DNA of 64,000 nt. Origin: a virus (taxonomy: Duplodnaviria > Caudoviricetes). Both the position numbers and the translations under genes were made by a program. Where the stretch lies: the IMG/VR virus record IMGVR_UViG_3300021091_000011; one strand, given 5' to 3'. Of the stretch, positions 1 through 64,000 are shown one piece after another (positions within the stretch are counted from its first letter, which is position 1; each line of letters opens with the position of its first letter). The notes below the pieces were generated by a model. It searched no databases and was not told where the DNA came from. It worked only from the letters and a program-made list of their open reading frames with translations.

Positions 1-454
1 GCTGAATCGACGTAAAGCGGGTCAGGTCATACGTCGTGCCGTGATAGGGAATACCGACAACACGGACCTTCAAACCGTCTTGGAAGAAAACAACTTCGTG
101 TTGGTCGTACAGCGGACGAAAAACCCCTGCGGCGTAAAGGACGCCAAGGGGCTGTTGCGGCAAGAACGCATAGTCGCCGTAAATCGAATCGTGATTGCCA
201 GGAACGCAGTAAACCGGACACGGATAATCGGCATGGTGCTCGACGGTGCGCCGGACGAGTTCATGCGAGTTTCGAGTAGGCGACTTGATATGGAAGAAGT
301 CACCACCGTCGATAATGGCGTGGGCGTTGACCTTGCGCGCTACGTCTCGCACTTGGCCTAACTTGTCGAACACCGTGTTCGCCCAATCATCGGTGCGAGA
401 TGCGGGCGGGCGGTCAGACAAATGCACGTCAGTTCGCCACACGAGTCGAATCAC
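1..454 (-). CDS. sbcD: SbcD/Mre11-like metallophosphoesterase nuclease, 5' part only (runs off left edge; not in ORF track)
   Basis: Manual translation from GTG at 454: MIRLVWRTDVHLSD...IIDGGDFFH...VPGNHDS. These are the DxH, GD and GNHD calcineurin-like motifs. Same operon as the SbcC-like ATPase. Confidence 0.85.
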   Translation of the reverse strand, partial: MIRLVWRTDVHLSDRPPASRTDDWANTVFDKLGQVRDVARKVNAHAIIDGGDFFHIKSPTRNSHELVRRTVEHHADYPCPVYCVPGNHDSIYGDYAFLPQQPLGVLYAAGVFRPLYDQHEVVFFQDGLKVRVVGIPYHGTTYDLTRFTSIQ

Positions 455-1473
455 GAATCACCAAATAAATCGAACACGGATTCACTAGATTCCTCTGATT
501 CACCCGAAGAAACCGGAGGAGATTCACCACGAATCCTAGATTCGGCTAACTTTACATACTCAGGATTTAGTTCACAACCAACAAAGTTACGGCCAAGACG
601 GAGGGCTACCGCCCCCGTCGTGCCCGAACCCGAAAATGGGTCTAGCACGAGTCCGTCATTTGAACTTCCAGCGAGAATCATCGGCTCTATTAATTCTTCG
701 GGGAAAGTAGCGAAATGTGCGCCTTTATAGGGCTTCGTCGTGATCGTCCAGACGGAACGGCGGTTGCGCGTTTCGGCAACGGTCACACCATCCGGCCGCA
801 AGAACCCTCTGCGTGTCTGTCCATGCTTGCCCATCTGCGCGTTCTTACCGTTGTTGTTTAGAACCGTCGCGCCCGCGTGGATCGCAGGCTCTGCAATAGC
901 GGCGGCATCGTAGTAGTACCGCTCGGACTTCGCCAAAAGAAACAGGTATTCGTGCGCCTTCGTGCAGCGGTCGGTCACGCTTTCCAGCATCGGGTTCGGC
1001 TTCGACCAGATGATGTCCTGCCGCAGATACCAACCGTCCGCTTGCAGGGCGAATGCTACGCGCCACGGGATGCCGACGAGGTCTTTGGGTTTGAGGCCAG
1101 CAGGGATTGATCGCGCTCGAATCCGCTGGCCGGTGAACCCTCCAACCTTTGATAAATCTCCCGCGCCAGTGTTCGCATACGAATCCCCCAGATTCAGCCA
1201 CAGCGTCCCGTCGTCCCGCAGCACCCGCCGCACTTCCCGGAACACCTCGACCAGATTGGCGACGTAGTCTTCCGGCGTGTCCTCAAGGCCGATTTGACCA
1301 TCGTGACCGTAATCTCTCAAACCCCAATACGGAGGCGAAGTCACGCAAGTATGAACTGATTTCTCGGGCATCGACTTTAGAGACTCGATGCAATCCCCGA
1401 TGTAAATCGTCGCTGAGTTTCGATTATCACCGAAACCATGACTCAAAGTGATTTTGTTGCTGATTTGGGTCAC
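451..1473 (-). CDS. Amino (N6A/N4C) DNA methyltransferase, beta class
   Basis: Motif IV VTSPPY precedes motif I LDPFSGSGTTG. GTGA overlaps with both neighbours. Confidence 0.92.
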   Translation of the reverse strand: MTQISNKITLSHGFGDNRNSATIYIGDCIESLKSMPEKSVHTCVTSPPYWGLRDYGHDGQIGLEDTPEDYVANLVEVFREVRRVLRDDGTLWLNLGDSYANTGAGDLSKVGGFTGQRIRARSIPAGLKPKDLVGIPWRVAFALQADGWYLRQDIIWSKPNPMLESVTDRCTKAHEYLFLLAKSERYYYDAAAIAEPAIHAGATVLNNNGKNAQMGKHGQTRRGFLRPDGVTVAETRNRRSVWTITTKPYKGAHFATFPEELIEPMILAGSSNDGLVLDPFSGSGTTGAVALRLGRNFVGCELNPEYVKLAESRIRGESPPVSSGESEESSESVFDLFGDS

Positions 1474-2543
1474 GAATCACCAAATAAATCGAACACGGAT
1501 TCACTAGATTCCTCTGATTCACCCGAAGAAACCGGAGGGGATTCACCACGAATCCTAGATTCGGCTAACTTTACATACTCAGGATTTAGTTCACAACCAA
1601 CAAAGTTACGGCCAAGACGGAGGGCTACCGCCCCCGTCGTGCCCGAACCCGAAAATGGGTCTAGCACGAGTCCGTCATTTGAACTTCCAGCGAGAATCAT
1701 CGGCTCTATTAATTCTTCGGGGAAAGTAGCGAAGTGCGCGCCTTTATAGGACTTGGTCGTGACCGTCCACACGGAGCGGCGGTTGCGGGTTCCCGTGTCG
1801 CCCCAGATGCGCTCTCCTGTTTGGCAATTGTTAGTGCCGCACCCGTCGTGCCACCCCTCAGAGGATTTATCCCTCGGCTTCGTCGGCGCACTTGAGGCGC
1901 TTTCCTTCACCGCCTCCGCGTCGTAGTAGTACCGCGCCGACTTCGCCAGCAGGAAGATGTACTCGTGCGCCTTCGTGCAGCGGTCGGTCACGCTTTCCGG
2001 CATCGGGTTCGGCTTGTGCCAGATGATGTCCTGCCGCAGATACCAGCCGTCAGCCTGCAACGCGAAGGCAACACGCCACGGGATGCCTACGAGGTCTTTG
2101 ACTTTCAACCTATCTGGCCTGCCCGGCTTGAACGAGTTGGGCGGAATAGCGGTTTCCACGGTTCCCCAACCCTTGCCTTCTAAATCCTCGCTGCGAGTTG
2201 ACCACCATGAACTTTTGCGTTTTGCGCCCATTCCCCAGTTGCTTGCATACGAGTCCCCCAAATTCAACCACAGCGTCCCATCATCCCGCAGAACGCGCCG
2301 CACTTCGCGGAACACCTCGACTATCTTAGCGACGTAGTCTTCCGGAGTGTCCTCCAAGCCGATTTGACCATCGTGACCGTAATCTCTCAAACCCCAATAC
2401 GGAGGGGACGTCACGCAAGTATGAACTGATTTCTCGGGCATCGACTTTAGAGACTCGATGCAATCCCCGATGTAGATCGTCGCTGAGTTTCGATTATCAC
2501 CGAAACCATGACTCAAAGTGATTTTGTTGCTGATTTGGGTCAC
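1470..2543 (-). CDS. Amino DNA methyltransferase, beta class; paralogue of 451..1473
   Basis: Same SPPY and DPFSGSGTTG motifs. Near-identical N- and C-terminal DNA, with two divergent internal segments. Confidence 0.92.
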   Translation of the reverse strand: MTQISNKITLSHGFGDNRNSATIYIGDCIESLKSMPEKSVHTCVTSPPYWGLRDYGHDGQIGLEDTPEDYVAKIVEVFREVRRVLRDDGTLWLNLGDSYASNWGMGAKRKSSWWSTRSEDLEGKGWGTVETAIPPNSFKPGRPDRLKVKDLVGIPWRVAFALQADGWYLRQDIIWHKPNPMPESVTDRCTKAHEYIFLLAKSARYYYDAEAVKESASSAPTKPRDKSSEGWHDGCGTNNCQTGERIWGDTGTRNRRSVWTVTTKSYKGAHFATFPEELIEPMILAGSSNDGLVLDPFSGSGTTGAVALRLGRNFVGCELNPEYVKLAESRIRGESPPVSSGESEESSESVFDLFGDS

Positions 2544-3556
2544 GAATCACCAAATAAATCGAACACGGATTCTTCCGGTTTGATGCAATGCGGGGAGAAC
2601 CATATAACCTCTTTGGTTGCGTTCTCGTACCCCTTTTTGTTTTGATTCCCGTACCCGCCTGAAGCCTTCCAACGATACGGAACCCAACCTTCTCGTAGCA
2701 GGGAATCGTGCTCATCATATCCACAAAGAGCGACACGCATATCATCCCGCGTGCCGGACTTTATGGCCCAATCACGAACTTGGGATGCAATACCATTGCC
2801 CATCCCACCCGAACCATAATCCATAGTGCCCGTGTCATAGGGTGGATCGAGGAAAACCCCGCAAACCCCCATACCAAATGGGACGGAATCTCCGGTAACA
2901 CGAGTCCAATCACCCGAGCAAACGCGAACCTTACGCAATCGAGCGGCAAGCTCATTAAAGTAAAGAGTTAGTGCGTCTTTACCCATATATGATCTAAGAA
3001 CGCCTTTACCAGATCCCCCATATTGGGGGATCTGGCAATTTATGCCTTGCGTACCGCTCAAACGGGGAATCTGGCGTTTTATGCCTTGCGTGCCGCCACT
3101 AACTTTCCCAAAACCATCCCCCTTACGAGTCCAAGGGCCATTACCCGTACACCAACCCGTGCCAATCCATGCGGAGATACCCCAAACACACCAACCTGCG
3201 GCTTTCACATCGAACCATTCCGGATCGAGGATGAGCCGATCTGTAATGTCCTCTTTGTGCTCAACAAGCCATAAATGACGAGCATGGAGATCGCACTCAT
3301 TTACGGGCCAATCCGCAAAATGCGCCACCGCTGCGGGGTCTGCCTGAACAGCCCGCCAGAAGTTACATAATAGGGCATCTTTGTCGTTGACCGTTTCAAT
3401 GCCATGAAACGGTAAAGGACGCCCTAGAAGAACGGCACCCGAGCCAAAAAAAGGCTCAACGTAAGATCGAACATCCCCGAATCTACGCCACACTTCAGCG
3501 GCTACTTTACTCTTCCCACCGAAGTATGGGAAAGGGGCTTCTAACGTGTTGCTCAA
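2540..3556 (-). CDS. Dam-family (D12 class) N6-adenine DNA methyltransferase
   Basis: PFPYFGGKS, YVEPFFGSGAV, VNDKD and FLDPPY motifs in alpha-class order. Confidence 0.9.
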   Translation of the reverse strand: MSNTLEAPFPYFGGKSKVAAEVWRRFGDVRSYVEPFFGSGAVLLGRPLPFHGIETVNDKDALLCNFWRAVQADPAAVAHFADWPVNECDLHARHLWLVEHKEDITDRLILDPEWFDVKAAGWCVWGISAWIGTGWCTGNGPWTRKGDGFGKVSGGTQGIKRQIPRLSGTQGINCQIPQYGGSGKGVLRSYMGKDALTLYFNELAARLRKVRVCSGDWTRVTGDSVPFGMGVCGVFLDPPYDTGTMDYGSGGMGNGIASQVRDWAIKSGTRDDMRVALCGYDEHDSLLREGWVPYRWKASGGYGNQNKKGYENATKEVIWFSPHCIKPEESVFDLFGDS

Positions 3557-3644
3557 TGGAATTACCCTCGGGCATTTTTTGGGTGCGGTTTCAATACGCG
3601 ATCTGCGCGATAGCGCAGATCACTTGAAAGTTTTTCGAGCGGTT

Positions 3645-4859
3645 CTATGGCTCCGATTTTTTCCAGACCCAAATCGGCTCGCAAAAACTGCTAAACAGGG
3701 CGTCGGAGCCTATTGCTTGCCGATCACTAGGACGAACAGGTAAGCGCAATCCAACCGCACCCTGATAAACGGCATTGGGCAGCGTTGTGATAAAGTCGTT
3801 CATGGGATCACAAATGCTGTTTATCAAACGGATAAACCCGCCTTCTTCACGCTCATCTGCACGGACGTCTGCAATGTTGACGCACAAGTGCCCGCCAACT
3901 TTCAAGTTATCCCAAGCAAGTGCTAAGGTCTTGAAAAGAAAGTCCTGCAACCATGCGTCCAAACGCTTGTATCTGATCCATGATTGCGTTTGATCTTTGG
4001 TGTAGCGTTCTTTGTCGAAATAGGGCGGCGAAGTGAAAGCAATATCGAACGGCCCGTCCAACTGCGTCAAGTCCTCGGCAGGACTGCATATCAGGTTGCA
4101 CGTCTTTGGTGTGAACGTGCTGAACCAATCGAACAGGTCACCGTCGAGGTTTCTATTGTAGGCTTCGACTTGGGCCGCATAGCCGCCATGCAGACGGAAG
4201 TTCGGATCAATGCCCGTGTAGTGCGTAACCTTGTCGCACGCGAGCGCCGCTGATAACCGATCACCCCAACCCGCAGACAAGTCCAGCACACGGCCACCAC
4301 CATAAAGGTCATACACGGCTTTCGCAGCCGAAGGCCGGAACTGCGCGGCGACATACTTCCTAATAGAGCCTGCGGTCCTGATCTCAGAAGGGGTTATCTT
4401 TGTTACCCCGAAAGAAAACAAAGCCTTGAATAAACCCCTCCGCAGCGATGGTGTCGCCCAACTCCGCAAAGCAGAAGGTGATGAAGAAAGATCAGTAGCG
4501 TTTCTGTTTGCCTGATGAAAGTAGTCAGAAGAACGTGCGCCGACGTTGCTACGGTCGATATACAAATCCTGTTTGTGATACGAGTAGGGGAAATCAGTTT
4601 CCCATGGCTCGCGCTTCAACAATAGCCGCGTATCAAGACTTCGCAGCCGCAAGAAATCAGTCGTAGCCTGTTCAATCGTCGTATGCCGCATCGGATATGG
4701 CATACCAGACTTCTCGACTGCTTCTTGAAGCAGGTCGATGATTTGATCCTGAGTGAGCGTGGCGTTCAAATCGGACCACAAAGGCTCGTCGATATCGAAC
4801 TCTTGTCCCCTTACTAGGGATTCCCAAGTAATCACGTCGCGTGCCCACAAGTCGGGCAC
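3645..4859 (-). CDS. DNA methyltransferase (motif I before motif IV)
   Basis: VLDLSAGWGDRL (SAM-binding-like), FTSPPYF (catalytic) and C-terminal EPIWVWKK. Confidence 0.8.
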   Translation of the reverse strand: MPDLWARDVITWESLVRGQEFDIDEPLWSDLNATLTQDQIIDLLQEAVEKSGMPYPMRHTTIEQATTDFLRLRSLDTRLLLKREPWETDFPYSYHKQDLYIDRSNVGARSSDYFHQANRNATDLSSSPSALRSWATPSLRRGLFKALFSFGVTKITPSEIRTAGSIRKYVAAQFRPSAAKAVYDLYGGGRVLDLSAGWGDRLSAALACDKVTHYTGIDPNFRLHGGYAAQVEAYNRNLDGDLFDWFSTFTPKTCNLICSPAEDLTQLDGPFDIAFTSPPYFDKERYTKDQTQSWIRYKRLDAWLQDFLFKTLALAWDNLKVGGHLCVNIADVRADEREEGGFIRLINSICDPMNDFITTLPNAVYQGAVGLRLPVRPSDRQAIGSDALFSSFCEPIWVWKKSEP

Positions 4860-6010
4860 TCGCCCATCGCGTGCAAAGCGTCATGTGCTTCTTGCACCGC
4901 GTTGGCGTGTTGTTCTCGGGATGCGGACAACGAATCCGTCAAGAGATTCACGTCGGTCAAACCAGACGCATAGCGCACCGACCAATCCCGAATCTTGGCG
5001 ACGCCCGCAGGGTACTTGGCGATCCGCTCGGCACTCGGCAACGGCGGTAAATCTAAATCCTGCGCGTCTTTTTCCAGAGTCTTTTTCAGGAGGGCGCTAC
5101 GCCGCAAGTCTTCCAAACCGGACAAAGAAAAAGAAAAAAGCGGCGTCGTGACGTGAAGATTATACTTATGTGAGTTACTACGCGCGTTTTTGAGGCGGGC
5201 AGCGAGGGCGGCGGCGGCGTGAGATTCGTCGGCGGCGGTTTTAGCCGAGCACGCGCTCGAATCAGGGACGCTTTTAGCCGTAAATCCCGCGATTGGCGCT
5301 AAATCCTCACGGGATTTACGGAGCCTTTCGGCTAAATCTTTCAGGCTGGCGATCTCGCGGGCCATATCTCGCAGCGCGTTCAAGTCCACCGTGTTGATGC
5401 CCTCTAACACGGTGTCCAAGCCGTCGAACTTCTGAGCACGCTCTTGCAAGCGGGTCATATCCGCACGGCGCACCTTGATTTCCGAAGCGATGGTCCTGCG
5501 GTCGGATTCACTCGCCCGAAGCGCGTCAGACAACTTGCCCACGCGCTCCACGTCCGAAAGAGCCTCGGCCACGACGGAACCCGGACGGTCTACCAAAAAC
5601 AGCGTGCCGTCAAACTGACGAGCAATCTGCGGCCATAGGCCATCGGAACCCGCGCTAATCTCGCGCACGCCCAAAGCCTCAACCTCGGGGGGCACGCCAC
5701 GACCGACGCCTTCGAGCGCCTTGCCGTCTAGGACATAGCGATTGATCGCCTTGCCCTTGCCCTCGGGCTTTTCGTTGCCCTTTTCCCAAGTGAGCGTGTG
5801 CCCATCGTCGAACGACAGGTCAACGGTCAAATGAGCCTCGCCTTTACGGACGAGTGGGCCAGCGGGTGCGTTCGTGAACGCACCACGAACGGCGCGCAAA
5901 GCCGCCGTCTTGCCAGAATTGTTCGAGCCTGTGATTACCGTCAGGCCGGAAACACGAATCGTGGCGTCTTTGATCGACTGAAAGTTTCGGACACGAACAC
6001 GGAAAGGCAT
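4832..6010 (-). CDS. sbcC: SbcC/Rad50-like ATPase N-terminal half, ending at the CxxC zinc hook
   Basis: VRNFQSI, Walker A GSNNSGKT, coiled coil and terminal CPTCG. No ABC signature or Walker B seen. Confidence 0.75.
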   Translation of the reverse strand: MPFRVRVRNFQSIKDATIRVSGLTVITGSNNSGKTAALRAVRGAFTNAPAGPLVRKGEAHLTVDLSFDDGHTLTWEKGNEKPEGKGKAINRYVLDGKALEGVGRGVPPEVEALGVREISAGSDGLWPQIARQFDGTLFLVDRPGSVVAEALSDVERVGKLSDALRASESDRRTIASEIKVRRADMTRLQERAQKFDGLDTVLEGINTVDLNALRDMAREIASLKDLAERLRKSREDLAPIAGFTAKSVPDSSACSAKTAADESHAAAALAARLKNARSNSHKYNLHVTTPLFSFSLSGLEDLRRSALLKKTLEKDAQDLDLPPLPSAERIAKYPAGVAKIRDWSVRYASGLTDVNLLTDSLSASREQHANAVQEAHDALHAMGECPTCGHAT

Positions 6011-6018
6011 GGACTATA

Positions 6019-6384
6019 TTACGCCGATGCGTTGCCGGAACGTGCCCTCTTTAGACGCGCGGCCCACCATCGCAGACGATTTTGCGTGCTCGGCGGGACG
6101 TAAGCGAAGTCGCCATGAAACGGCACCTGTTGACCACCACGGTCGCTATTCCAATGCGCGTCCGCACGCTCGACCGTATCGACGAAGGCTTCCACGTCGA
6201 AAGCCAACGCATCGAAACGAAGCAAGGCGTCGTGATAATGGGCCTCGGCGTCTTTAGCGGCCTGCACCAAACCGACCTTCGCCAAATGATGCCCACCGTC
6301 GCCGTTTAGAACGGCGAGCAGATTCCCAACGGCGGCACGGCCTTCAGGCGTGTTGAGTTCTTCGGCGAGCGTCAAGTCGGGCAT
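6019..6384 (-). CDS. Hypothetical protein
   Basis: Fills the gap in a co-oriented operon with tight spacing. Confidence 0.6.
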   Translation of the reverse strand: MPDLTLAEELNTPEGRAAVGNLLAVLNGDGGHHLAKVGLVQAAKDAEAHYHDALLRFDALAFDVEAFVDTVERADAHWNSDRGGQQVPFHGDFAYVPPSTQNRLRWWAARLKRARSGNASA

Positions 6385-6387
6385 AGG

Positions 6388-8883
6388 TCACTCGTCCAAA
6401 AGACCGCTAACTTCGCCCATGAGGTCGCCTTGCGGCTCGTCCTCACCAACGACGGGCTCGTAATCCTCGTCCTCGACAAACTGCTTGGCCGATTCACCGC
6501 TGCCGAGCACCGGACGAACAATCGAGTCGATCAACTTGAAATCGGCGGCGTTATCGACCATGTGCTGCCGCATTTTCTCAATGCCCTGCAACTTGATCGC
6601 AGAACCATCGGGCTTGGTCCAAGTGAACCAGCCCGCGCCTTGCTTTTTAATGAAGCCGTGCGAGATGGCGATTTCCAGAATCGACCTGATATTATCAACG
6701 CCTTGACCGCCACGCAGGTAGAAGATTTCCTCACGACCCTGCGACCGAGACATCTTGCACTTGACGGCCTTGACCTTGACGACGGAGCCGGAGACTTTAT
6801 CTTCGACCTTGTGCGTCAGGTTGTTCATTTCCTTCGTGTTCTCGTATTGCACGCGACGCAATTCAAGACGAACGCTGGCGTAGAACTTCCAAGCGTTACC
6901 ACCTTGGGGCTTGGTGCTCGGGCCATGCCCCATCTTGCCGATTTCCGCACGGATTTGGCTGATGCCGATGACCGCCGTACCCGAACGCGCGATGATGCGC
7001 TTCAGGTTGGGCAATTCCTGTGACCAAACGGCTTGCACTTCACCGACCTTGCCTTGCTCGGCGGCGTCGTTCAGGTCACGGTCAGTCAAACGCCGTGGGA
7101 TCGCCGCACCCACCGAGTCAAACACGATCAAGTCCACACCAGCGGCGGCGTAAATCAGCGCGTACTTGATACCGTCTTCGAGATTGTCCGGCTGAAGCAA
7201 CTCAAACTTGGTCTCATCGGTGACGGGCACGCCAAGGGCCATGGCGTAATCGGGCACAATGTCGTTTTCCCAATCTATGTAGAGAACCGTGCCGCCCTCA
7301 CGACAAACCTGAGCCGCAGCCGAGAGCGCAATCGAGGTATTGTGCGTCACAAACCCATTAGCGATGAAAGAAGCAGACTTGCTCATTGCAAAATCAAAAG
7401 TCGGCTCTGGATCATTCTCAGTCACCGACTCAACACGATCATAGTAATAGTTTGCGTGTTGGATCTCACGAAGGCGAGCCAAAAGAATACGATCACCACG
7501 ACCCTCTAAAGCCGAGAGAATCAGGTCAAGTCGATTATAAGTGAGTCTTGCACGGGGATTCGGACCCATGTAATCGGCCATCAAATGATGGTCTTCACGA
7601 GTCGTTGACGACAACGACCTGTAAAGGTCCTGAAGTAAGCCACCGACATTGGGGATAGAGTCGTGATTAGTGCCCCCTCCGGATGCAGGTTGACACATGA
7701 AAGTCTCATGCTGTCCCGCACGAGATTTCGAGCGGGTGCCAATCTTACGAATGAACTTACGAGCCTCTTCGCCATCAACCCGCAAGACCCAATAATCATT
7801 GTCGGGGTAAGCGGCGACTTTTTTCTCGCGCAAGATGCTGATGATCCCCAGGCCAAGCAAAACCATCTTTACTTCATCCAAGAGTAAGCGGCTTGCAGAG
7901 GAAACTTCAATACCACTATGATCGACTGAGCACTCGCAATCAAAGTAGCCTTGAAGAAAAGCAATCATGCTTCGATCATCAAAGCATCGAATCTTCCGAC
8001 CAAGATGCTTTTCAGGACTATTACAAGGGACCCAACCAAGGTCCGAATAGAAAGTCTGGACGAATTCCTTGCCGTTGAAGTTATAGCTCACGGACCCAGG
8101 ACTGCGCTCATTTGGGTACGCCAGCGCGGGGATACCCAAAAGAACGGGCATACGGTTTTCGATGAAATGCTTAATGTCAGCGTCATTATTCGTGACGGAC
8201 ACACGAGCGGGGTCCAAGTGGCCGTCTGCCACGATGAGACCAAGCATATATGGCGTGTCAAGGTCCGTAGAGGAACCCTCACCCTTAGCAAACTTTCGAG
8301 ACGTGACGAGATAGTCACCAGGCTCGATCCTGCTAGTGTGCTTCCAACCCCAAAAACCGTTGGGACTCATCACCAGATGTGGGTGGTTTGCCGTACTTCG
8401 AACGGCACTACCTGAAAAAGTCTGGATCTTATACGTTGTTTTCCGATTGTTGTGCGTGAAGTGAGTCGTAGTCTCAACTTCTCCATCACGATTAAAGAGG
8501 GGGAAAGTTTTTTCGGTAGTCTGCGACTTACAAAAAGGTTCGAGCCCTTGACTTGAAAAAATCTCTCCAACCGTGAGAATCCCTTGAGGGGTATGGATGA
8601 GGGTGTCTGCGGGCAGGCATTTACCTGCGCCCTCGTGTCCCCATATCTGACTCACACGGCCACGCGGGAAACCAGGACACGGCGCAACGCCAAACGAATT
8701 CGGGATGCCGCCGATCAAATGATCGACCACAATCGAGCCGGACGAGACGTGAGGGAGTGATTCCTTCATATCGTCGGACGACATCTTGACGCGGATATTC
8801 TCGAACTCGTCCTTGCGCTTATCGAGCGCGAAAGCACGGGCTTTCGCCAATGCACCTACCGGAGTCGCTGATGCTTTAGCCAT
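6388..8883 (-). CDS. recA: RecA recombinase containing an intein
   Basis: After splicing Walker A reads GHEGAGK|TS. Also YIDWEN, LIVFDSVGA, GGNAWKFYASVRLE and an acidic tail. Start placed at MAKAS (8883), overlapping the ruvC stop. Confidence 0.95.
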   Translation of the reverse strand: MAKASATPVGALAKARAFALDKRKDEFENIRVKMSSDDMKESLPHVSSGSIVVDHLIGGIPNSFGVAPCPGFPRGRVSQIWGHEGAGKCLPADTLIHTPQGILTVGEIFSSQGLEPFCKSQTTEKTFPLFNRDGEVETTTHFTHNNRKTTYKIQTFSGSAVRSTANHPHLVMSPNGFWGWKHTSRIEPGDYLVTSRKFAKGEGSSTDLDTPYMLGLIVADGHLDPARVSVTNNDADIKHFIENRMPVLLGIPALAYPNERSPGSVSYNFNGKEFVQTFYSDLGWVPCNSPEKHLGRKIRCFDDRSMIAFLQGYFDCECSVDHSGIEVSSASRLLLDEVKMVLLGLGIISILREKKVAAYPDNDYWVLRVDGEEARKFIRKIGTRSKSRAGQHETFMCQPASGGGTNHDSIPNVGGLLQDLYRSLSSTTREDHHLMADYMGPNPRARLTYNRLDLILSALEGRGDRILLARLREIQHANYYYDRVESVTENDPEPTFDFAMSKSASFIANGFVTHNTSIALSAAAQVCREGGTVLYIDWENDIVPDYAMALGVPVTDETKFELLQPDNLEDGIKYALIYAAAGVDLIVFDSVGAAIPRRLTDRDLNDAAEQGKVGEVQAVWSQELPNLKRIIARSGTAVIGISQIRAEIGKMGHGPSTKPQGGNAWKFYASVRLELRRVQYENTKEMNNLTHKVEDKVSGSVVKVKAVKCKMSRSQGREEIFYLRGGQGVDNIRSILEIAISHGFIKKQGAGWFTWTKPDGSAIKLQGIEKMRQHMVDNAADFKLIDSIVRPVLGSGESAKQFVEDEDYEPVVGEDEPQGDLMGEVSGLLDE
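7339..8619 (-). mobile_element. Intein (427 aa) with LAGLIDADG homing endonuclease in the RecA P-loop
   Basis: Begins CLPADT after GK, ends FVTHN before T. Endonuclease blocks MLGLIVADGH and FLQGYFDCEC. Confidence 0.95.
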
Positions 8884-9544
8884 TTTGTTCGTCCTGTTGA
8901 GTCTGTTGTGACCATAGGAAAAAGCGTTCATCCTCGCGGTAAATCACGCCACGCTGGACTTCTTTGCCTGCGTTCTTACCGCGCATGAACTTCTTGATCT
9001 CCGTGAAATACTTGGCTTCCACGGTAGATAAGCCCCCCTCTAGCAACTCTGAAGAAATCAGACGCCAGAAGCGGGCCGAAAGCCGAGCGACCAAATAGGC
9101 GTCGGCCTCATTGTGGTTCCAAGTGGAACCACCTGCGTCTTTAACCGACGCATCCACCATATCCTTCTTGTCCATGACCCAACCTTTCGGGCGGGCAAGG
9201 GACTCGCGGGCATGGGCCTTGACCTGCAAGGGCGACCAGAAAACCACGTCGCAGCGTTCAGTCTTGAGGGCTTCGCACGAGTATAGAAACAACCCGTACA
9301 TCCCCTCCGAAAAAAGATTGTCGAAGACGGGGAATTCTATGCCAACCCTGTCGGGCTTGACTTCTCGAATCAAAGCCCGCAGGGATTCGCGTTGCGCGAT
9401 GTATCGGTCTACGAACGTCATATCTGCTGGCGTCTGGAAGCGTCCCCTGCGCGAGCATCGTGACGTTGAACCTATCGGATGGGAGTCGTCGTGAACTGCC
9501 CAACCGTAGTTTGTAAGCGAGGGGTCAAGCCCTAATACGATCAC
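8876..9544 (-). CDS. ruvC: RuvC-like Holliday junction resolvase
   Basis: VLGLDPSLTNYGWA, GIEFP and NEADAYLVA acidic catalytic pattern. Probable GTG start at 9544. Confidence 0.85.
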   Translation of the reverse strand: MIVLGLDPSLTNYGWAVHDDSHPIGSTSRCSRRGRFQTPADMTFVDRYIAQRESLRALIREVKPDRVGIEFPVFDNLFSEGMYGLFLYSCEALKTERCDVVFWSPLQVKAHARESLARPKGWVMDKKDMVDASVKDAGGSTWNHNEADAYLVARLSARFWRLISSELLEGGLSTVEAKYFTEIKKFMRGKNAGKEVQRGVIYREDERFFLWSQQTQQDEQNG

Positions 9545-9561
9545 GGCCTGACCCTCGCATA

Positions 9562-10257
9562 TCAAACGAGGTCGTCGAGCAGACCGTCAGCGTCCTTAGA
9601 GACGCGGCTGGAATTCGGAGAGGCAACGTCCATCCCCAACTTCTCACGAATCTCGTCAAGCGAGAGGTCGCGGGCAAGGTCACGACGGATGCCGTTCGCA
9701 ATCGCGTCCACGTCGGCGTAAATGCTCTTGAGAAGAGCCTGCGCGCCCGGCTTCTCGCTCTTGCGAAGCGCGTCCATCACGGACGTATTATCCGGCGTGA
9801 TGGTGATCTTCTTGAACTTGCTGTCGGTGCAAGTGATCTGCACGTCGGTCTTGACCAGCGGGAACTTGTCATTCACGCGGGCCAGAATCTCGTACTTGTC
9901 CGACGAGAAAATCCACGGAAGAACCTCGACGTCCTGCAAGCGGGACATATCAGCGTTGCCCTTATTGTCCGTGGGCCACACCGCAATCACCGTCGCAATC
10001 GCCGTCTTGGGCTTGCCGAACTCCGCGTAGGCCGGACCCTTGTAGAGAAAGTAGCCGACGCCTTCCTTGTAGATACGCTCGCAGTTCGTGAACCGAAGGT
10101 TCTTGCTGAGATTCGGCGTGCCGTCCGCGTTGTATTCCCGATACCAGACGAACGAAACCAAGTAAGTCTTGCCCGCCTCGGGGTCAAACTTCTTGGTCTT
10201 GCGATTCAGAGCCTTGTCGCCATCACCGAAACCGAAATCAACGAAACCGTCACTCAT
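9562..10257 (-). CDS. Putative single-stranded DNA-binding protein
   Basis: Aromatic-rich beta core, acidic/hydrophobic tail (DADGLLDDLV) and position in the recombination operon. Family not confirmed. Confidence 0.5.
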   Translation of the reverse strand: MSDGFVDFGFGDGDKALNRKTKKFDPEAGKTYLVSFVWYREYNADGTPNLSKNLRFTNCERIYKEGVGYFLYKGPAYAEFGKPKTAIATVIAVWPTDNKGNADMSRLQDVEVLPWIFSSDKYEILARVNDKFPLVKTDVQITCTDSKFKKITITPDNTSVMDALRKSEKPGAQALLKSIYADVDAIANGIRRDLARDLSLDEIREKLGMDVASPNSSRVSKDADGLLDDLV

Positions 10258-10364
10258 CTTCAGACTCCCTATTGGTTGTTACACCCGTTTGTCATGCCGT
10301 TATTGGCGGGACTAGCATCGGGCAAGTAGATATACGCGAAGGGGATTCAGGTCACCCCCCCTAC

Positions 10365-11150
10365 TCAGATAAAATCGAGCAGGTCGTCGATAGATACGTC
10401 TGTGTTCTTCGCGGGCGCGGGTTCCGAAGGATCGACGTCCTCAAGCAGCGCGTCCAAATCCGTCTGATCGCCGGACGTGCCCTTGAAAGCGTCATTGACG
10501 GGCAAAGGCTCAGGCTTCTCAAAGCCCACGGCCTTCGGCTGAATCTTGCCCAAGTCGGATTCGGCCTTGCCCTCAAGCAAATCGTTGATGTCGCGCATGG
10601 TCACCGCGTCAACCGCAGGAGCCGAGTCCAAAATCTGCGCGCTATTGCCCGCTTTAGACCCCCACTTCGCACCCAAGCCGACTTCCTCTTGGCAGAGGCG
10701 AATCTGATCCTTCAGGCGACCTTGCGAATCTTTCAGATCGGTGCGCTTGGACTTGATCACGGTCATCAGGGCTTCCAAATCCTGAATCGTGATCGCAAGG
10801 CGATCTAGTTCTTCACGGCGTTCGCGCATCTTGACGGTCGCAATCGCGTCACGGTCTTTGACGTTGCGGCCCGCACGCACTTCGGGATCGTTCGCCAACA
10901 TATCCTGCATGGCGAGGTCAAAATCGAGTTGCGCGGCGCGATGGGCGCGCTTGTAAAGCTGAAGCCAATGGCTCACGCGCACGAACAATTGCTCGCAGCG
11001 CGTCAAATGATCACGGCTCTCCGCGACCTTGTTGTTCAGCCGCTTGGGACCAAACTCAAGCGGGTCATTGTCGAGCGCGACGTTCATAGATTCGATTTCA
11101 CGAAAAATCGAATCTACGGTGGCTTCGTCTACAAGCGGCAAATCAGTCAT
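10365..11150 (-). CDS. Coiled-coil protein with acidic tail (possible recombination mediator)
   Basis: Long helical N-half, C-terminus SIDDLLDFI, operon context. Confidence 0.45.
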   Translation of the reverse strand: MTDLPLVDEATVDSIFREIESMNVALDNDPLEFGPKRLNNKVAESRDHLTRCEQLFVRVSHWLQLYKRAHRAAQLDFDLAMQDMLANDPEVRAGRNVKDRDAIATVKMRERREELDRLAITIQDLEALMTVIKSKRTDLKDSQGRLKDQIRLCQEEVGLGAKWGSKAGNSAQILDSAPAVDAVTMRDINDLLEGKAESDLGKIQPKAVGFEKPEPLPVNDAFKGTSGDQTDLDALLEDVDPSEPAPAKNTDVSIDDLLDFI

Positions 11151-11575
11151 TATGCGACCTTTTCGATACGAGGCAGGTTCGCCTTGTCGATGATGTTGGA
11201 CACCTGATTCATGGCCTTTTGCCGGATGCGGGCCACGCGATTGTCAAACTCGCTTTCGGACACCGCACCCTCAAGCATCGCAGCGCGCCATGCTGCGATG
11301 CTTGCTTCCATCGCCAGCACCACGGAAGAAACGCGAGACTCGGTTAGTGTCATACCAGACTTGGCGATTTCGGAACCCTCAACCGTCAAATCGAGATCCG
11401 CGCCCGGTCCACCCGCATCGTCCTGCACCGAATCCCAAGCCGCGCTCATGCCCGCGAAGAAGTCGCCACCCTTGGTCTTGACCGCTCGGGTCGCAACGAC
11501 CTTCGTGACCTTGAGACTACCACGGACCTTATTCAGAATCTCACGAACATCAGAAACGTCGGCCATGTTCAGCAC
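11150..11575 (-). CDS. Hypothetical protein
   Basis: Co-oriented, 1-nt overlap with the downstream gene. Confidence 0.6.
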   Translation of the reverse strand: MLNMADVSDVREILNKVRGSLKVTKVVATRAVKTKGGDFFAGMSAAWDSVQDDAGGPGADLDLTVEGSEIAKSGMTLTESRVSSVVLAMEASIAAWRAAMLEGAVSESEFDNRVARIRQKAMNQVSNIIDKANLPRIEKVA

Positions 11576-11596
11576 TCCAAAAGCAGTTGCAAGTGG

Positions 11597-14500
11597 TTAT
11601 ACGCCTTGCGGCGTTTCCCCACCCCCCTTAGCATTTGCTATGCGGAAGGCCAAAAGCGTTTTTCGATGCTCGGCGGCGTCGTTTTGCACGGCTTTCGTAA
11701 CTGCCGACGCTTGGCCCACAATCAAAACCTTTTTTCGAGCGCGTGTAATCGCCGTGTAAAGCAGATTGCGCTGTAACTGCCGCCCGAACGTAGATAGCAA
11801 GGGCAAAACAATCACGTCATACTCTTGACCCTGCGAGTTCCAGCCGGAAAAACCGTTCTGGATAAACCTGTGCGTTTCAGGAACCTCGACGCACATCGAA
11901 GGGCCATAGGCGGGCTTAATACTGACGATCTTTTCGTGGTGATACCGCGTGCGGGCACTCAACGCGGGAAAATGCTGAAGCACCTGCACCGAGGGTGCGG
12001 ATCGATTACGCCCATGACCCAACACGCGGGCTTCATCAACCGTAATAGGTATTAAGTTATCGTTGGGATAATCTACTCGGCGTTTCGCTTGCAAGTGAAT
12101 CGAGTCCGAATGATCAAAACCGATTCGATTAAAGAATCTGTCTAAATCTCGACCACGAATAGCAAGATTTTTATTTTTCATTGAAGTACGCGCGACAATA
12201 CCTTCATCTAAAAGCATCGCACGCAACGCGGCGTTTGCAGAATCGTTCTTTGAACGAACCCAAATGCAATCGAGCAGGCTTTCGCTATCCAACGGATATT
12301 CGTACTTGACCATCGCGGACAAGAAATACCCTCGCAAAAACGCTCGACGAACGGATTTGTTCGACGCAAGTATCAAACGAGGGATTTCATACCCTCGACT
12401 TCGATAGAGTTCTGGAAAGTTTTTCCAGAACCAATCCATGATGAAACGTAAATACATACGAATCAGATACGGACGATTCTCGGCAAGCGTTGATTTAGGA
12501 TGCGTGCCGAATAACCTGTAAAAAACGTCATGGATTTTATTTAGTATCGACCCAACATCGGTTCTATAATGCGAATAAACACGATTATTGTCTTTAGGGT
12601 GCAAGTTGACATAAAAAGTCTTGTGTTTGACTTTCGCAAAAGCAGAAAAAATGCCGATTAGTTCCGCGATTTCTTCATTTAAGAATGGTGGGTATTTTTT
12701 CTTCCCGATTTTCGGCGCGTCTAACGGAAGCAACGTCTTATCATCGGCATAAGACGGCGAAGGGACCAAGTAAAGCCAATCATTCTTGCGAAGTTCCCCC
12801 GCCTCTTTGCGAACGTATCGTCCGTCAACGCGGCTCCAAACGTCGATGCCGTGTTCGGGCGTCATATATAATGTGTAGCCGCTCGTGGTTTGAACCTTGA
12901 GCAGCGGGCCACTTGGGTACTCGGTCTTATTGACGAATGGCCTCACGCCGTCCGGCGTGCCAATATTGCCCGAATCCGGCAAATGCTTGATCTGGTAAAG
13001 CCCGCCATCGTGCCAAGTAATCGTCGAAGGGTGGACGCATTTGTGGACGGTCTGCGCGTAAGCCAAGCGCAACGTCTTAGCCGCGTCAGACATTGGGAAT
13101 CGAACGAGTGCTGACGGCGTGCCCGGAACGCCAAACACATTGGCCTCAATCTCTTTCGCCACACGGTCAATCCGGCGCACGGTGCCCACGTCGCCGTTGT
13201 AGACACCCTTCTGGTAATCGTTCTTGACGACCATGATTCGGTCGCCCTCGCGCACAACGGAAGTGCCGATCTTCGTCTCGCTCATGCCCGACATCGGAGG
13301 GTTTAACTGCGAACGAATACGGTCATTGAGCACCGTCACGCCCGCATCGCCCGAATGACGTGGCGACAAGACTTGAAAGTTCGACCGCTTCTCGTAAAGC
13401 GCCTGCGTCAACCGCAGGATAATCTCAGACGCCTCGGTCTCCGTGCTGGCAGGCACGATCACGAAATCACGCCCATCGGATTCCGGAGTCCGGCCTTTAT
13501 GAACGGCGTGCGCCGCAAGCACGATGCCGTTTGTGTCCTCTTGCCGAAAGATGCGATCCAAATGCGTGTGCGGAAACGACTTGCTCTCAACCAAGTCGCC
13601 CAACACATCACCCGCGCCCACCGAAGGCAATTGATAAGGGTCGCCGACGAACACCATTCGGCAATCTAGTTTGGTGCCGGACAAGACTCGATGGAGCATA
13701 TTCAGGTCCACCATCGAAGTCTCGTCAACAATCACCACGCTGGCCGGATGCGGATTTCCAGGTCCATACCCCCACGTTTCGTCCGTAGGGCTGTTCACCG
13801 TTTTCTTCGTGTCCGTGTCACCCACGAAACCCTCGTAGGCGACCTCACGATCATCCGACTCGCCGTATTTGCCCTTTGCTCCAAAAGCGCGATGAATCGT
13901 AAAAGCGGGCGCATTGACGACATTGGCGAGCCGTTTGGCCGCGATGCCCGTCGGGGCTACGAGCAAGAAACTAATGCCCGTGTCTTTAAGCAAGGTCACG
14001 ACGGCGCGCAAAGCCGTGGTTTTGCCTGTTCCGGGCAAGCCCGTGATCAAGCAGACGTTGTCGGTCAATGCCGAAAGAGCGGCGTTGAGTTGATCCTCGG
14101 TCAGCGTGATACCAGAACCCAATGACCAATCGGCCAATGCCGACTTGACGATGGTTTTGTGGTCCGCACCTGATTCTACGGAAGCCTGCGCCTGCGGCCC
14201 CACGCGAGCGAAAAGCGGGCTGTAATCCTGCGAAGGCTTGGTCTGCAAACGGCTCACTAAAGTCGTCGCGCACGTTTGTTCCAAGTCGTAAATCGTCGGA
14301 TCGTAAAGTGCGACGGTGCCCGCTTTCGTGTTTCGGTCTAGTACCAGCGCGTTTGACCTAACGAGGTCTTTCACGGCTTGGGCAACCGCAGCGTCATTCG
14401 CATTTGGAACCAGAGTAAGGACGTTCGATAGGACGTCGCTCATCGTAGAATACAAATGCCCTTCGGACGCCGTGTTGTTCATAGTCGCCAAAACCGCGCC

Positions 14501-15124
14501 ACACATACGACTTGGCGAGTCCAATGGCACGCCGAGCCTGCGAGCGATTTCGTCTGCCTGCGCGAAGGTGATGCCGTCCACTTGCACGAGTGCCCAAGGG
14601 TCTTTCGTGACGATGGTTTCAACGTCGGTGGAGTATTTCTTCCAGACGCGCTCGATCATCGCGTTGGGCACTCCGGCCTGAGCGAGAAAAGCGGCGGCGT
14701 ACAAATGCGCCTTCGCCGCCTTCCAACGCTCACCAACGTAAGCAAGTTCAGGCGGTAAACCTTCACCCTCTAACACGGACAAAAGGGATTGGTTGCCTGC
14801 GTGCCCCATCAAATGCACCCGCACGCCAGGCCCAATGCCCTGCGCGGATAGAATCGAAAGCACACGGTCATTCGACCAATGCTCGGGAACGACCGGACTT
14901 CGCTCTACGGCGATCTGACGTCCATAGGTCGGGTGAACCGTGTAACGTCCCTCAAAGCAAACCCAAGTACCCGGCACAATCGCCTGACCTGAGAAATGCC
15001 CTTTGGCCGTGACTTGACCACCGGAGTCGTCAAGGCTGATTTTTACGATTCGGAAACCAGCACCGTCATCGTAAGTGACGGTGCTGATGCGTCCCGAAAA
15101 GACCTGTAAAGTAGAGTCCGACAT
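11597..15124 (-). CDS. recD: RecD2-like SF1B helicase containing an intein
   Basis: HhH-like N-region, GLPGTGKT, VDETSM, GDPYQLPSV, spliced motif AYAQTVHK|SQGQEY and LLYTAITRA. Confidence 0.93.
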   Translation of the reverse strand: MSDSTLQVFSGRISTVTYDDGAGFRIVKISLDDSGGQVTAKGHFSGQAIVPGTWVCFEGRYTVHPTYGRQIAVERSPVVPEHWSNDRVLSILSAQGIGPGVRVHLMGHAGNQSLLSVLEGEGLPPELAYVGERWKAAKAHLYAAAFLAQAGVPNAMIERVWKKYSTDVETIVTKDPWALVQVDGITFAQADEIARRLGVPLDSPSRMCGAVLATMNNTASEGHLYSTMSDVLSNVLTLVPNANDAAVAQAVKDLVRSNALVLDRNTKAGTVALYDPTIYDLEQTCATTLVSRLQTKPSQDYSPLFARVGPQAQASVESGADHKTIVKSALADWSLGSGITLTEDQLNAALSALTDNVCLITGLPGTGKTTALRAVVTLLKDTGISFLLVAPTGIAAKRLANVVNAPAFTIHRAFGAKGKYGESDDREVAYEGFVGDTDTKKTVNSPTDETWGYGPGNPHPASVVIVDETSMVDLNMLHRVLSGTKLDCRMVFVGDPYQLPSVGAGDVLGDLVESKSFPHTHLDRIFRQEDTNGIVLAAHAVHKGRTPESDGRDFVIVPASTETEASEIILRLTQALYEKRSNFQVLSPRHSGDAGVTVLNDRIRSQLNPPMSGMSETKIGTSVVREGDRIMVVKNDYQKGVYNGDVGTVRRIDRVAKEIEANVFGVPGTPSALVRFPMSDAAKTLRLAYAQTVHKCVHPSTITWHDGGLYQIKHLPDSGNIGTPDGVRPFVNKTEYPSGPLLKVQTTSGYTLYMTPEHGIDVWSRVDGRYVRKEAGELRKNDWLYLVPSPSYADDKTLLPLDAPKIGKKKYPPFLNEEIAELIGIFSAFAKVKHKTFYVNLHPKDNNRVYSHYRTDVGSILNKIHDVFYRLFGTHPKSTLAENRPYLIRMYLRFIMDWFWKNFPELYRSRGYEIPRLILASNKSVRRAFLRGYFLSAMVKYEYPLDSESLLDCIWVRSKNDSANAALRAMLLDEGIVARTSMKNKNLAIRGRDLDRFFNRIGFDHSDSIHLQAKRRVDYPNDNLIPITVDEARVLGHGRNRSAPSVQVLQHFPALSARTRYHHEKIVSIKPAYGPSMCVEVPETHRFIQNGFSGWNSQGQEYDVIVLPLLSTFGRQLQRNLLYTAITRARKKVLIVGQASAVTKAVQNDAAEHRKTLLAFRIANAKGGGETPQGV
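11837..13039 (-). mobile_element. Intein (401 aa) with degenerate LAGLIDADG domain
   Basis: Begins CVHPST, ends GFSGWN before S. Visibly more AT-rich than the flanking exteins. Confidence 0.92.
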
Positions 15125-15165
15125 AAGTCGGACTTACACTTATTTCAGGATAAAGTCGCCCCCGA

Positions 15166-16326
15166 TTAGCGGGTCGCAGCGTATCGAGCCGCAACGCGCT
15201 TCGCGCTCGCAATCAAACGGCGGGAAGCGCGACGGCGAATGTCCGATTGATACGTCCGCGCGATGTCCGTCTTGGACTCCAAGATGCGTTGGACACTAGA
15301 AGAAGCAAGGGCCTGCTTAATATCGTTGGCGACGGTTTCGCGGAAAACCTTGGCGATATAGGGGACCGCCTTCTGCAAGCCCGAAAGTGCGTTCACCGCG
15401 CTGCCGAGTTCGTTTTGCTTGATGCTGAAGTTATAAGCCTCGTCAACGTCCGTCACTAAATCAGGATTGCTCTGGATCGCCGTCCAAATCGCAATCTCGA
15501 TATCACGTCGAACATCGGCGTCCGTGTTTCCATGGACGCGATCCGCACGGGCCTCGATTCGGCCAATGACGGCGTTATTCAACGCCTTCTGAACATCACG
15601 GTCGCTCATCGCGCCCAAGAAGTCGAATGATTGATCTTCGACCGACGAGTAAGCGTCACCAACCGTGACGATATCGCCGTCGTCCGTCGCGCCAGCAGAG
15701 GTGTCGATATCGACGAGACTCACGTTCTGCTCACCACGGAAAATGTCCGTCATGTAGTTAATGAGCGTTTTACGCGCGTAGGCGTCGACCTGAATCTCAA
15801 GAGAGTTTGAGCCCGTGCGCGCTTTTTCCGCGAACTCGTGCCCGATGAACCAATAGAAAGGGCGTCCTCTAGTACGAGCAAGCGAATCGCCCGTGAGCGG
15901 GTTCAAGCCCATGATGAGCGACTGCATGAGGTCATAAGGCTCAATGCGGGAGGCCCGAAACTTCGTCCGCTTAAGAGCGTTGACCGCCGTTTGATAGGGC
16001 TTGTTCTCGGGACCAAAGAAACTGAGCAACTCGTCAACCGAGTATTTCTCCAAGAGCGGGTCCACGAGCGGGTCCGAACCGCCGCTCTCTAAAGTCTGAA
16101 CCACTTTGCTCAAAACCGAAGCCGCACGGTTCGCCAAAGTGTTCGGCTGCTTGCCCAAGAAACCCTCAAGAAACGAAATCTTGAGAAACTTGTTCATCAA
16201 AGGGGCTACAGCCCGAAGTTCTGACAAGTCATCTTTGCTCGCAGTACGAACAAAAGCAAGTCGAAGGAACGGATGGGCAAGCATCGCACGACGAACAATA
16301 GGGTGCAGCATCGGGAGAAACCTCAT
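15166..16326 (-). CDS. Hypothetical protein with sigma-region-2/3-like segment and RVAARY tail
   Basis: AYARKTLINYMTDIFR and VSLVDID..DDG resemble sigma regions 2.4 and 3.2. Preceded by the TAANNNSSCTATM motif. Confidence 0.45.
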   Translation of the reverse strand: MRFLPMLHPIVRRAMLAHPFLRLAFVRTASKDDLSELRAVAPLMNKFLKISFLEGFLGKQPNTLANRAASVLSKVVQTLESGGSDPLVDPLLEKYSVDELLSFFGPENKPYQTAVNALKRTKFRASRIEPYDLMQSLIMGLNPLTGDSLARTRGRPFYWFIGHEFAEKARTGSNSLEIQVDAYARKTLINYMTDIFRGEQNVSLVDIDTSAGATDDGDIVTVGDAYSSVEDQSFDFLGAMSDRDVQKALNNAVIGRIEARADRVHGNTDADVRRDIEIAIWTAIQSNPDLVTDVDEAYNFSIKQNELGSAVNALSGLQKAVPYIAKVFRETVANDIKQALASSSVQRILESKTDIARTYQSDIRRRASRRLIASAKRVAARYAATR

Positions 16327-16481
16327 TCGGGATAACGTGACCTACGCTGGAAAAATCGTATAGGCAGATTAAAAACCTAGCACATTCGCGCCTATTGTGG
16401 TTATATACCCCCTAGATACGCCACCGACACCGTCTAACCGACCCGTCCGGCGTCCCTCTCTACCTCACTACATCGGAGCCC

Positions 16482-17642
16482 ATGCTCACCATGAAGATTC
16501 GTCATCAGCGTTTTGTCGCCGTTCTTTCACACGTCATCGCCGCCAAGCCGACCACCGACGTTGGGGCTTGGGATTCGATCTCCGCATCGATCAAGCGTGT
16601 TTCGTTGGAGCCTGCGCCGTTGGGCGTCCACGAAAACGTAGTACGCCGTGACGTGATTACCGCCTTTGGCTACAAGGGCCAAGCCGACTTGGTGTTCGAC
16701 ACGCTGCGCGCGATTGCCGACGGCAACGCCGACGTTTTTGCGTCGCGCCTCGCCTGCGTCGAAGTCGTGTCCGCGCTCAACGTGATGCTCCTGCGCCCGC
16801 AAGCCGAAACGACGCGGGCGTGGATCAACAAAGCCCTTAGTAAAGGGCTGCATCAACGCCTCTGCGATATGCTGGCCCGCTGCTTCCCCAATGAGGATAG
16901 AAGCGAACTCGCCAGCATGACCAACGCCTGCATCGCGGCGTGGTGCAAAAAGGACAGTCTCAAGTCGCTGCTCGACAAGCACGGCGATATTCCCGACAAC
17001 GTCCTCTTGGGCTTTATCAAAAAACGCATGGCGAACGAGTTTCGTAAGCGCGGCGTCGATGCCCACACGCGGACGACGCACCATGCGCGCACCGAAACCG
17101 AGCGTCGTAAGAACGACCTGCTTGGCGTCGCCTCCGCAGAGAACACGGCTAAAGTTGTCTACAAGACCGAAACCGATAAAGATAACGACATCGTCGATCA
17201 AAGCGCGGGTGCAGAAGAATTGCTCTGCACGGTCGACTTAGCAGAATCGGGTTCGATCATCCTCGAAGCCCTTTCGCCCAACGGCGGCATTCGGCGTAGT
17301 CAGATTCTCCGTTCGGTCCTAAACGGCGCAAGCCGACAAGACTTGATGCGCGAATTCGGGCTGGCAGAAAACCGCGTGAATCACCTGACGACAGAAATCA
17401 AGTCGTTCCTGCGCGAGTCCGACGTCCTGATCGACCATGCGCTCAAGATTGTCTCCGCGCTCAAAGACGAGCCGTGGTCGAGCACCGACGAGATTAGCGA
17501 CGACGTGGGGCTGACCAAGAAGCAAGTCCGTGCCGCCTTGCACTATATGGTCCGTAAACGGCTCGTCGTGGCGTCCAAGGACAAGTCCTGCTACAACCTC
17601 ACGCCCGCAGGCTACCACGCCGAAATCAACCTCTACGCTTGA
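16482..17642 (+). CDS. Sigma-factor-like transcription regulator with extra C-terminal winged helix
   Basis: GFIKKRMANEFRK (region-2-like), GASRQDLMREFGLAENRVNHL (region-4 HTH-like) and STDEISDDVGLTKKQVRAAL (wHTH-like). Confidence 0.55.
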   Translation: MLTMKIRHQRFVAVLSHVIAAKPTTDVGAWDSISASIKRVSLEPAPLGVHENVVRRDVITAFGYKGQADLVFDTLRAIADGNADVFASRLACVEVVSALNVMLLRPQAETTRAWINKALSKGLHQRLCDMLARCFPNEDRSELASMTNACIAAWCKKDSLKSLLDKHGDIPDNVLLGFIKKRMANEFRKRGVDAHTRTTHHARTETERRKNDLLGVASAENTAKVVYKTETDKDNDIVDQSAGAEELLCTVDLAESGSIILEALSPNGGIRRSQILRSVLNGASRQDLMREFGLAENRVNHLTTEIKSFLRESDVLIDHALKIVSALKDEPWSSTDEISDDVGLTKKQVRAALHYMVRKRLVVASKDKSCYNLTPAGYHAEINLYA

Positions 17643-17995
17643 CCCATCGGCTTCTTTTCCCACCAACCGTCTAAAGGGTCTGACGATGGAACAATCTCGT
17701 CGTCGTCCATGACGGTCAAACCAATCACAACGACGCCCATAATCGAATCAGGGTCGTAAACCTCAACGGCATCCAACAAGTCGCCGCCGCAGGTAAGCCT
17801 GACGCGAACCGTTCTGACCCTTATCTCACGGATGCTTAAGGTCGACAAAATCTCACCAGCACGCTCCAAGGCGTCCTCGGGATTAGCCATCAAACCAACC
17901 TGATGAATCAAGTTCGGTGAACCGTCTCGCACTTGACGGTTCACCACCATCCAAACAGGATAACTCGCGTCGCTAGGCACTCGAACAACTCCCAC
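17633..17995 (-). CDS. Hypothetical protein
   Basis: Convergent ORF with plausible composition. Confidence 0.5.
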   Translation of the reverse strand: MGVVRVPSDASYPVWMVVNRQVRDGSPNLIHQVGLMANPEDALERAGEILSTLSIREIRVRTVRVRLTCGGDLLDAVEVYDPDSIMGVVVIGLTVMDDDEIVPSSDPLDGWWEKKPMGQA

Positions 17996-18579
17996 TCAAA
18001 AAAAGACAAGCACCACAAGATTTGGTGGGCAACCTCTTTACAAGCCACCCACCACTCACTATAACGCTTGACGGTCGCTCGCTTACCCCCATTACGCTTA
18101 TATAAGCAGAATAGGGTTAAGAAGATTCCCTAGAGCCTTGGAAGGCCGCTGAAGAATGTCCGGTTCTTCATGCCGACCCCAAGAGGAGTAGGGACGAGGG
18201 AAACCTCGGTGGCAAGGAACTCCACAAGCGACCTCGGTTCTCTGAACGCTCACAGAAATCGACCAAATGGAACTTACAAGGTTCTTCGCCCTCGTTTGAT
18301 TTTTCAAGCAAGGTGAAAGGGACTTGGGTGGTGAGGGATTAACTTTCCCACTACTAGGGTCTACTACTTGGATGCAGACTTCTAACCTAGCCTCGTGACC
18401 GGACAAGTCGATGAGGGTTACAAACTAGATACGAAGTCTGAGGGTTTCAAGTAGTCCGAAAACAAGGCTATCGTTAGGGGTAGCAGAGCAATCTTCGTTC
18501 ATTCACAATATCTACTTACCCTTGAACACTCTAAACTATTTCCAGAACATATCTAAACACCTTCAGATATGATGAAATA

Positions 18580-18886
18580 GATGTTAGTAGAGGTAATAAG
18601 TAGATATAGTAAGAACAGATTGTTCATAATAAGAGCAAAGAAGAATAAAGCGAAAACGACAACAACAACGACAACAACAAATCAAGAGAGTAAGACTCAG
18701 ACAACGGCTGCTAGTAAGAAGAAGAGTAAAGAGGATAAGGCTAAGAAGATGATGACGAATCATCCGATTGGTACAGAGGTTGATTGTCTAGAAGTTGATT
18801 GTCTAGAGGTTGATCTGGATTGTCCAAGTAGATCTAGGTTGATCTAGGTTACTCAAGTGAATCTAGGTTGATCTAGGTTACTCAAG
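18580..18886. repeat. Purine-skewed low-complexity tract and short direct repeats in a divergent intergenic gap
   Basis: (ACA)n and AAG runs; GTTGATTGTCTAGA x2; TCTAGGTTGATCTAGGTTACTCAAG x2. Confidence 0.8.
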
Positions 18887-18950
18887 AGAGAACAGGTTAT
18901 ATGCCTATCGAACAAGGTATAGGTCACGTTACCTACCTTGAGAGAATCGA

Positions 18951-19457
18951 ATGGGCAGAGGAATCTATCGGAGTGGGTTAGGAAGCATACTTACTCCTGA
19001 ACAACTTGCTCAAAACTTCGCTTTACCTGTTTATCGAATCGTAACAGGTTCAGCAAAGGTTACGTTCCCGAATGCGAACGCATCTAATCCTTCATCTTAT
19101 GTGCTGATTCAGAGTTCCGGTCCAAGTCAGTATAGTTACTCTTGGATTGCAAACCTCCCGTTGACGTTGAATTGGATTCAATGGGAGAACGTGATTGTTC
19201 CTGTTTTGCTTGACGCCCGAGTATCTTCTTGGGTTGGCGTCTTAAGGCGAAACGGTAAGCCTGTTTACTTGTCGAACACCGTTGTAGCCCCTAATGGGGT
19301 AACAGCCGTAACGACGAGTGGATTGCCTCTGACTCAGGGTACGTTGATTGGGTCAAGTTCGATTACCGACGAACAAGTAAGCCGTTTACTTGGGGACGCG
19401 GAATATATCAGCCTCATCGCAGACCTGATTCGACTTCAGGCTGAAGGGGGCGGTTAA
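18951..19457 (+). CDS. Putative virion/structural protein
   Basis: Beta-rich, S/T/V/N/P-rich composition like the giant structural ORFs. Late-type motif upstream. Confidence 0.4.
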   Translation: MGRGIYRSGLGSILTPEQLAQNFALPVYRIVTGSAKVTFPNANASNPSSYVLIQSSGPSQYSYSWIANLPLTLNWIQWENVIVPVLLDARVSSWVGVLRRNGKPVYLSNTVVAPNGVTAVTTSGLPLTQGTLIGSSSITDEQVSRLLGDAEYISLIADLIRLQAEGGG

Positions 19458-19663
19458 ACCTTGCTTCGGGTAAAACCCTTTCTATGAACGTCATCAAGAA
19501 CGATAATCAAGTTGGTCGTCAAGTTTGGGTTAGTTGCCGAGCGACGCCTTCTTGTATGGGCAGGCAAGCTGAAATCAAAATGCGATTCAATCTCCCTTCG
19601 GGCGGGATTGCGATTCGTTATCGTTGCTTGACCTGCAATAAGTCGTTTCACATTACGATCTGA

Positions 19664-20266
19664 ATGGGCACGCCGATTTTGTTTCACGGTCCTTCGGGAC
19701 GTGATCGTGCGGTCGCTTGGTCCTTTGACTCAGGCCGACCCATTTCGGAACCACTTGGCGACAACGGTCTCAAGGTTGACGACTCGCGTTTGATCGTCGG
19801 TCTAAGCAATCAGGCGGGCGTCGGTGACCGTCCTCCTACATTGGTCATCGGCCCGATTGATCGGGCTACGGTCGAGGCGTCTGACGCTTTGCTTAAGACG
19901 TTAGAGGATTTGGCCGAGGGTCCTTTGCGCGTCGTGCTGTGGGCTGATTTCTTGGTCAGCGTTTCGCCAACCATTCGTTCACGCACGCAGGCCATTTGGT
20001 GTGCGGGCGTGGCCCGCATCCCCAAGGCGACGCGGCAAGCCGCAGAGTCGGTTATTCAGGCGCACCGTGAGAACAAAGCAATCGTGTCCAAGACTCACGC
20101 GGCGTTAGAAGAACAAGACCCCGAGATTTTGCTCGACGCGATCATAGGCGCGTTAGACGTGAACGACGCAAACGACTTAGCCCTATGGGAACGCTTGCGC
20201 CCCATGCTCGGTTCACGTTGGGTGACGGCTAAGACGGCCTTTATCGACGCCGTGGTGCCGACGTGA
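19664..20266 (+). CDS. holB: Clamp-loader delta'-like subunit
   Basis: VIGPIDRATVEASDALLKTLED and SPTIRSRTQ. Confidence 0.8.
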   Translation: MGTPILFHGPSGRDRAVAWSFDSGRPISEPLGDNGLKVDDSRLIVGLSNQAGVGDRPPTLVIGPIDRATVEASDALLKTLEDLAEGPLRVVLWADFLVSVSPTIRSRTQAIWCAGVARIPKATRQAAESVIQAHRENKAIVSKTHAALEEQDPEILLDAIIGALDVNDANDLALWERLRPMLGSRWVTAKTAFIDAVVPT

Positions 20267-21192
20267 AGAAACTTCATTCGATCATGGTCTTGGCAGGCTC
20301 CGAGGATTTCCTGCGCGACCGCGAAAAGCAACGAATGATTCAAGCCGCTTGGTCCAACGGCTATCAGGTCATTCACGCCTCCGATCAAAACCAAGTAGAC
20401 GACGAGATTTCGCAAGTCGGCGTCATTGCGATTGACCCCTTGCTCATCGTCGCTCAAGGCTGGAAGCCTGACTTTAGCGACGACGTGCCGGACAACGTGA
20501 GTTATCTGGTCGTCTTGGACGGTGACAAACTGCCCGACTTGCCGAAGACCGCCAAGACTTCGGTTTATATGCGTGGGGCTACCCGCCGTGACCGCAAACA
20601 GGCTGCGGAGAAGTTTTGCACGTTGGAGGCCAAACGTCATGGGCTGACGATTGCGAGCGGCTTGGAAGAAGCCATCGTGAATCTGACGGGCGACGATTTA
20701 GGCGTCGTCGCGTGGGAGATTTTCAAGGTCGCTGCGTTGGCGCGTGCAAAGTCCACCGTGCAAATCACGAGCGAGTTAATCTCGCAGACGATTCGCATGG
20801 CGGTCACCACGCCTGATTTATCAGCCTTGGTCGAATCGCTCGGCAATCGTGATGGGAAAACTCTTGCACGCACGCTCGCGCGCTTTGGTCACGGTGACGA
20901 TCCGACCATGTTGCTTCTAAGGGCCAAAGGCGGTCCCGTGGACGCGATTTTGACGTGGTTGCGAATCTGCGACGCTTCGCAACAAGACGCCGATTATCTG
21001 GCGAACGTGCTTGGTGTTCATGCGTGGCAATTGAAGAACCGTGATTTGCCAGCGGTCAAAAGATGGGGCAAAGAGCGGTTACGCGGGCTATTGAAAGCGT
21101 TAGCAGAAATCGAACGCGCGATTGTCGAAGGCCGCTGCCCAAATCCTTGGCTTGCTTGTCAGTCCGTGTTTCTAAACGCCGTGAGGGTATAA
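20263..21192 (+). CDS. holA: Clamp-loader delta-like subunit
   Basis: VLAGSEDFLR and AIVNLTGDDLGVVAWEIFKV; coupled to the holB-like gene. Confidence 0.75.
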   Translation: MKKLHSIMVLAGSEDFLRDREKQRMIQAAWSNGYQVIHASDQNQVDDEISQVGVIAIDPLLIVAQGWKPDFSDDVPDNVSYLVVLDGDKLPDLPKTAKTSVYMRGATRRDRKQAAEKFCTLEAKRHGLTIASGLEEAIVNLTGDDLGVVAWEIFKVAALARAKSTVQITSELISQTIRMAVTTPDLSALVESLGNRDGKTLARTLARFGHGDDPTMLLLRAKGGPVDAILTWLRICDASQQDADYLANVLGVHAWQLKNRDLPAVKRWGKERLRGLLKALAEIERAIVEGRCPNPWLACQSVFLNAVRV

Positions 21193-21196
21193 GACC

Positions 21197-21640
21197 ATGC
21201 CGCCGACGCAATACAAGCCGAGCATCCTGCACAATCTCAGGGGCGAGCCTGACCAACTGCTGATTATCCAATGGGCGGGCGCGATCTTTTTGACCATCGC
21301 AATCGCGTGGAACGCAACTGTAGACGCCTATCTCGGTCACGATCTGGTTGTTGAGCCACAAAGCAACGAGGTAGTTTTCAAGCCCACTCGGTTCAAACAG
21401 ATTGCCCCCGACACGCTTTTGTTTTTGGTAGCCATGGCGGGTGGTGCGGGTGGCTTGTATAACTGGCGAAGGGCACAAGACCGCAAACACGAGATTGAAA
21501 AAATCAGGGTTGCACCTGCGGCTGTCACGCCGCCGCTTTCGCAATCGTCGGGTTCCTATGGGGTGCGGCAACGCGCTCGGGATTTGAGGCCGACTGAACC
21601 GATTGACGTCATGCCAGGTGATCCCGATGCCAATATCTGA
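21197..21640 (+). CDS. Membrane protein with two predicted TM helices
   Basis: Hydrophobic stretches IIQWAGAIFLTIAIAW and LLFLVAMAGGAGGLY. Confidence 0.55.
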   Translation: MPPTQYKPSILHNLRGEPDQLLIIQWAGAIFLTIAIAWNATVDAYLGHDLVVEPQSNEVVFKPTRFKQIAPDTLLFLVAMAGGAGGLYNWRRAQDRKHEIEKIRVAPAAVTPPLSQSSGSYGVRQRARDLRPTEPIDVMPGDPDANI

Positions 21641-21980
21641 CGGCGGTGACGCCAATCGGTTCGACACGGTTAACCTGTTGGTCGAAATCAAGTTACGCAT
21701 TTCGGACGGCGCAATCTGGACTTCGCACAGGCCCGCTACGCCGGGCGATGCGAGCCGACTTGAGCAATGGCCTTCGGGCGGTCTGGTGCAAACCGCCCAC
21801 GCGCTGCTCATTGAAGCCCTGCGACGTGAAGCCTACACGATGGCAATCACGAAATTGTCGCAAGGGCATGAAAAGATAACGCCGAAAGAACTACAAAATG
21901 CGTTGACCGTGGTGGTTCAACGGTTCGTAGATCAGTTTAGCCAAGGCGCTGTTCAAGACGCCTTGAGCAAAATCAATTAG
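21603..21980 (+). CDS. Hypothetical protein
   Basis: Co-oriented ORF overlapping the membrane gene. Confidence 0.55.
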   Translation: MTSCQVIPMPISDGGDANRFDTVNLLVEIKLRISDGAIWTSHRPATPGDASRLEQWPSGGLVQTAHALLIEALRREAYTMAITKLSQGHEKITPKELQNALTVVVQRFVDQFSQGAVQDALSKIN

Positions 21981-22542
21981 CGGATCGCCATTGGTTCTGG
22001 TGCTCGCGTGAGCAAAAGAACACGCCGAGTTTGTTTCCGGCGATTTCAGACGGCTTACGCTTCAAAGGCGTACTGCAAATCGCGCAAGAAACGCCGCTCG
22101 TCGTGAGCGGCTTTGGCCTTACCGCGTGCTGTTCTTGATGCTCGCGTGAGCAAAAGAACACGCCCGTCTTACTCTTCGCCACGTCCGAAGGCTTGCGGTA
22201 AAGGTCCACACCGCAAACGCCGCAGTTTACGAGCGACGCACCGCGTCTCTTTTCAGACGAGGTTTCCACAACCTCGACCTCAATTGTCGGCTCGGGGATC
22301 GGCGCGGGTCGTGCCGTAGCCTTTATCTCCGCGAGATCCGCATACGCTCGCTCGATTGCGAGTTTGTGCGATTCCGCGTCAGGCACACTTGTCACTAAAC
22401 GCATAGGCGTATCCGGCCTTTTCTCTGGCCTCGTCGAACGGCAACCTGCATACCAACACGCAGGGCTATTTGCGGGCAGACGAACCGTAGACAAGTGATT
22501 CAAGCAAACCCACGTTTGCTCGTTGAGCCATTTCGCTTTCAA
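21973..22542 (-). CDS. Zinc-finger repeat protein (2x CxxC...FFCSREHQ)
   Basis: Two internal repeats CxxCxxxLxRKPSxxAxxKxGVFFCSREHQ plus an N-terminal C/H cluster. Confidence 0.7.
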   Translation of the reverse strand: MKAKWLNEQTWVCLNHLSTVRLPANSPACWYAGCRSTRPEKRPDTPMRLVTSVPDAESHKLAIERAYADLAEIKATARPAPIPEPTIEVEVVETSSEKRRGASLVNCGVCGVDLYRKPSDVAKSKTGVFFCSREHQEQHAVRPKPLTTSGVSCAICSTPLKRKPSEIAGNKLGVFFCSREHQNQWRSAN

Positions 22543-22592
22543 CGCAAAAACCCCGTCGAGATACAGTCGTTTGACTGTACCCTAACAGGGTT

Positions 22593-24788
22593 TCACGCCG
22601 CCTTAAAGGACTTGGCGACACCTTCGATCTTCTTGGCGCGGCTCGGGAACATCACGCCCTCAAGATACGAGGCAAGCATCGCGGGCAGGTTTTCAACCTG
22701 CGGGACCGAAAGGTGCTCGGGGAACATTTGCCCGACCGAAGCACCCGCGTAACCCAAGCCGATGCCGACGATCTTGATTTGCGCGTTTGCAGACACGCGA
22801 ATCTGATTGCGGACCACTTCAGGGTTATCAGGCACACCGTCGGTAATCGTCAGCACGATCCGGTGACGCTCGCTGCGCTTATTCAACTCTTGGAGCGCGT
22901 ACTGAATACCGTCTTCGAGCGGCGTACCACCCGACGCCGTGATGCTCGGGAAGCGGGGCAGAGCCGTCACCATCGACTCGTTCCAATCCTTGAATACGTC
23001 GATTTTGATCGGCTGGTGACGATGGCATCCCACAGCCTCATCGTAATAAGCGCCGCTACCGTTTCGCGGGCCAATAGCGAGCACCGGACAACCGAGGGAA
23101 GAAAGCGCGTCGGCAATCGCCACCGCACCCTTGACCGTATCCTTGCGAAGCCCGTTCATCGAACCGGACTCGTCGATTACGAGCGCAACCGCGAGGCTAC
23201 AATCGTTCTTCTTGTCCTTCTGGTAATCGGGGCGCGTCGGGTCCATGCCCATCGAAATCTCGACAATCGAATCGACCATGCGACGCTCGCTCAGGTCCAC
23301 GCCCTTTCGGACACCGTGCGTGTAAGACGGCGTTCGCGCGGCCAAAAACTTGTTGCGGAGTCGCGCACGCAGCGCCGCAATCTCCTTGCGGACGCTATCA
23401 CGAATATTGGAACCCGATTTGCCTTCACGCACCGGAGCGAAAGCGACCTTATCCTCTTCGGGGCAAGGGGACCGCCACGGCCTCTCGCCTTTCGCAAGGT
23501 CGTTATTGAACGCAGCCGTAATCGCCTGCTCAAGTGCCTGCGCCACGTCTTTCACGTCCATCGTGGCGTCATGCGCGATGGCCTCAATCAATGCCGAGGC
23601 AAGTTCACGGACCTGATCGTCGGTGAGAACCGTGTGACCGTTTGCACCCTGCTCGCCGTCATTCGACTCGCCGTCGTCCCCGTCCTGATCGTCGTCCTGA
23701 TCGTCGTCCTGATCGCCGTCGTCCTGATCGTCGTCGTCCTGATCGCCGTCGTCCCCATCCTTCGGCTCAGGCTTATCGCTACCGCTACCGTTGCCATCCT
23801 TCGGCTCAGGCTTACCGCTACCGCTACCGTTGCCATCCTTCGGCTCAGGCTTACCGTTCTGCTCGCCCTTCGGCTCAGACTTACCGCCGCCTTCGGCGTC
23901 GTTCTCGTCCTGCCCGCCTTGCCCGCCCTCGCCCTCATTCTCGCCCTCTTGCGGCTTATCCTGCTCCGAAGCAAGGTCGCGGAGAAGCAAGGCGATGTCC
24001 ATCGCCATCCAAATCGCTTCCATATCAGCCGATTCGGGCAGGTTGATTGCCTTGTCGAGCATCGGACGCAACGGCCCATTCACGAAAGCGACCGCTTCGG
24101 GGCAAACCTGCTCGTAAAAAGCGAGCGCGGACCGCTGGCGCGGCGTGCCGTAGCCAAGCCCAAGGTCCCGAAAAACACAACCGATCATCGTCAAAAGCAA
24201 GTTCTCGGGCATCTGCTTCTCGAAGCCCTCTTGCTCCATCTTCAAGATCAAGTCTTGCAGGGCTTCCATCTTGGGCAACGCACCGGGAAACCGCGCGCAA
24301 CCCAATCGCTCAATGCGGATATCCTCGATGATGTTCGACCAACCCATCATCACCGAATGCTGGCTCTTCCAAAAGGCCATATCAGCCTTGCTCCATCGCT
24401 CGTTCAGCGGAGCCTCGATCTCTTCGCGCTTCAACGTCGTGCGCCGCGAGTATCGAGTGTGCCACGCCTCGTGGTACGCACCGCCGACGAGCGCGAGCGC
24501 CGTGCCCGCAGGCAAATCGTCCGGCGTCGCCGCGATCACGATATGCGGCGTAAAGTTCACGTCCGCGTTCGCCGTGTTCAGCAGACTGCTAATCTGCCAC
24601 GACTTTCCGGCATAGTAGGACATCGCCGTGAAAAGCGCACGGCCCGTCCAACGGTCGCGGTTCATAAACCCCGAACCGTAGGATCGGACCGGACGCCGCA
24701 CGTTCAGGTCGTGCAGCATACCGTCAACCGATTGCTGATGCGTCGCGCGCCACTTCGCGCCTGAAAGGGCCTTGAGCATGGTCGTCAC
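22593..24788 (-). CDS. VWA (MIDAS) domain protein, CobT-like MoxR partner, with acidic linker
   Basis: VIDESGSM, GGTP, ITDG. N-terminal HEAWH and NIIEDIRIE metallopeptidase-like motifs. EPKDGNGSGS and DDQD repeats. Confidence 0.85.
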   Translation of the reverse strand: MTTMLKALSGAKWRATHQQSVDGMLHDLNVRRPVRSYGSGFMNRDRWTGRALFTAMSYYAGKSWQISSLLNTANADVNFTPHIVIAATPDDLPAGTALALVGGAYHEAWHTRYSRRTTLKREEIEAPLNERWSKADMAFWKSQHSVMMGWSNIIEDIRIERLGCARFPGALPKMEALQDLILKMEQEGFEKQMPENLLLTMIGCVFRDLGLGYGTPRQRSALAFYEQVCPEAVAFVNGPLRPMLDKAINLPESADMEAIWMAMDIALLLRDLASEQDKPQEGENEGEGGQGGQDENDAEGGGKSEPKGEQNGKPEPKDGNGSGSGKPEPKDGNGSGSDKPEPKDGDDGDQDDDDQDDGDQDDDQDDDQDGDDGESNDGEQGANGHTVLTDDQVRELASALIEAIAHDATMDVKDVAQALEQAITAAFNNDLAKGERPWRSPCPEEDKVAFAPVREGKSGSNIRDSVRKEIAALRARLRNKFLAARTPSYTHGVRKGVDLSERRMVDSIVEISMGMDPTRPDYQKDKKNDCSLAVALVIDESGSMNGLRKDTVKGAVAIADALSSLGCPVLAIGPRNGSGAYYDEAVGCHRHQPIKIDVFKDWNESMVTALPRFPSITASGGTPLEDGIQYALQELNKRSERHRIVLTITDGVPDNPEVVRNQIRVSANAQIKIVGIGLGYAGASVGQMFPEHLSVPQVENLPAMLASYLEGVMFPSRAKKIEGVAKSFKAA

Positions 24789-24808
24789 TCCTTAGTAAAG
24801 ATTGTGCC

Positions 24809-24853
24809 TACACCATCCAAACGGTCGGGCAGCGCAGGAAAAACCGAAAATCG
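24809..24853 (-). promoter_or_regulatory. Bipartite phage promoter-like motif, copy 1
   Basis: GATTTTCGGTTTT-N15-CCGTTTGGATGGTGTA, upstream of the VWA gene. Confidence 0.75.
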
Positions 24854-24855
24854 AC

Positions 24856-25128
24856 TCAAAAACCGAGCCGCTTCAAATCGGCGTTCATGTGACGCCCAAG
24901 CACCTGCGACTCGGCTGATAGATAGGTCTTGCCGTTCACGTCCGTCTTGACAACGGCGTTCGTCAGGACCTTGCCCGCCTTAATCCCACGCGCAAGCCGA
25001 TTCGCCAACGCGCGCTTCGTGTGCGGCAACGTCCAGCCATAGACGTCGCTACGGTCAACCAGCCCCTCGGGAGCCGTTACGCTCACCTGAAGCAATCCGT
25101 AGCCTTCTGTAATCGTCACGTCAAACAT
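24856..25128 (-). CDS. Small cassette protein, unknown function
   Basis: GGAG RBS; TGA abuts motif copy 1. Confidence 0.65.
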   Translation of the reverse strand: MFDVTITEGYGLLQVSVTAPEGLVDRSDVYGWTLPHTKRALANRLARGIKAGKVLTNAVVKTDVNGKTYLSAESQVLGRHMNADLKRLGF

Positions 25129-25151
25129 CGCTTGCTCCATATTGATTGCGC

Positions 25152-25199
25152 TTACACCATCCAAACGGTCAGGCACCGCCCGAAAAACCGAAAATCGAC
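25152..25199 (-). promoter_or_regulatory. Bipartite motif, copy 2
   Basis: Same consensus with a 15-nt spacer. A decayed plus-strand copy lies at 25207-25247. Confidence 0.75.
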
Positions 25200-25322
25200 A
25201 TTCGCTTTTTCGGTTTTTTCAGGACTCGCCAACCGTTTAGATCACCCACTATGTAAAAATCAGGCCCATGTGCGCGCACAACGGTTGATTGCCTCGCAGA
25301 AAACCGAAAATCGACATTCACT

Positions 25323-25367
25323 TTTTCGGTTTTCTGCGTTCGGGATAACCGTTTGGATGGTGTAAGC
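25323..25367 (+). promoter_or_regulatory. Bipartite motif, copy 3
   Basis: TTTTCGGTTTT-N15-CCGTTTGGATGGTGTAAGC. Confidence 0.75.
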
Positions 25368-25383
25368 ACAACACAACAAGGGA

Positions 25384-25680
25384 GTGACGAACATGACGAT
25401 CCAAATCACGAAGATCAAGTCGAACGGTGATCACACAACTTCTACGCAGGAAGTTGCGAAGGGCGTGTCCCCGCTCGATGCGCTCGATTGGGACGACGCC
25501 CGCGACTTCCTTGAAGGGTACGTCGAGGTCATCGGCCTCCGCACGGACGGGTTCCGTCACAAGACGTGGATGATGGTCGACGAGGATGGGCTTCCGAAGG
25601 CCCTCGCCCCGAACCACACGGCCAGCGTCATCGCGGGTCGCCGGATCGTCGGCAACGCGATCTGGATCGAAGTAATCTGA
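25384..25680 (+). CDS. DUF3846-like small phage protein
   Basis: GYVEVI, MVDEDG and IVGNA pattern. Start is GTG 25384 or ATG 25393. Confidence 0.65.
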   Translation: MTNMTIQITKIKSNGDHTTSTQEVAKGVSPLDALDWDDARDFLEGYVEVIGLRTDGFRHKTWMMVDEDGLPKALAPNHTASVIAGRRIVGNAIWIEVI

Positions 25681-25683
25681 GTC

Positions 25684-25730
25684 GATTTTCGGTTTTCCCA
25701 AACCGAACCATCCGTTTGGATGGTGTAAGC
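25684..25730 (+). promoter_or_regulatory. Bipartite motif, copy 4
   Basis: Directly after the TGA at 25680; 15-nt spacer. Confidence 0.75.
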
Positions 25731-25878
25731 AATCTCAAGGAGCAAAGCCATGGAGTGTCCGCGACAGGACCGAGAAAGCCGCCTACGTTCGGCCCATCTT
25801 GGTCACAGAAATCAAGTATTTGCAGGACATTCCGGCGCGCATTATCGCAGGTGAACTGCCCGGTTGGGAGGTCTGAAC

Positions 25879-26337
25879 ATGAACGCACGAATCGAAATCA
25901 CCGACCTGACCACGCGCGCACGCACGGTCAAGACGGTCGAGAACGCGCCGGACTACCCGCCACCCGCCGAAGACTTCACGGCGGTTCTCTGGACCTACGA
26001 CAACGGCACGCAATTCGTCTGCAAGGCAAACAGCGTGACGCCCGTGCCCGCGTCGGTCGATTGCCCGACCTGCGGCGCACCGCACCACGCGAATCAACAT
26101 TGTTTCGAGTGCTGGTTCTGGGACGACGTCGCACAAGACGCCGACGTGTTCGTCGTCAACGGCAACGCCTATTGCATGGGGCCGGAGAACGCCACCATGA
26201 AGGGCATGGGCGGCACCAAGTATCGCGTCCGGTCGCTGCACGGCAAAACCGAACGGACGACGACGAACCTCTGGCACCGAGGCAAAGTCCCGCCCTCGCA
26301 CCAAACCCGACTGCCCAACAACGCCTACTTTGCTTAA
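25879..26337 (+). CDS. Hypothetical protein with zinc-finger motif
   Basis: CPTC...CFECWFW; GGAGG RBS before ATG 25879. Confidence 0.65.
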   Translation: MNARIEITDLTTRARTVKTVENAPDYPPPAEDFTAVLWTYDNGTQFVCKANSVTPVPASVDCPTCGAPHHANQHCFECWFWDDVAQDADVFVVNGNAYCMGPENATMKGMGGTKYRVRSLHGKTERTTTNLWHRGKVPPSHQTRLPNNAYFA

Positions 26338-26399
26338 GCGTTAACAACGCTATCAAAGCCCATGAGCAGCAATAACCTGATTTTTACAGGCATGGGCAC

Positions 26400-27056
26400 A
26401 TGAACAAGATTTCTTCTCAAGACCGAAGCGCGCTGATTAAATTAGCCGCAAGTCTGCCGCTCGGCTCTGCCGAGCGCAGGGTGATCCTCGCCGGAATCGG
26501 ATACCGTTGGCTACCCGAGAACATTCGCGGGACATCGCCAAATGTCCCTTCTGAAAACACGGACCTCGAAATCTGGACCTATGAAGTCGCCGGAAAGCCC
26601 TACGCCATCGCGTATCAGGGCAAGTCTAGCAAGCCGCTGTTTTACTCGTTGTTCCGAAGTGAAGAACAACGCCGGAACACGATTCAAAATGCAATCAATA
26701 GCCGCAAGTCGGCTATTGAAAGCAAAGCGTTGCGACGCAAAGAGCGTAGTGAGTATCAGCACACGCTCAAAGTGGGCGACATCCTCTACTCTAGTTGGGG
26801 ATACGACCAAACCAACGTCGACTTCTACGAAGTCGTAGGCGTCAGCGGCAAAGCCGTCGCCATTCGTGAGATCGAACAGCGCGTGGTCGAAGGCAATGAC
26901 TTTACAGAGAGGGTCGCCCCCATGCCGCGAAAGTATATCGGCCCCGTGCTAAAGAAAATCCCGCGCGATAACTTCGTGCGCCTGAATAGTTTTTCAATTG
27001 CTCGGCTTTGGGACGGCAAGCCGAAGACGCAATCCGGCCCATACGGAGGCCACTAA
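26400..27056 (+). CDS. DRSALIKLA-leader protein with a SWGYDQTNVDFY-type domain
   Basis: N-terminal MNKISSQDRSALIKLA; C-terminal GDILYSSWGYDQTNVDFYEV, a motif recalled from phage/plasmid hypothetical proteins. Confidence 0.75.
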   Translation: MNKISSQDRSALIKLAASLPLGSAERRVILAGIGYRWLPENIRGTSPNVPSENTDLEIWTYEVAGKPYAIAYQGKSSKPLFYSLFRSEEQRRNTIQNAINSRKSAIESKALRRKERSEYQHTLKVGDILYSSWGYDQTNVDFYEVVGVSGKAVAIREIEQRVVEGNDFTERVAPMPRKYIGPVLKKIPRDNFVRLNSFSIARLWDGKPKTQSGPYGGH

Positions 27057-27105
27057 GTCCTTTTACTTAGCCTATCACGCCAACCGTAGGCAGGAGACCG
27101 ATTAC

Positions 27106-27483
27106 ATGAACAAGATTTCTTCGCAAGACCGAAGCGCGCTGATCAAGTTGGCATCAAGTCTGCCCGCAGGCGACGAAACCCGTCGCGCGATTCTCGCAGG
27201 CTTGACCAAACTCGCCGCCCCCTACAAGCACGACAGCACCACCAGCGGTGGTAAGCGTTGCCGCAATCAATCCTGCGGCGGCGTCGGCGCACCGGGCAAA
27301 GGTTTATCCGAGTACGACCTGCTCGCAAACTACGGCGATCACGTCGGCACCGACCACGATCCCCAAAAGAATATGGCGGGCTATATGCGTTGGTGGCGTG
27401 AAAACCAAGGTCAACACAAAGACCGCACCGTGAGCCCCACGGGTGCAGGCAACGAGACTTTCAATCCTCAAAAGAAGAAGTAA
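27106..27483 (+). CDS. DRSALIKLA-leader protein, unknown cargo
   Basis: AGGAG RBS; ATG 27106; same leader as 26400. Confidence 0.75.
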   Translation: MNKISSQDRSALIKLASSLPAGDETRRAILAGLTKLAAPYKHDSTTSGGKRCRNQSCGGVGAPGKGLSEYDLLANYGDHVGTDHDPQKNMAGYMRWWRENQGQHKDRTVSPTGAGNETFNPQKKK

Positions 27484-27508
27484 GTAAGTCTCCCCCCCTA
27501 GCCCTTAG

Positions 27509-27544
27509 AAAAGCCCTCTCGCTCGCGCAAGAGGGGCTTTTTTT
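27509..27544. terminator. Intrinsic terminator (bidirectional-looking)
   Basis: AAAAGCCCTCT...AGAGGGGCTTTTTTT. Confidence 0.85.
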
Positions 27545-27570
27545 ATGCCCAAAAAGCGTATGATCACGCT

Positions 27571-27660
27571 ATGCCTAGCAACACCGTCAGACTGATTCTC
27601 GGCGATAGCCTTGTCAAACTCAAAGATTTCTTAATCCGGCTATACCAATCTAACGCTTAG
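27571..27660 (+). pseudogene. Truncated copy of the MTase 5' end
   Basis: MPSNTVRLILGDSLVKLKD is identical to the 29110 start, then diverges at 27626. Confidence 0.85.
27632..27645 (+). promoter_or_regulatory. Representative of the TAA-NNN-SSCTATM motif (putative late promoter)
   Basis: Also at 16358-16371 (minus), 26342-26355, 52009-52022 and 57912-57925, with variants at 18897 and 27064. All lie 28-54 nt upstream of a start. Confidence 0.55.
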
Positions 27661-27682
27661 ATTATCTTGAAGGTGTATAGAC

Positions 27683-28798
27683 ATGAGCATGATTTCGCGG
27701 GTTGCGCAGAGATTCTTGCAGGCAGACGCAGTCAAAATTCATTGGTGGTTTCTTGACGCGCATGAGGACCCGACCGTCAAACGTGCCGCAGAACGGCTAT
27801 GGGGTTCCGTCGGTTCCGGGCTGGCTGAGATTGCCCCCATAAATGCGAGACTGCGGGCAATGAAACCCGAGGACGCGCACACGCCCAACGGTTTTCAGAC
27901 GGTGCGCGCCGACGTGAGTCTCGTTACAAGTCCGCAAGTAGAGGGCGTCGCTTTGCACTTGGATTTTTCTTTGGACGGCCGGACGGTCCTGTTCAACTCC
28001 AAGTTGAGAGTCAATCACCCGAAGTTTGCGGCTTTGCATGGTAAGAAAGCAACGCCGGCCAAGATTCTGTCAATTCTCTTTGCGGACTTCACGCAAAAGA
28101 AAGCCGAGTCCAATGCGTTTCAAGACGAACTCGACGCGGAATATGCACGGGTTCGGGCAAACTTTCAGACGCAAGCCGAGGACTTCGCCAAGTTTCTAGC
28201 CTTCCAGATTCCCACACTTCGGTCCAACGTCCCGGCGATTACCGGGAGTGTCAAGTCCGTCACGGCTTCCGAGAATGGCTTTTCGGTCGTGTCGGAGTTC
28301 AAGACCGCCACGGGCAAGCCTTATCAGATAGGGTGTGACGTCCGAAACGGAACGTTGCAAATCACACGTTCTGACGGTAAGCCCGGGTCTAAGTTCTCGA
28401 TAGACTCCGGGGACACACGTTCAGTCGGCAACGCCGTCCATCATGTTTTGAGTGTGGCCCGTGGCATTGCCAGTAGTGAGAGTCAGGCGTCGGACAAGGT
28501 GACGGCTCTGATTCAAGCCACGCGGACGGAAAAGGGCGGGCGAAACCGTAAGGTTTCGTTTATTCCTGGGAAGACCCCGCGTTGGGACGTTCGACCGGAC
28601 ACGCCGAAGTCTTTGGACCATTACGGTCCTGACGGTTGGGACGAAGACGCGTGGACGGAAGAATACGCGGAGCCGATTGAGACGGCGGTGCTCGCCGAGT
28701 TAGACGCCGCTTTTGGACGCGGTATGTTCCACATCGACGTAGAAGAGAACGGTGATTTCACCGTTTACGCGACTCCGGCTGGTGCCCGACTGTTCTAG
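27683..28798 (+). CDS. Hypothetical protein with SRVAQRF leader (putative virion-associated)
   Basis: Long ORF; TAATCCGGCTATAC upstream; MSMISRVAQRFL start. Confidence 0.75.
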   Translation: MSMISRVAQRFLQADAVKIHWWFLDAHEDPTVKRAAERLWGSVGSGLAEIAPINARLRAMKPEDAHTPNGFQTVRADVSLVTSPQVEGVALHLDFSLDGRTVLFNSKLRVNHPKFAALHGKKATPAKILSILFADFTQKKAESNAFQDELDAEYARVRANFQTQAEDFAKFLAFQIPTLRSNVPAITGSVKSVTASENGFSVVSEFKTATGKPYQIGCDVRNGTLQITRSDGKPGSKFSIDSGDTRSVGNAVHHVLSVARGIASSESQASDKVTALIQATRTEKGGRNRKVSFIPGKTPRWDVRPDTPKSLDHYGPDGWDEDAWTEEYAEPIETAVLAELDAAFGRGMFHIDVEENGDFTVYATPAGARLF

Positions 28799-29046
28799 TC
28801 GACGAGCTTCTTGACGAGAGCCTCGATGCGGGCCGACAAATGGGTCCGCACGATTTCGTCCGTGGCCTTACGTCCCGAATCAAGAAATCCGTCGGGAGTA
28901 TTTGAGACGAATCGAACGTCTTAATAACGCTCAGGCGGCGAGCGAGGCGGTCAAAAAAGACCGCACCGTGAGCCCCACGGGTGCAGGCAACGAGACTTTC
29001 AATCCTCAAAAGAAGAAGTAAGTAAGTCTCCCCCCCTAGCCCTTAG

Positions 29047-29083
29047 AAAAGCCCCTCTCGCTCGCGCAAGAGGGGCTTTTTTT
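29047..29083. terminator. Intrinsic terminator (second repeat copy)
   Basis: AAAAGCCCCTCT...AGAGGGGCTTTTTTT. Confidence 0.85.
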
Positions 29084-29109
29084 ATGCCCAAAAAGCGTAT
29101 GATCACGCT

Positions 29110-29763
29110 ATGCCTAGCAACACCGTTAGACTGATTCTCGGCGATAGCCTAGTCAAACTCAAAGACCTAGCGCCAAACTCAGTAGACGCCGTAGTTTCAG
29201 ACCCACCCTATGAATTAACCGCTAACAAAAAAGGCGGCTCAGGGGTTGCCAGCATCAATCTTGAAAGTCCATACGGACGTTCACGGATCGGAACGGGCAA
29301 CGGCGGCGGCTTTATGGGTATGAAATGGGATTCGACCGGAATCGCCTTTTCACCCGAACTTTGGGGCGAATGCTTTAGGATTCTAAAACCTAACGGCGTT
29401 ATCAAAGCCTTTTCAGGCACGAGAACTTTTCACCGAATGACCCAAGCCCTGAAAAAATCAGGATTCGTAGACTTTGAAATTCACGCTTGGACTTACGGCT
29501 CAGGCTTCCCGAAGTCTATGGACGTGAGCAAGCAGATCGACAAGGCGGCGGGCGCGGAGCGGGAAGTGGTGGGGCGTGTGGCAGGCATGGGTAAGCAAAA
29601 CCCTGAATGGAACGGCACCGCACAAGGACGCGCTGAAAACTCGTTCAAGTCGGAATATGATGCAACCGCACCCGCCACCGATGCCGCTCGGCAATGGTCC
29701 GGGTGGGGCACCGCTCTAAAGCCCGCTTGGGAACCAATCATCGTCGCAAGAAAGCCAATATGA
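29110..29763 (+). CDS. Beta-class DNA MTase N-terminal (catalytic DPPY) polypeptide lacking motif I
   Basis: VVSDPPY, GFMGMKWD, YGSGFPKS and GWGTALKPAWEPIIVARKPI*. Confidence 0.85.
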   Translation: MPSNTVRLILGDSLVKLKDLAPNSVDAVVSDPPYELTANKKGGSGVASINLESPYGRSRIGTGNGGGFMGMKWDSTGIAFSPELWGECFRILKPNGVIKAFSGTRTFHRMTQALKKSGFVDFEIHAWTYGSGFPKSMDVSKQIDKAAGAEREVVGRVAGMGKQNPEWNGTAQGRAENSFKSEYDATAPATDAARQWSGWGTALKPAWEPIIVARKPI

Positions 29764-29846
29764 TCATCCACGTCTTGAGAAAGCCGTTGTCAGACACGGT
29801 CGCTCAAAACGCCTTGGCTCATGGAGCCGGAGCAAGGTGCCATTGA
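29760..29846 (+). pseudogene. Truncated MTase middle-segment gene
   Basis: MIIHVLRKPLSDTVAQNALAHGAGA matches 31280, then breaks at about 29834. Confidence 0.8.
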
Positions 29847-30339
29847 ATTCTAAAGCCGCCCCCATTTCAGGCAGGAAATAGTCTAGTACGGTCCCATAGC
29901 GACCATTTGGCCCCCGTAGATAATACTGATGTACGCAGGGCACACCTAGACGTTGAAGCACATCACCAACTTTCATTTCTAAGCCCGAGACGCGGGGTAT
30001 ACGGCCTTCCGCAATCGCCAAAGAAGTTGTCTGAGATAACTTGGCCTTGGTTTCTTCCGTGTGCTGATAGTTGCCCGCCGCCTTTCGGCGAACATTCATC
30101 TCACGTCGACGTTCGGCCTGCGCTTGTCGGGTAGCCTCTGGAATGATATAGGGCGTTTCTACTTTCCGACCTACCAAGCCCATCGAGCGAGCCTGATAGG
30201 AGCATTTGCGGGAGCATAAAAACGCCGTGGTCTTCGACCGAGCCACCACCGAAGGTGGTCTGGTTACAGGAGTGCCGCAAACTCCACAAGATTTTGCGAT
30301 TGAGAGGGTGTTGCTCTGCCCCACAGGGCGTGAGAGCAT
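29835..30339 (-). pseudogene. Truncated homing-endonuclease-like gene (Zn finger + NUMOD3-like + Vsr/DUF559-like)
   Basis: CGVCG..LCSRKC; HTEETKAKLS; SGLEMKV..Q..LDYFLPE..ALEFNG, then lost before the expected His motif. Confidence 0.7.
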
Positions 30340-30480
30340 TTACGAGAACAAGTCGTCTGCCGCCCATGTAATAAGCGGGTAGGGTCTGCTTGGTATAGGT
30401 CCCCGCAAACGGGGCAAAGTCGTTCAATCACGAGGTCACCACCTATGACAAATGAGGGAAACGGTCGTAGGGAGGGTCAG

Positions 30481-31283
30481 ATGATTCGCTTGGTTTTAGG
30501 GGACTGCATCGAGAAAATGCAGGATATCCCCCCAGGAACCATTGATGCGATCATCAGCGACCCTCCCTACGGCTGAATATATCAGGACTAGAATTCATGG
30601 GGAAAGAATGGGACGCACCTTGGAAGTCAAACGGATGGCAAGCCGGAGGCGGGTTCTCTAAACCTGGTATTGGCGAACGCCATACCGCATGGCCTAGTTT
30701 CACCGCGACTTCTAAGTTCGGTGCCACAAATCCAACTTGTGAGACTTGTGGGGGACGTGCGCGAGGTAAAAAACGCTGCGGTTGCGCTGAACCACAATGG
30801 AAAGCCATCGGCAAACGCCGCCACGTCGAAAATGAAGGCTTACCGTCTGACGTTACGAGTTCAGGGATGAGTAATCACCTTCGCCACTTTCAAGATTGGT
30901 GCGAACTTTGGTCAAGCCAATGCTTTAGAATCCTAAAACCTAACGGCGTTATCAAAGCCTTTTCGGGGACACGAACTTTTCACCGTATGACCCAAGCCCT
31001 GAAAAAATCAGGATTCGTAGACTTTGAAATTCACGCTTGGACTTACGGATCAGGCTTCCCGAAGTCTATGGACGTGAGCAAGCAGATCGACAAGCAAGCG
31101 GGCGCAGAACGAACGGAAGTCATAAAGCCGTTCAATGACGAAAACGGTTGGAACGCGAACGGAACCACGGGCGACCACGCCTATACCGCACCCGCCACCG
31201 ACGCCGCCCGTCAATGGTCCGGTTACGGCACCGCTCTAAAGCCCGCTTGGGAGCCGATCATCGTCGCAAGAAAGCCAATATGA
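30481..31283 (+). CDS. Second MTase N-terminal polypeptide, interrupted by a 14-nt insert after DPPY
   Basis: MIRLVLGDC...SDPPYG* followed, in a shifted frame, by GLEFMGKEWD...ARKPI*. Confidence 0.8.
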
Positions 31284-31738
31284 TCGTTCACGTCTTACGA
31301 AAGCCATTGTCAGGCACGGTCGCTCAAAACGCTTTGGCTCATGGAGCCGGAGCATTGAACATCGACGGATGCCGGATTGCTGTTTCTAGCGAAGAAAGAA
31401 AAACCTACGACGCCAATATGCGTGCGCTTGAACGGTACGCAGACGGCAGAGAAAAAATCGGGCAGTTTGAGGGTGGCTGGAAAGCAGACCCGTCCCGTGT
31501 CAAAAACGTGGGCGCTCGCTGGCCCGCTAATCTCGTCCATGATGGAAGCGAGCACGCCCTAGATAATTTTCCCGAGGCGGGAAATGGATGGAAGAAAAAT
31601 TACGGTGATGAAGTCTATGCCGTTGAAGGCCGTCATTATTCCGGAGGTTCTTTTGGCGGTGGTGGTTTTCTAGGGGGTAGCACTTATACGGACTCAGGCT
31701 CGGCATCTCGATTCTTTCAACAAGTGATAATCAAATGA
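31280..31738 (+). CDS. Free-standing MTase middle (variable/TRD-like) segment
   Basis: MIVHVLRKPLSGTVAQNAL, GALNIDGCR, RWPANLVHDGS, DSGSASRFF; ATGA overlap. Confidence 0.8.
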   Translation: MIVHVLRKPLSGTVAQNALAHGAGALNIDGCRIAVSSEERKTYDANMRALERYADGREKIGQFEGGWKADPSRVKNVGARWPANLVHDGSEHALDNFPEAGNGWKKNYGDEVYAVEGRHYSGGSFGGGGFLGGSTYTDSGSASRFFQQVIIK

Positions 31739-32163
31739 TCGTTCACGTCCTGAGAAAGCCATTGTCAGGCACCGTCGCTCAAAACGCCCTGCAACACGGC
31801 TGCGGGGCATTGAACATCGACGGATGCAGGGTTAGTTTGTCTTCCGATGAAAATCCAGACAAGTTGAGCGCGAGAAGCGGTGGGAACCGTGGTTTTGCTG
31901 AAGATTATGTAGGCGGGGTAACACGAAATTTACCTGCTGGTTGGGATTGCAGCAAGGGGCGTTGGCCCGCGAATCTCGTCCATGATGGAAGCGACGAAGT
32001 TGTAGAGACGTTTCCTGAGAGCAACCGCTGGTTCAACGCACCGAGAAATAGCGATGGAAAAGGCAAAGACGGCCAGATTTTTGATACTCACCGTGGCAGC
32101 GGGATGGGTGGCGGCGACTCCGGTTCGGCATCTCGATTCTTTCAGCAAGTAACCCTCAAATAG
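31735..32163 (+). CDS. Second free-standing MTase middle segment
   Basis: Same three constant blocks with different variable inserts. Confidence 0.8.
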   Translation: MIVHVLRKPLSGTVAQNALQHGCGALNIDGCRVSLSSDENPDKLSARSGGNRGFAEDYVGGVTRNLPAGWDCSKGRWPANLVHDGSDEVVETFPESNRWFNAPRNSDGKGKDGQIFDTHRGSGMGGGDSGSASRFFQQVTLK

Positions 32164-32480
32164 CAAACCCCCAAAAAGCCCCCCTTACTAATAACCCCCT
32201 CGCCCACAGACGAAACCTTACTAGACTAGATGCGATAGGCGTGCGTGGGTGGGGCTAGTGTTTAGGCATTAGCAAACCAATTCCAAGCCGTCCGTTTTTC
32301 AATGCGGTTTCAATATGGCTTTCGGGGTGGGTCCCGAGGCTTCGAAAGGTTTTACGCGCGGTTCTGGACACTCGTGTTTAGACCTCGACCAGACCGCGAA
32401 GTTGAAAAATCAGGTAGGGTTGCGATGAAACATTCGTTGCGGCGCTAGGGGATTTCAGCGGTCGTGGTATGATAGTGGTT

Positions 32481-32987
32481 ATGAAGAAGAATCCTTTGAT
32501 AGCCGCGAAGATTAAGTCTTTGGTGGGTGTGTTGAAGGGTGTGGGCGACAAGGCTACGCGCGTGGCTTGTCTGCTTGGCGTGTTGTTGGGGGAGACGAGC
32601 GCGGAGGGTTTAGTCTCTTTGCGTGGTGAGGCTTCCCTTCTTCGCATACGTCGGGTGTATGGGAAGGTCTATGGTGCGGAGTTGGCCGACCATTTGGGTC
32701 GGTTGCTTCCGGAGGGCGACGTCCCTTGTCTATTGGGGCGTGGCGGCAAGGCGTTATCCCGAGTGACGTTGTGGCGTCGCGTGGGGAAGATCGGCTTGGT
32801 GGGTCTGCGTCGTTTATCGTTGGCGTTTCGCAAGTTCTTTATGGAGCATTGCGAGACGCGGGAAGAGGCGCGGGATTGTGCGTCGGGGACGGGCTTTGTG
32901 TTGGGCACGCCGACGTCTTGGGTTCGTGTGTACGCTTGGTGGCCTGACGCACCGGATTGGTGTGGGCGGGTGAGGCGCTTTATATAA
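32481..32987 (+). CDS. Hypothetical basic protein (possible HTH)
   Basis: G+T-skewed ORF; TGGTATGAT extended -10-like sequence just upstream; LSRVTLWRRV. Confidence 0.4.
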   Translation: MKKNPLIAAKIKSLVGVLKGVGDKATRVACLLGVLLGETSAEGLVSLRGEASLLRIRRVYGKVYGAELADHLGRLLPEGDVPCLLGRGGKALSRVTLWRRVGKIGLVGLRRLSLAFRKFFMEHCETREEARDCASGTGFVLGTPTSWVRVYAWWPDAPDWCGRVRRFI

Positions 32988-33035
32988 GCGTGTTTGCGTC
33001 GTCGAAGCCGCTTGGAATGGGTGAGGGAGATTCAC
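32814..33035 (-). pseudogene. Truncated LPxPF paralogue (first about 11 aa only)
   Basis: GTGA-coupled MNLPHPFQAAS, then unrelated sequence running antisense into the 32481 ORF. Confidence 0.6.
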
Positions 33036-33310
33036 GGGGCTTTGCTTCCGTGGCCGTAACCCTGACCGTGACCGCTGCCGTAACTGCCACCGTAGCCGTA
33101 ACCGTGGCCGCTTCCGTCGCTGAAGCAGTCACCGTAGGCGCTTCTGTGCCAACGAGAACGCTGCGGCGGCGGCGGCGACAACTCAAAGGCCGTGGTCAGC
33201 GGGACTTGAGCGAGTGCCTTACCCTTGGCGTCAATCAGACTAATCGAGCCGTCGAGATTAGGCTTGACGTCAGACGCCGCTTGAAACGGTGGTGGGAGGC
33301 TTTTGATCAT
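33032..33310 (-). CDS. LPxPF-module protein with G/Y/H/S tail
   Basis: LPPPFQAASDVKPNLDGSISLIDAKGKALAQVPLTTAFEL + GYG repeats. Confidence 0.8.
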   Translation of the reverse strand: MIKSLPPPFQAASDVKPNLDGSISLIDAKGKALAQVPLTTAFELSPPPPQRSRWHRSAYGDCFSDGSGHGYGYGGSYGSGHGQGYGHGSKAP

Positions 33311-33705
33311 CTATATACGCCGTCGATTGAGGCTATTCCCCCATGGGTTTGGATCAGTTGTCTGAGGATTTCATGCGGCACATAGGCGTAGACGGTGTCC
33401 GTCGGGTCGTCTGAGTTTTCAGCGTAGGTTTGGATCAAGTCGTCAGGTTGATTGGGGAAGCCTAACTCATAATGAGTCCACGGCCCATGGTCCTTGCGGG
33501 GTCGGCAGTAGTGCGTTGCGCTGGCCCTTACGGAGACGGAGAACCCATCTTTGCAAGTGACCCGACCTTGATATAGGCCCAAATCTAAGGCCGTGTGCAG
33601 CGCAACTTGAGCGAGCGTCTTACCCTTGGCGTCGATCAGATCGAGTGAGCCCTGAGCGTTAGGCTTGATGCTCGTCGCGTCTTGAAACGGTGGGGGCAGT
33701 TTCAC
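33307..33705 (-). CDS. LPxPF-module protein fused to a folded phage domain
   Basis: Module + DGFSVSVRAS.THYCRPR..ELGFP..TVYAYVP..HGG. Confidence 0.85.
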   Translation of the reverse strand: MKLPPPFQDATSIKPNAQGSLDLIDAKGKTLAQVALHTALDLGLYQGRVTCKDGFSVSVRASATHYCRPRKDHGPWTHYELGFPNQPDDLIQTYAENSDDPTDTVYAYVPHEILRQLIQTHGGIASIDGVYR

Positions 33706-33932
33706 GGGCTTCTCCCACCGTCACCTTCGGACTGCTCATCACCGTAACCGCGTCCGTCACCGTAGCCACGTCCGTCACCGTAACCGTGGCCGTAGTCTTT
33801 TGTGCTCAACTCAAAGGCCGTGGTCAACGGGATTCGCGCCAACGGCTTGCCCTTGGCATCGGTCAGGCTGATCGTCCCGTCGGGATTAGGCTTGAGGTTA
33901 GTCGCGGACTGAAACGGATGTGGTAGGTTCAT
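33702..33932 (-). CDS. LPxPF-module protein with GYGDGR tail
   Basis: Module + (GYGDGR)n; 4-nt overlaps at both ends. Confidence 0.85.
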   Translation of the reverse strand: MNLPHPFQSATNLKPNPDGTISLTDAKGKPLARIPLTTAFELSTKDYGHGYGDGRGYGDGRGYGDEQSEGDGGRSP

Positions 33933-34282
33933 TTGGGAACCTTGCCTCCGGAGCCGTTGCCGATTCCAAATGGGTCGTATCCGGCACCTGAGTTGCCATC
34001 AGCGAAGCGGCATTTAGCACCTAAAGCGTCGCTGTAGCCGTAGTTCAGCGAAGCGAACAAAATGCCGCCGCCGAAAGGCATGATTTCAGATATGTTGGTC
34101 TTGTCGAGTAGCGAGTAGGCCGTGTTCAACGGCACGCGGGCAATCGGGAGGTCATTTTCGGTGGTCAGGTCGATTGTCCCATCGGCGTTTACGCGAATCC
34201 AGCGCACGTCTTGAAACGGACGTGGCAACGGCGACCGACTATGTGCAGGGTAGTGGACGTTGTCTGAGATGTAACCGTTCAT
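33929..34282 (-). CDS. Diverged LPxPF-module protein
   Basis: LPRPFQDVRWIRVNADGTIDLTTENDLPIARVPLNTAYSL. Confidence 0.8.
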   Translation of the reverse strand: MNGYISDNVHYPAHSRSPLPRPFQDVRWIRVNADGTIDLTTENDLPIARVPLNTAYSLLDKTNISEIMPFGGGILFASLNYGYSDALGAKCRFADGNSGAGYDPFGIGNGSGGKVPK

Positions 34283-34605
34283 GGGGACTTGCCTTTGCCG
34301 CTTATGTAGCCTTGGCCGTAAGCGACTCCGATTCCGAATCCTTCGCCGTAGCCGATTCCGAATCCATCACCCGAACCGTCTCCGTGATCTTTGCCGTAAG
34401 TGCCGTAACCGAAATCTCCATCGCCGCTGCCATCGTTGCTTGGCTTGAAGTCGCACTCATCCTTGTCACCGAGCGGCGACAACTCAAAAGCCGTGGGCAT
34501 CGAGATTCTTGCGAGCGGCTTCCCGCTCGCGTCGATTAGGTCGATTGAGCCGTCGAGATTAGGTTTGAGACCCGTCGCGGACTGAAACGGTGGGGGCAGT
34601 TTCAC
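34279..34605 (-). CDS. LPxPF-module protein with G/D/F/Y tail
   Basis: Module + GDG/GFG/GYG repeats. Confidence 0.85.
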   Translation of the reverse strand: MKLPPPFQSATGLKPNLDGSIDLIDASGKPLARISMPTAFELSPLGDKDECDFKPSNDGSGDGDFGYGTYGKDHGDGSGDGFGIGYGEGFGIGVAYGQGYISGKGKSP

Positions 34606-34961
34606 GGGCTTCTCCCATTAGCCCTATGGGAACGCTTGCCGTAACCGTCACCGTCACCGTGACCGTCACCGTAACAACCGATACCGCGACCGTGACCGTC
34701 ACCGCGACCGTTGCCGCGACCGTCACCGTAACAACCGTAGCCGTAACCGTCACCGTAGCCGAGGCCGTAACCGTCGCTGTAGCCGAGGCCGTAACCGTGA
34801 CCGTCACCGGAACCGTAGCCTGCGGCCTCGGGACTTAGATCAAAAGCCGTGGTCAACGGGATTCGCGCCAACGGCTTGCCCTTGGCATCGGTCAGGCTAA
34901 CCGTCCCGTCGGCATTGGGCTTGATGCTAGATGCGTCTTGGAACGGATGGGGCAGTTTCAC
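34602..34961 (-). CDS. LPxPF-module protein with GYGDG tail
   Basis: AGGAGA RBS before GTG 34961; module + GYG/GDG repeats. Confidence 0.85.
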   Translation of the reverse strand: MKLPHPFQDASSIKPNADGTVSLTDAKGKPLARIPLTTAFDLSPEAAGYGSGDGHGYGLGYSDGYGLGYGDGYGYGCYGDGRGNGRGDGHGRGIGCYGDGHGDGDGYGKRSHRANGRSP

Positions 34962-34978
34962 GGAGTTCAGTCTCCTGA

Positions 34979-35455
34979 TCAATCATCAATGTCTTCGGAG
35001 ATGTCGAATGCCTCGATGATCTCGTCAGGCAGGTCTCCGTGTGAGGTCACGGTATACTGTTGGTCCTCGCCGTGCCCAAAGATTCCGGCGAAAGCCATGC
35101 CAGGTTCATAGTAGAGCCCTCTGACGTCGAAACCGAGCTTGATTAGGTGTTGGTAGAACGCGATTGGGGGCGACCAGGCCGTGAAAAACTTAGCCGTAAT
35201 CTCTCCGTGGACGGAGGCAGTCACGGAACCCTCATCTATGTCCCATTTCGTGCCCCAATTGTCACAGCACCAATCATAACTGTCCCTAGCACCGTACTTA
35301 GCGAGGTTTTGCTCGGCAGACTGACCCTCCAATTCAGGGGGGCATGGCAGGAACTCGTGGAACAGTTCGTTGCGACTTAGGGCTTTCTCGGCGCGGGTTA
35401 GTTCGTCCACGGACTCGTGCTTCAGCGTCAGGTGGTTCATACACCAATTGGGCAT
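34979..35455 (-). CDS. DUF1281/YubB-like ferredoxin-fold protein
   Basis: MPNWC, DWCCDNWGTKWD, FFTAWSPP, YYEPG. Confidence 0.8.
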   Translation of the reverse strand: MPNWCMNHLTLKHESVDELTRAEKALSRNELFHEFLPCPPELEGQSAEQNLAKYGARDSYDWCCDNWGTKWDIDEGSVTASVHGEITAKFFTAWSPPIAFYQHLIKLGFDVRGLYYEPGMAFAGIFGHGEDQQYTVTSHGDLPDEIIEAFDISEDIDD

Positions 35456-35506
35456 GGTCTAACTCTTCTTTCTATGGGCTGATCTTGGTTGTCACAAACA
35501 CTCGGG

Positions 35507-35935
35507 CTATCTGTCGAGGCCAGGTTCGAGTGGGGCAAATTCACGTTCTCCCCCCACCGTCAACGTCACCGTAACCGACACCGGAACCACCGGAACCACC
35601 GTGACAGTCGCCGTAACCGTCGCCCTTCTCCCACCGTCACCGTTGGGCAGCCCGTCACCGTAACAACCGTAGCCGTAACCGTCACCGTAGCCGAGGCCGT
35701 AACCGTAGCCGTAGCTGTCGCTGTAACCGTCGCCGTCGCCGTCGCCGGAACCGTCGCCGCAACCGTAGTCGGAACCGTAGCCGTAACCGTAGCCTGCGGC
35801 CTCGGGACTTAGCTCAAAGGCCGTGGTCAACGGGATTCGCGCCAACGGCTTGCCCTTGGCATCGGTCAGGCTAACCGTCCCGTCGGCATCGGGCTTGAGG
35901 CCCGTCGCCGCTCGAAACGGATGAGGGAGGTTTAG
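35507..35935 (-). pseudogene. LPxPF paralogue with no canonical start and a frameshifted tail
   Basis: Begins CTA-AAC-CTC overlapping the upstream TAA. The GYGDG tail switches frame near 35625. Confidence 0.7.
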
Positions 35936-36264
35936 GCGTCCCACAAGCCGGACTCCCACGCCGCCGCCGCTTGAGGCGTGCAAGCCAGCAGCCCCGTTAT
36001 GTCCGTGTATTGCGCCATAGGCGCGGGAGGCGAAATCCTCGACCCCTGCAAAGGCCCCGTGTACGCAAGGCCGACGAACCCCCGCACTTCGGCGGGCCAA
36101 TAGACCACCACTCTGCAGTCCTTGAGCGTGATGGTCGACGGGTTCTTGGTCGTGGTCCCGTCCGGACTCACGACCTCAGTAGCGAGGTTGTACGAGACAA
36201 CCTCACCGAAGAAAACGCCGCGATGGGCGGTCGTGACGACGACCTTCTGACCGACAAAGTTCAT
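35932..36264 (-). CDS. DUF6948-like (Sm/SH3-like barrel) protein
   Basis: KVVVTTAHRGVFFG...TLKDCRVVVYW...GLAYTGP. Family recalled, not searched. Confidence 0.6.
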   Translation of the reverse strand: MNFVGQKVVVTTAHRGVFFGEVVSYNLATEVVSPDGTTTKNPSTITLKDCRVVVYWPAEVRGFVGLAYTGPLQGSRISPPAPMAQYTDITGLLACTPQAAAAWESGLWDA

Positions 36265-36285
36265 TTGCTACTCCTGCTACGAATT

Positions 36286-36516
36286 TCAAGTTCCTTCGAC
36301 GTAACCTTGCTTGGTCAGGTCATCGATCCAAGCGCCGAAAATCGCGCGAGTGACCGAACCGTAAAGCGGCTGACCATCCGACCAGCCTGCGGCCTCGACC
36401 GTGTGGTTCTCACCTGCGACGGGCATCACCACGCCTCGCCATGACTTTCGATACTCGCAAGTCACGAGAACGGCCAAGACCTTCCCATGAAGTGCGATAT
36501 GTGCGACGTGCTTCAT
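36286..36516 (-). CDS. Hypothetical cassette protein
   Basis: AAGGAG RBS downstream of motif copy 5. Confidence 0.65.
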   Translation of the reverse strand: MKHVAHIALHGKVLAVLVTCEYRKSWRGVVMPVAGENHTVEAAGWSDGQPLYGSVTRAIFGAWIDDLTKQGYVEGT

Positions 36517-36541
36517 TAGTTTGACTCCTTAATTTCACCGC

Positions 36542-36587
36542 TCACACTATTCAAACGGTCGGGCATCGCAGCGAAAACCGAAAATCG
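36542..36587 (-). promoter_or_regulatory. Bipartite motif, copy 5 (GAATAGTG variant)
   Basis: GATTTTCGGTTTT-N15-CCGTTTGAATAGTGTGA. Confidence 0.75.
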
Positions 36588-36779
36588 TCAACAGCACTCC
36601 AAACATTCGTCGTTTTCGTGCTCGGTGCGTCGTCCGCATTCATAGCAGTAGGCGTAGTAGTAGCCCTCGTCGTTCGCACCACGGTCGCTTTCTTCGATGG
36701 GGACCGTCTCCCAAGCGTAGACGCGCTCATTTGACTTGGTGCCAGCGTAGGGATCACAAGGCTTAGTGCGTGTGGACAT
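36588..36779 (-). CDS. Small zinc-finger protein
   Basis: CYECG...CLECC; TGA abuts motif copy 5. Confidence 0.6.
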   Translation of the reverse strand: MSTRTKPCDPYAGTKSNERVYAWETVPIEESDRGANDEGYYYAYCYECGRRTEHENDECLECC

Positions 36780-36799
36780 CTTTGATTTCCTCTGTGTGT

Positions 36800-37468
36800 T
36801 TAGCAGCAGGACTCGTGGTAGCAACCGGAAGCCTTGCCCGGCGGGTCGTAGACCATATCGCTCCCGCTATGGATAGGCTCATGGCATCCGGCGCAAATCA
36901 CGTCGAACGGCGCACGCACCGTCGGCAACAGCACCCGCTCAGGCTTCAACGGCTCAGGCTCAGGCTTCGACACACCCGCATTCGGCGACCATCGCGCCGC
37001 CATGTTCTGAAGCTCGGCAAGCGCGGCGTTCCGGCACTCGTGTCGCAAAGGGCATCCGTCGCACGTCTTGGCCTTGTGTGACCACCCGCCGAAACACGGC
37101 GTCATGTTCATCGCCACCCGCGCGAAGTACGCATCGCCGCCGTAACCCTCGCCCTCGCCCAAAGCGCGAGCCTCGGGCAAAAGGGGCAAGACCGTCCGCG
37201 TCGGCTCCACCACCACCGCTGGCGCGGGCTCCGCGATCACTTCGGCCTGCTTCTCAGCGGCGTCGCCGTTCAGGACCTCGTACCTCGTCCGCGCATTACG
37301 CCCCCGATCAGGGAACGTCACCGCGCCCGCGTTCTTAAGATCGTTCAGCGCCGACTTGAGCGTTGGCTCGTCCATCGGGACGGCGAGATTCGCCACGATC
37401 TCGTCCCAAGAGCAATAACCCGAACCGTTTGCCGCACACGCGGCTTTGATTGCATTGACAATGTTCAT
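36800..37468 (-). CDS. Hypothetical protein (N-terminal wHTH-like, Cys clusters)
   Basis: GGGAG RBS; CDGCPLRHEC and CAGC...CYHESCC. Confidence 0.7.
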   Translation of the reverse strand: MNIVNAIKAACAANGSGYCSWDEIVANLAVPMDEPTLKSALNDLKNAGAVTFPDRGRNARTRYEVLNGDAAEKQAEVIAEPAPAVVVEPTRTVLPLLPEARALGEGEGYGGDAYFARVAMNMTPCFGGWSHKAKTCDGCPLRHECRNAALAELQNMAARWSPNAGVSKPEPEPLKPERVLLPTVRAPFDVICAGCHEPIHSGSDMVYDPPGKASGCYHESCC

Positions 37469-37490
37469 GTTGCACTCCCTTTTTGATTGC

Positions 37491-37534
37491 TTACACCATC
37501 CAAACGGTCAGTCAGCCCCGAAAAAACCGATTTT
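37491..37534 (-). promoter_or_regulatory. Bipartite motif, copy 6
   Basis: AAAATCGGTTTT-N15-CCGTTTGGATGGTGTAA. Confidence 0.7.
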
Positions 37535-37806
37535 CAGGACTGAAAGTTCGTCGGAGCCTGCCGCCCCAAGCCCAAATCGACCTCACGCGGGTCGTCCAGC
37601 GTCGGACAGCCGTTCAGGAACGACCGATAACGGTCGCATTGGTACGCGACTCGTCCGGGCGTGTTGCAGATCTCCACCTTGCGCCACGTCTTGAGCGGCG
37701 CACCGCGAAAGGCCGAAGCCTCGAACGTCTCGACCGTCTTCGCAGTCGAGTAGTCCGCAGCCTCCGGCGCTCCGGTGAAAACCACAACCGTCACGAAACT
37801 CTCCAT
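37534..37806 (-). CDS. Small hypothetical protein downstream of the tandem RNA units
   Basis: AGGAG RBS, ATG 37806, MESFVTVVVF... Confidence 0.6.
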   Translation of the reverse strand: MESFVTVVVFTGAPEAADYSTAKTVETFEASAFRGAPLKTWRKVEICNTPGRVAYQCDRYRSFLNGCPTLDDPREVDLGLGRQAPTNFQS

Positions 37807-37824
37807 GCTCACGCTCCTGAAAGT

Positions 37825-37945
37825 AGGGTCAAACAGATTGTGCGCTTTTAGGCCCCGTAGGAAGTCTCGGGTAGCCTCACCGAAACCGACTGACAAGCCC
37901 GAAGGCCCGCTCCTACGCGGCTAGAAACGCACAATCTGTCAAAGA
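37825..37945 (-). ncRNA. Structured RNA candidate, unit 2
   Basis: Perfect 12-bp ACAGATTGTGCG/CGCACAATCTGT stem, inner CGTAGGA/TCCTACG stem and a UUCG hairpin on the minus strand. Confidence 0.55.
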
Positions 37946-37947
37946 TG

Positions 37948-38069
37948 AGGGTCAAACAGATTGTGCGCTTTTAGGCCCTAAAGGAAAGTCTCGGGTAGCC
38001 TCACCGAAACCGACTGACAAGCCCGAAGGCCCGCTCCTATACGGCTAGAAACGCACAATCTGTCAAAGA
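37948..38069 (-). ncRNA. Structured RNA candidate, unit 1
   Basis: Near-identical tandem copy starting a few nt after motif copy 7. Confidence 0.55.
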
Positions 38070-38078
38070 AACCGTCGC

Positions 38079-38123
38079 TTACACCATCCAAACGGTTTCG
38101 AACCGTCAGGAAAACCGAAAATC
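38079..38123 (-). promoter_or_regulatory. Bipartite motif, copy 7
   Basis: Consensus with a 15-nt spacer; overlaps the stop of the DUF6011-like gene. Confidence 0.75.
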
Positions 38124-38553
38124 AACCGCGACCATCGCAAATCGGCCCAAGCCCCGACTCAAGCGACTCCGGATGCGTGAGCTTCCGGCCACACTTGCCA
38201 CACTTGCCGTCGTGCCACACTTCAAGGCCCTCGGGGATCGTCCCCGCCGCGATGCGCTCCCACGCCCAAGCGAAAGCCTTGTGACTCGGAGCGTCCGCAC
38301 CGATCTTCGACTTCGCCGTGCGAATGAACCCACCGTTGGCCCCGATCAGGCCCATGTACGCATAGGACGCCTCGTTGTCAGGACCGTTCAGGACCTTGAC
38401 GAACCGAACCTTGCCGCCGTCCTTCGGCTCCTGCACCTTGAAGGTGAAGTGACGGCCCGTGGCCGTGCTCTTGAAAGTCACCGTGGCGTTGCCGCCAAGG
38501 ATGAAAGCAGCGGCGTGGTCGGCGTTCTGGATCGGGCGGGCGTTCGCGTTCAT
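38122..38553 (-). CDS. DUF6011-like zinc-finger protein
   Basis: C-terminal CGKCGRKLTHPESLESGLGPIC; AGGAG RBS before ATG 38553. Confidence 0.75.
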   Translation of the reverse strand: MNANARPIQNADHAAAFILGGNATVTFKSTATGRHFTFKVQEPKDGGKVRFVKVLNGPDNEASYAYMGLIGANGGFIRTAKSKIGADAPSHKAFAWAWERIAAGTIPEGLEVWHDGKCGKCGRKLTHPESLESGLGPICDGRG

Positions 38554-38585
38554 GTTCGGTGCTCCTAGTTTGCTTGGTTCGTCGC

Positions 38586-38684
38586 TTACACCATCCAAAC
38601 GGTCGCAGGACGCCCGAAAAACCGAAAAAGTGACGTCGATTTTCGGTTTTCTTAGCCCGAAGCAACCGTTTGGATGGTGTAAGC
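38586..38684. promoter_or_regulatory. Back-to-back divergent bipartite motifs, copies 8 (minus, 38586-38629) and 9 (plus, 38638-38684)
   Basis: AAAACCGAAAA-AGTGACGTCGA-TTTTCGGTTTT dyad core; each arm has a 15-nt spacer. Confidence 0.8.
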
Positions 38685-38713
38685 GCAAGAAACCACTTTC
38701 TAGGGAGCCTTCG

Positions 38714-38851
38714 ATGAAGTTCCGCGACAACAAGATTGCCACCGCCCGCACCGAGGCGGGAATCGTGCGATCCAAGGCGGCTCGCAAGGCCGCGATCCGC
38801 GCGGTACGCCGCGCACGCATCCTCTTCATCGAGGATAGCGCGAAGAACTGA
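38714..38851 (+). CDS. 45-aa basic protein, cassette copy A
   Basis: MKFRDNKIATARTEAGIVRSKAARKAAIRAVRRARILFIEDSAKN; GGGAG RBS. Confidence 0.7.
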   Translation: MKFRDNKIATARTEAGIVRSKAARKAAIRAVRRARILFIEDSAKN

Positions 38852-38852
38852 T

Positions 38853-38899
38853 GATTTTCGGTTTTCCAAGCGGCCCCGAACCGTTTGGATGGTGTAAGC
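38853..38899 (+). promoter_or_regulatory. Bipartite motif, copy 10
   Basis: Consensus with a 15-nt spacer, right after TGA. Confidence 0.75.
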
Positions 38900-38928
38900 G
38901 CAAGAAACCACTTTATAGGAGACTTTCG

Positions 38929-39066
38929 ATGAAGTTCCGCGACAACAAGATTGCCACCGCCCGCACCGAGGCGGGAATCGTGCGGTCCAAGGCGGCTCGC
39001 AAGGCCGCGATCCGCGCGGTACGCCGCGCACGCAGCCTCTTCATCGAGGATAGCGCGAAGAACTGA
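38929..39066 (+). CDS. 45-aa basic protein, cassette copy B
   Basis: Differs from copy A by one residue (I to S); AGGAGA RBS. Confidence 0.7.
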   Translation: MKFRDNKIATARTEAGIVRSKAARKAAIRAVRRARSLFIEDSAKN

Positions 39067-39111
39067 GATTTTCGGTTTTCCAAGCGGCCCCGAACCGTTT
39101 GGATGGTGTAA
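39067..39111 (+). promoter_or_regulatory. Bipartite motif, copy 11
   Basis: Consensus with a 15-nt spacer, right after TGA. Confidence 0.75.
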
Positions 39112-39141
39112 CCACAACTTGAAACCTTGCAGGAGTAGAAC

Positions 39142-39510
39142 ATGAAATTCGTCAACCTCACGCCCCACGATATCGTGCTCGCGTCCGGCGAGAACAACGC
39201 CAAGCGCATGACGATCCCCGCGAGCGGGATCGTCGCGCGAGTCTCAAGCACGCCCGGCGCGGCTGAGACAATCGACGGCGTGCCCGTCCCCGTGATGGGC
39301 CGTCAAACTTGGGGCAGCGTCGAAGGTCTCCCCGACCCCGTGCCCAACACACTCTACATCGTCAGCGGGGTCGTTCTCGCTCGACCCGAGTGCCAAAGCC
39401 GTATGGACGTCGTTGGCCCGGGCACCGGACCCAACGACAACGCCATTCGATACACCGACGGTCCCCGAAAGGGGCAGGTCGAAGCGGTCACCCGACTCGT
39501 TCGCGGTTGA
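39142..39510 (+). CDS. NLTPH-motif small phage protein
   Basis: MKFVNLTPH...IPASGIVARV...GLPDP..NTLYIVS. Confidence 0.75.
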   Translation: MKFVNLTPHDIVLASGENNAKRMTIPASGIVARVSSTPGAAETIDGVPVPVMGRQTWGSVEGLPDPVPNTLYIVSGVVLARPECQSRMDVVGPGTGPNDNAIRYTDGPRKGQVEAVTRLVRG

Positions 39511-39511
39511 C

Positions 39512-39556
39512 GATTTTCGGTTTTCCAAGCGGCCCCAAACCGTTTGGATGGTGTAA
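39512..39556 (+). promoter_or_regulatory. Bipartite motif, copy 12
   Basis: Consensus with a 15-nt spacer, right after TGA. Confidence 0.75.
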
Positions 39557-39587
39557 CCCTAACTTGAAACATTCCTTGCAGGAGTAG

Positions 39588-40670
39588 ATGAACATGAACG
39601 CGATCCCCAACGAAGTGCTCGAAGCGTGGCAGAACCGCCCGATCAAGACCCGCCGCCCCGCCCCCCGACTCGTCGATCTCACCGTTGAGATTGGCGACGT
39701 CGAAGTGCCCGTCGATACGGGCATCACGGCGAGCGATTGCTTGCCTATGCCCGAAGGCTACAAGTTCCCCACTAAGGGTGCGGCCAAGAAGTGTACCGAG
39801 CGCGCAATCCACGCGCTCGTGAAGGGCCGAAACGCCTTCATTCACGGGATGCCGGGCACGGGCAAGGACGCAATCGTCCACGCCTTCAGCGCCATGACCC
39901 GCAAGCCCGTGCTCATGGTCACTTTCCGGCCCGGGACCGATCTCGCACCTTGGTTCTATATGCGGTCATACACGGCGGGCGAAACCGGATGGCGCTACGG
40001 CGCACTCTGGAACGCACTCACCGAGGGCGTTATGGGCACCGACGGTAAGCCCCGCGCACCGCTGATCCTGCTCTCCGACGTTGACCGCGCCGATAGCGCG
40101 CAAGCAGAGTGGTTCCGAATCTTGACGGACAGCATTTCGGGCCGGATTCTCGGACCCGATGGACGCATGGTGCCGATCTTCCCCGGTACGCAGTTTGTCT
40201 GCACCGCCAACTCCTGCGGCACGGGCGATAGCCGTGGCCGCATGACCAGCGCAAACCCCATCGACGCCTCCATCATGGACCGCTTGGGCCGCGCAATCGA
40301 GTTCACCTACCTGCATTGGGACGACGAGGTTCAGGTCCTCCGCGAGAAGTTCCCGCTTCTCGTCGAAAAGGCCCCCGACGTGTTCACGCAGTTGCAGGGG
40401 TGCTGCGAGGCACTTCGCAAGGCAATCAAGAACGAGGAAATCTACGGCGAGTTCACGCACCGTGGCATCTGCGACGTGCTGGCCGAAGCCCAAGACCGAC
40501 TCGAAATTACGGGCAAGAGCGACAAACTGCTTCAAACAGGCTTCATGGCTTGGCTCCACCGACTCGACGCCGATAACCGACTCGCCGCAAAGCGACTCAT
40601 CGACCCCTTTATGAAGGGTGGCGCAATCGCCGACGACATTGGTGAGGCCGAATCCACCGAATCCCCCTAA
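39588..40670 (+). CDS. MoxR/CobS-like AAA+ ATPase
   Basis: Walker A GMPGTGKD, FVCTANS, IDASIMDRL. The Walker B position reads LLSDVDR. Confidence 0.85.
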   Translation: MNMNAIPNEVLEAWQNRPIKTRRPAPRLVDLTVEIGDVEVPVDTGITASDCLPMPEGYKFPTKGAAKKCTERAIHALVKGRNAFIHGMPGTGKDAIVHAFSAMTRKPVLMVTFRPGTDLAPWFYMRSYTAGETGWRYGALWNALTEGVMGTDGKPRAPLILLSDVDRADSAQAEWFRILTDSISGRILGPDGRMVPIFPGTQFVCTANSCGTGDSRGRMTSANPIDASIMDRLGRAIEFTYLHWDDEVQVLREKFPLLVEKAPDVFTQLQGCCEALRKAIKNEEIYGEFTHRGICDVLAEAQDRLEITGKSDKLLQTGFMAWLHRLDADNRLAAKRLIDPFMKGGAIADDIGEAESTESP

Positions 40671-40678
40671 AAAGCGCC

Positions 40679-40723
40679 GATTTTCGGTTTTCCTAGACCG
40701 AACCAACCGTCTGAATAGTGTAA
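40679..40723 (+). promoter_or_regulatory. Bipartite motif, copy 13 (GAATAGTG variant)
   Basis: GATTTTCGGTTTT-N15-CCGTCTGAATAGTGTAA. Confidence 0.75.
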
Positions 40724-40760
40724 GCGCCACTTGAAACATTCCTTGCGGGAGTAGCCGAAC

Positions 40761-41132
40761 ATGAACACGATTGTCACTTTTAGAGGCCGAAACACGGCGG
40801 GTATCCTCGACGATGCCCGCGCCAATGGCCTGCTCACCGACGAGAGCAAGGTCATCGTCGTCTCCCGAGAGGGTGACGCACTCGCAGGGCCGTCCGACGT
40901 GACGAATGCGCCCATGCCCGATGACGATCAGGTCATCGGCGAGCTTATCGTCATCGCCAACGGCGGGACGACCAAGCAATCCGCGAAGTATTTGTTCAAT
41001 TTAGGCAAGTACGACGTGGCATCGCACTACGGCGACCGCCCACGGAACAAGTTTCGGGTCGTCGAGATTCAACAAGGCGGCGCATACGAAGTGCTCTGCC
41101 GATGGGGTTACACCCAACTGCCAAACGAGTAA
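40761..41132 (+). CDS. Hypothetical cassette protein
   Basis: Shares the CTTGAAACATTCCTTGCRGGAGTAG leader with 39588. Confidence 0.7.
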   Translation: MNTIVTFRGRNTAGILDDARANGLLTDESKVIVVSREGDALAGPSDVTNAPMPDDDQVIGELIVIANGGTTKQSAKYLFNLGKYDVASHYGDRPRNKFRVVEIQQGGAYEVLCRWGYTQLPNE

Positions 41133-41134
41133 GT

Positions 41135-41443
41135 ATGAAGCGCGATTCAGAAACACGCTGGCTGACTAAGATACTGCCTGTGGTGCAGGCTTACAGCCAA
41201 GCCGTCGCCTACAACGAGTTCGTCACGTTTTTGAACCCGAAGTACAGGGGACAAAACTTCAGTTGGGTCCGCTTCGTGGACATCTGCGAAAGAACCGCCG
41301 AGATCTCGGCGTACTCATGCTTTTCAGTCCGTGATTGGAATAAGTACCAAGACCGAATCACGGAGCACGCCAAACGATACGTCCGCTTGCACGCGCAAGA
41401 AGCGTTGGAGCGTTCTGGAATCCTGGAATGGTGGGAGAAGTAA
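41135..41443 (+). CDS. Hypothetical protein
   Basis: Co-oriented, 2 nt after the previous stop. Confidence 0.6.
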   Translation: MKRDSETRWLTKILPVVQAYSQAVAYNEFVTFLNPKYRGQNFSWVRFVDICERTAEISAYSCFSVRDWNKYQDRITEHAKRYVRLHAQEALERSGILEWWEK

Positions 41444-41530
41444 ATATGTTCGACTCATACCAGCCCATTAAGAACCACCTCGACCACAACACCAAACTCA
41501 AACATCAGTCAGACGGATCAGGTGATTCAT

Positions 41531-41555
41531 AAAAAGGCTCCTCGCGGGCCTTTTT
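41531..41555. terminator. Intrinsic terminator closing the cassette region
   Basis: AAAAAGGC-TCCTCGCGG-GCCTTTTT. Confidence 0.8.
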
Positions 41556-41734
41556 GTTTTTACTCGTCTGATTTTAACGCGCGTGTTTGTCTATACGAAT
41601 GAATCAAATAGATTCAACCTAAATCCATACGGCCTTTACACGACCTTATTTCTTAGTGATTACAAAGACTTGCTTATCGAACCCATCTTGAGTTTGAATC
41701 GGTAAAATACAGGGCGCACAGAAAAAGGCGAAAG

Positions 41735-42292
41735 ATGAGCCTTAGTATCTCACTTAACTCTAGTGCTGCGAAGTCCGGTATCTCTGGACCGCTTTGGTTT
41801 GCGTTTAGTCGAGAATTCGGCTTGGCTTTGGCTTCATGGTTGAACGCGAGTGCCTACGGCTATTCGCCTCTTGGTATTGCGCCTCCGGCTCCGTCTCCGA
41901 TTTCAGTAACGGGCTCGGGTCGATTGCAGACGTTTCGTGTGAGGTCACCTTCTGGCGTCAGTTCGGGACCTTTGGGCGTGAACACGGAGCGTGCGATTCT
42001 GGATGCGTTGGTTTTCGTGCCAATGGTTTTGAAGCCTCTAGGTTCTGGTTCGGGCTCTGGTGTGAGTCCTATATTGCCTTCGGGTAGTTTCCGTTCGAGT
42101 CTTGGTCCGTTGGGTGGTTATCTGGTCGCGCGTGTGGGGACGTTATCTGGTCCTGTTGGCAAGTCTTGGCTTTTGGATTTCGGTACTCGTCTGGAATCAG
42201 GTATGTCGTTTGTGGGTACTGCGACGGTGATTTCTCAAGTGCCTGTCCCCGTCCCCGTGATCGTATCTGTGGGGGTGATATGTCCTTTGTGA
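41735..42292 (+). CDS. Putative virion protein (S/G/V/P-rich)
   Basis: Overlaps the start of the giant ORF; similar composition. Confidence 0.55.
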   Translation: MSLSISLNSSAAKSGISGPLWFAFSREFGLALASWLNASAYGYSPLGIAPPAPSPISVTGSGRLQTFRVRSPSGVSSGPLGVNTERAILDALVFVPMVLKPLGSGSGSGVSPILPSGSFRSSLGPLGGYLVARVGTLSGPVGKSWLLDFGTRLESGMSFVGTATVISQVPVPVPVIVSVGVICPL

Positions 42293-45200
42293 TTAGCGGG
42301 TCTGGTGATCTATCTGGTGCGGTGGTCTGTGTGCCGAGCATCTGGATTAGACTTGGTGATCCTTGGACGAGGGTTTGTCCTCAACCTGCGAACGCGGTCA
42401 ATCTTTTTGCATCAGCCGCCGTGAACAATAGCAATAGTGCGGTCACTCTCACGCCTCGTGCGGTCGACTTGTATCATTGGGTTGAATCTGGCGTTGAGGT
42501 TAGAAATGTCGGCGCGATTAAGCCTTCTGGCAACGTCATACCGAGTGGGTTTGCTGTTGGCGATCAACTGCCTGATTACTTTCTTTTGGGTTTGGGCGGT
42601 GTGAGTGTTGATTGCGAGTTAGTGAGTAACAATCCCGGTGGCTTAACGCCTAATAGGGCTTACCTAAACATTAACAACGGCGAGTTTTACTTAGGCGCGG
42701 GCTTGATACTCGAAACTTTGCAGTACGGCCTAGACACCGTGCAGAGTTTAGTGGTTGGGGGGGATAACAAGGCCCGAGTTTGGGTGAATACGCTGCGTGT
42801 TGGCTTGGGTTTGGTTTTGTCTGACTGTATCTACGGCGTGTTAAACTGCCGTCTAGTAATCTCTGACTCAGACTTGCCTTTGCCTGCTGGTATTAGCCCG
42901 ACTGAGTTTTACTTATCGCTTGCTTCGGGCTTGTGTGTATTTTCTTCGGTTTATATTTCTGGTCGTGTGCTGAAAATCTTGGGCGTGGGCGTTTCTAGTA
43001 ATCCCGTGCCGAATGTTCGTCATGTAGTATTGAATGCGAACGGTCGTGGACAGGTTCCCGCAGCCGATTCGTTGACCTTGTGGCCGTCGAACTTAGCGGG
43101 TTGGTCGCGTGGGCCGATTACGGCGGTTGGCGATAGACCTTCGGCGTGGGGTGTTGTTACTGAGAATTCGGGCGAGTTGTTTATCGTGGGCAAGCGTGAT
43201 TTGCTTGCGATTGTCGAGTATGACTCGGACTTGCCGACGCAGGGTTACGGTTTGAATCGTGAGCGGGGGTATTACTCGCTTGAGTCTGGTGCTTTGCAGG
43301 TTCGTTCGGGTGTGGGCAACGAAGTTGTTGATTTCAAGTGTGGGTTAGTGCCTGTTGGTTTTGAGGCTCCTGTTGGCGTCGTCAGTTTAGTGGGTTTGCT
43401 TCGTGGTCCGTTTGACTTGAGCGGCGAGACATTTGTTTTCGCGCTTGACGGCGTTGTGACGTCATTTACGTTGCCGATTGGTAGATATACTTCGGGTCAG
43501 TTGGCCGTGTTGCTTAATGCGGCCTCTGGTGTTCCGAATGCGTGGTTTGATTTAGCGGGTGGTTTGGCTTGCGTAGCGAACGCGAGCATTGAGATTGGTT
43601 GGGGCGACGCTCGTATTGGTTTCGCGCAGGGTTGGATTGTCACGTCGGGCGCGCGTTGGAATTCTTACAACGGCTTGGCGATGGGCTTATATCGTCAGGT
43701 GGGCGAGGGGGATTTGACCGTCCGTTTGTACGGCGAGGTGGACGATGAGATTCTGGTCGAGAAGATCGGCGAATCTTCGTTGGTCTATTTGGGTCAAGGT
43801 TTTCCGGACGCGCTGCAATCTGGTTATGAGCCCGATGGTTTCTTTGAGATTGTGGGTTCCAACGGCTTGATTTCGCAGCCGTTGTCGGGTCGTCCGACGG
43901 CGGGCGTTTTCACGAGTTCGTGGGGCGTGGGTTTGCTTTTAGATTGCGTGGAGCGCAATCGTTTCTCGTGGGTCGAGCGTTTTGAGACGGGGTCTATTTC
44001 AGTAGACAACGGCGTGGATCAAATCACGCTCGACGGCTTGGGCGTGATTTCACTTACTCTTGAGGTCCAAGAGCCGAATTTGCCGTGGTTGCCGCAGGAG
44101 TATGTTCTCGTCGGCAACACGGCGTTGTTTTCATCGCGCATCGGCGCGGATTTACTATCGGGCGGCGTGGGCGAGTCTGTATCTGGCGTTTTCACGGACG
44201 TCACGATTGCTGATTTCACAGTTGCAAACGTGAACGTCGGTGACTTGCTGGTGACGAGCGATAATCTCGTCTATCGAATCATCAGCGTCGCGGCGGGTGC
44301 GTTGGGTTTATATCCGAGTGATTCGTTCGGGCTTGTGGGTTGGCAGGTTTTAGATACCGAGCCTGTTGGTTTAGCCGTGTACGATCCGGCTTTGATTGCC
44401 GACAGGCAGTTTTTACAGTTGCCGACGTGGGACGGTGGTGATCCGTTTGCGATTCGGGTGATTACGCCGTTATCGGGCGCGACGGCGAATCTTTCTAAGC
44501 CCTATGCGAAGTCGCTCCGTTACGGTGCTGTGGACGCGGGCAATAGTGCTTTGGACTTGCTTGTGCGTGGCGTGAGCATGGGCGCTTTGTCCTCGCAGAT
44601 GCAGATGCCTGCTTTTGTTTTGTCAGACCCGCATTACACGACGAGTACGGCGGGTGGTTTTTACTTCAGCCTTCGTGTGCCGACGGCTGTGATCGTGATT
44701 ACGTCGGCCTTCACGGTGCCTTCGCCGCCGCTTGGCGTGATCGAAGTCGGCCTATTCGGTTCGGGCATCAGCGGCCAAGTGCGTGTCGCATCGAACTTAG
44801 TGACGGCCTATGCTGATTTATTGGTCTACTACGATCAAGAGTTCTTGCCCGCTGGCGTGATCGTGAACGCCGAGGGCGATATAGCGACGGGTGCATTGAA
44901 CATTCCGACGGCGTATGCGGGCGAGTCGTTGTTCTTGGTCGAGAAATACACGTCGGATTCGGTGACGGTGAGCCCTGTTCCGGGCACGGCGTTTTTTCAG
45001 ACGCCGATTGAGCCGAGGCAATACGTTGAGGCGACGTATTACCCGACGAACTCGGGTGGTGTGAATAAGACGGGCGACTTGATTGTCGAGTTCATGCCCA
45101 TTTCGATTCGATTGGAGGAAGCGACGCGCATCAATGCGCGGCTTTACAGTTTCAATCCATCGGGCTTGGCGTATGACTCTGCTTCGGAGCCGATGATTTG

Positions 45201-48200
45201 GGTCGGTGCCGAGATGCAGAATTACTCGGGCAATCTTACTGCTACTGTAAACGGTGCATTGTCGCAGATAGCCTTTACTTACGACGTGCCCATAACGTCG
45301 AAGGTTCAGATTACCTACTCGGTGCTCAACGCGCCTTTGGGCACGGCTTCTCAGTCGTATCAGGTCACGCAGGCTCCGGTGTGGCAACCGCCGTTCTGGT
45401 TGAACGCGGGTCAATCGGTGTTTGTGTTGGAGGGTGATCGTACTGCGACGGTCGCGCCGGATCATTTGATCGGCGTGGGCGGGAAATACGTCGCTTATGT
45501 GCAGGGCGTCACGTTATTGCCGAGCGGCGATACGCAGGTCGAGATTTACCCCGCGCCTGTGCGCGAAGTCGGTTCACGTTCGCCCGGCGTAGATCAAGGC
45601 TTGGTGATCACGGATCGTAATGTAACGGACGTGGACTTTATTCAGGTCGTCCCGAACGCATTTCTCGGTGCGGGCGTTGGCGCGAGCCTGATTCAGTTTT
45701 ACGGCGATGCGAGGTCAATCATCGCGCCGAGGCATTTGATTGACCTCGACGGCGTTCCGTATCTAGTCCAGAACGTCCAACTCACGAGCGATGGGCGCAA
45801 GACCGTCGCTTACCTGCAAATTCCTTTGCAGCGTGACGTGGCCGAGGGGTCAGTCGTCAAGTGCTCTTTTAGGCCCATTTACCAGAATCAGCCCATAGAT
45901 TTCACTATCTCGGGCACGCAGATTACGGGCACGAGTTTCACGGCTATTTTATTCTCGTCTGATTCTTCGATTCCTGGCAAAGTTCTAGTCCCGAATACCC
46001 AATACGTCGTCGAAAACGGCGCGCTCAAGTTTCAGACGCAGTTTCAGACGCCTTTGCAGCCGAATGAACGGTTGTACGCGAGTTACACGAAAAGCAAGGT
46101 GATTTCGCCGACGATGATTGACGATGCTTTGGTCGTGCCGAAGTATCGTGCGACGTACTTGGCGATTACGCAGCCTTCGGACGCAAATGGTCTGTTGGGC
46201 GGCGTGTTGAAAGGCAAGTATTTCTATCTCGACGCTGAATCGTTCACGCTGAAGATTCAGCCGATTGCCGACTACTTGCCCATAGTATTACTCGACGCGG
46301 CACGTCGTCCCGAGAATCCCGATGATACGGCCACCCCGACGCCTTTCCCGCAAGGCGGCGCGGTGACTGTGCAGAAGCAGGCCGAGAATGCGCGCAACGC
46401 CTATTGGGATGCCTTGAATCTCGATGCGGGTGGGCGCGTGTTCGTCACGCTGTTTAACAACGCCGTGACGCCCTTCGAGCAAGTGCTTGAGACCATCGAC
46501 GGTCGCGTCATCGGTGACCGCGATGGCAAACTGCGGTTGTATGTCGGTCCCGAGTCCGTCACGCCTATTGCGGGCGGTGTTTATGCGCTCACGTCGCATT
46601 TGTACCCGCGCGTCGTATGGCGTGATTTGTTGGAAGCGTGGTCGCCGAATACGTCCGGCTGGTTCTTCATGCCCGACGACTTTATCTATGACCCTCGCTC
46701 TATCACGTTGGGCGTAAATCCGGGCTCTTTGAACGGTTACCCGCCTTCCGGCCCTGATCTGGATTTCTTCATTGACTTGCAGCGCGAGTATCAGCGCAAC
46801 GACGTAGACGACGTTCTAATGACGTCGTTCAAGCGCAACGTAACGCTCGCTAACACGCTATTGCCCGTCATTACGTTCAAGGGCCGCTTCGAAAGTGCGT
46901 GGCAACCTAACGCATTCTCACGGCTCTATCCCGAGCAGACGCGCTATTTCACGCGGCTATTGCCGGGCCTTGAGGCGCAGATTGACGCTAACACGGGCGA
47001 AGTAATCGACGCAGGCTTTTACTCAGCCGGACGGCTGCTGCCCGTCGCTGGTACTCAGCCCGGAACGACAGTTAACAAGGTCGTCAAAACGCGCAACACG
47101 GTCATCGGGCAAATCTCGAACCCCGTCTTGGGCGAACTCAAGAACGTATCTGATATCACGGCCAATGACCGTGGACCTCGTGCGCGCGTGTGGGCCTATT
47201 ATCCGAACGGCAACGCCGCTTTAGATGCCGCACTTGCTTTGGCGACGCCGACGGTTGGCCGCGCTACGCTGGTGTTGACGCCTCAGACGATTAACGACTT
47301 CGTGATAGATCAAATCACGGGCTTTCCGGACACGAGCCTGCTGGTCACGAATGGCGGCGCGAATCCTGACGTGAACTCAGGTGATGCCGAACTGTCTACG
47401 CCGGAGTTTGCCTCCGGCGATCAGATTCTCTTGGGCAATCCCGACGGCACGGTTCGAACCGTTTACTTGCCCGCATCCGGCCTTGGCGCTGCCGAGAATC
47501 CCGTGTTCGTGGACGATATTCAGGCCGGATGCGTAGTCTTCCTGAAGGATTTGAACAATAGTGCCCTTTCGGGCGCGCAGATTTTTATGTCGGACCCCAT
47601 ATCAGGTGGCGGCATTAGTTTTGATCCGACGCAGGGCGACACGATCTTCACGCCGACGTCGCAAGCGGCGATTGCACCCAATCTTGTGAGTGATCCGGTG
47701 AGCCTCGCGGACGCCGCGAAGTTGATTGAGACGAACGGCGACTATCGAATTCAGAATGACCTCAAGGTGCGCCGCAGGACGGGGCAGATTCTCGACGCCA
47801 GCCTGCCCGTCGTAGAGGACATTTGGGGGCTTCCGATTCAAGATTGGGCGGGTCAAAACCCGCCGCTTCCGGGCTCTTGCATCGAAGGCACGGCTGATAT
47901 TATCAACGCCGACTCGGAACCCGCCCGATTGCCCGCGCTCTTTGGCGGCACTCGTGACGATTCCGGCGATAATCAGATTCCGTTTTTGGCGTTGGGCAAC
48001 ACGGAAATTCGGCTACTGCAACAAGCCTCGCGTTTGTTTGACGGCTTGTTTCTGGACTCAGCGGCACCCGTTCAAGCGGTGTACCCCGATGAGATCGCGG
48101 TGTCCGATGGCGTGATTTACGGTGCGGTGACGGGTGGCTTGGAACCTGCGACGCTTTACACGGCGACGGCGAACTTCACGCCTGTTTTCGTGGCGGGCTC

Positions 48201-51200
48201 TGGTGTCGGCCCCGCGCGCCAACGTGATTTCTTGCTTGTGCAGACCGGACAATCGCCTATTGGAATCACGGGCATTCAGTCGATTGGCTCGGTGAGTGCT
48301 GACTCGGTTGAACCCCCTCGATTCGTCACGAACACGCAACGCGGCGACTTGCATAGGTACACGGCTCAGAATCTCTTTGGGCACAAAGGCGGCGGCACGA
48401 CGGGCCTTCGCATTACCGAAGTCGGCTTCGCACGTCTATTCGACTTTTCGGATGTCGCAGGCATCGTACTCGATGACGGCTTGGGCGCAGGCAACGGTGG
48501 TCTGGACGCGCTGATTAATCTTGGCGTATCGCCAGGCAACGTGCTCGTCATCAACGTCTATAACCCAAGTCCGTTGGCCGTAAACGCCTACTTGGGCAGC
48601 GTGGTGATACCGAGCACGGTTTTGGCGGCGGTGATTTACTACAAGCCCGCTGTCGGTGTGGCCGTATCGACAAATCTCACGCCTCCGGGCTGGACGCTGC
48701 TGAACTCGACGCAGTTGCAAATCAACGCCGTGGCGTCCGTCTTGAGCACGCTTGGCTTGGTTTCGGGCCAAGCCTACGACTTCACGCTTACAGTTGATAC
48801 CTACGTCGATACGACGACGAGCAATCTGACGAGCGGTGCGTTGGCCGTCGGCTCCGCATTAGGTTCGACCTCCTGTTCGATTCGTGTGAATCGACTTACT
48901 TTCGACGAGCGCGTGTCGTTTGCCTCGGCTTTGCCGCGAAACACGAACCCCGCGAACGGCGACGGCTCAATCGAAATGGGCCTCGCGCTCAATGTTTTCG
49001 AGAGTCCGGTCGGCGCGGGCGCGGTAATCTCGACGGTCAACAACGCCTCCGAAATCAACGGCGGGCTTTATCTGACTTTTCTAGCACGCACTTACGGCGT
49101 CGGCACTTTCACGGCGGCGACATTGCCCGCAACCGAAATCGGTTCCGTGCGCGCGATGGCGTGGGAAGGTCACGGCAATACGCCGATCACGGCGACGAAT
49201 CTGGTCGTATCTGCGGTGCCCTCGTCCGAACGTGATGCCGCTGGCGTCATTTGCGACGGCTCCGGCGTCATTCTCGATGCGGTCGCGCCCTACGCGACCG
49301 AGAACGTGACGTGGTTGCAAACGCTGGCCGTCGCTAACGGTGCAGTAGCGAACGTCGAATCTGGCGACGTCGCTATCGTCAACGGCGGGCTAATCACGGG
49401 CGCGGTGAAAACAGGCACTTACTTGGTGCGTCACGCGGTCACCGAAACTGCTTTCGGCCTGCGACCGATTAAGAACTCGACGCTGGCGGGCAGCAAAACC
49501 TGTTTCGACCTTCGATTCCCAACCGTCGTGAGCATTTCGGGCGTCCTGAGTCTTACAGTAGGCAACGTGCAGCCTGTTTTGTATTCCCCGACGGGCTGCG
49601 GTTTCCCATCATCCGGCTTCGTCTACGTCATCCGAAATGACGTGTGGGTGACTTGGTCTGCGGGCGTTTACACGCTCAACGCCGAGGCGGTCTACAAACT
49701 CGGCTACTCGGCGGTCGCTTACAACGCTGCGACTAAGACGGCGGTTTTCACGCTGACGGGCTTGAGACTAAAAGCCGATGGTTCACCCATCACGCCGTCT
49801 GAACTCGCGTTGGGCGTTACTGCAAACCTGAAAGTGTCCGGTTTCAAGTATCTGCCCATCGGACGCTTGGCCGATGATTTGCCGGACAATAATCTGGTGG
49901 GCTTCGGTTCGGCTGGCGGCATCGCGGGCGTCACTAACGTCACCATCGGCACGCAGGCGATTGCGGGTGCTCCGGTGGCGTCATTCACTTGGAACACGGC
50001 TTCGGTCCCCGCATTGGTTCAAGACCTCTCGGGCGCGGGTCCGGCTGCGAATCAATTGGCCGTGCGCGTTCCGACGCCGAATGACTCCACGGCGTTCTAT
50101 GCCGACACGAACGCGGTGATTTACGGTCGCGTCGATAACGGCGTGAACCCCGTCACAGGCGTCGCTTCGCATCTGGACCTGACGACGATTGATTGGGACA
50201 CGGTGCATTTCAATCCCGTGTTTGCCCCGACCGTCCTGCAATGCTTATTGCCCGGCGATGAAGTCGCGTTCTCGGACAGCATCAGTCCGCTTGCGAATCC
50301 CGGATTTTCGGCGGTCGCGGGCATCTTCTTAGAGCCTTCGATACCTAAGCCCGTCGGTGACTTGAACAGTCTCGACCCCCATGTGGTCACGGCTTCGCAC
50401 ACGACGCTCGACGTGGGTATCCGCAAGTACGGTGATTTCGTCGCGCTCGGCACGCAAGAAACCGTGCAGTTTGCCATTCGCCGCATTCGTCGCTTCCATG
50501 ACGTGCAAACGAACCTCTCGGCAATCATCGACCCCTTGCGATTCGTCTACGAGACTCGTCGCGGGCCTATCGCCGTCCCTATTGCTACGCCGACTGTTAA
50601 CGTCACTTTCGCGGACGGCACGACGCTCGGCTTTTTTGACGACCCCGATGTGGCCGTAAAGCCAAGTTGCACGCTGCGGGTACTAAACGCTGCGGGTGAT
50701 GTTCTCGATACGGCTGAAATCAGGGCGGTGCTCAGTTCAACATCGTTGCTTTTGCGCGAACCCGGACTAACGCAAGACCTGACCTCTGCTGCGTCCTTCG
50801 AGATTTACCTCGTCGATGCGCCCGTGCCCCATGAGCAATCATGCGCGCAGTTGCTAGACGCACTTGTTGACCCGAATGGCGGCGGCTCGATTGTTTATAA
50901 GCGCACGGTGGACTACTCGACCTACCCCTTCGGAAATGGCGGCTCGGTCATTACTGCGAATGAGTTGCTAGATGCGGGCTTGGCTACGCTCACGTCTAGC
51001 GAGTTGGTGCTTCAAGACGACTATGTGATTGTCGATCCCGCAGGGGCTTTGTTCGCGGCGGGCGAGACGGGCCTATTCCCGAACGGTGACACTTCTGTAT
51101 CGGGACGTGTGCCCTTTGTCGCGGGGCGTCCGTCGAAGTTGGACGACAATCGCGGCTTTTATCGCGTCACGGCGAATCAAACGTCCGGCGATAACAAACT

Positions 51201-52011
51201 TGTGGTCTCGGGCACCACGCAATTCAGCGGCTCGGATGAACTCGGCGGCGACGACGTGATCTACGGCGACGTGGGCGCTGAATACGCGGTGCTGCCGACG
51301 ATTAGCGGGTCATTGGTTTCGCAAGGCCCGACCGAAGGCCAGCAAACTCTTCGCGTCACGGCTTCGGCTGACGGCACGGGTGCTTTCTTAGGTCGTGTTG
51401 GCGACGCGCAGTATCGCTCGCTTGAGCCTTTCGGCTTCACGGTGATTCGGCCTGCCCGCACGGTGTTTTCGTCGAACGAATCCATCGAGACCACGTTGTT
51501 CATGCGCGAACGTATGTTGAGCCTGATTCAATACATGGCTTCGGCTTATGGGCGAGGCGGGACGTATTACGTTTTCCAGCGTGACGATCAAATCGAGAAC
51601 CTGCCTAACCCATCTGACGTACTCGTGGGTCAAGGCGTGTTCACGAACGCCATTGTAGACTTACTTCGCGGTCTGACTAACTACGCGCCGTTTGCGAACA
51701 ACCCAATCTGCCTGTCGGTGCATGACCGAAGGCTTTGGATCAAAGATTTCGCGTTGGATTATGAAAGCCCGAACGGTGTCGCGCCTTTCTATGCGGCTCT
51801 TAGCACGAACGGACTGAATCAGAGGCCCATTTTGACGGATTTCATCGACGATGTGCTTGACAACGTCGATGATTTGCATGGCGCGCGTTACGCTTGGCTT
51901 GAATATCGCACGAATCAGGTAAATGGGACCATCGTGAGCGCGAGTCGTTCGAAAGAAAGAATCAATCAAGTTAGGGTGAAACAGGCGAACGCGATTCGAC
52001 GTAGCCGCTAA
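42280..52011 (+). CDS. Giant (about 3240 aa) putative tail/baseplate structural protein
   Basis: Uninterrupted 9.7-kb ORF, beta-rich G/S/T/V/A composition, no enzyme motifs seen. GGGGGTGAT RBS before ATG 42280. Confidence 0.65.
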   Translation: MSFVISGSGDLSGAVVCVPSIWIRLGDPWTRVCPQPANAVNLFASAAVNNSNSAVTLTPRAVDLYHWVESGVEVRNVGAIKPSGNVIPSGFAVGDQLPDYFLLGLGGVSVDCELVSNNPGGLTPNRAYLNINNGEFYLGAGLILETLQYGLDTVQSLVVGGDNKARVWVNTLRVGLGLVLSDCIYGVLNCRLVISDSDLPLPAGISPTEFYLSLASGLCVFSSVYISGRVLKILGVGVSSNPVPNVRHVVLNANGRGQVPAADSLTLWPSNLAGWSRGPITAVGDRPSAWGVVTENSGELFIVGKRDLLAIVEYDSDLPTQGYGLNRERGYYSLESGALQVRSGVGNEVVDFKCGLVPVGFEAPVGVVSLVGLLRGPFDLSGETFVFALDGVVTSFTLPIGRYTSGQLAVLLNAASGVPNAWFDLAGGLACVANASIEIGWGDARIGFAQGWIVTSGARWNSYNGLAMGLYRQVGEGDLTVRLYGEVDDEILVEKIGESSLVYLGQGFPDALQSGYEPDGFFEIVGSNGLISQPLSGRPTAGVFTSSWGVGLLLDCVERNRFSWVERFETGSISVDNGVDQITLDGLGVISLTLEVQEPNLPWLPQEYVLVGNTALFSSRIGADLLSGGVGESVSGVFTDVTIADFTVANVNVGDLLVTSDNLVYRIISVAAGALGLYPSDSFGLVGWQVLDTEPVGLAVYDPALIADRQFLQLPTWDGGDPFAIRVITPLSGATANLSKPYAKSLRYGAVDAGNSALDLLVRGVSMGALSSQMQMPAFVLSDPHYTTSTAGGFYFSLRVPTAVIVITSAFTVPSPPLGVIEVGLFGSGISGQVRVASNLVTAYADLLVYYDQEFLPAGVIVNAEGDIATGALNIPTAYAGESLFLVEKYTSDSVTVSPVPGTAFFQTPIEPRQYVEATYYPTNSGGVNKTGDLIVEFMPISIRLEEATRINARLYSFNPSGLAYDSASEPMIWVGAEMQNYSGNLTATVNGALSQIAFTYDVPITSKVQITYSVLNAPLGTASQSYQVTQAPVWQPPFWLNAGQSVFVLEGDRTATVAPDHLIGVGGKYVAYVQGVTLLPSGDTQVEIYPAPVREVGSRSPGVDQGLVITDRNVTDVDFIQVVPNAFLGAGVGASLIQFYGDARSIIAPRHLIDLDGVPYLVQNVQLTSDGRKTVAYLQIPLQRDVAEGSVVKCSFRPIYQNQPIDFTISGTQITGTSFTAILFSSDSSIPGKVLVPNTQYVVENGALKFQTQFQTPLQPNERLYASYTKSKVISPTMIDDALVVPKYRATYLAITQPSDANGLLGGVLKGKYFYLDAESFTLKIQPIADYLPIVLLDAARRPENPDDTATPTPFPQGGAVTVQKQAENARNAYWDALNLDAGGRVFVTLFNNAVTPFEQVLETIDGRVIGDRDGKLRLYVGPESVTPIAGGVYALTSHLYPRVVWRDLLEAWSPNTSGWFFMPDDFIYDPRSITLGVNPGSLNGYPPSGPDLDFFIDLQREYQRNDVDDVLMTSFKRNVTLANTLLPVITFKGRFESAWQPNAFSRLYPEQTRYFTRLLPGLEAQIDANTGEVIDAGFYSAGRLLPVAGTQPGTTVNKVVKTRNTVIGQISNPVLGELKNVSDITANDRGPRARVWAYYPNGNAALDAALALATPTVGRATLVLTPQTINDFVIDQITGFPDTSLLVTNGGANPDVNSGDAELSTPEFASGDQILLGNPDGTVRTVYLPASGLGAAENPVFVDDIQAGCVVFLKDLNNSALSGAQIFMSDPISGGGISFDPTQGDTIFTPTSQAAIAPNLVSDPVSLADAAKLIETNGDYRIQNDLKVRRRTGQILDASLPVVEDIWGLPIQDWAGQNPPLPGSCIEGTADIINADSEPARLPALFGGTRDDSGDNQIPFLALGNTEIRLLQQASRLFDGLFLDSAAPVQAVYPDEIAVSDGVIYGAVTGGLEPATLYTATANFTPVFVAGSGVGPARQRDFLLVQTGQSPIGITGIQSIGSVSADSVEPPRFVTNTQRGDLHRYTAQNLFGHKGGGTTGLRITEVGFARLFDFSDVAGIVLDDGLGAGNGGLDALINLGVSPGNVLVINVYNPSPLAVNAYLGSVVIPSTVLAAVIYYKPAVGVAVSTNLTPPGWTLLNSTQLQINAVASVLSTLGLVSGQAYDFTLTVDTYVDTTTSNLTSGALAVGSALGSTSCSIRVNRLTFDERVSFASALPRNTNPANGDGSIEMGLALNVFESPVGAGAVISTVNNASEINGGLYLTFLARTYGVGTFTAATLPATEIGSVRAMAWEGHGNTPITATNLVVSAVPSSERDAAGVICDGSGVILDAVAPYATENVTWLQTLAVANGAVANVESGDVAIVNGGLITGAVKTGTYLVRHAVTETAFGLRPIKNSTLAGSKTCFDLRFPTVVSISGVLSLTVGNVQPVLYSPTGCGFPSSGFVYVIRNDVWVTWSAGVYTLNAEAVYKLGYSAVAYNAATKTAVFTLTGLRLKADGSPITPSELALGVTANLKVSGFKYLPIGRLADDLPDNNLVGFGSAGGIAGVTNVTIGTQAIAGAPVASFTWNTASVPALVQDLSGAGPAANQLAVRVPTPNDSTAFYADTNAVIYGRVDNGVNPVTGVASHLDLTTIDWDTVHFNPVFAPTVLQCLLPGDEVAFSDSISPLANPGFSAVAGIFLEPSIPKPVGDLNSLDPHVVTASHTTLDVGIRKYGDFVALGTQETVQFAIRRIRRFHDVQTNLSAIIDPLRFVYETRRGPIAVPIATPTVNVTFADGTTLGFFDDPDVAVKPSCTLRVLNAAGDVLDTAEIRAVLSSTSLLLREPGLTQDLTSAASFEIYLVDAPVPHEQSCAQLLDALVDPNGGGSIVYKRTVDYSTYPFGNGGSVITANELLDAGLATLTSSELVLQDDYVIVDPAGALFAAGETGLFPNGDTSVSGRVPFVAGRPSKLDDNRGFYRVTANQTSGDNKLVVSGTTQFSGSDELGGDDVIYGDVGAEYAVLPTISGSLVSQGPTEGQQTLRVTASADGTGAFLGRVGDAQYRSLEPFGFTVIRPARTVFSSNESIETTLFMRERMLSLIQYMASAYGRGGTYYVFQRDDQIENLPNPSDVLVGQGVFTNAIVDLLRGLTNYAPFANNPICLSVHDRRLWIKDFALDYESPNGVAPFYAALSTNGLNQRPILTDFIDDVLDNVDDLHGARYAWLEYRTNQVNGTIVSASRSKERINQVRVKQANAIRRSR

Positions 52012-52059
52012 TGCGGCTATCTAGTTGCGCTTGCGTAGCATTTACAAGAGGCCCATCGT

Positions 52060-55000
52060 ATGCCTGAAAGTTTTGGGAACGGCGTATCTCGCACTCTGAG
52101 TGCGCTAAATCGTCAGTTTCAAGCGGTCACTTGGCAGGCTAACAAGCCTCCGCTGGACTCCGAACTCAACCTGATGGCGCAAGTCGAGTGGGAGCGACTT
52201 GGCAATCTCGTTCGCTCGCAGACGCATAGCGGGTTTTTCATTGACCCCATGCAAGCGACGGCTGATTTCGTCACCAGCGCCGATTACTCGAACTTCTTTC
52301 GACTCGGCAACGTCCCCATTGGCTTTCAAGCCCCCGCAATGTGGGCTAACGTCAACGGTTGGGTTATTCCTGTCACGGGCGTTGCTTACAATGGCGTCAC
52401 CAATCAGGTGAATCTCTGGCCCCCTCCGGCGAGCGATGCCCGAATCGACTTCGTGTTCTTGGAAGCCTGGCTTACTTTGGTCGCGCCGAATCCGAGCACG
52501 GCGAATAAGCCTTCGGCCTCCACGATTTACAAGTACGGCAACACGCAATACGGCGGCACGAACGTCGCTGACGACATCGAAGATCCCGCGATTGGCTTTG
52601 AGACGACCGAGCGCGTGCAATTGCAGTATCGCATTCGCGTATTCGGCCAAGGCACGGGCTTGGGCAATAGCGTTGCGCTGAACGTCTATCCCGATGGTCT
52701 TGATGACCCTTCCGTGAAGGCTCAGGGCACCGCCGCTGCTCCTTTGCCTGCGTACTCGTGGGCGAATATGCGTGACGTGCTCGGCGATGCGGGCTTGTGG
52801 CGCGCAGGCGATGGTGACCCCGAAAACGCTTTGGGCACGCTCGACGGCTACGTTTACGCGATCCCGATTTGCGCGGTCTTTCGTCGCAATACCAGCCCTT
52901 TTATCGCGCAACAGCCTGCGGGTAACGCAAATCAAAACGGCGCTTTCGACCGCAACCCATACTCGGCACCCATTACAGACCCCGCTGAAGCCGTCCGCAC
53001 GTTCACTTCAGTCACGTTGACTTCGAGCCTGTCTGCTACGGCTTCGGGCGTGGTGAGCGTAACGAGCTTGGCGAATTCCGGCTTGGACAACCCCGATTTG
53101 TATTCGGGCGGCTCGGTTTTCTACCTGCTCGACGGCGAGGTTGTAGAAATCAGCGGCGTCGGCGCAGGCACGATCACGATTGCGTCGCGTGGGCGTTTGG
53201 GTACTCAGGCCGTCCCGCATGACGCGGCGACCGCCCTACGGTTCTATTGCTTCCGCGCAGACGGCTTGTTCTCAGATCAGATTGCGGCGAGTGACATTCT
53301 TGACCTTCGCCGTTCGATTACGCTTGGCGAGTGGGACTACAACCAAATCCTGCTGCACAATCTCGGGCAGTTGTTCGCCAACAGGCTGCGGTCTAGTTAC
53401 AAGCAGTCCGGCGCGGCTGATACCGAGGGCACGGTCGTCCCCGAGGTTTCATACCTGCCTACCACGAGCCTTTCGCCTGTGCCGAATCAAACCGAACAGG
53501 TGGATTCGCCCGATGGGATTCGTGAGGTGTTCTCGGACGCCGTGGTGATTCAAGACAATGTGACCGTCATGCTTTTGCCTGACTCAAGCGGTGGGCCGGG
53601 CGCTCCGGTCGCGGTGCCTGATTTCACGTCGGGTGCGCCGACTTGGGAAACGGCTGCGGATTTCCAGCCGAACGGTTGGCAACCTTCGGGCGAGGGCATT
53701 CAGAACGGCACGGTCATCAATCTTTTCATCGGCGGTGCTTCGGGCAACGACGGTGCGCGCAAGTCCATGGGCGGTGTGCGAGCCGTTCGTTTCGCTACGC
53801 CCAAAGAAATGTGGCTCCAAGGCGCGGAGAGCAAGACGCCGTTCAAGTTGCGCTTCGTTGGTTCTACGACGGCGTCAAATGACGGCTTGTTCTGCGAGCC
53901 CCCGGTCACGGGCGAATTGGTTGGCGAACATCCTGGCCCGATGTACCCGCTTCCTCAGTTGAACTTCGAGTATCCGTTCATCGTTCTCGGTGGCGTGGTC
54001 GAAACGTCACTTCGCAATACGTCGGCAACCGTCGTGAGCGCGGCGACTACGGGTGACTACGCCGAGGTGCAATTCCCTGGTCTGAATTTCACGGCGGGCG
54101 GCGCATGGGTGAATTCGACTGATCCGCTTAATCCTGCTTTGGTCACCAATCCGATTCTTTACGGCAAGCGCACGCTCTACGATATGATTACGAAGGGCGG
54201 CACGGATATCACGGGCCGTTCATCTGAACTCTATCTGGTCCTGTCCGGCGATACGACGAACTCCGAAAACTGCGGTGTGTTCCGCGTCATCGGCGCGGGT
54301 GATGTTGCTTCCCAATACACTTCGGTTACGGGCACGGCAGTAAACTCGCTCGTCGTAGAAGGCGTGCAAGCGGGATGGACGGATTTCGTTGACGCGGCCA
54401 ATCTGACCGCCGAAGTACGTTCGCAATACTCGAATACCGAGGACGGCCCGAACGCTTCCGTGGGCAACGCTGCGGCGGCAGTTGTCGTAATGACCGATCT
54501 CGCGGGCACGTTGGGCGGTGTTTCTAACCCATGGCGTGCTGCTACGCTTGGCGCAAACGCCATGACGTTCCCAAATGCGAGCGCGGCGATTCTCGACACG
54601 AGCCTGATTTATGGCTCTGGACGTGGCGCAATGCCCCGCGTACCGGACACAATTGACCGCTTCGCCGTCGTCAACCCCATTTCTTCAACCTACTTGCTTC
54701 GTCGCGCGGTGGGCACGATTGACCCCGCTGCGGGCTCTGCTGACGTGCCCACGAACGAGATTTACTATCCCGCTCAGGGCGTGCAAACGTGGTCGGGACT
54801 TTCAGACCATGGCCTCAACGCTCCCGAAGGTCAATCGCTCCCGCTCGGCAATGGGCGTGGCGCTTTGTCGGAGCAGTTGCGTGAGGGCGAACTTTTCGCC
54901 GATGCGGGTTCTAAGACGCTCGTGATTCGGCCTTACCGCAAGGTCAACCTGTCGGTGAATCTGCGTGATGTGAACGTGGACGGCGGCGGCACGCTTGTAC

Positions 55001-57369
55001 CGACGACTTATGCTGCGGGCGCAGGCGCAGGCAATTCGGTTGACGATGCGGGCATCTTCGACGCGGGCTTGAAAAAGGGTTACAGCCTGCCCCCCGAGTA
55101 TATGCCTCGATTCGGGCGGCAGGATATCCCCGTCTACAAATACGCGGCGACGGACGTTATCGCGGCGCTGCCCTATTACTTCGGCGTCAATCACCTGTTC
55201 GCTGATTCGGTCACGAACACCGACGCCGTGTTTAATCTCATCGGTGGCACGGATAACGGTGGCGCTGCGGACGTCACGTCTATCTTGTTTCAGACGAGCG
55301 TAGCTTCGGGCTTGGACTATGGCGAGTACGGCCCGATTGTGGGCGGCAACAACGCCTATCAGTCGCGGCTCTACACCGATATCAACGTCCGCGCTTCGGA
55401 CTTGCCTCCGGGCTTGAAGGGCATTCAGTTGCCCCCATTCTTGGGCATCGCACGCATTTACGGCGTGTACGATGCCCGCGAATGGGCGGGCTCTGGTGCG
55501 TGGCAGGCTGATCGCGTGACGCCGGAAACGGGCGGCACGCCTCCCAAGAACTTGATCCGCACGGATGCCGATAAGCAGACGTTGTTCATTGTTCAAGGCG
55601 GCGCAATCGACGTTACGCTGAACGAAAACGATCACACTTACGTCATCCCCGAAAACCTGATCGACATTCGGCTCTCGGGCTCTTTCGTCGCGGGCGAGAC
55701 GTTTGACGATCTGGATTACATTGTCGAGTGCGAAGTGTTTGGCTTCGCACGAGGCTTCATCAACCTCAATAACTACGTCCTAGCCCGAAAGCACAACGGC
55801 GCAGGAGCCGCGCCTTCTGGACTCGCGCAGGATATCGGCATGGTCTTGCCTTTGCCCTTGCCTGCGAATAGTTGCTATGCGGCTTACCATCGCACCGTCT
55901 ATCAAGGCGACCCATACATGACGCGGGGCGCAGCCGCTCAGGTCGTTTCTGACTATGAGCCGCGCTTCGGACAAATCTCCGTCGCCAACGCCTATCAACT
56001 CGTCACCGCGATTCAACAGTTCGACGCTAACGGCGATCAAGTGCCGGAAATCCCGAACGCGCGTGGGCTTGAGATTCTGGCCGCTGCTGATTTTTATACG
56101 ACGCTCGGCACGGGCAAAATCGGCGGCGCTTTGCAATCCGGCACGGCGACTGACATTGGGCATTTAGAGTCCAACGGCACGCGCTTGCCGACATCGGCCA
56201 CCGCCAATCAGTTTCAGCCGCAAGCCCGCACGTTCACCGAAGGCCAGCCCGAATCCGCGCCTCGTGGTTCGCTCGTAATCCGCGTGCTTTTGGCTTCGGC
56301 GGCTTCGGCTAATCAGTCGATCTATTTCTATCAGGGTGCGAAGTATCAATACGCACAATCAAATGCTAGTTTCTCCGGCCTGACGACTTCTGCTACGGCT
56401 GAAGACTTGGCTGACTTTATCAACAGTCAGGTCAATCCTTACGTCCCCGTCAAAGCCTATTGGAATGGCGGTAACGACGTTTTGGTTCAGGCGGTCAATT
56501 CCGGCGTGAGTGATATTAGAATCGACCTGCGGCCTGCGGGTACGAATCGTGACGTCACGGGTTTCGCTCTGATCGCACCTACGGGTTATGCACCTGCATC
56601 GACCTCGCGCTATTTACTCGGCGGTCAGGACATTCCAGTAAACGCGGCGCGTGTAAGCGACGCGCCAACGCCGATTGCAATAACGGGCCTTACGGAACGC
56701 TTGCCTTTGGGCATCCTGCTCAATGACTCGGACTTCATTGGTGAGGACCCCGCGCGCACGGGTTCTTCGATGCTTCACGTCGCGCCTTCGGCGGGTGGGC
56801 CTGCTGGCAACGTCAAGGTGCCCGAAGTGCGCGGTGCCGAATACGACCGCCTAAGCGGACCTGCGGGGCATCTCGGCATGGCCGATGGCGGCGTGTTGCT
56901 TTATACGGCTTGGACGACGGTGACGCCTACGGGTAGCCGACTCTTCCGCGTCTATCGCGGCGGCACGGCTTACGTCATCGGCGGTCAAAATCCGGGTGGT
57001 CCGGTCGATTGGACTTCCGGCAATCTGCCCGACGGCTCCGTGTTGAAAGGCTGTGTGCTCGCAGGTCGAGCCTATCTCGTCCGTAACTACGAAGAATCAG
57101 CCTTCGGCAACGTGACGACGCACGGTGACGAAATCCAAATGGTCATCGTCACTCGCGGCATCGTCGGCGAAAGTTTGAACTGCGAAAACGGCTACGCCCT
57201 TGTCGGACAGATTAGCCCGACGGGTTACGGCGAAGGCTATTCGGCGGCTGACCGATATAGGCTTGAAGGCAAGCCCTTACACGCAGGCACGAGCAAGAAC
57301 GGCCCGAATCCTGTTGTCCCCTTGGCTCCGTATCCTACGGACGACCCGCAACCCTCGACGCCATGCTGA
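52060..57369 (+). CDS. Large (1769 aa) putative tail/baseplate or fibre protein
   Basis: Follows the giant ORF; N-terminal PPLDSELNLM; similar composition. Confidence 0.65.
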   Translation: MPESFGNGVSRTLSALNRQFQAVTWQANKPPLDSELNLMAQVEWERLGNLVRSQTHSGFFIDPMQATADFVTSADYSNFFRLGNVPIGFQAPAMWANVNGWVIPVTGVAYNGVTNQVNLWPPPASDARIDFVFLEAWLTLVAPNPSTANKPSASTIYKYGNTQYGGTNVADDIEDPAIGFETTERVQLQYRIRVFGQGTGLGNSVALNVYPDGLDDPSVKAQGTAAAPLPAYSWANMRDVLGDAGLWRAGDGDPENALGTLDGYVYAIPICAVFRRNTSPFIAQQPAGNANQNGAFDRNPYSAPITDPAEAVRTFTSVTLTSSLSATASGVVSVTSLANSGLDNPDLYSGGSVFYLLDGEVVEISGVGAGTITIASRGRLGTQAVPHDAATALRFYCFRADGLFSDQIAASDILDLRRSITLGEWDYNQILLHNLGQLFANRLRSSYKQSGAADTEGTVVPEVSYLPTTSLSPVPNQTEQVDSPDGIREVFSDAVVIQDNVTVMLLPDSSGGPGAPVAVPDFTSGAPTWETAADFQPNGWQPSGEGIQNGTVINLFIGGASGNDGARKSMGGVRAVRFATPKEMWLQGAESKTPFKLRFVGSTTASNDGLFCEPPVTGELVGEHPGPMYPLPQLNFEYPFIVLGGVVETSLRNTSATVVSAATTGDYAEVQFPGLNFTAGGAWVNSTDPLNPALVTNPILYGKRTLYDMITKGGTDITGRSSELYLVLSGDTTNSENCGVFRVIGAGDVASQYTSVTGTAVNSLVVEGVQAGWTDFVDAANLTAEVRSQYSNTEDGPNASVGNAAAAVVVMTDLAGTLGGVSNPWRAATLGANAMTFPNASAAILDTSLIYGSGRGAMPRVPDTIDRFAVVNPISSTYLLRRAVGTIDPAAGSADVPTNEIYYPAQGVQTWSGLSDHGLNAPEGQSLPLGNGRGALSEQLREGELFADAGSKTLVIRPYRKVNLSVNLRDVNVDGGGTLVPTTYAAGAGAGNSVDDAGIFDAGLKKGYSLPPEYMPRFGRQDIPVYKYAATDVIAALPYYFGVNHLFADSVTNTDAVFNLIGGTDNGGAADVTSILFQTSVASGLDYGEYGPIVGGNNAYQSRLYTDINVRASDLPPGLKGIQLPPFLGIARIYGVYDAREWAGSGAWQADRVTPETGGTPPKNLIRTDADKQTLFIVQGGAIDVTLNENDHTYVIPENLIDIRLSGSFVAGETFDDLDYIVECEVFGFARGFINLNNYVLARKHNGAGAAPSGLAQDIGMVLPLPLPANSCYAAYHRTVYQGDPYMTRGAAAQVVSDYEPRFGQISVANAYQLVTAIQQFDANGDQVPEIPNARGLEILAAADFYTTLGTGKIGGALQSGTATDIGHLESNGTRLPTSATANQFQPQARTFTEGQPESAPRGSLVIRVLLASAASANQSIYFYQGAKYQYAQSNASFSGLTTSATAEDLADFINSQVNPYVPVKAYWNGGNDVLVQAVNSGVSDIRIDLRPAGTNRDVTGFALIAPTGYAPASTSRYLLGGQDIPVNAARVSDAPTPIAITGLTERLPLGILLNDSDFIGEDPARTGSSMLHVAPSAGGPAGNVKVPEVRGAEYDRLSGPAGHLGMADGGVLLYTAWTTVTPTGSRLFRVYRGGTAYVIGGQNPGGPVDWTSGNLPDGSVLKGCVLAGRAYLVRNYEESAFGNVTTHGDEIQMVIVTRGIVGESLNCENGYALVGQISPTGYGEGYSAADRYRLEGKPLHAGTSKNGPNPVVPLAPYPTDDPQPSTPC

Positions 57370-57380
57370 GTTTGTAACCC

Positions 57381-57914
57381 ATGAACAAGCCGTCACCTAT
57401 CCGTGTAGCAAGTCGCTATCTAAACGCCAGCCTCACGCTCGCCTTCGTCGGCAACGTCGGGGCCAAGAGCACTAAGATTCAGGACATTGGCGAAAAGGCC
57501 GCTGATGAACTCAAAGCGTTAGTCGGTGAAGCCGAAGCCGAAGCCTTGATTCGCAACAAGTTGGCTCGGGACAAAGGCTTTTTCTTCCACGTCACGATTA
57601 TTTCACCGCCCGAAGTGAAAGATATCGTGAACCGAATGGCCGCAGATAAAGCCATGAGCAAGTCCAAGGCATCGGACGAGTTCAAGGCCGAAGTCGAAGC
57701 GTTCGGCCTTACGGATAGCGGCTTGAAGTCACTCGGCTTGGGCAAGGCCGAGAAGGGCAGCGACGTGGCTTATTTCGCCGTTCTCGATTGGCCCGACGCT
57801 CAAAAACTGCGCGCCAAGTTCGGCTTGAGTGATTTCGATTTCCACACGACGATTGGTTTTGTTAAGGCCGACGTTCACGGCGTTCGCAAGAATCGATCTA
57901 CTCTGATTCGCTAA
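57381..57914 (+). CDS. 2H phosphoesterase (two HxT motifs)
   Basis: FFHVTIISPPE and DFHTTIGF..DVH; N-terminal IRVASRYL. Confidence 0.8.
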   Translation: MNKPSPIRVASRYLNASLTLAFVGNVGAKSTKIQDIGEKAADELKALVGEAEAEALIRNKLARDKGFFFHVTIISPPEVKDIVNRMAADKAMSKSKASDEFKAEVEAFGLTDSGLKSLGLGKAEKGSDVAYFAVLDWPDAQKLRAKFGLSDFDFHTTIGFVKADVHGVRKNRSTLIR

Positions 57915-57957
57915 CACGGCTATCGCCGTGTGATTGTTACACGACAGGGGACTTTCG

Positions 57958-58542
57958 ATGCGTAAGTTGAGTTCTGCTGATCGTTCGGCCCTGATCAAGT
58001 TGGCTTCCAGTCTTCCGTCTGGTTCGCCCGAGAGAAAGGCGATTCTCGCCGGACTTCAGGGTTCAAGCAAGAAGGCTTCTGGTGATGTTAACATTTCGGG
58101 TAAGCACATCACCGCTGCAGGGTACACCTACACGCCGAACGAGCTTCCGGTCTCGGAGATCAACCCCTCCAAGATCCCCAGTCGAACGGCCCGAGAGTAC
58201 CAAAAGCGACTCCTCGTCGATCTCAAGAGGAAGTTCCCCTACAATGAGATCCGGCTTGACATGTTGGGGTTCATCACAGGCTCCCCCTTCACCTATATCA
58301 AGTTCAACGGTCTCGGGACCCGCCTGGACCTCGGGATGTGGTTCGACCAGAAGCCCCAGGACGTCTGGGTGCTCAGGCTCCACATTTCGTGGGGAAGCCA
58401 CTACGAAAGCGGGAACTACAAGGCCATCGACATTCCTTGGGCTGGCGACCTCGACGCGATCTACGCAAAGGTCAAGAAGGCGTCAGTCACCCTCGTCGAG
58501 TTGGGGCTCTCGAAGATCGAGGAGGCCAAGGCCAGGCCATAA
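57958..58542 (+). CDS. DRSALIKLA-leader protein, unknown cargo
   Basis: MRKLSSADRSALIKLASSLPSGSPERKAILAGL; ATG 57958. Confidence 0.75.
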   Translation: MRKLSSADRSALIKLASSLPSGSPERKAILAGLQGSSKKASGDVNISGKHITAAGYTYTPNELPVSEINPSKIPSRTAREYQKRLLVDLKRKFPYNEIRLDMLGFITGSPFTYIKFNGLGTRLDLGMWFDQKPQDVWVLRLHISWGSHYESGNYKAIDIPWAGDLDAIYAKVKKASVTLVELGLSKIEEAKARP

Positions 58543-58671
58543 CCCAGGAGTACCTGATTGCCCTTCTACGGAATTAGAGCATGAAGCCTCATAAGGTTCC
58601 GTAGCGGATATTGGTGAAAAACCCGATTGTCGGGTCATCCAACGGAAACTCCAGAATGGAACAGGAACACC

Positions 58672-59601
58672 GTGAAAAATAAGTCGATAGTGCTCGTTAC
58701 TCTGACGCTCGCCTGCTCGCATCCGGTCGCCCGCGACGAGCCCGCGCCTCTCCTCAACCCGTCTGCCGCGCCGCCCCCGACGCTGCGGACGCTCAAGATT
58801 ACTTCCGAATGTGCGGACCCCATCTGGATTCAACAGGAGAACCACGCGGGTGCTCCTGCGCTCACGAAACTGACCAAGGGCACGTCAACTTCATTTAGTA
58901 TCCCCGACGAAGGCTTGCCGTCTACGCGCTACTGGGCAAAGACGGGCTGCGACGCCACCGGAAATAGCTGCGCGGTTGGACAGTCCTCGCCGCCTTGCCC
59001 CGCTGCTGGATGCGCTCCTCCGGTGGACAGCAAGTTGGAGGCAACGTGGGGCTGCACGCTGCCAGAGGCGCAAAAGGAGCAATGCGCCAAGACGGATCAA
59101 GGACCACACGTCAAGAATACATGGTGGAACGCGAGTGCCGTTGACGGCTTCACGCTGCCCTTCCTCGTTGCGGTCAGCGGCGCATCCTCAGACGCCTGTG
59201 CGCCTGTCAACTGCGCCATGCTGGACCAGAACAAGTGTCCCGCGTCGGAATCCCTGCCGCCCGCCTACCCAGGTGGGGTGGATCTGCGTGTGCAGGGCGG
59301 TGCGGGGTGCTTCTCGCCATGCACGGCGCTCACCTATCCCGGCTTTGGCGGTAAAGGCATCCAACCGCCGAGCGACCCTCGCGCTGCCGCGTACTGCTGC
59401 CCGACGCCGCCTGTGTCGCCCGCACAATGCTCTAGTGGCCCTGCGGCGACGACGAAATACGTCGAGGCTATCCACAAAATGTGCGCGGACACGACCTACG
59501 GCTATGCCTATGACGACGCGCTAGGTCTGCGTCAATGCGACCCAACAGTTGAACTTCAGCTTATTTTCTGTCCCGGTATTCCGGCAGTAGCGACGCCGTG
59601 A
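58672..59601 (+). CDS. Thaumatin-like (PR-5/GH64-TLP superfamily) lipoprotein
   Basis: Lipobox TLAC; RYWAKTGC, NASAVDGFTLP, GCFSPC, YCC, YGYAYDD and LIFCP, with many Cys. Confidence 0.85.
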   Translation: MKNKSIVLVTLTLACSHPVARDEPAPLLNPSAAPPPTLRTLKITSECADPIWIQQENHAGAPALTKLTKGTSTSFSIPDEGLPSTRYWAKTGCDATGNSCAVGQSSPPCPAAGCAPPVDSKLEATWGCTLPEAQKEQCAKTDQGPHVKNTWWNASAVDGFTLPFLVAVSGASSDACAPVNCAMLDQNKCPASESLPPAYPGGVDLRVQGGAGCFSPCTALTYPGFGGKGIQPPSDPRAAAYCCPTPPVSPAQCSSGPAATTKYVEAIHKMCADTTYGYAYDDALGLRQCDPTVELQLIFCPGIPAVATP

Positions 59602-59750
59602 TGCGCGGCGACGCCGAGGTGTCCGGCAAAGCCAAATGCTTCGGCAACGCCCGCATCGGTGGCACGGCTATTATCCTCGGTGGCGAATGGAACGGAAGCG
59701 AGGGTGAGGTCACTTCAGGTACTTGGCTGGCTCCGGGCGTTCCGGGCTGA
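59601..59750 (+). pseudogene. 49-aa remnant resembling the end of a hexapeptide (LbH) repeat protein
   Basis: MRGDAEVSGKAKCFGNARIGG... carries GDAxVSGxAxxxGNAxI periodicity. Confidence 0.45.
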
Positions 59751-59792
59751 TTCCCTAGTTTTGACGACGCCTAACAAGAAGGTTTGACCCCC

Positions 59793-60335
59793 ATGCGTAA
59801 GTTGAGTTCAAGCGACCGTTCGGCCCTGATTCGGCTTGCTTATGCCCGACCTGATCTTCGTCCCGCTCTTCTGCCCCTCTTGAAGAAGGCGAGTAACTTC
59901 CCCCGCGTCGTGAAGGAAGTCGAAGAGGACTACAAGCGCAAGGCAATAACGGTCAGAGAAAAGAACGAACTACTCGCCGCCATTGAGGACGCGGAGACTG
60001 AAGAACAAGCCATGGGGTTAGTAAGGAACCACCGTAAGGGGCGTGTTGCAAAAGAGGCTTCCGCATCCCCGTCTAACCCGCGCATCGTGCGGTTGCGCGA
60101 TGGGAAGTTCGGCATCGAGTTCCACACCAACCGAGGCGTGTTCGTCTGGACGCAGAACAAGAGTTTCACCCACTCATTCAAACTCGACCGCGAAGATGAC
60201 CGAGATCGTTCTCCTTTGACTTACGATTCACCTACTGCGGCGCAATCGGGTATGAAAGAGGCTCTTTACGAAATCTATCGTTACCGACCAGGTGATGAAG
60301 ACTTCGTGCGTGGGCACGAACCCGTGAAAGTTTAG
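59793..60335 (+). CDS. DRSALIRLA-leader protein, unknown cargo
   Basis: MRKLSSSDRSALIRLA...LLKKAS; internal KEAS. Confidence 0.75.
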   Translation: MRKLSSSDRSALIRLAYARPDLRPALLPLLKKASNFPRVVKEVEEDYKRKAITVREKNELLAAIEDAETEEQAMGLVRNHRKGRVAKEASASPSNPRIVRLRDGKFGIEFHTNRGVFVWTQNKSFTHSFKLDREDDRDRSPLTYDSPTAAQSGMKEALYEIYRYRPGDEDFVRGHEPVKV

Positions 60336-60354
60336 GGGTCTACGCCTGATTCTT

Positions 60355-60777
60355 TCAGTATAAGTCGTCAGGCTCCGGCGTGACCGGAAATCTGACGACC
60401 CAAATCCATTCGACGCCGATGTAGGCCGAGCGCGTCAAACGATGCATTCCGTCCATCACGTCGCCCTCTGCCGATAGTATGATCGGACAGAGCAAGTCCG
60501 CATCGGCCACTCTCTTCAAGTGGCCGATGAACGTATTGAGCGTGATCTCATGCTCCCAATGCCAATTGTCTAACTCCCTAGCGAAGTAGCCGAGCGGCAT
60601 CTTGTACGGCGTCAGGTCTTTCGCTAGACGCCATAGGCGTTCCACGCGCCACGTCTTACCGCCGCTAGAGTAAGTATGCTGATTTATCGCTTCATCAAAT
60701 TGCGGCTCGATGGTGAGGCTTTTACTTTTGGCCTTATCAAGTTTGGCCTTTCCCCGTTTATTACGACGTGCGGACAT
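60355..60777 (-). CDS. ParB/Srx-like domain protein
   Basis: PIILSAEGDVMDGMHRL; start uncertain. Confidence 0.65.
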   Translation of the reverse strand: MSARRNKRGKAKLDKAKSKSLTIEPQFDEAINQHTYSSGGKTWRVERLWRLAKDLTPYKMPLGYFARELDNWHWEHEITLNTFIGHLKRVADADLLCPIILSAEGDVMDGMHRLTRSAYIGVEWIWVVRFPVTPEPDDLY

Positions 60778-60982
60778 TTCAGGCACTTCCCTTCGTCCAT
60801 CTGCAATAGCCCGCAGGCACGATGCCAATAGCAAAGCCGCTCGAAATCAGGGCCGCTTACTTTACCCCGCGAATCTTGCGGGTCAGGACCATAGACCTTT
60901 GCGTGAATCGGAGGCCACAAATCCCCGTTCGCACAAGTTATATCCGCACGATTAGCATCCGGTTTCATTCGCTTCACGTCAC
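60684..60982 (-). CDS. Hypothetical Cys-containing protein
   Basis: GTGA coupling to the polymerase stop; overlaps the ParB-like ORF by about 90 nt. Confidence 0.45.
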
Positions 60983-63900
60983 AACCCCTCGTATCCCGCG
61001 ATGATCTTAAACTCAGCGAATGACGCCTTGAAAGCAAACCCGAGCAAATCGGACCCATGATCGGTCTCAATCACGATTTCGTCTTTGCCCCGATTCATGC
61101 ACTTCGCCACCACCCGCGCCATGATTTCGGCAAGTTCCGGTGTCAGCCTATGCGCCGGAATCGTGTAGACGTGCCGCGATTGCGAAGATATGGGCATCAC
61201 AAAATCAGGCGTGCTCTCAATCGGCGCGGCAACAGGGACCGCTTCGGCCACGGACTTTGCTTCGCCCACGCCGCCGTTCGCCAGATACTCAGCATAGAAC
61301 TTCGGGAATACCCGCTGCCAACGCTCGGACCAAACTTCAGGCTTTGTCTCGCGCGGATTCGTCATCGCTACGAGATTAAACGGCACCGTCCAATCATCGC
61401 CAAACTCGATGTCGTTCTTCAGCGGGATGATCCACCCGAGGTTTTTCACCGTGCGAACCGTCATCAACTCATTGATCGTCACTACTGCTTCTTCGGCCAA
61501 GTCCTCATCGATCTCGAACACGAGTTCGTCGTGAATCGTCACACACATTCTAGCCTTATCCAACCACCCGCGCTCTTTGCACTCGCGGTAAATAAGGCCC
61601 ATCGCAAACTTCATAATGTCTGCGGAACTTCCTTGAACAGGGCCATTGACTGAGTTTCTTTCGGCCTTGGATCGGAACCCGCCGTCCGTGTGGTCAATGT
61701 CGGGCAATGGGTATTTACGGCCATAGGCCGTCGTGACGTACTTTTGCTTGCGCGCGGTCTTGTGCTGCTCTTCCCACCACTTCGCCAAGCCACGGTAGGA
61801 CTTGTCAAACTGCCGCTTAATACGCCAGCCTTCTTCTTTGTCTACGCCAACCGAACGCTGCGCCGCAGACCCACCCCCGCCGTAACACATAGCGAAGTTG
61901 AGGCTATTATGAACTGCAAGCCCATTCGCCGCGTAGAGGTGATCTTCGGAGTCGATATGCAGGTCTAGGCAAAGGGAATCGCCTGCCGGAACGATCAGCA
62001 AGACTTCATTCCCCAAGCGGTCATAGGCTTTGCTCGTGCCACTAATGCGCGCGATTTTGCCCGGATGCCGCATATAAGGTGCGATAAGCGCACCATCACG
62101 CCGCTTGAATCCGACTTTCACATACCATCTGGAATACTTCTTGTTCCACGACGTTGTGATTGTCGCCTCGCCGCCAATAGCACGAATGATCTCCGCGATC
62201 TGCCCCGCGAAAACAAAGTCCTTCGTGCAAATGTTAATGTCACCGCCTGATGACACGGAGCCGTCAGTATCAATCAAGCCGCCAAGATAGTGCGCCATAG
62301 CCGACCTGCCGCCTTGAAGAATCCAACGCGGCACTCGAAGCGTTCTTTTCGTCGACGGGCTACCGTCAACTAACCCGAGCGTCTGCATCCATCGAAGCAC
62401 ATGGCGGCTGCCTAGATAGACGTTCTTTTTTCTGGCGATTGGCTCTAACCCAACGTCCCGACACGCGGCCATGATGATTTCTTGCCACTCGGAGTAGCGG
62501 ACCCCCAACGCATCCGTTTTCTCGACGGACCCATGCGTAATCGTGGCGCACGCCGTACTAGAAGCACCATCCCCCGCGTGCAAGCCGCTGAAATAAGCCG
62601 TCGCCATTGTCGGCGTGTAGGCCATCTCAGGAACTCCTGCGAAAGCCTTGTGACTTAGTGTCTTCGGTTCTTGTTCATCGGCGGCAAGAAACACCGGAGC
62701 ATGAAGCGTGTCGCCTGCTTTTAGACCTTCACGCAGAGATTTTTGCGTGCCGTCTGCCAACACGAACTTGTGCTCTTCAGAGCACGTCAAAACCCCTCTT
62801 CGGCTGACGACGTGGTAAAGGGGTTTGATGCCGCCGTTGTACGTCTCAAGTATTGGCGCAAAACCACCCTTCGGTGTAAGCACCTTTCCGGAATGCGGCT
62901 TGAATTCGTCCACACCACCAAAAGCGAGGTCACCGATGCGGGTGTACCCGCTATCCATTCGGATCAGCGTGTCCGGATGCACGCACTTCGAGTTTTGGCG
63001 TTTTAGCTTGAAGTCGCTCTTTGACGGCGCATCTTCGCCGTAAATCGCCAATGCGGTCAGCGTGTGCAAGTCACCGATCTTGTCTGACCAACAAGACGGG
63101 CAGAAATGCGGAGGGCACGAACCCTTCTCAAAGCGGTGCTCACAACCCGAGCATCGGAAAAACTCATCAACCCACTTCGGCTCGCCCGAAAGATTCGTGA
63201 CGATACGAAGCTCCACGCCCGAGTAGTCGATGGCGAACAGGATTTTGCCCGCCGTCGCTTTCACGCTCGTTCGCATCTTACGAACGCACTCAGGCTTAGA
63301 CTTGTCATACGTCGCCGGAATCGAGTGTAGATTCCACCGCGATTGGCCCGTGAAATCCCCTGATTCAGAAGCGGGAGTTGAAAACCGCCCCGTGTCCGTC
63401 TTGGTAGCGTTGAACCCAACCCACAATCGACCGTCGGGGCTATTTCCAGGTGCTAGGTCATGGTAGACCGGAAACAGGTTAGACGAAAGCCCCTTTGCCA
63501 CTTCACGGAACCGCTTGATTTTGGGCGCAAAGGGCAAGTCGTCGCCCATATCCTCGAAGATACGATTAATCTCATCCTTGCTCGTCTTGACCTGACCTGA
63601 CTTTTCAGTCACGGTCAGCCCCTCGACGCCGAGTTCACGAAGCAAAAGCCCGAGTTCAGTCGGGATCGTCACGTCGTAGGTATTCGGAAACTGCACCGTC
63701 TCGCGCACTTTGGCGTCGGTGAGTGAAGGCACCGACTTCGGCACTTTCACGTCGGGGTCAGGCCCAAGGTCTTTAATGACCTGCTCCCGATGCTCCATGT
63801 ACGACGGCTCCATGCAATCGGCATCGAATGGCGTATTGATTCGATGATGCTGCCCCTGCATGGACTTGAACCAACCGGGCCGCACATCGCGCCCCAAGAT

Positions 63901-64000
63901 GGTTTCAATGCCCGCGTAAAGTTCAGCCAACGAGTCAAACCATTCGCGTTGGCCGAGCTTGATCAACTTGATAATCGTCGCGCGGTCCATTGGTACACGG
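60979..64000 (-). CDS. polA: Family A DNA polymerase with intein; 5' part beyond the right edge
   Basis: TDTGRFS, motif A IDYSGVELRI, spliced motif B RQNSK|SLNFAMCYG, motif C IHDEL. The frame is open to position 64000. Confidence 0.95.
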   Translation of the reverse strand, partial: RVPMDRATIIKLIKLGQREWFDSLAELYAGIETILGRDVRPGWFKSMQGQHHRINTPFDADCMEPSYMEHREQVIKDLGPDPDVKVPKSVPSLTDAKVRETVQFPNTYDVTIPTELGLLLRELGVEGLTVTEKSGQVKTSKDEINRIFEDMGDDLPFAPKIKRFREVAKGLSSNLFPVYHDLAPGNSPDGRLWVGFNATKTDTGRFSTPASESGDFTGQSRWNLHSIPATYDKSKPECVRKMRTSVKATAGKILFAIDYSGVELRIVTNLSGEPKWVDEFFRCSGCEHRFEKGSCPPHFCPSCWSDKIGDLHTLTALAIYGEDAPSKSDFKLKRQNSKCVHPDTLIRMDSGYTRIGDLAFGGVDEFKPHSGKVLTPKGGFAPILETYNGGIKPLYHVVSRRGVLTCSEEHKFVLADGTQKSLREGLKAGDTLHAPVFLAADEQEPKTLSHKAFAGVPEMAYTPTMATAYFSGLHAGDGASSTACATITHGSVEKTDALGVRYSEWQEIIMAACRDVGLEPIARKKNVYLGSRHVLRWMQTLGLVDGSPSTKRTLRVPRWILQGGRSAMAHYLGGLIDTDGSVSSGGDINICTKDFVFAGQIAEIIRAIGGEATITTSWNKKYSRWYVKVGFKRRDGALIAPYMRHPGKIARISGTSKAYDRLGNEVLLIVPAGDSLCLDLHIDSEDHLYAANGLAVHNSLNFAMCYGGGGSAAQRSVGVDKEEGWRIKRQFDKSYRGLAKWWEEQHKTARKQKYVTTAYGRKYPLPDIDHTDGGFRSKAERNSVNGPVQGSSADIMKFAMGLIYRECKERGWLDKARMCVTIHDELVFEIDEDLAEEAVVTINELMTVRTVKNLGWIIPLKNDIEFGDDWTVPFNLVAMTNPRETKPEVWSERWQRVFPKFYAEYLANGGVGEAKSVAEAVPVAAPIESTPDFVMPISSQSRHVYTIPAHRLTPELAEIMARVVAKCMNRGKDEIVIETDHGSDLLGFAFKASFAEFKIIAGYEGL
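61906..62985 (-). mobile_element. Intein (360 aa) with LAGLIDADG endonuclease in Pol A motif B
   Basis: Begins CVHPDT, ends AVHN before S. Blocks FSGLHAGDG and YLGGLIDTDG. Confidence 0.95.

Follow-up and report, generated by a model that had tools for sequence, protein, structure and literature searches.

A tandem array of small phage genes with a common N-terminal module and variable C-terminal tails

Gene content of the array

The window analysed here, a 64000 nt stretch of the viral record IMGVR_UViG_3300021091_000011 (Caudoviricetes) that comes from a large phage of lake water, contains seven genes (33032–35944) that encode proteins with a common N-terminal module of 45 amino acids (aa), the same seven that had been recognised in the sequence-only reading. 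All are on the minus strand, as are the interspersed remnants and the DUF6948 and DUF1281-like genes described below. Each of the seven was matched by the family HMM (E values 1e-17 to 1e-25), and no other match to this HMM was found in the whole 64 kb. The module genes are referred to as g1 to g7, g1 being the last intact member and g7 the one next to a DUF6948 gene; homologous loci and contigs from other records carry L-numbers, and representatives of the family clusters carry P-numbers. Two stubs beginning with MNLPH and one orphan tail fragment are also present. Overlaps of 4 nt (NTGA), seen previously between most members, were found at five live junctions (g6/g5, g5/g4, g4/g3, g3/g2 and g2/g1) and at both stub junctions (g1/stub and orphan tail/stub). 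The array runs leftward as a single translationally coupled string, and nothing resembling a promoter or a terminator interrupts it.

The immediate upstream neighbour of the array is the DUF6948 gene (35932–36264; 110 aa; Pfam PF22253, E value 1e-16), and its stop codon overlaps the start of g7 (35507–35944; E value 7.7e-23), which encodes the module and a Gly/Tyr/Asp tail. The g7 region had been given as 35507–35935 and described as damaged. It is not start-less, as inspection of the sequence revealed a GTG start at 35944 (MGRLNLPHPF...) that overlaps the DUF6948 stop, and a matching gene of 145 aa is called in L002. The damage is at the 3' end, where the sequence past ...GDGGR is out of frame and Val/Thr-rich until the stop at 35507. 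At the deletion junction (35624/35625), g7 continues in a shifted frame into the middle of a different Gly/Tyr tail. This orphan tail fragment (35541–35624), as read from the sequence, consists of 27 codons for Gly, Tyr, Asp and Ser with its own stop, and ends in GTGA, overlapping the next stub in the same way as at the live junctions. It is the leftover of a deletion that took out one module and part of its tail. The stub that follows (35437–35544) retains, on translation, only MNLPH of the module, as had been reported, and continues into unrelated sequence; it is not matched by the HMM and overlaps the start of a DUF1281-like gene located inside the array (34979–35455; 158 aa, starting MPNWC), identified by a match to phrog_20518 (E value 2.7e-13) and a weak match to Pfam DUF1281_C.

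The next gene, g6 (34602–34982; E value 6.5e-24), encodes the module followed by the longest (Gly-X)n tail (74 aa, with 8 [GS][YF][GS] triplets). Its start had been placed at TTG 34982, but GTG 34961, with its AGGAGA Shine-Dalgarno sequence, is the more probable start. The tail of g5 (34279–34605; E value 1.1e-21) is acidic and made up of Gly, Asp, Tyr and Phe. In g4 (33929–34282; E value 1.2e-17), a diverged module with a 17-aa N-terminal extension is followed by a hydrophobic/Gly-rich tail, and this gene is the most conserved member (94–97% nucleotide identity to L003; dN/dS 0.34). The g3 gene (33702–33932; E value 1.1e-25) encodes a short tail of GYGDGR repeats and has identical tracts of 60 nt in common with g7 and 53 nt with g6, whereas in g2 (33307–33705; E value 3.1e-19) the module is fused to a folded domain of 87 aa. 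The last intact member, g1 (33032–33310; E value 1.5e-22), has a Gly/Ser/Tyr/His tail that is 89% identical to a tail fragment at the 5' end of L003. It is followed by the terminal stub (33003–33035), which on translation was found to retain 11 module residues (MNLPHPFQAAS), and not only the MNLPH described previously, before unrelated sequence that is antisense to an ORF at 32469–32987. In L003, a complete gene starting MNLPHPFQAAK occupies this position, after the g1-like tail.

The neighbours of the array include many DNA methyltransferase genes, a WhiB-like gene, and DUF6011, DUF6948 and DUF1281-like genes, with no enzyme annotation on either the DUF6948 or the DUF1281-like neighbour. No recognisable head gene was found among the genes scanned in the window, where the only head-and-packaging match was a weak, partial terminase-family match inside a UvsX-like ORF, and there is no recognisable tail gene near the array. 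A UvsX/RecA-like domain is encoded by the ORF at 6388–8931, in agreement with the earlier statement that the phage encodes RecA. A different portable N-terminal leader (MNKISSQDRSALIKLASSLP...) was found on four unrelated ORFs of the same phage.

The module family and its tails

The module was not matched by any family in Pfam, PHROG, NCBIfam or PADLOC, and none of 50,697 deposited phage genomes contained the module family. When 1.84 billion proteins were searched with a profile of the module, 61 matches were obtained at E≤0.001, and in all 32 of the small matches that were fetched (81–157 aa) the module was located at, or no more than ~20 residues from, the N-terminus. On these sequence comparisons, the protein family is new. 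An AlphaFold2 model of the module, made from an alignment of 37 sequences, had a pLDDT of 93 and consisted of three beta-strands and a helix, and the 45-aa mini-domain is thus predicted to fold on its own. Searches of structure libraries with this fold returned nothing significant (Z≤3.3, E≥0.1). Comparison of the paralogue modules (dN/dS 0.18–0.55 at dS 0.25–1.6) points to purifying selection on the module.

Several candidate identities were rejected. The sole curated-family match above cutoff, of g7 to a TrAA12-like family (31.7 bits, cutoff 30.9), falls in the Gly/Tyr tail and is compositional, and matches to KRTAP, SGP and keratin-head families were weak as well as compositional. The central hairpin of the module (...DG-x-I-x-L-x-D-x-x-GK-x-LA...) resembles the blade hairpins of WD40, NHL and designed Pizza propellers, and E values against propeller blades were low when the repeat matches were summed. 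However, each repeat contributes 3.3 bits, single modules had no match to WD40 or NHL in Pfam, and the three strands and helix of the model do not make a four-stranded blade. No PADLOC or anti-defence homology was found for the array proteins.

What follows the module varies: it is usually an acidic low-complexity tail of the (Gly-X)n type with much Tyr, Asp and Ser, and sometimes an unrelated folded phage domain. Across 26 tails of the family the composition was 33% Gly, 10% Tyr, 9% Ser and 8% Asp, and 19 of these tails had a net charge of about -1 to -9, the remainder being neutral or slightly positive. The number of [GS][YF][GS] triplets reaches its maximum in g6; X-Y-G triplets are numerous and Cys is sporadic. 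At least 28 clusters, with <50% identity between them, have retained the Gly/Tyr/Asp composition and the reading frame. However, dN/dS is near 1 in some tails, and relaxed constraint would also fit this value. To our knowledge, glycine/tyrosine-rich low-complexity tails are unusual for phage proteins.

The folded tail of g2, which had been assigned to a phage domain from the sequence alone, was found to be a widespread stand-alone phage domain, for which 31 homologues were identified. The module was absent from 12 of the 14 homologues fetched (exceptions P0066 and P0067), which bears out the view of a constant module with interchangeable tails, and fusion of the module to a g2-type domain recurs in four cluster representatives (P0006, P0015, P0066 and P0067). 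The g2-type domain is found in cultured phages of Curvibacter, Acinetobacter, Pseudomonas and Vibrio, and cultured phages encode it within strings of small hypothetical genes.

Variation of the array between phages

Module genes were found in tandem arrays on every contig examined, with up to 13 copies (13 in L007, 12 module matches in L017, and 4–7 in L003, L005, L006, L008 and L011), and tandem, overlapping genes were present even on contigs of less than a kilobase. Every examined phage of the lineage retains an array. The DUF6948 gene precedes the array wherever that end is on the contig, and lies directly upstream in L005, L007, L010, L011, L013 and L014–L018; distant DUF6948 genes in L019 and L020 have no array beside them. 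The DUF1281-like gene is inside the array at five loci, with the homologues in L007, L009, L012 and L017 near the array 3' end, and follows one copy in the window, 12 copies in L007 and ~11 module matches in L017. As all of the loci come from one syntenic phage lineage, the conserved neighbours may reflect shared ancestry and not function. The best explanation for the array is a multigene family encoding small accessory proteins, which evolves fast and is specific to one lineage, a clade of large freshwater phages.

The array is not invariant across related phages, as its copy content differs where the flanks are 95–98% identical. In L007 and L017, the flanks are 95.5% and 98% identical, whereas the array is 87–89% identical or not alignable and differs in copy content. 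The edge copies and g4 are 93–100% conserved between phages. The array interior turns over and the edge copies are stable.

Comparison of g5 with a gene of L003 encoding 107 aa revealed a dS of 0.09 in the tail (92% nucleotide identity) and of 0.72 in the module (78% identity). The tail of g5 is orthologous to the L003 gene, and its module is not. As the module and the tail have different histories, recombination is supported. Identical tracts of 35–70 nt occur between paralogues that are otherwise 75–85% identical. They include the junction repeat described previously, 35 nt that are identical at 33683–33717 and 34583–34617, exactly 900 bp apart, and the recurring block of ~59 bp, which was resolved into 60 nt shared by 33810–33869 and 35813–35872, 53 nt shared by 33817–33869 and 34846–34898, and 70 nt shared by 34846–34915 and 35820–35889. 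The orphan tail and the two stubs are deletion scars. The discordant dS values, identical tracts, deletion remnants and differing copy content uphold the proposal that the locus is diversified by homologous recombination and repeat change; the array changes through unequal crossing-over, gene conversion, deletion and repeat-length change. A diversity-generating retroelement target was rejected, as the copies differ by indels and all base changes and as, in line with the sequence-only reading, a non-exhaustive scan of the ORFs revealed no reverse transcriptase.

The locus had also been suggested to be a contingency locus with rapid switching. However, in a lake population represented by three metagenomes the array shows 2 SNPs and neither indels nor joints, and the same array is present on two JGI contigs (99.6–99.95% identity). 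As the array is fixed within one lake population, it is not a fast-switching contingency locus, though this comparison uses contigs, which hide rare variants, and low-frequency variation could persist.

Possible roles of the array proteins

The reading preferred here, to which we assign a probability of about 0.4, is that of an accessory array whose products interact with the host in the cytoplasm through a module handle and variable working tails. Through the module, as a common handle, all paralogues would be brought to one and the same host or phage protein, and the tails would be the working parts, as sticky multivalent regions of the [G/S]-Y-[G/S] type or as other payloads. The proteins may act in the cytoplasm of the infected cell, in host take-over or counter-defence, and tail diversity may be maintained by an arms race. 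The selection on the module, the constant occurrence in arrays, the modularity, the recombination, the hypervariability, the tail chemistry and the accessory, early-type setting of the array were counted in favour of this reading. Weighed against it were the tails with dN/dS near 1, the origin of all loci from a single lineage, the lack of PADLOC or anti-defence homology and the invariance of the array in the lake population sampled. The docking-domain and anti-defence roles put forward in the sequence-only reading are likewise putative. A similar architecture is known in the mycobacterial PE-PGRS proteins, where a helical PE domain of 110 aa, a type VII secretion signal, precedes Gly-Ala repeats. 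Both have a conserved N-terminal domain, variable Gly-rich low-complexity repeats, occasional replacement by a folded domain and recombination in the repeats, but PE-PGRS is a cellular family with no homology to the array genes, which form a phage operon with 4-nt overlaps.

A more specific possibility, and an unlikely one, is that the 7–13 co-translated proteins are anchored to one hub by the mini-domain, and that multivalent contacts between FUS-like Tyr-rich (Gly-X)n tails lead to a condensate or gel in the infected bacterium. The phage would in this way build a compartment or trap without a membrane, and array recombination would retune its composition. FUS-type low-complexity domains are Gln-rich and contain [G/S]-Y-[G/S] triplets; the array tails are also Gly/Ser/Tyr-rich and predicted to be disordered, and in g6 the density of [GS][YF][GS] is about one per 9 residues. 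However, they are much shorter (30–75 aa), Asp-rich instead of Gln-rich, and in strict Gly-X alternation.

It is also doubtful that the proteins are virion cargo, with the module acting as a capsid-targeting tag or propeptide, perhaps cleaved, and the paralogues packed in the head so that the tails are internal or ejected peptides. The T4 internal proteins IPI, IPII and IPIII come from a hyperplastic locus and have an N-terminal capsid targeting sequence, a linear tag of ~10 residues that is cleaved; T4 also has acidic internal peptides, and IPI* has a known anti-defence role. The array resembles them in its common N-terminal element on otherwise unrelated small proteins and in its strong variation between related phages. 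In many members the module ends in ...AFE-LSPE..., which is compatible with the S/A-x-E-type prohead protease sites known from phiKZ-like phages, but the residue after the helix varies (E, D, S, A, N, G or V), and neither Glu nor an acidic residue is conserved across the family. The module has no sequence similarity to the T4 element and is predicted to be a folded domain under purifying selection and not a short linear tag; the array is located among methyltransferase and small accessory genes, with no recognisable head gene among those scanned, and the MNKISSQDRSALIKLASSLP... leader on four unrelated ORFs is a more obvious candidate for a cargo tag. Attachment to the outside of the virion is highly improbable. 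In that case the module would dock on a tail fibre and the tails would be interchangeable adhesin surfaces, as in T-even gp38, which has glycine-rich motifs; a constant part for attachment, joined to a variable glycine-rich part of which each genome has several versions, would fit. However, the 30–75 aa tails are short and acidic, with a (Gly-X)n dipeptide pattern that includes bulky Tyr or Asp, no recognisable tail gene is nearby, and one member carries an accessory domain of cytoplasmic type.

The conserved N-terminal part, hypervariable Gly-rich C-terminal part and many adjacent genes are also features of RiPP precursors such as the multi-copy prochlorosins (ProcA), the Gly-rich microcin B17 (McbA) and X-Y-G splicease substrates. 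The module would then be a long leader for a modifying enzyme and the Gly/Tyr/Ser/Cys-rich tails hypervariable cores, which would suit the abundant X-Y-G triplets, the sporadic Cys and the short conserved LSPE-type junction of many members. This was judged quite unlikely, as the DNA searched revealed no modifying enzyme: the ORFs of ≥120 aa in the 64-kb window of the 204-kb genome lack a CxxxCxxC radical-SAM motif, and a related 43-kb IMG/VR record has no Radical_SAM match. There is also no NCBIfam leader family or Pfam match, the leader is confidently predicted to be an independent fold, and one member has the 87-aa folded domain in place of a core. Neutral or selfish expansion, where a recombination-prone repeat grows and decays while the phage gains little from it and the tails serve as compositional filler, would account for the stubs, the orphan tail, the frameshifted g7, frameshifted members elsewhere (P0009 and P0047) and the tail pairs with dN/dS near 1. 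It is improbable given the purifying selection on modules at saturating dS, the tail composition and frame kept across the divergent clusters, the conservation of the edge copies and g4, and the retention of an array in every examined phage of the lineage.

Within a genome segment that is otherwise conserved, the array varies most, a pattern typical of genes at the host-virus interface. Should the tails form condensates, or serve as variable baits or decoys, they would represent a new type of phage tool for host manipulation. Small genes without an assigned function abound in phage genomes. Here, one 45-residue domain, confidently folded in the model, defines a whole family of them, and the isolated module would be a ready-made affinity handle for finding the target. 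Even if its function is mundane, the array illustrates cleanly how modules and tails are shuffled in nature and how a phage gene family undergoes birth-and-death evolution.

Layout of the module array

The segment at 33003–36264 was found to be a single tightly packed string of genes, all on the minus strand, in which a DUF6948 gene (35932–36264; Pfam E-value 1e-16) precedes seven related genes, designated g7 (the upstream-most) to g1 (the last). The products of these seven genes could be aligned across ~45 N-terminal residues (here the module; pattern L-P-x-P-F ... G ... L ... A ... T-A ... L), and each continues into a variable C-terminal part, the tail. The seven-gene array described in the sequence-only reading was confirmed and extended, and an HMM of the wider family matched exactly seven places in the 64 kb, namely g1 to g7 (E-values 1e-17 to 1e-25).

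The g7 gene (35507–35944) had been described as damaged. The damage is real and affects the 3′ end: through a deletion at 35624/35625, the gene runs out of frame into the middle of another tail. The start, a GTG at 35944 overlapping the stop codon of the DUF6948 gene, is intact. Remnants of deleted copies are present here as an orphan tail fragment (35541–35624) and a five-residue stub (from 35544), and a DUF1281-like gene with the N-terminus MPNWC (34979–35455; phrog_20518, E-value 2.7e-13) is embedded in the array. The remaining genes follow in the order g6, g5, g4, g3, g2 and g1 (34982 down to 33032), with the GTG at 34961 the most likely start of g6, and a terminal stub at 33035 retains 11 module residues.

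NTGA overlaps were found at g6/g5, g5/g4, g4/g3, g3/g2, g2/g1, g1/stub and orphan tail/stub, and most starts are preceded by a Shine-Dalgarno-like GGAG or GGGAGA (g6, g5, g3 and g2). A consensus scan of the coding strand revealed no convincing promoter-like or terminator-like sites inside the string. The recurrent DNA blocks reported earlier proved to be exact repeats, with 35 nt in copies 900 bp apart, 60 nt common to g3 and g7, 53 nt common to g3 and g6, and 70 nt common to g6 and g7. Plus-strand ORFs over the tails (e.g. 34590–34838 and 35489–35812), which would encode Val/Thr-rich products, were rejected as genes, as they are antisense shadows of the periodic Gly-X codons.

The module and its tails

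A profile of the module was compared with 1.84 billion representative proteins, and 61 matches were obtained at E≤0.001. All 32 of the small proteins fetched (81–157 aa) carry the module at the N-terminus or within ~20 residues of it, and most begin M-N-L-P-x-P-F. The C-terminal part is a Gly-rich tail in 28, a domain of the type found in g2 in two, and g4-like in the other two. Profile and structure searches with the module alone, as proposed with the sequence-only reading, led to no curated family and no significant fold match. No family matching the module was found in Pfam, PHROG, NCBIfam or PADLOC, the module had no tblastn match in 50,697 deposited phage genomes, and the locus DNA had no megablast match to deposited phages. 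A scan of IMG/VR using the close alignment also gave no match, and one with the pattern MNLP[YHP]PF recovered one locus. A literature search on DUF6948, DUF1281 and Gly/Tyr-rich phage proteins found nothing relevant. The module genes are a new, uncharacterised phage protein family.

An AlphaFold2 model of the module, built with a 37-sequence alignment, is a confident mini-domain (pLDDT 93) with strands at residues 10–15, 20–25 and 30–35 and a helix at 36–42. Searches with this model of five libraries (PDB, AFDB clusters, VIA-wide, BFVD and ESM Atlas) returned nothing significant, and the module is, as modelled, a new small fold. The low-scoring matches that recurred were to AprI/Inh protease-inhibitor barrels (Z 2.4–2.6; TM 0.70 by query), a resemblance in the predicted structure that is a lead only. 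Multi-stretch matches to WD40 proteins and Pizza/NHL designs in the PDB had suggested that the module forms one beta-propeller blade and that such blades oligomerise into a ring. This was rejected because the matches amount to ~3 bits per repeat, no module has a WD40 or NHL match in Pfam, and the AlphaFold2 model has three strands and a helix. These large matches represent a generic beta-hairpin motif and not homology, and other large multi-stretch matches (P0011, P0016 and P0027) are repeated generic DG-x-x-x-x-D-x-x-G hairpins. Full-length g2 modelled without an alignment gave a poor structure (pLDDT 48.6), which was set aside, and a three-chain complex prediction of the module with the DUF1281-like and DUF6948 proteins scored 0.00, with a partner pLDDT of ~44, and speaks neither for nor against an interaction.

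The tails have an unusual low-complexity chemistry. Over 26 family members they consist of 33% Gly, 10% Tyr, 9% Ser and 8% Asp, with a net charge of mostly -1 to -9; Gly residues alternate with others, matching DNA periods of 6, 12 and 18 nt, and a tail may include up to eight [GS][YF][GS] triplets. Pfam matches of the tails to TrAA12, KRTAP, sulphur-globule and keratin-head models were dismissed as compositional. The g4 tail is hydrophobic and Gly-rich. The g2 tail differs from the others in being a conserved 87-aa domain with 31 homologues, located at 33307–33570 (minus strand; ~85 aa; pattern CKDGF.VS.QAS..HYC.PR...VELGFP...YAE...TDTVY.YVP...HGG). Homologues fetched for this tail are mostly stand-alone proteins of 90–130 aa that lack the module, and in cultured Curvibacter, Acinetobacter, Pseudomonas and Vibrio phages the domain is encoded by hypothetical genes within runs of small unannotated genes. 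Though widespread in cultured and uncultured phages, it has no Pfam or PHROG match.

Evolution of the array in related phages

The window is phage DNA, encoding a UvsX-like recombinase domain, a Dda-like helicase, a DNA polymerase, an SbcC-like nuclease and many DNA methyltransferases, and the same protein is also recorded on a 204-kb contig. At least seven methyltransferase-like ORFs (N6_N4_Mtase and D12 class) are located at 451–4859 and 29110–32163. In the 29–32 kb set, internal repeats that are 81% identical (29355–29834 and 30902–31354) and short overlapping modules suggest that methyltransferase genes have been split or shuffled. Tandem duplications of ~120 nt and ~270 nt (37825–38069 and 38638–39126; 92–95% identical in window self-matches) lie upstream of and inside a DUF6011-containing gene region. 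A plus-strand ORF at 58627–59601, with a portable leader region nearby, matches the thaumatin family (Pfam E-value 1.7e-15), which to our knowledge is unusual in bacteriophage.

On every contig examined that carries it, the module occurs in tandem, with 13 copies in L007, 12 module matches in L017 and 4–7 in L003, L005, L006, L008 and L011; contigs of only 0.5–1.4 kb also show overlapping tandem module genes. A DUF6948 gene is directly upstream wherever the 5′ edge of the array is visible (L005, L007, L010, L011, L013 and L014–L018), and the arrays of the window, L007, L009, L012 and L017 have the DUF1281-like gene embedded within them. Distant DUF6948 genes (44% identity; L019 and L020) are found without an array. 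As all array loci share a wider synteny that includes a WhiB-like gene, an AAA_5 gene and a giant ORF, the conserved neighbours may reflect common descent rather than functional partnership. In the window, the MoxR-like AAA_5 ATPase gene (39588–40670, plus strand) and the gene for a 731-aa VWA-domain protein (22593–24788, minus strand) are both conserved in related contigs. Two giant plus-strand ORFs (42166–52011 and 52060–57369) encode 3281 and 1769 aa, and relatives in the same lineage encode homologous ~3250-aa proteins adjoining the AAA_5 gene.

The array is fixed within one lake population. The window shares 99.6–99.95% identity with two JGI contigs, and contigs from three lake-water metagenomes that tile the array region show two SNPs and neither indels nor joints; the earlier proposal of a contingency locus was thus not supported. 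Between related phages, however, the array is the most variable segment. Arrays in L007 and L017 are 87–89% identical or unalignable, with different middle copies, inside flanks that are 95.5% and 98% identical, so that the array is not invariant across related phages. The position of the DUF1281-like gene relative to the copies also shifts. In the window, one copy and two remnants come before it and six copies after it. In L007 it comes after 12 copies and in L017 after ~11 module matches, and a single copy follows it in each of L007, L009, L012 and L017. In L003, a relative with a baseline identity of ~81–97%, the order is unlike that in the window, comprising a g1-like tail, a g5-like gene, a new 84-aa gene, a g4-like gene, an 85-aa gene, a 94-aa gene and a g2-like start.

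The best-conserved member is g4, which shares 94–97% nucleotide identity with L003. For g5 and its L003 counterpart, dS is 0.09 in the tail (equal to that of g4) and 0.72 in the module; module and tail have separate histories. This and the differing array content of related phages support the modular architecture and recombination put forward in the sequence-only reading. Nearest-neighbour analysis found 93–100% identical orthologues of the edge copies and g4 in other phages, whereas for inner Gly/Tyr copies (e.g. g3, g6 and g7) the nearest relative is often a paralogue from the same genome. The copies at the edges are stable, and turnover affects those inside. Decay is ongoing: the window has stubs and an orphan tail, and members elsewhere (P0009 and P0047) are frameshifted. 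Together, fixity in the population, variability between phages, discordance of module and tail, the contrast of edge and inner copies, and decay amount to birth-and-death evolution with unequal crossing-over, gene conversion and repeat-length change.

L018 is identical to L017 (100%) over 2957 nt that include seven module matches, though from a different sample, and the two diverge completely from L017 position 8149/L018 position 2957, inside a Gly/Tyr tail, which may represent a strain-level variant or an assembly chimera. In L016, one module is apparently split with its second half inverted (1474–1539, plus strand; 1621–1550, minus strand), either a small inversion within the array or a short-read assembly artefact.

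Possible roles of the array products

The arrangement of the array has parallels in T4 internal-protein loci, PE-PGRS and multi-copy RiPP precursors. The array products could be virion cargo, but this reading is weakened, as the acidic residue at the putative cleavage site is not conserved and a different portable N-terminal leader is carried by four otherwise unrelated ORFs of the same phage. This leader of ~30 aa (MNKISSQDRSALIKLASSLP..G...R.AILAGL) is found on plus-strand ORFs starting at 26400, 27106, 57958 and 59793 in the window and on the minus strand of L007 (9812–10189), and makes a stronger virion-cargo tag candidate than the LPxPF module. RiPP-like precursors would account for the leader/core/multi-copy pattern and for cores rich in X-Y-G; however, a radical-SAM signature was found neither in the window nor in a related 43-kb record, and in one member a folded domain occupies the position of the core. 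An identification as tail-fibre tips has little support. Neutral expansion of the array is contradicted by the selection data, as the module paralogues, with dS of 0.25–1.6 and dN/dS of 0.18–0.55, are old duplicates under purifying selection.

The preferred reading is that the array products would be co-translated cytoplasmic accessory proteins. It is based on the architecture, the accessory-gene setting beside an unusual methyltransferase load, the early-gene-type payload of g2, and a constrained module in a hypervariable array. The docking role of the module and the anti-defence role of the array raised in the sequence-only reading are retained as hypotheses. As co-translated accessory proteins, all array products would be brought to a common partner by the folded module, and the activity itself, in host take-over or counter-defence, would reside in the tails or, occasionally, in another payload.

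Follow-up and report, generated by a model that had tools for sequence, protein, structure and literature searches.

To our knowledge, few phage-encoded non-coding RNAs are understood, and those that are (pseudo-ToxI, Racrs and viral guide RNAs) are counter-defence tools. In the early region of phage T7, RNase III sites are simple hairpins of ~50-60 nt, placed behind strong promoters and ahead of the genes that come first; sites of this type are irregular duplexes of at least about 20 bp. HK022 put RNAs are promoter-proximal structured RNAs that act on downstream terminators, and the pRNA of phi29 is an RNA of ~120 nt with paired ends, a three-way junction and its own promoter, which multimerises by complementary loops. 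The antitoxin repeats of type III toxin-antitoxin systems measure ~34-40 nt. These systems are defined by short repetitive nucleotide sequences that serve as the antitoxin and by a Rho-independent terminator before the toxin (PMC5086642). A Racr is an RNA that resembles the host CRISPR repeat in both sequence and secondary structure (PMC10651486), and described phage decoy RNAs comprise Racrs or solitary repeat units, pseudo-ToxI and viral sgRNAs (PMC10651486, PMC3475682, bioRxiv 10.64898/2026.06.01.729453).

The locus described here lies on the minus strand of a 64,000-nt stretch of DNA (hereafter the window, which is the whole of the sequence analysed) from an uncultivated giant phage of lake water; the sequencing runs listed as containing this sequence are DNA runs from lake and freshwater metagenomes, with no RNA run among them. 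Tandem Repeats Finder reports a repeat at 37825-38069 with a period of 124, 2.0 copies, 95% matches and a score of 446. The first-pass annotation had described two near-identical tandem units on the minus strand behind the seventh copy of a motif, and this is what we found. The motif copy that precedes the array (38077-38121, minus, 45 nt) is bipartite and consists of TTTTCGGTTTT, a 15-nt spacer and CCGTTTGGATGGTGTAAGC; the repeat starts 8 nt beyond it and the first helix, P1, about 14 nt beyond it. A covariance model built from four units, R1, places unit 1 at 37955-38062 (minus, 108 nt; 119.5 bits, E 8e-28) and unit 2 at 37832-37938 (minus, 107 nt; 118.9 bits).

In each unit, a 25-pair, slightly irregular P1 closes a three-way junction with the hairpins P2 and P3. 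In unit 1 (all coordinates on the minus strand), the 5' strand of P1 runs over ~38061-38035 and its 3' strand over ~37985-37956, P2 with its UUCG loop occupies 38034-38017, the junction strand J2/3 (CAGUC) 38016-38012, and P3 with the loop U-GAGGCUA-C 38011-37987. The corresponding parts of unit 2 are ~37937-37911 and ~37862-37833 for P1, 37910-37893 for P2, 37892-37888 for J2/3 and 37887-37863 for P3. Six aligned columns separate the two units; the only model columns at which unit 2 departs from unit 1 are 24, 25, 79 and 84-86. These differences fall in the inner stem (columns 24-25 and 84-86), plus one indel; two of the inner-stem changes are fully compensatory (C-G to U-A and G-C to A-U) and one is a U.U mismatch, which bears out the earlier impression that copy differences concentrate in the inner stem and are partly compensatory. 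The inter-unit linker, read from the sequence as GACCCUCAUCUUUGA (37939-37954, minus), looks like a fusion of the sequence that follows unit 2 on its 3' side with the sequence that precedes unit 1 on its 5' side. It probably marks the junction of a tandem duplication, formed between the short CTTT/TTTGAC homologies on either side of the unit.

Outside the array, the window encodes DNA methyltransferases and, on the minus strand, a RecA-like protein (6388-8931), a RecD2-like helicase (11597-15124) and a family A DNA polymerase (60979-63990). Intein splicing domains occur in the RecA-like protein and the helicase; LAGLIDADG is present as a domain in the RecA-like protein and as an insert in the polymerase. 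On the plus strand, a Pfam search at E <= 0.001 matched neither of two adjacent giant ORFs (42166-52011, 3281 aa, and 52060-57369, 1769 aa).

The predicted fold of the array is unusually stable. The 251-nt stretch has a minimum free energy (MFE) of -118.8 kcal/mol (z = -6.5), a stability that none of 200 shuffles reaches. The MFE fold consists of two equivalent domains, each passing from a perfect 12-bp outer stem (ACAGAUUGUGCG with CGCACAAUCUGU) through a bulged helix into the three-way junction. Both the 12-bp outer stem and the GGGCC-UUCG-GGCUU hairpin proposed on first reading appear in this fold. A third arm had also been proposed; the arm itself is present in the MFE fold, while its GUC...GAC register was slightly off, as covariation supports GGUUUCGG with CCGAGACU, a 1-nt bulge and a closing G-C.

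Covariation in homologues, the check suggested along with the first-pass annotation, was found and is strong. In an alignment of 14 distinct units, which was fitted to the model and hence favours the structure somewhat, 96.7% of 574 pair cells hold standard pairs; sliding the 3' partners by 1-3 columns lowers this to 33-49%, a margin that is large regardless. Both-sided change occurs in 11 of the 41 pairs, with the reservation that the units are related and come from one narrow clade, so that some covariation is inherited and independent compensatory events are fewer than the cell counts suggest. Neither the covariation score nor the percentage paired was matched in any of 500 shuffles of these 14 units. 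All three helices contribute to the signal, P1 with 25 pairs of which 95.7% of cells are paired. The P2 tetraloop is UUCG, GAAA or GUAA across units, an interchange that is usual among stable RNA tetraloops.

The pairing is specific to one strand. The first 11 distinct units contain 66 G.U cells, several of them at invariant positions, versus 2 A.C cells; on the complementary strand only 82% of cells would pair, and R1 scores 24-38 bits antisense versus 100-120 bits sense. The excess of G.U over A.C indicates that the fold is selected on the transcribed strand, and therefore that the element is an RNA rather than a DNA repeat; the substitutions argue that this fold is maintained by compensatory change on that strand. 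The strand favoured by the RNA pairing is the direction in which the motifs point.

While the stems vary, the P3 loop U-GAGGCUA-C and the J2/3 strand CAGUC are invariant. Almost all differences in three independent close pairs of units are taken up by one patch of P1 (columns 24-25 with 84-87; 2-3 bp), located at 37911-37914 with 37855-37858 in unit 2 and at ~38035-38038 with 37978-37982 in unit 1. This patch may be either the one place in the RNA where drift is tolerated or a determinant of specificity that is being diversified. Outside it, much of the helical sequence is also unchanged in the close pairs, evidently more conservation than pairing alone needs. In nucleotide conservation the units equal or exceed the genes beside them: identity is 91-93% for the units versus 88.6% for the neighbouring DUF6011 gene, and 95-99% for the units versus 95% for the neighbouring 90-aa ORF.

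Searches for described RNA classes were negative. Rfam 15 gave no match in the window at gathering score, nor any on two other loci (L007, L017); at E up to 10, the best window hits were microRNA hairpin models, whose 19-20 bits compare with thresholds of 64-70. No tRNA or tmRNA was predicted by ARAGORN, either in the window or in five other loci (L007, L010, L016-L018). Judging from the fold and its covariation, the units are a real, previously undescribed family of structured RNAs of ~105-125 nt. Several likenesses noticed by eye were dropped because support was lacking, namely an origin resembling tRNA-Asp, from the shared GGAGCGG and UCAGUCGGUU, a stem of the Y-RNA or Ro-binding kind, and promoter mimicry like that of 6S RNA, from the TTGACA in P1. 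ATCTGTT at the end of the unit was considered as a T7 class II pause signal and dropped as well, since relatives do not keep it, and a pseudoknot between J2/3 and the loop is geometrically unlikely and not kept in the type A units described below.

Relatives of the locus were fetched via homologues of the 90-aa ORF, homologues of the DUF6011 gene and one metagenome pattern scan. Full-length R1 units (100-120 bits) occur only in one clade of freshwater giant-phage contigs. The arrays of these relatives hold from 3 to at least 4 diverged units of three types. In L007-L009, L022 and L107-L112 the order is promoter-A, promoter-B, C, with at least four units in L022; in L021 and L024 it is promoter-I, promoter-II, II', and in the window promoter-I, I'. 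In the relatives, two units each follow a promoter of their own, always equally far behind it and after a conserved GGTYC-TTTGAC lead-in; the third unit in every relative's array, like unit 2 of the window, is without a promoter. Type A (L007:2063-2184, L107:3350-3471, L022:1536-1657) is a divergent paralogue that scores 35-39 bits and shares the outer stem and the overall architecture. Since the relatives' arrays hold diverged unit types, the near-identical pair in the window is a recent local duplication of one unit.

Beyond this clade, R1 gave no match in 151 sampled Alphaproteobacteria or in contigs with more distant homologues of the 90-aa ORF or the DUF6011 gene, and blastn of a 1-kb region against 50,697 phage records returned none. 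Exact-pattern matches in IMG/VR (P3 loop and P1 patterns) and matches to the P2-J2/3 pattern in GTDB genomes were chance matches in coding sequence or unrelated hairpins, and so were 4 of 7 metagenome pattern matches, as judged by reading plus the covariance model.

The neighbours of the array differ between contigs. Upstream in the window lies a gene with its own promoter cassette for a DUF6011-domain protein of 148 aa (38122-38568, minus; Pfam 2.8e-10; phrog_20259). Its closest homologues (92% protein identity) are followed by the same RNA array in L024 and L107-L112; in L007 the gene is absent from this position. The 90-aa ORF lies downstream of the array in most contigs and upstream of it in L021, and was not found in L024. 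The last unit is always 15-40 nt upstream of an ORF. As the neighbours differ in this way, the conserved cargo is the RNA and not a partner gene; the array behaves as a mobile module among variable small early genes.

The motif in front of the array belongs to a set. Its core occurs in 13 copies within the 64-kb window against 0.01 expected, all of them intergenic and facing an RBS and ATG 20-45 nt downstream, some as divergent pairs. A scan of the motif region for the sigma-70 consensus found none above shuffles. From their layout, the copies are probably the early promoter cassettes of the phage. A structured stretch of 250 nt between motif and RBS is present in 1 of the 13 window cassettes only. 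Another cassette, comprising the promoter and a small ORF (MKFRDNKIAT start), is part of a 215-nt tandem duplication at 38664-39111 (plus; 2.1 copies, 97% matches). It lies 600 nt from the array and is duplicated likewise, hence cassette-level duplication recurs in this region; a homologue of its ORF stands behind the same promoter motif in the IMG/VR contig L002. A second leader element, ACTTGAAAC(A/C)...TTGCRGGAGTAG, is shared by three cassettes, between motif and ATG, at 39114-39141, 39559-39587 and 40726-40760 (plus), and its UUGAAAC core is also found in J2/3 of the relatives' type A unit.

We tentatively propose, with a probability of roughly 0.4, that the array produces an abundant early RNA that binds a protein and acts in trans. 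The cassette promoters would transcribe the array heavily soon after infection, and a stable RNA of ~110 nt would either persist as a 5' body or be excised via P1, for instance by an RNase III-type enzyme that recognises long double-stranded stretches. Once bound to its protein, it would serve to decoy or soak up a host or defence factor, or else to regulate. The invariant P3 loop and J2/3 would form the recognition surface, held by scaffold stems that would be free to covary, and several copies plus extra promoters would raise the dose. The P3 loop has complements in the window only in the units themselves, with no convincing target, and its sequence is not enriched in three alphaproteobacterial genomes relative to a reversed-pattern control. 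Own promoters, variable copy number and diverged paralogues are the pattern expected of an arms-race locus. The array represents an RNA class that covariation supports and that lacks relatives in Rfam, encoded by uncultivated giant phages in an early region that is hypervariable, and R1, with sequence, fold, invariant surface and relatives defined, provides a seed model for wider searches.

As the main rival to this proposal, the array could instead work in cis, as a leader whose hairpins protect the 5' end of an early mRNA or serve as RNase III-type sites, setting the stability and translation of the downstream ORF as such sites do in the T7 early region; we consider this possible and somewhat unlikely. 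That ORF, directly downstream at 37534-37806 (minus), had been noted at first pass and is real. It encodes 90 aa and has 52 homologues (P0001-P0052) with 55-86% identity and invariant D-Y, W-R and Y-Q-x-D-R-Y motifs. Its confident model (pLDDT 93.5) has three strands and one helix, with no match of the fold in PDB or AFDB at E <= 0.001; no Pfam or PHROG family matched, and a protein atlas search yielded no usable match. Unit 2 ends 14 nt before its RBS, AGGAG (37818-37814), and the intrinsic terminator scan found none in the interval 37806-37832, while over the wider region such sites are no commoner than in shuffles. If no processing occurs, the ORF would be co-transcribed with the array. In every relative, too, the array ends just upstream of an ORF, and no terminator follows any unit, so every unit is also part of an mRNA leader. 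Moreover, a P1 of 25 pairs with small bulges is a plausible substrate for a double-strand RNase.

A stabiliser or cleavage site, however, needs a hairpin only, whereas here the junction, the invariant 8-nt loop and the junction strand are conserved. The copy number of 2 to at least 4, with diverged types and internal promoters that drive further units, also speaks against a leader function, as do the absence of the element from 12 of the 13 cassettes and the fact that the downstream ORF differs between relatives. The ORF family is in turn found apart from the RNA array in many other phages and in integrative elements. Its neighbours in other phages include PARP-like, RNA ligase and DNA ligase genes, and the homologue in L028 adjoins a CD-NTase/Cap15 defence island.

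It is improbable that the units are cis-acting modifiers of the put kind, in which the nascent structure binds RNA polymerase after the promoter and alters elongation or termination. Such a role would suit the start of the units ~14 nt past the motif and the relatives' promoter-borne units with their fixed distance and conserved lead-in. It would not suit the units that lack a promoter, namely the relatives' third units and unit 2 of the window, and terminator-like sites to override were not found downstream. Each cassette serves a single gene from a promoter of its own, and the RNA units, which have no Rfam match, are roughly double the size of put RNAs.

Similarly improbable is a new catalytic or ligand-sensing class, be it a ribozyme whose self-cleavage would divide the array into monomers or a riboswitch. 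The first-pass annotation recognised no ribozyme or riboswitch in the sequence, and indeed none among the Rfam families matched even at E up to 10. A tandem arrangement, conserved junction nucleotides and a phage setting would be in keeping with this explanation; a single unpaired junction strand, with many conserved positions inside helices, would not, and a riboswitch is unlikely because the 25-pair P1 is far too stable for switching.

We find it very improbable that the array is a DNA-level element (an inverted-repeat mobile element, a recombination site or an origin) with incidental hairpin potential. The 12-bp stem does form a terminal inverted repeat with TTTGAC on both sides in the window, and the region is recombinogenic, with the 215-nt cassette duplication adjoining. 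A DNA-level repeat is nonetheless unlikely because of the strand asymmetry of the pairing, the tetraloop swaps and the lack of further copies, none being found by R1 elsewhere in the 64-kb window; relatives, moreover, do not keep the TTTGAC flank.

The analogy with type III toxin-antitoxin loci in the first-pass annotation, with the repeats as RNA antitoxin and the 90-aa ORF as toxin, is largely refuted: the locus resembles ToxI, CptI and TenpI in placing tandem RNA repeats before a small ORF under one promoter (PMC5086642), but differs in its 124-nt period and 107-108-nt three-way-junction unit instead of short repeats, in the failure to find the required Rho-independent terminator between repeats and ORF, and in an ORF that matches no endoribonuclease toxin (ToxN, AbiQ, CptN or TenpN family) and no known fold, is found without the RNA, and lies upstream of the array in L021.

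Among the other described systems, the T7 RNase III sites share with our trans-acting candidate the long irregular duplex in early phage transcripts, here the 25-pair P1; they differ from it in that the present units have a conserved three-way junction, invariant loop and junction sequences, and multi-copy paralogous arrays. The phi29 pRNA is similar in general form, being a phage RNA of ~120 nt with paired 5' and 3' ends, a three-way junction and its own promoter. It belongs to an unrelated phage type, however, and the RNAs described here lie in an early variable region, have an interchangeable tetraloop as their P2 loop, and show no Rfam match.

The phage decoy RNAs are likewise small non-coding RNAs placed right behind a promoter and away from the gene of the cognate protein, and in both cases a high dose matters. 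As with Racrs, the units begin 8-14 nt past the motif, and no Cas family matched among the window proteins scanned. They differ from Racrs and viral sgRNAs in having 105-125 nt and a closed 25-pair P1, as opposed to a repeat of 28-37 nt or an sgRNA whose 5' guide is free. The window units (CAGUC) bear no likeness to the alphaproteobacterial type I-C repeats that were retrieved. In type A, the strand equivalent to CAGUC is CGAUUGAAAC, which follows a GC tetraloop hairpin; the retrieved type I-C repeats have a GC hairpin and then GUGGAUUGAAAC. The type A segment CGATTGAAAC matches 9 of the last 10 nt of type I-C repeats, a likeness noticed after the fact, and its hairpin is 2 nt closer to the handle than in true I-C repeats; UUGAAAC, besides, stands in three mRNA leaders of the window, though not in the window's units. 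The likeness fits the Racr concept (PMC10651486) and makes type A a possible RNA anti-CRISPR candidate, which we present as a lead and not as a finding. An unlikely extension of the decoy proposal is that a constant three-way junction serves as a modular scaffold that presents exchangeable bait (J2/3 and P3). If so, the paralogues of an array would mimic different host RNAs and disarm different defences: type A, with its hairpin and I-C crRNA handle GAUUGAAAC, would be the anti-CRISPR version, and the window type, with CAGUC and the GAGGCUA loop, would aim at another target.

Follow-up and report, generated by a model that had tools for sequence, protein, structure and literature searches.

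Thaumatin-like proteins are textbook defence and beta-glucan proteins of eukaryotes. Their prokaryotic counterparts have, to our knowledge, barely been studied. Members of the family bind beta-1,3-glucans and share an acidic cleft, formed by the REDDD residues, and in the GH152 members, which are beta-1,3(-1,4)-glucanases, this cleft is held responsible for hydrolysis (bioRxiv 10.1101/2024.06.03.597214; PMC3048497). GH152 is the sole thaumatin branch with demonstrated glucan hydrolysis (bioRxiv 10.1101/2024.06.03.597214). The long-type proteins have 16 conserved cysteines, which form 8 disulfides (PMC3048497).

Here we describe a thaumatin-like gene in a 64,000-nucleotide stretch of phage DNA (the window). 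The first-pass annotation regarded thaumatin-like proteins as no typical phage gene, and this holds for the described phages: the protein has no match among 50,697 GenBank phage records (tblastn) or in the PHROG families, no structural match among the phage proteins of BFVD, and literature searches returned no description of a phage thaumatin-like protein. It does not hold for uncultured phages, since relatives recur on at least 12 IMG/VR contigs and on many phage-like contigs from metagenomes. While the protein family is known, what is new here is a phage-borne, repeatedly captured clade of thaumatin-like predicted lipoproteins. With moderate confidence, we read the gene as a functional, horizontally acquired accessory gene of a jumbo phage, whose product would be anchored in the host envelope and would bind, and perhaps cleave, beta-1,3-glucan in an auxiliary role. 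As a small single-domain gene, it is a tractable candidate for a new polysaccharide-directed auxiliary function or a glycan-based exclusion mechanism.

The gene and its product

The thaumatin-like gene is an intact open reading frame (Table 1), and an independent gene caller returned the same 309-aa product from two other assemblies. A longer start at TTG 58627 is possible but disfavoured, because homologues begin 12-16 residues before the lipobox cysteine and because the independent call agrees with the GTG start. A scan for consensus promoters and terminators found no sigma-70-like promoter and no convincing terminator near the gene. A CGGCTAT-type motif lies 41-46 nt upstream of the ATGs at 27683, 52060 and 57958; the thaumatin-like gene has a degenerate copy (CGGATAT) 67 nt upstream, which we do not claim as its promoter.

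Table 1. Coordinates of the thaumatin-like gene, its parts and the surrounding features in the window.
Feature	Position	Strand	Remarks
Structural, tail-fibre-like gene, 1769 aa	52060..57369	+	Upstream; phage context
Tag-bearing gene	57958..58542	+	Leader (57958-58079) fused in frame to a 153-aa ORFan domain
1.53-kb segment	58080..59609	+	153-aa ORFan domain, 129-nt spacer and thaumatin-like gene; replaced the middle of a tag and beta-solenoid gene
AGGA, Shine-Dalgarno-like	58663..58666	+	5 nt before GTG 58672; read directly from the sequence
Thaumatin-like (predicted) lipoprotein gene	58672..59601	+	Intact ORF, GTG 58672 to TGA 59599-59601, 309 aa
Predicted lipoprotein signal peptide	58672..58716	+	Ends at lipobox Cys15 (codon 58714-58716)
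Pro/Ala-rich tether	58717..58788	+	Residues 16-39; low confidence, disordered in the AF2 model
Thaumatin domain	58789..59574	+	Residues 40-301, 18 Cys; Pfam match and PDB alignments
49-aa ORF	59601..59750	+	3' stump of the interrupted tag and beta-solenoid gene; ATG overlaps the thaumatin stop by 1 nt
Next tag-bearing gene	59793..60335	+	Downstream; repeated 5' end

The lipoprotein signal and the proline linker proposed by the first-pass annotation are both borne out. The N-terminus, VKNKSIVLVTLTLA-C15, obeys the PROSITE-type lipobox rule, and its charged n-region (K2 and K4), with IVLVTLTLA-C15 as hydrophobic core and lipobox, agrees with what is required of bacterial lipoproteins (a positive n-region, a hydrophobic core and a lipobox cysteine at position 15-35). 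The lipobox cysteine is conserved at 90% or more in an alignment of 30 thaumatin-like relatives, and a strict lipobox test was passed by 83 of the 121 top homologues. The residues that follow are rich in proline and alanine, and the AlphaFold2 (AF2) model has a pLDDT of 43-70 across residues 1-40. Among the homologues, 18-155 residues (median 34.5) separate the lipobox cysteine from the first cysteine of the domain.

The product is a member of the thaumatin family by both profile and fold. The Pfam Thaumatin profile (PF00314), the check proposed in the first-pass annotation, matches residues 46-301 over profile positions 2-209 of 209 (E = 1.2e-15), with 58.3 bits against a curated cut-off of 27.4 bits. 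A profile of the family matches thaumatin-like proteins in the PDB by sequence, with E-values down to 9e-11, including Pru av 2, osmotin, NP24, PR-5d and zeamatin. The best 28 PDB matches of the AF2 model (pLDDT 80.6, pTM 0.78) are all thaumatin-like proteins, each with a probability of 1.00, with E-values down to 1.8e-14 and TM-scores by target of 0.70-0.77. The thaumatin-domain match is thus confirmed as far beyond chance, and the possibility that a structure search would find no thaumatin fold, on which the first-pass reading would have fallen, is disposed of.

The same annotation saw a full set of thaumatin motifs, which is true of the profile, covered along its whole length, but not of the signature or of every cleft residue. 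What we take to be the classical PROSITE thaumatin signature, sought as a regular expression, was absent from the phage protein and from 267 of 267 relatives, and in the subfamily the signature loop is replaced by C-x-x-G-Q-S-S-P-P-C-P-x-x-G-C. The cleft residues of the phage protein are R86, E123, N153, D158 and D281/D282. While R86, D158 and D281/D282 align reliably with the REDDD residues, E123 is assigned as the cleft glutamate by motif only, as the HMMER alignment is poor across this stretch. One of the five REDDD positions is asparagine (N153) instead of aspartate, and this asparagine is conserved throughout the subfamily. With this conserved change and the replaced loop, the phage protein may no longer hydrolyse glucan, or it may recognise a ligand other than that of the plant proteins. 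The 18 cysteines that follow the lipobox cysteine, where the long-type reference has 16, include 15 that are invariant in the subfamily. Taken at the level of sequence, the phage protein belongs to a divergent prokaryote and phage subfamily with a predicted lipid anchor, from which the classical signature is absent.

Phage context and the insertion

The window is part of an uncultured jumbo phage of about 204 kb from lake water; the tag gene neighbouring the thaumatin-like gene is found on a 204,357-nt contig. That the surrounding DNA is phage follows from its phage-type genes and from a 1769-aa protein that it has in common with a 485-kb phage. By PHROG and Pfam matches, the genes of the window encode a family A DNA polymerase, split by a LAGLIDADG-type intein, and there are also several DNA methyltransferases, a RecA/UvsX-like protein, an exonuclease V/Dda-like helicase, an SbcC-like protein, CobS/CobT-like proteins and a 2H phosphoesterase. 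No bacterial housekeeping genes and no tRNA genes were seen in the window. Across 99% of its length, the 1769-aa protein matches one from the 485-kb uncultured phage LR745208.1 at 43% identity, and its N-terminus resembles gp211 of Bacillus phage G and a tail fibre of the jumbo phage Tunturi_5; the neighbours of the homologue in LR745208.1 have no synteny with the window.

The first-pass annotation had warned that the contig might prove chimeric at this point, and nothing in the read data suggests a chimera. Three lake-water runs, which may include the source sample and so are not fully independent, hold 98-99% of the words of 57900-61400, and their contigs keep the same gene order. A 20,306-nt contig spans 57000-59817 unbroken, including both junctions of the thaumatin segment. 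From 59792 on, the sequence continues in contigs whose length is 14,487 nt in one run and 7,182 nt in the remaining two. The contig breaks at 59774-59817 coincide with the repeated 5' end of the tag genes, here that of the gene at 59793, and this repeated sequence accounts for them. Depth is equal on either side of the break in all three runs (17.2/16.5, 25.7/27.3 and about 33/30.9).

The tag is a shared leader, beginning M-x-K-[IL]-S-S-x-D-R-S-A-L-I-[KR]-L-A, which opens four genes in the window (26400, 27103, 57958 and 59793), two of which (57958 and 59793) flank the thaumatin-like gene. In paralogous contigs, present at genome depth in the same three runs, the leader (58021-58079-like sequence) directly joins 59610-like sequence. 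An intact tag and beta-solenoid protein of 224 aa from a related metagenomic phage (P0268) has the leader followed by beta-solenoid repeats (PF18836). P0268 has two repeat units, and the C-terminal part of the first shares 77% identity with the 49-aa stump downstream of the thaumatin-like gene. From the paralogues that join 58079 to 59610 and the P0268-like stumps, it follows that the 1.53-kb segment replaced the middle of a tag and beta-solenoid gene, both stumps of which are still readable. The 153-aa domain that entered with the thaumatin-like gene has no homologue except itself among 5.8 billion proteins. Such a readable insertion scar offers a clear view of the way in which a jumbo phage acquires an accessory gene.

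The third-position GC content (GC3) is 0.54 in the leader, against 0.81 and 0.69 inside the 1.53-kb segment. We also considered whole-gene GC as a sign of foreign origin and set it aside, as other phage genes reach values like that of the thaumatin-like gene (62.8%, above the window mean of 55.9%); only the GC3 contrast where the leader meets the segment bears on origin.

The 3' part of the thaumatin-like gene is also present in a related strain from a 2025 freshwater run, with 11 differences in 234 aligned bases. Right after the thaumatin stop, this strain passes into unrelated sequence, and the same is true of minor variants in two lake runs. On its right side, the mobile unit therefore stops where the thaumatin-like gene ends.

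Relatives in phages and in bacterial chromosomes

A set of 5.8 billion proteins contains 218 relatives at E<=1e-3, and a 50%-identity representative set contains 414. The closest of them (52-82% identity) sit on phage-like contigs with unrelated neighbours. In one context these are dense small ORFs without a Pfam match, HU, HTH regulators, GH19 and DUF5661, and in another AcrVA2-like, DUF6011, dCMP deaminase, MazG and SNase genes; other contexts include an HNH gene, a peptidoglycan-binding protein with a sigma factor, a 76-kb contig and two short contigs. Large phage-like contigs also carry two more distant relatives from neighbouring clades (45% and 53% identity). One occurs next to a RecA gene, on contigs that reach 202 kb; the contig of the other is 189 kb long and also encodes ribosomal protein L12, a sigma-70 region 4 protein and adenylosuccinate synthetase. 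A single-sequence scan of IMG/VR found no relatives, but an alignment-based scan did recover those on the 12 IMG/VR contigs, and the genomes to which these contigs belong are estimated at roughly 100-430 kb (CheckV-type estimates).

The phages that carry these relatives do not appear to be close kin of the phage in the window, as far as the fragmentary records allow close kinship to be detected. The flanks of the viral relatives (10 kb on either side) have no genes in common with the window, except for two in L067. Among five thaumatin-bearing IMG/VR records, all fragments, the 1769-aa protein of the window is absent, and its RecA-like protein is weakly matched in three. DNA similarity between the window and the relatives is confined to 58769-59590, the part that codes for the mature domain. 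A maximum-likelihood tree, built from 95 sequences, places the window protein in a starred clade of 18 rows, which, with a sister clade of 8 rows, forms a group of 26 rows from IMG/VR and metagenomes only, without a species-representative genome; all contexts inspected in this part of the tree are phage-like, and the enclosing clade of 43 rows includes only six species-representative bacterial genomes.

Selection keeps the gene in phages, since dN/dS among the phage copies is 0.13-0.20 and the differences in the related strain are mainly synonymous (7 of the 8 listed). The thaumatin clade seems to be in circulation among jumbo phages, kept by purifying selection, and its capture by different large phages at different genome positions suggests a real, repeated benefit. 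As expected of an auxiliary gene, the thaumatin-like gene is flanked by viral genes on either side, has homologues on bacterial chromosomes and is under purifying selection in its phage copies.

The chromosomal relatives are at most 49% identical to the phage protein and adjoin TamB/Omp85, SmpB, EF-P and similar housekeeping genes. Because of the TamB/Omp85 neighbours, their carriers are taken to be diderm bacteria. The named carriers are mostly Myxococcota (Sorangium, Minicystis, Chondromyces, Byssovorax, Sandaracinaceae and Haliangiales), and the remainder are poorly classified "deltaproteobacterial" MAGs; the thaumatin-like gene may hint at diderm, Myxococcota-like lineages as hosts of lake phages. 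These relatives also have a lipobox, making them predicted lipoproteins. Fusions are often seen among the relatives at E<=1e-37, with ricin-B lectin (in all Sorangium-type proteins), CBM6/CBM35, CBM56, GH16/KRE6 modules or Ig-like domains as partners. The fusion partners point to a polysaccharide target of the beta-1,3/1,6-glucan type. They do not discriminate among the roles that the first-pass annotation proposed (superinfection exclusion, exopolysaccharide remodelling and protection from eukaryotic predators), or between these and nutrient capture, which it did not list.

Proposed function and comparison with known systems

From these data, we infer how the product may be lipidated and located, what its ligand may be, whether it hydrolyses or only binds, and how the phage may benefit. 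The protein would be exported through the host Sec pathway and lipidated at Cys15, and a Pro-rich tether of about 25 residues would fix it to the envelope of its host, a diderm, and probably to the outer membrane. In the periplasm, the 18 cysteines of the thaumatin domain would be oxidised to disulfides. The conserved cleft (R86, E123, D158 and D281/D282, with N153 in place of one aspartate) would then bind, and perhaps slowly cleave, a beta-1,3-linked glucan. The infected cell would thereby gain a surface activity that binds or processes beta-glucan, for example algal laminarin-type glucan in lake water, and the chromosomal relatives appear to give their bacteria the same surface activity. 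Among possible roles, we would place auxiliary glucan capture or processing first, followed by exclusion or anti-trapping, then action against eukaryotes and finally a part in lysis. One observation bears against nutrient capture: the window has no other glycan-utilisation gene to back such a role.

The glucan could also be the receptor of the phage itself. The protein would in that case bind or trim a surface or capsular beta-glucan of the host that serves as receptor, blocking superinfection and keeping progeny virions from being lost on debris. T5 Llp is an exclusion lipoprotein encoded by a lytic phage, and the protein would act in a similar manner, on a glycan rather than a protein receptor. 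A tethered, predicted lipoprotein encoded on the same strand, directly behind giant tail-fibre-like genes, fits such a role, and independent acquisition by different large phages at different genome positions suits competition between phages. The protein has, however, no similarity to a known exclusion protein or PHROG family, and its architecture is not phage-specific, as chromosomal relatives outside prophages have the same one. We consider exclusion possible, though doubtful. A wider version, which we put forward just as tentatively, is that repeated capture has given large uncultured phages a new kind of glycan-directed weapon of the envelope in the form of a thaumatin-like lipoprotein, either for masking or trimming receptors or for shielding the cell from grazers or fungi. 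If true, this would be the first thaumatin-fold effector in phage-host or phage-grazer conflict.

Direct action on eukaryotes, in the manner of the PR-5 proteins, seems improbable. Here the protein would harm beta-glucan-walled or membrane targets of fungi, oomycetes, algae or grazers, protecting the infected cell until lysis or helping a predatory host. PR-5 proteins are antifungal (PMC3048497), and the closest named bacterial carriers are Myxococcota (Sorangium, Minicystis, Chondromyces and Sandaracinaceae), many with lectin fusions. Against this, a protein tethered to the membrane of an infected cell does not reach far, there is no sign of its release from the cell, and the benefit to the phage would be indirect.

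Slightly less credible still is a part in lysis or envelope conditioning, in which the protein would act on periplasmic or wall-associated glucans (e.g., osmoregulated periplasmic glucans) or destabilise the outer membrane late in infection. A lipoprotein with a Pro-rich tether is reminiscent of o-spanins, and a peptidoglycan-binding or GH19-type gene lies 3-7 kb away in two relatives. The product, at 309 aa and with a globular domain, is far bigger than an o-spanin, however, and it has no adjoining membrane-protein partner, the downstream ORF being a gene stump that lacks a membrane segment. Linkage to lysis genes is inconsistent between contexts, and the chromosomal relatives are found outside lysis cassettes.

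It is very hard to believe that the gene is a neutral passenger with no phage role or an assembly chimera: the disrupted phage gene with its intact stumps does indicate an evolutionarily recent capture, and the contigs do break just downstream, but the first idea is countered by the purifying selection among phage copies and the mainly synonymous changes in the related strain, and the second by the contig across both junctions, the equal depth in three runs and the position of the breaks at repeated tag sequence.

We therefore return to an envelope-anchored, glucan-directed auxiliary protein as our preferred reading and compare it with the known systems. Phages are known to express lipobox genes in the host envelope, such as T5 Llp, Cor and the o-spanins. 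These are small and target protein receptors or membrane fusion, whereas the phage protein described here has a 28-kDa, predicted glycan-binding fold, with no sequence or fold relationship to them. Thaumatin folds encoded by viruses were found in BFVD (E 4.5e-13 to 1e-4) in Tupanvirus, Feldmannia species virus, Satyrvirus and closteroviruses. These belong to viruses of eukaryotes and have no lipobox, unlike the phage protein.

Plant long-type PR-5 proteins (Mal d 2, PDB 3zs3; Pru av 2, PDB 2ahn; NP24, PDB 2i0w; PR-5d, PDB 1aun; and osmotin, PDB 1pcv) have the same fold (Foldseek E 1e-14 to 1e-12), and share with the phage protein the motifs R-x-W-x-x-T-G-C, V-D-G-[FY] and Y-x-Y-x-x-D-D and many putative disulfide cysteines. 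Identity is only 20-25%, however, and the phage domain exceeds theirs by about 60 residues, most of them inserted in the disulfide-rich lobe, and has 18 cysteines compared to 16. Where the plant proteins have a eukaryotic secretion signal, the phage protein has a predicted lipoprotein anchor and a tether. The GH152 beta-glucanases (TLG1 of Lentinula edodes and Bta13961 of Bemisia tabaci) likewise have a thaumatin fold with an acidic cleft; in the phage protein one cleft aspartate is asparagine, and the sequence kinship is at the family level only.

Among bacterial proteins, the solved thaumatin-like protein of Amycolatopsis rifamycinica (PDB 7p22) resembles the phage protein less closely in fold (E 1e-8, TM 0.58). 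The lipoproteins of Polyangia (Sorangium etc.), which combine ricin-B and thaumatin domains, belong to the same subfamily, with 37-45% identity, a lipobox and the same replaced loop. While the Polyangia proteins are chromosomal and have an N-terminal lectin, the phage form, as read from its sequence, is minimal, consisting of a predicted anchor, a tether and the thaumatin domain.

Variation beside the thaumatin gene

Immediately downstream of the thaumatin-like lipoprotein gene lies a 49-aa ORF, which is the leftover 3′ end of a gene for a leader plus beta-solenoid protein (PF18836). An unbroken counterpart of this parent gene encodes P0268, a 224-aa protein of a related metagenomic phage. Sequencing runs X2-X4 contain a related strain as well as minor variants; these depart from the window precisely past the thaumatin stop codon (59601-59606) and match it again near 59793, and 59601-59792 therefore differs among strains.

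A leader of about 35 residues is common to four otherwise unlike genes, two of which flank the thaumatin gene, and contigs break in public assemblies because the DNA of these leader genes is shared. One leader is fused to a 153-aa domain that had no homologue except itself among 5.8 billion proteins, and the region encoding this domain has an unusually high GC3 (0.81).

Features of the window and of the jumbo-phage contig L067 (window coordinates unless stated)
Feature	Coordinates	Strand	Remarks
RecA/UvsX-like protein, 847 aa	6388-8931	-	phrog_9666/phrog_97
Leader 5′ ends	26400, 27103, 57958, 59793	+	M-x-K-[IL]-S-S-x-D-R-S-A-L-I-[KR]-L-A...
TAA-N2-CGGCTAT motif	27637, 52014, 57917	+	41-46 nt before ATG of three genes
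Giant ORF, 3281 aa	42166-52011	+	
Giant ORF, 1769 aa	52060-57369	+	tail-fibre-like N-terminus
2H phosphoesterase	57381-57914	+	PF22547 2H-SAK, E=3e-20
153-aa domain fused to leader	58080-58542	+	
49-aa ORF	59601-59750	+	intact 3′ stump, leader + beta-solenoid (PF18836) gene
Family A DNA polymerase gene with intein	60979-63990	-	insert with LAGLIDADG-type domain
L067 intervals	1077-3590, 9992-10909		on the 202-kb IMG/VR contig

Structural genes, a candidate promoter box and an intein

The two giant structural genes, for which Pfam and PHROG searches gave no family, are immediately followed by the 2H phosphoesterase gene, and the 1769-aa ORF is also present in a 485-kb uncultured phage. This ORF is among the three genes preceded by TAA-N2-CGGCTAT, which may be a phage-specific promoter box. 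Before the thaumatin gene there is only a degenerate copy (CGGATAT at 58605).

Within the DNA polymerase gene, the intein insert opens with Cys and closes with His-Asn-Ser. The polymerase and the RecA/UvsX-like protein both match one ORF of LR745208.1 (the 485-kb uncultured phage), and this common match suggests that the two proteins have an intein-like insert in common.

Thaumatin-like genes in other genomes

L067, a 202-kb IMG/VR jumbo-phage contig, has two genes and a RecA-like gene in common with the window. Its thaumatin-like gene (45% identity) differs from the window's in position and clade, which suggests that the two phages captured these genes independently. On chromosomes of Sorangium and other Polyangia (L023-L050), relatives carry a ricin-B lectin N-terminal to the thaumatin domain in one fused lipoprotein, and this architecture, apparently without prior study, is kept across the genus.
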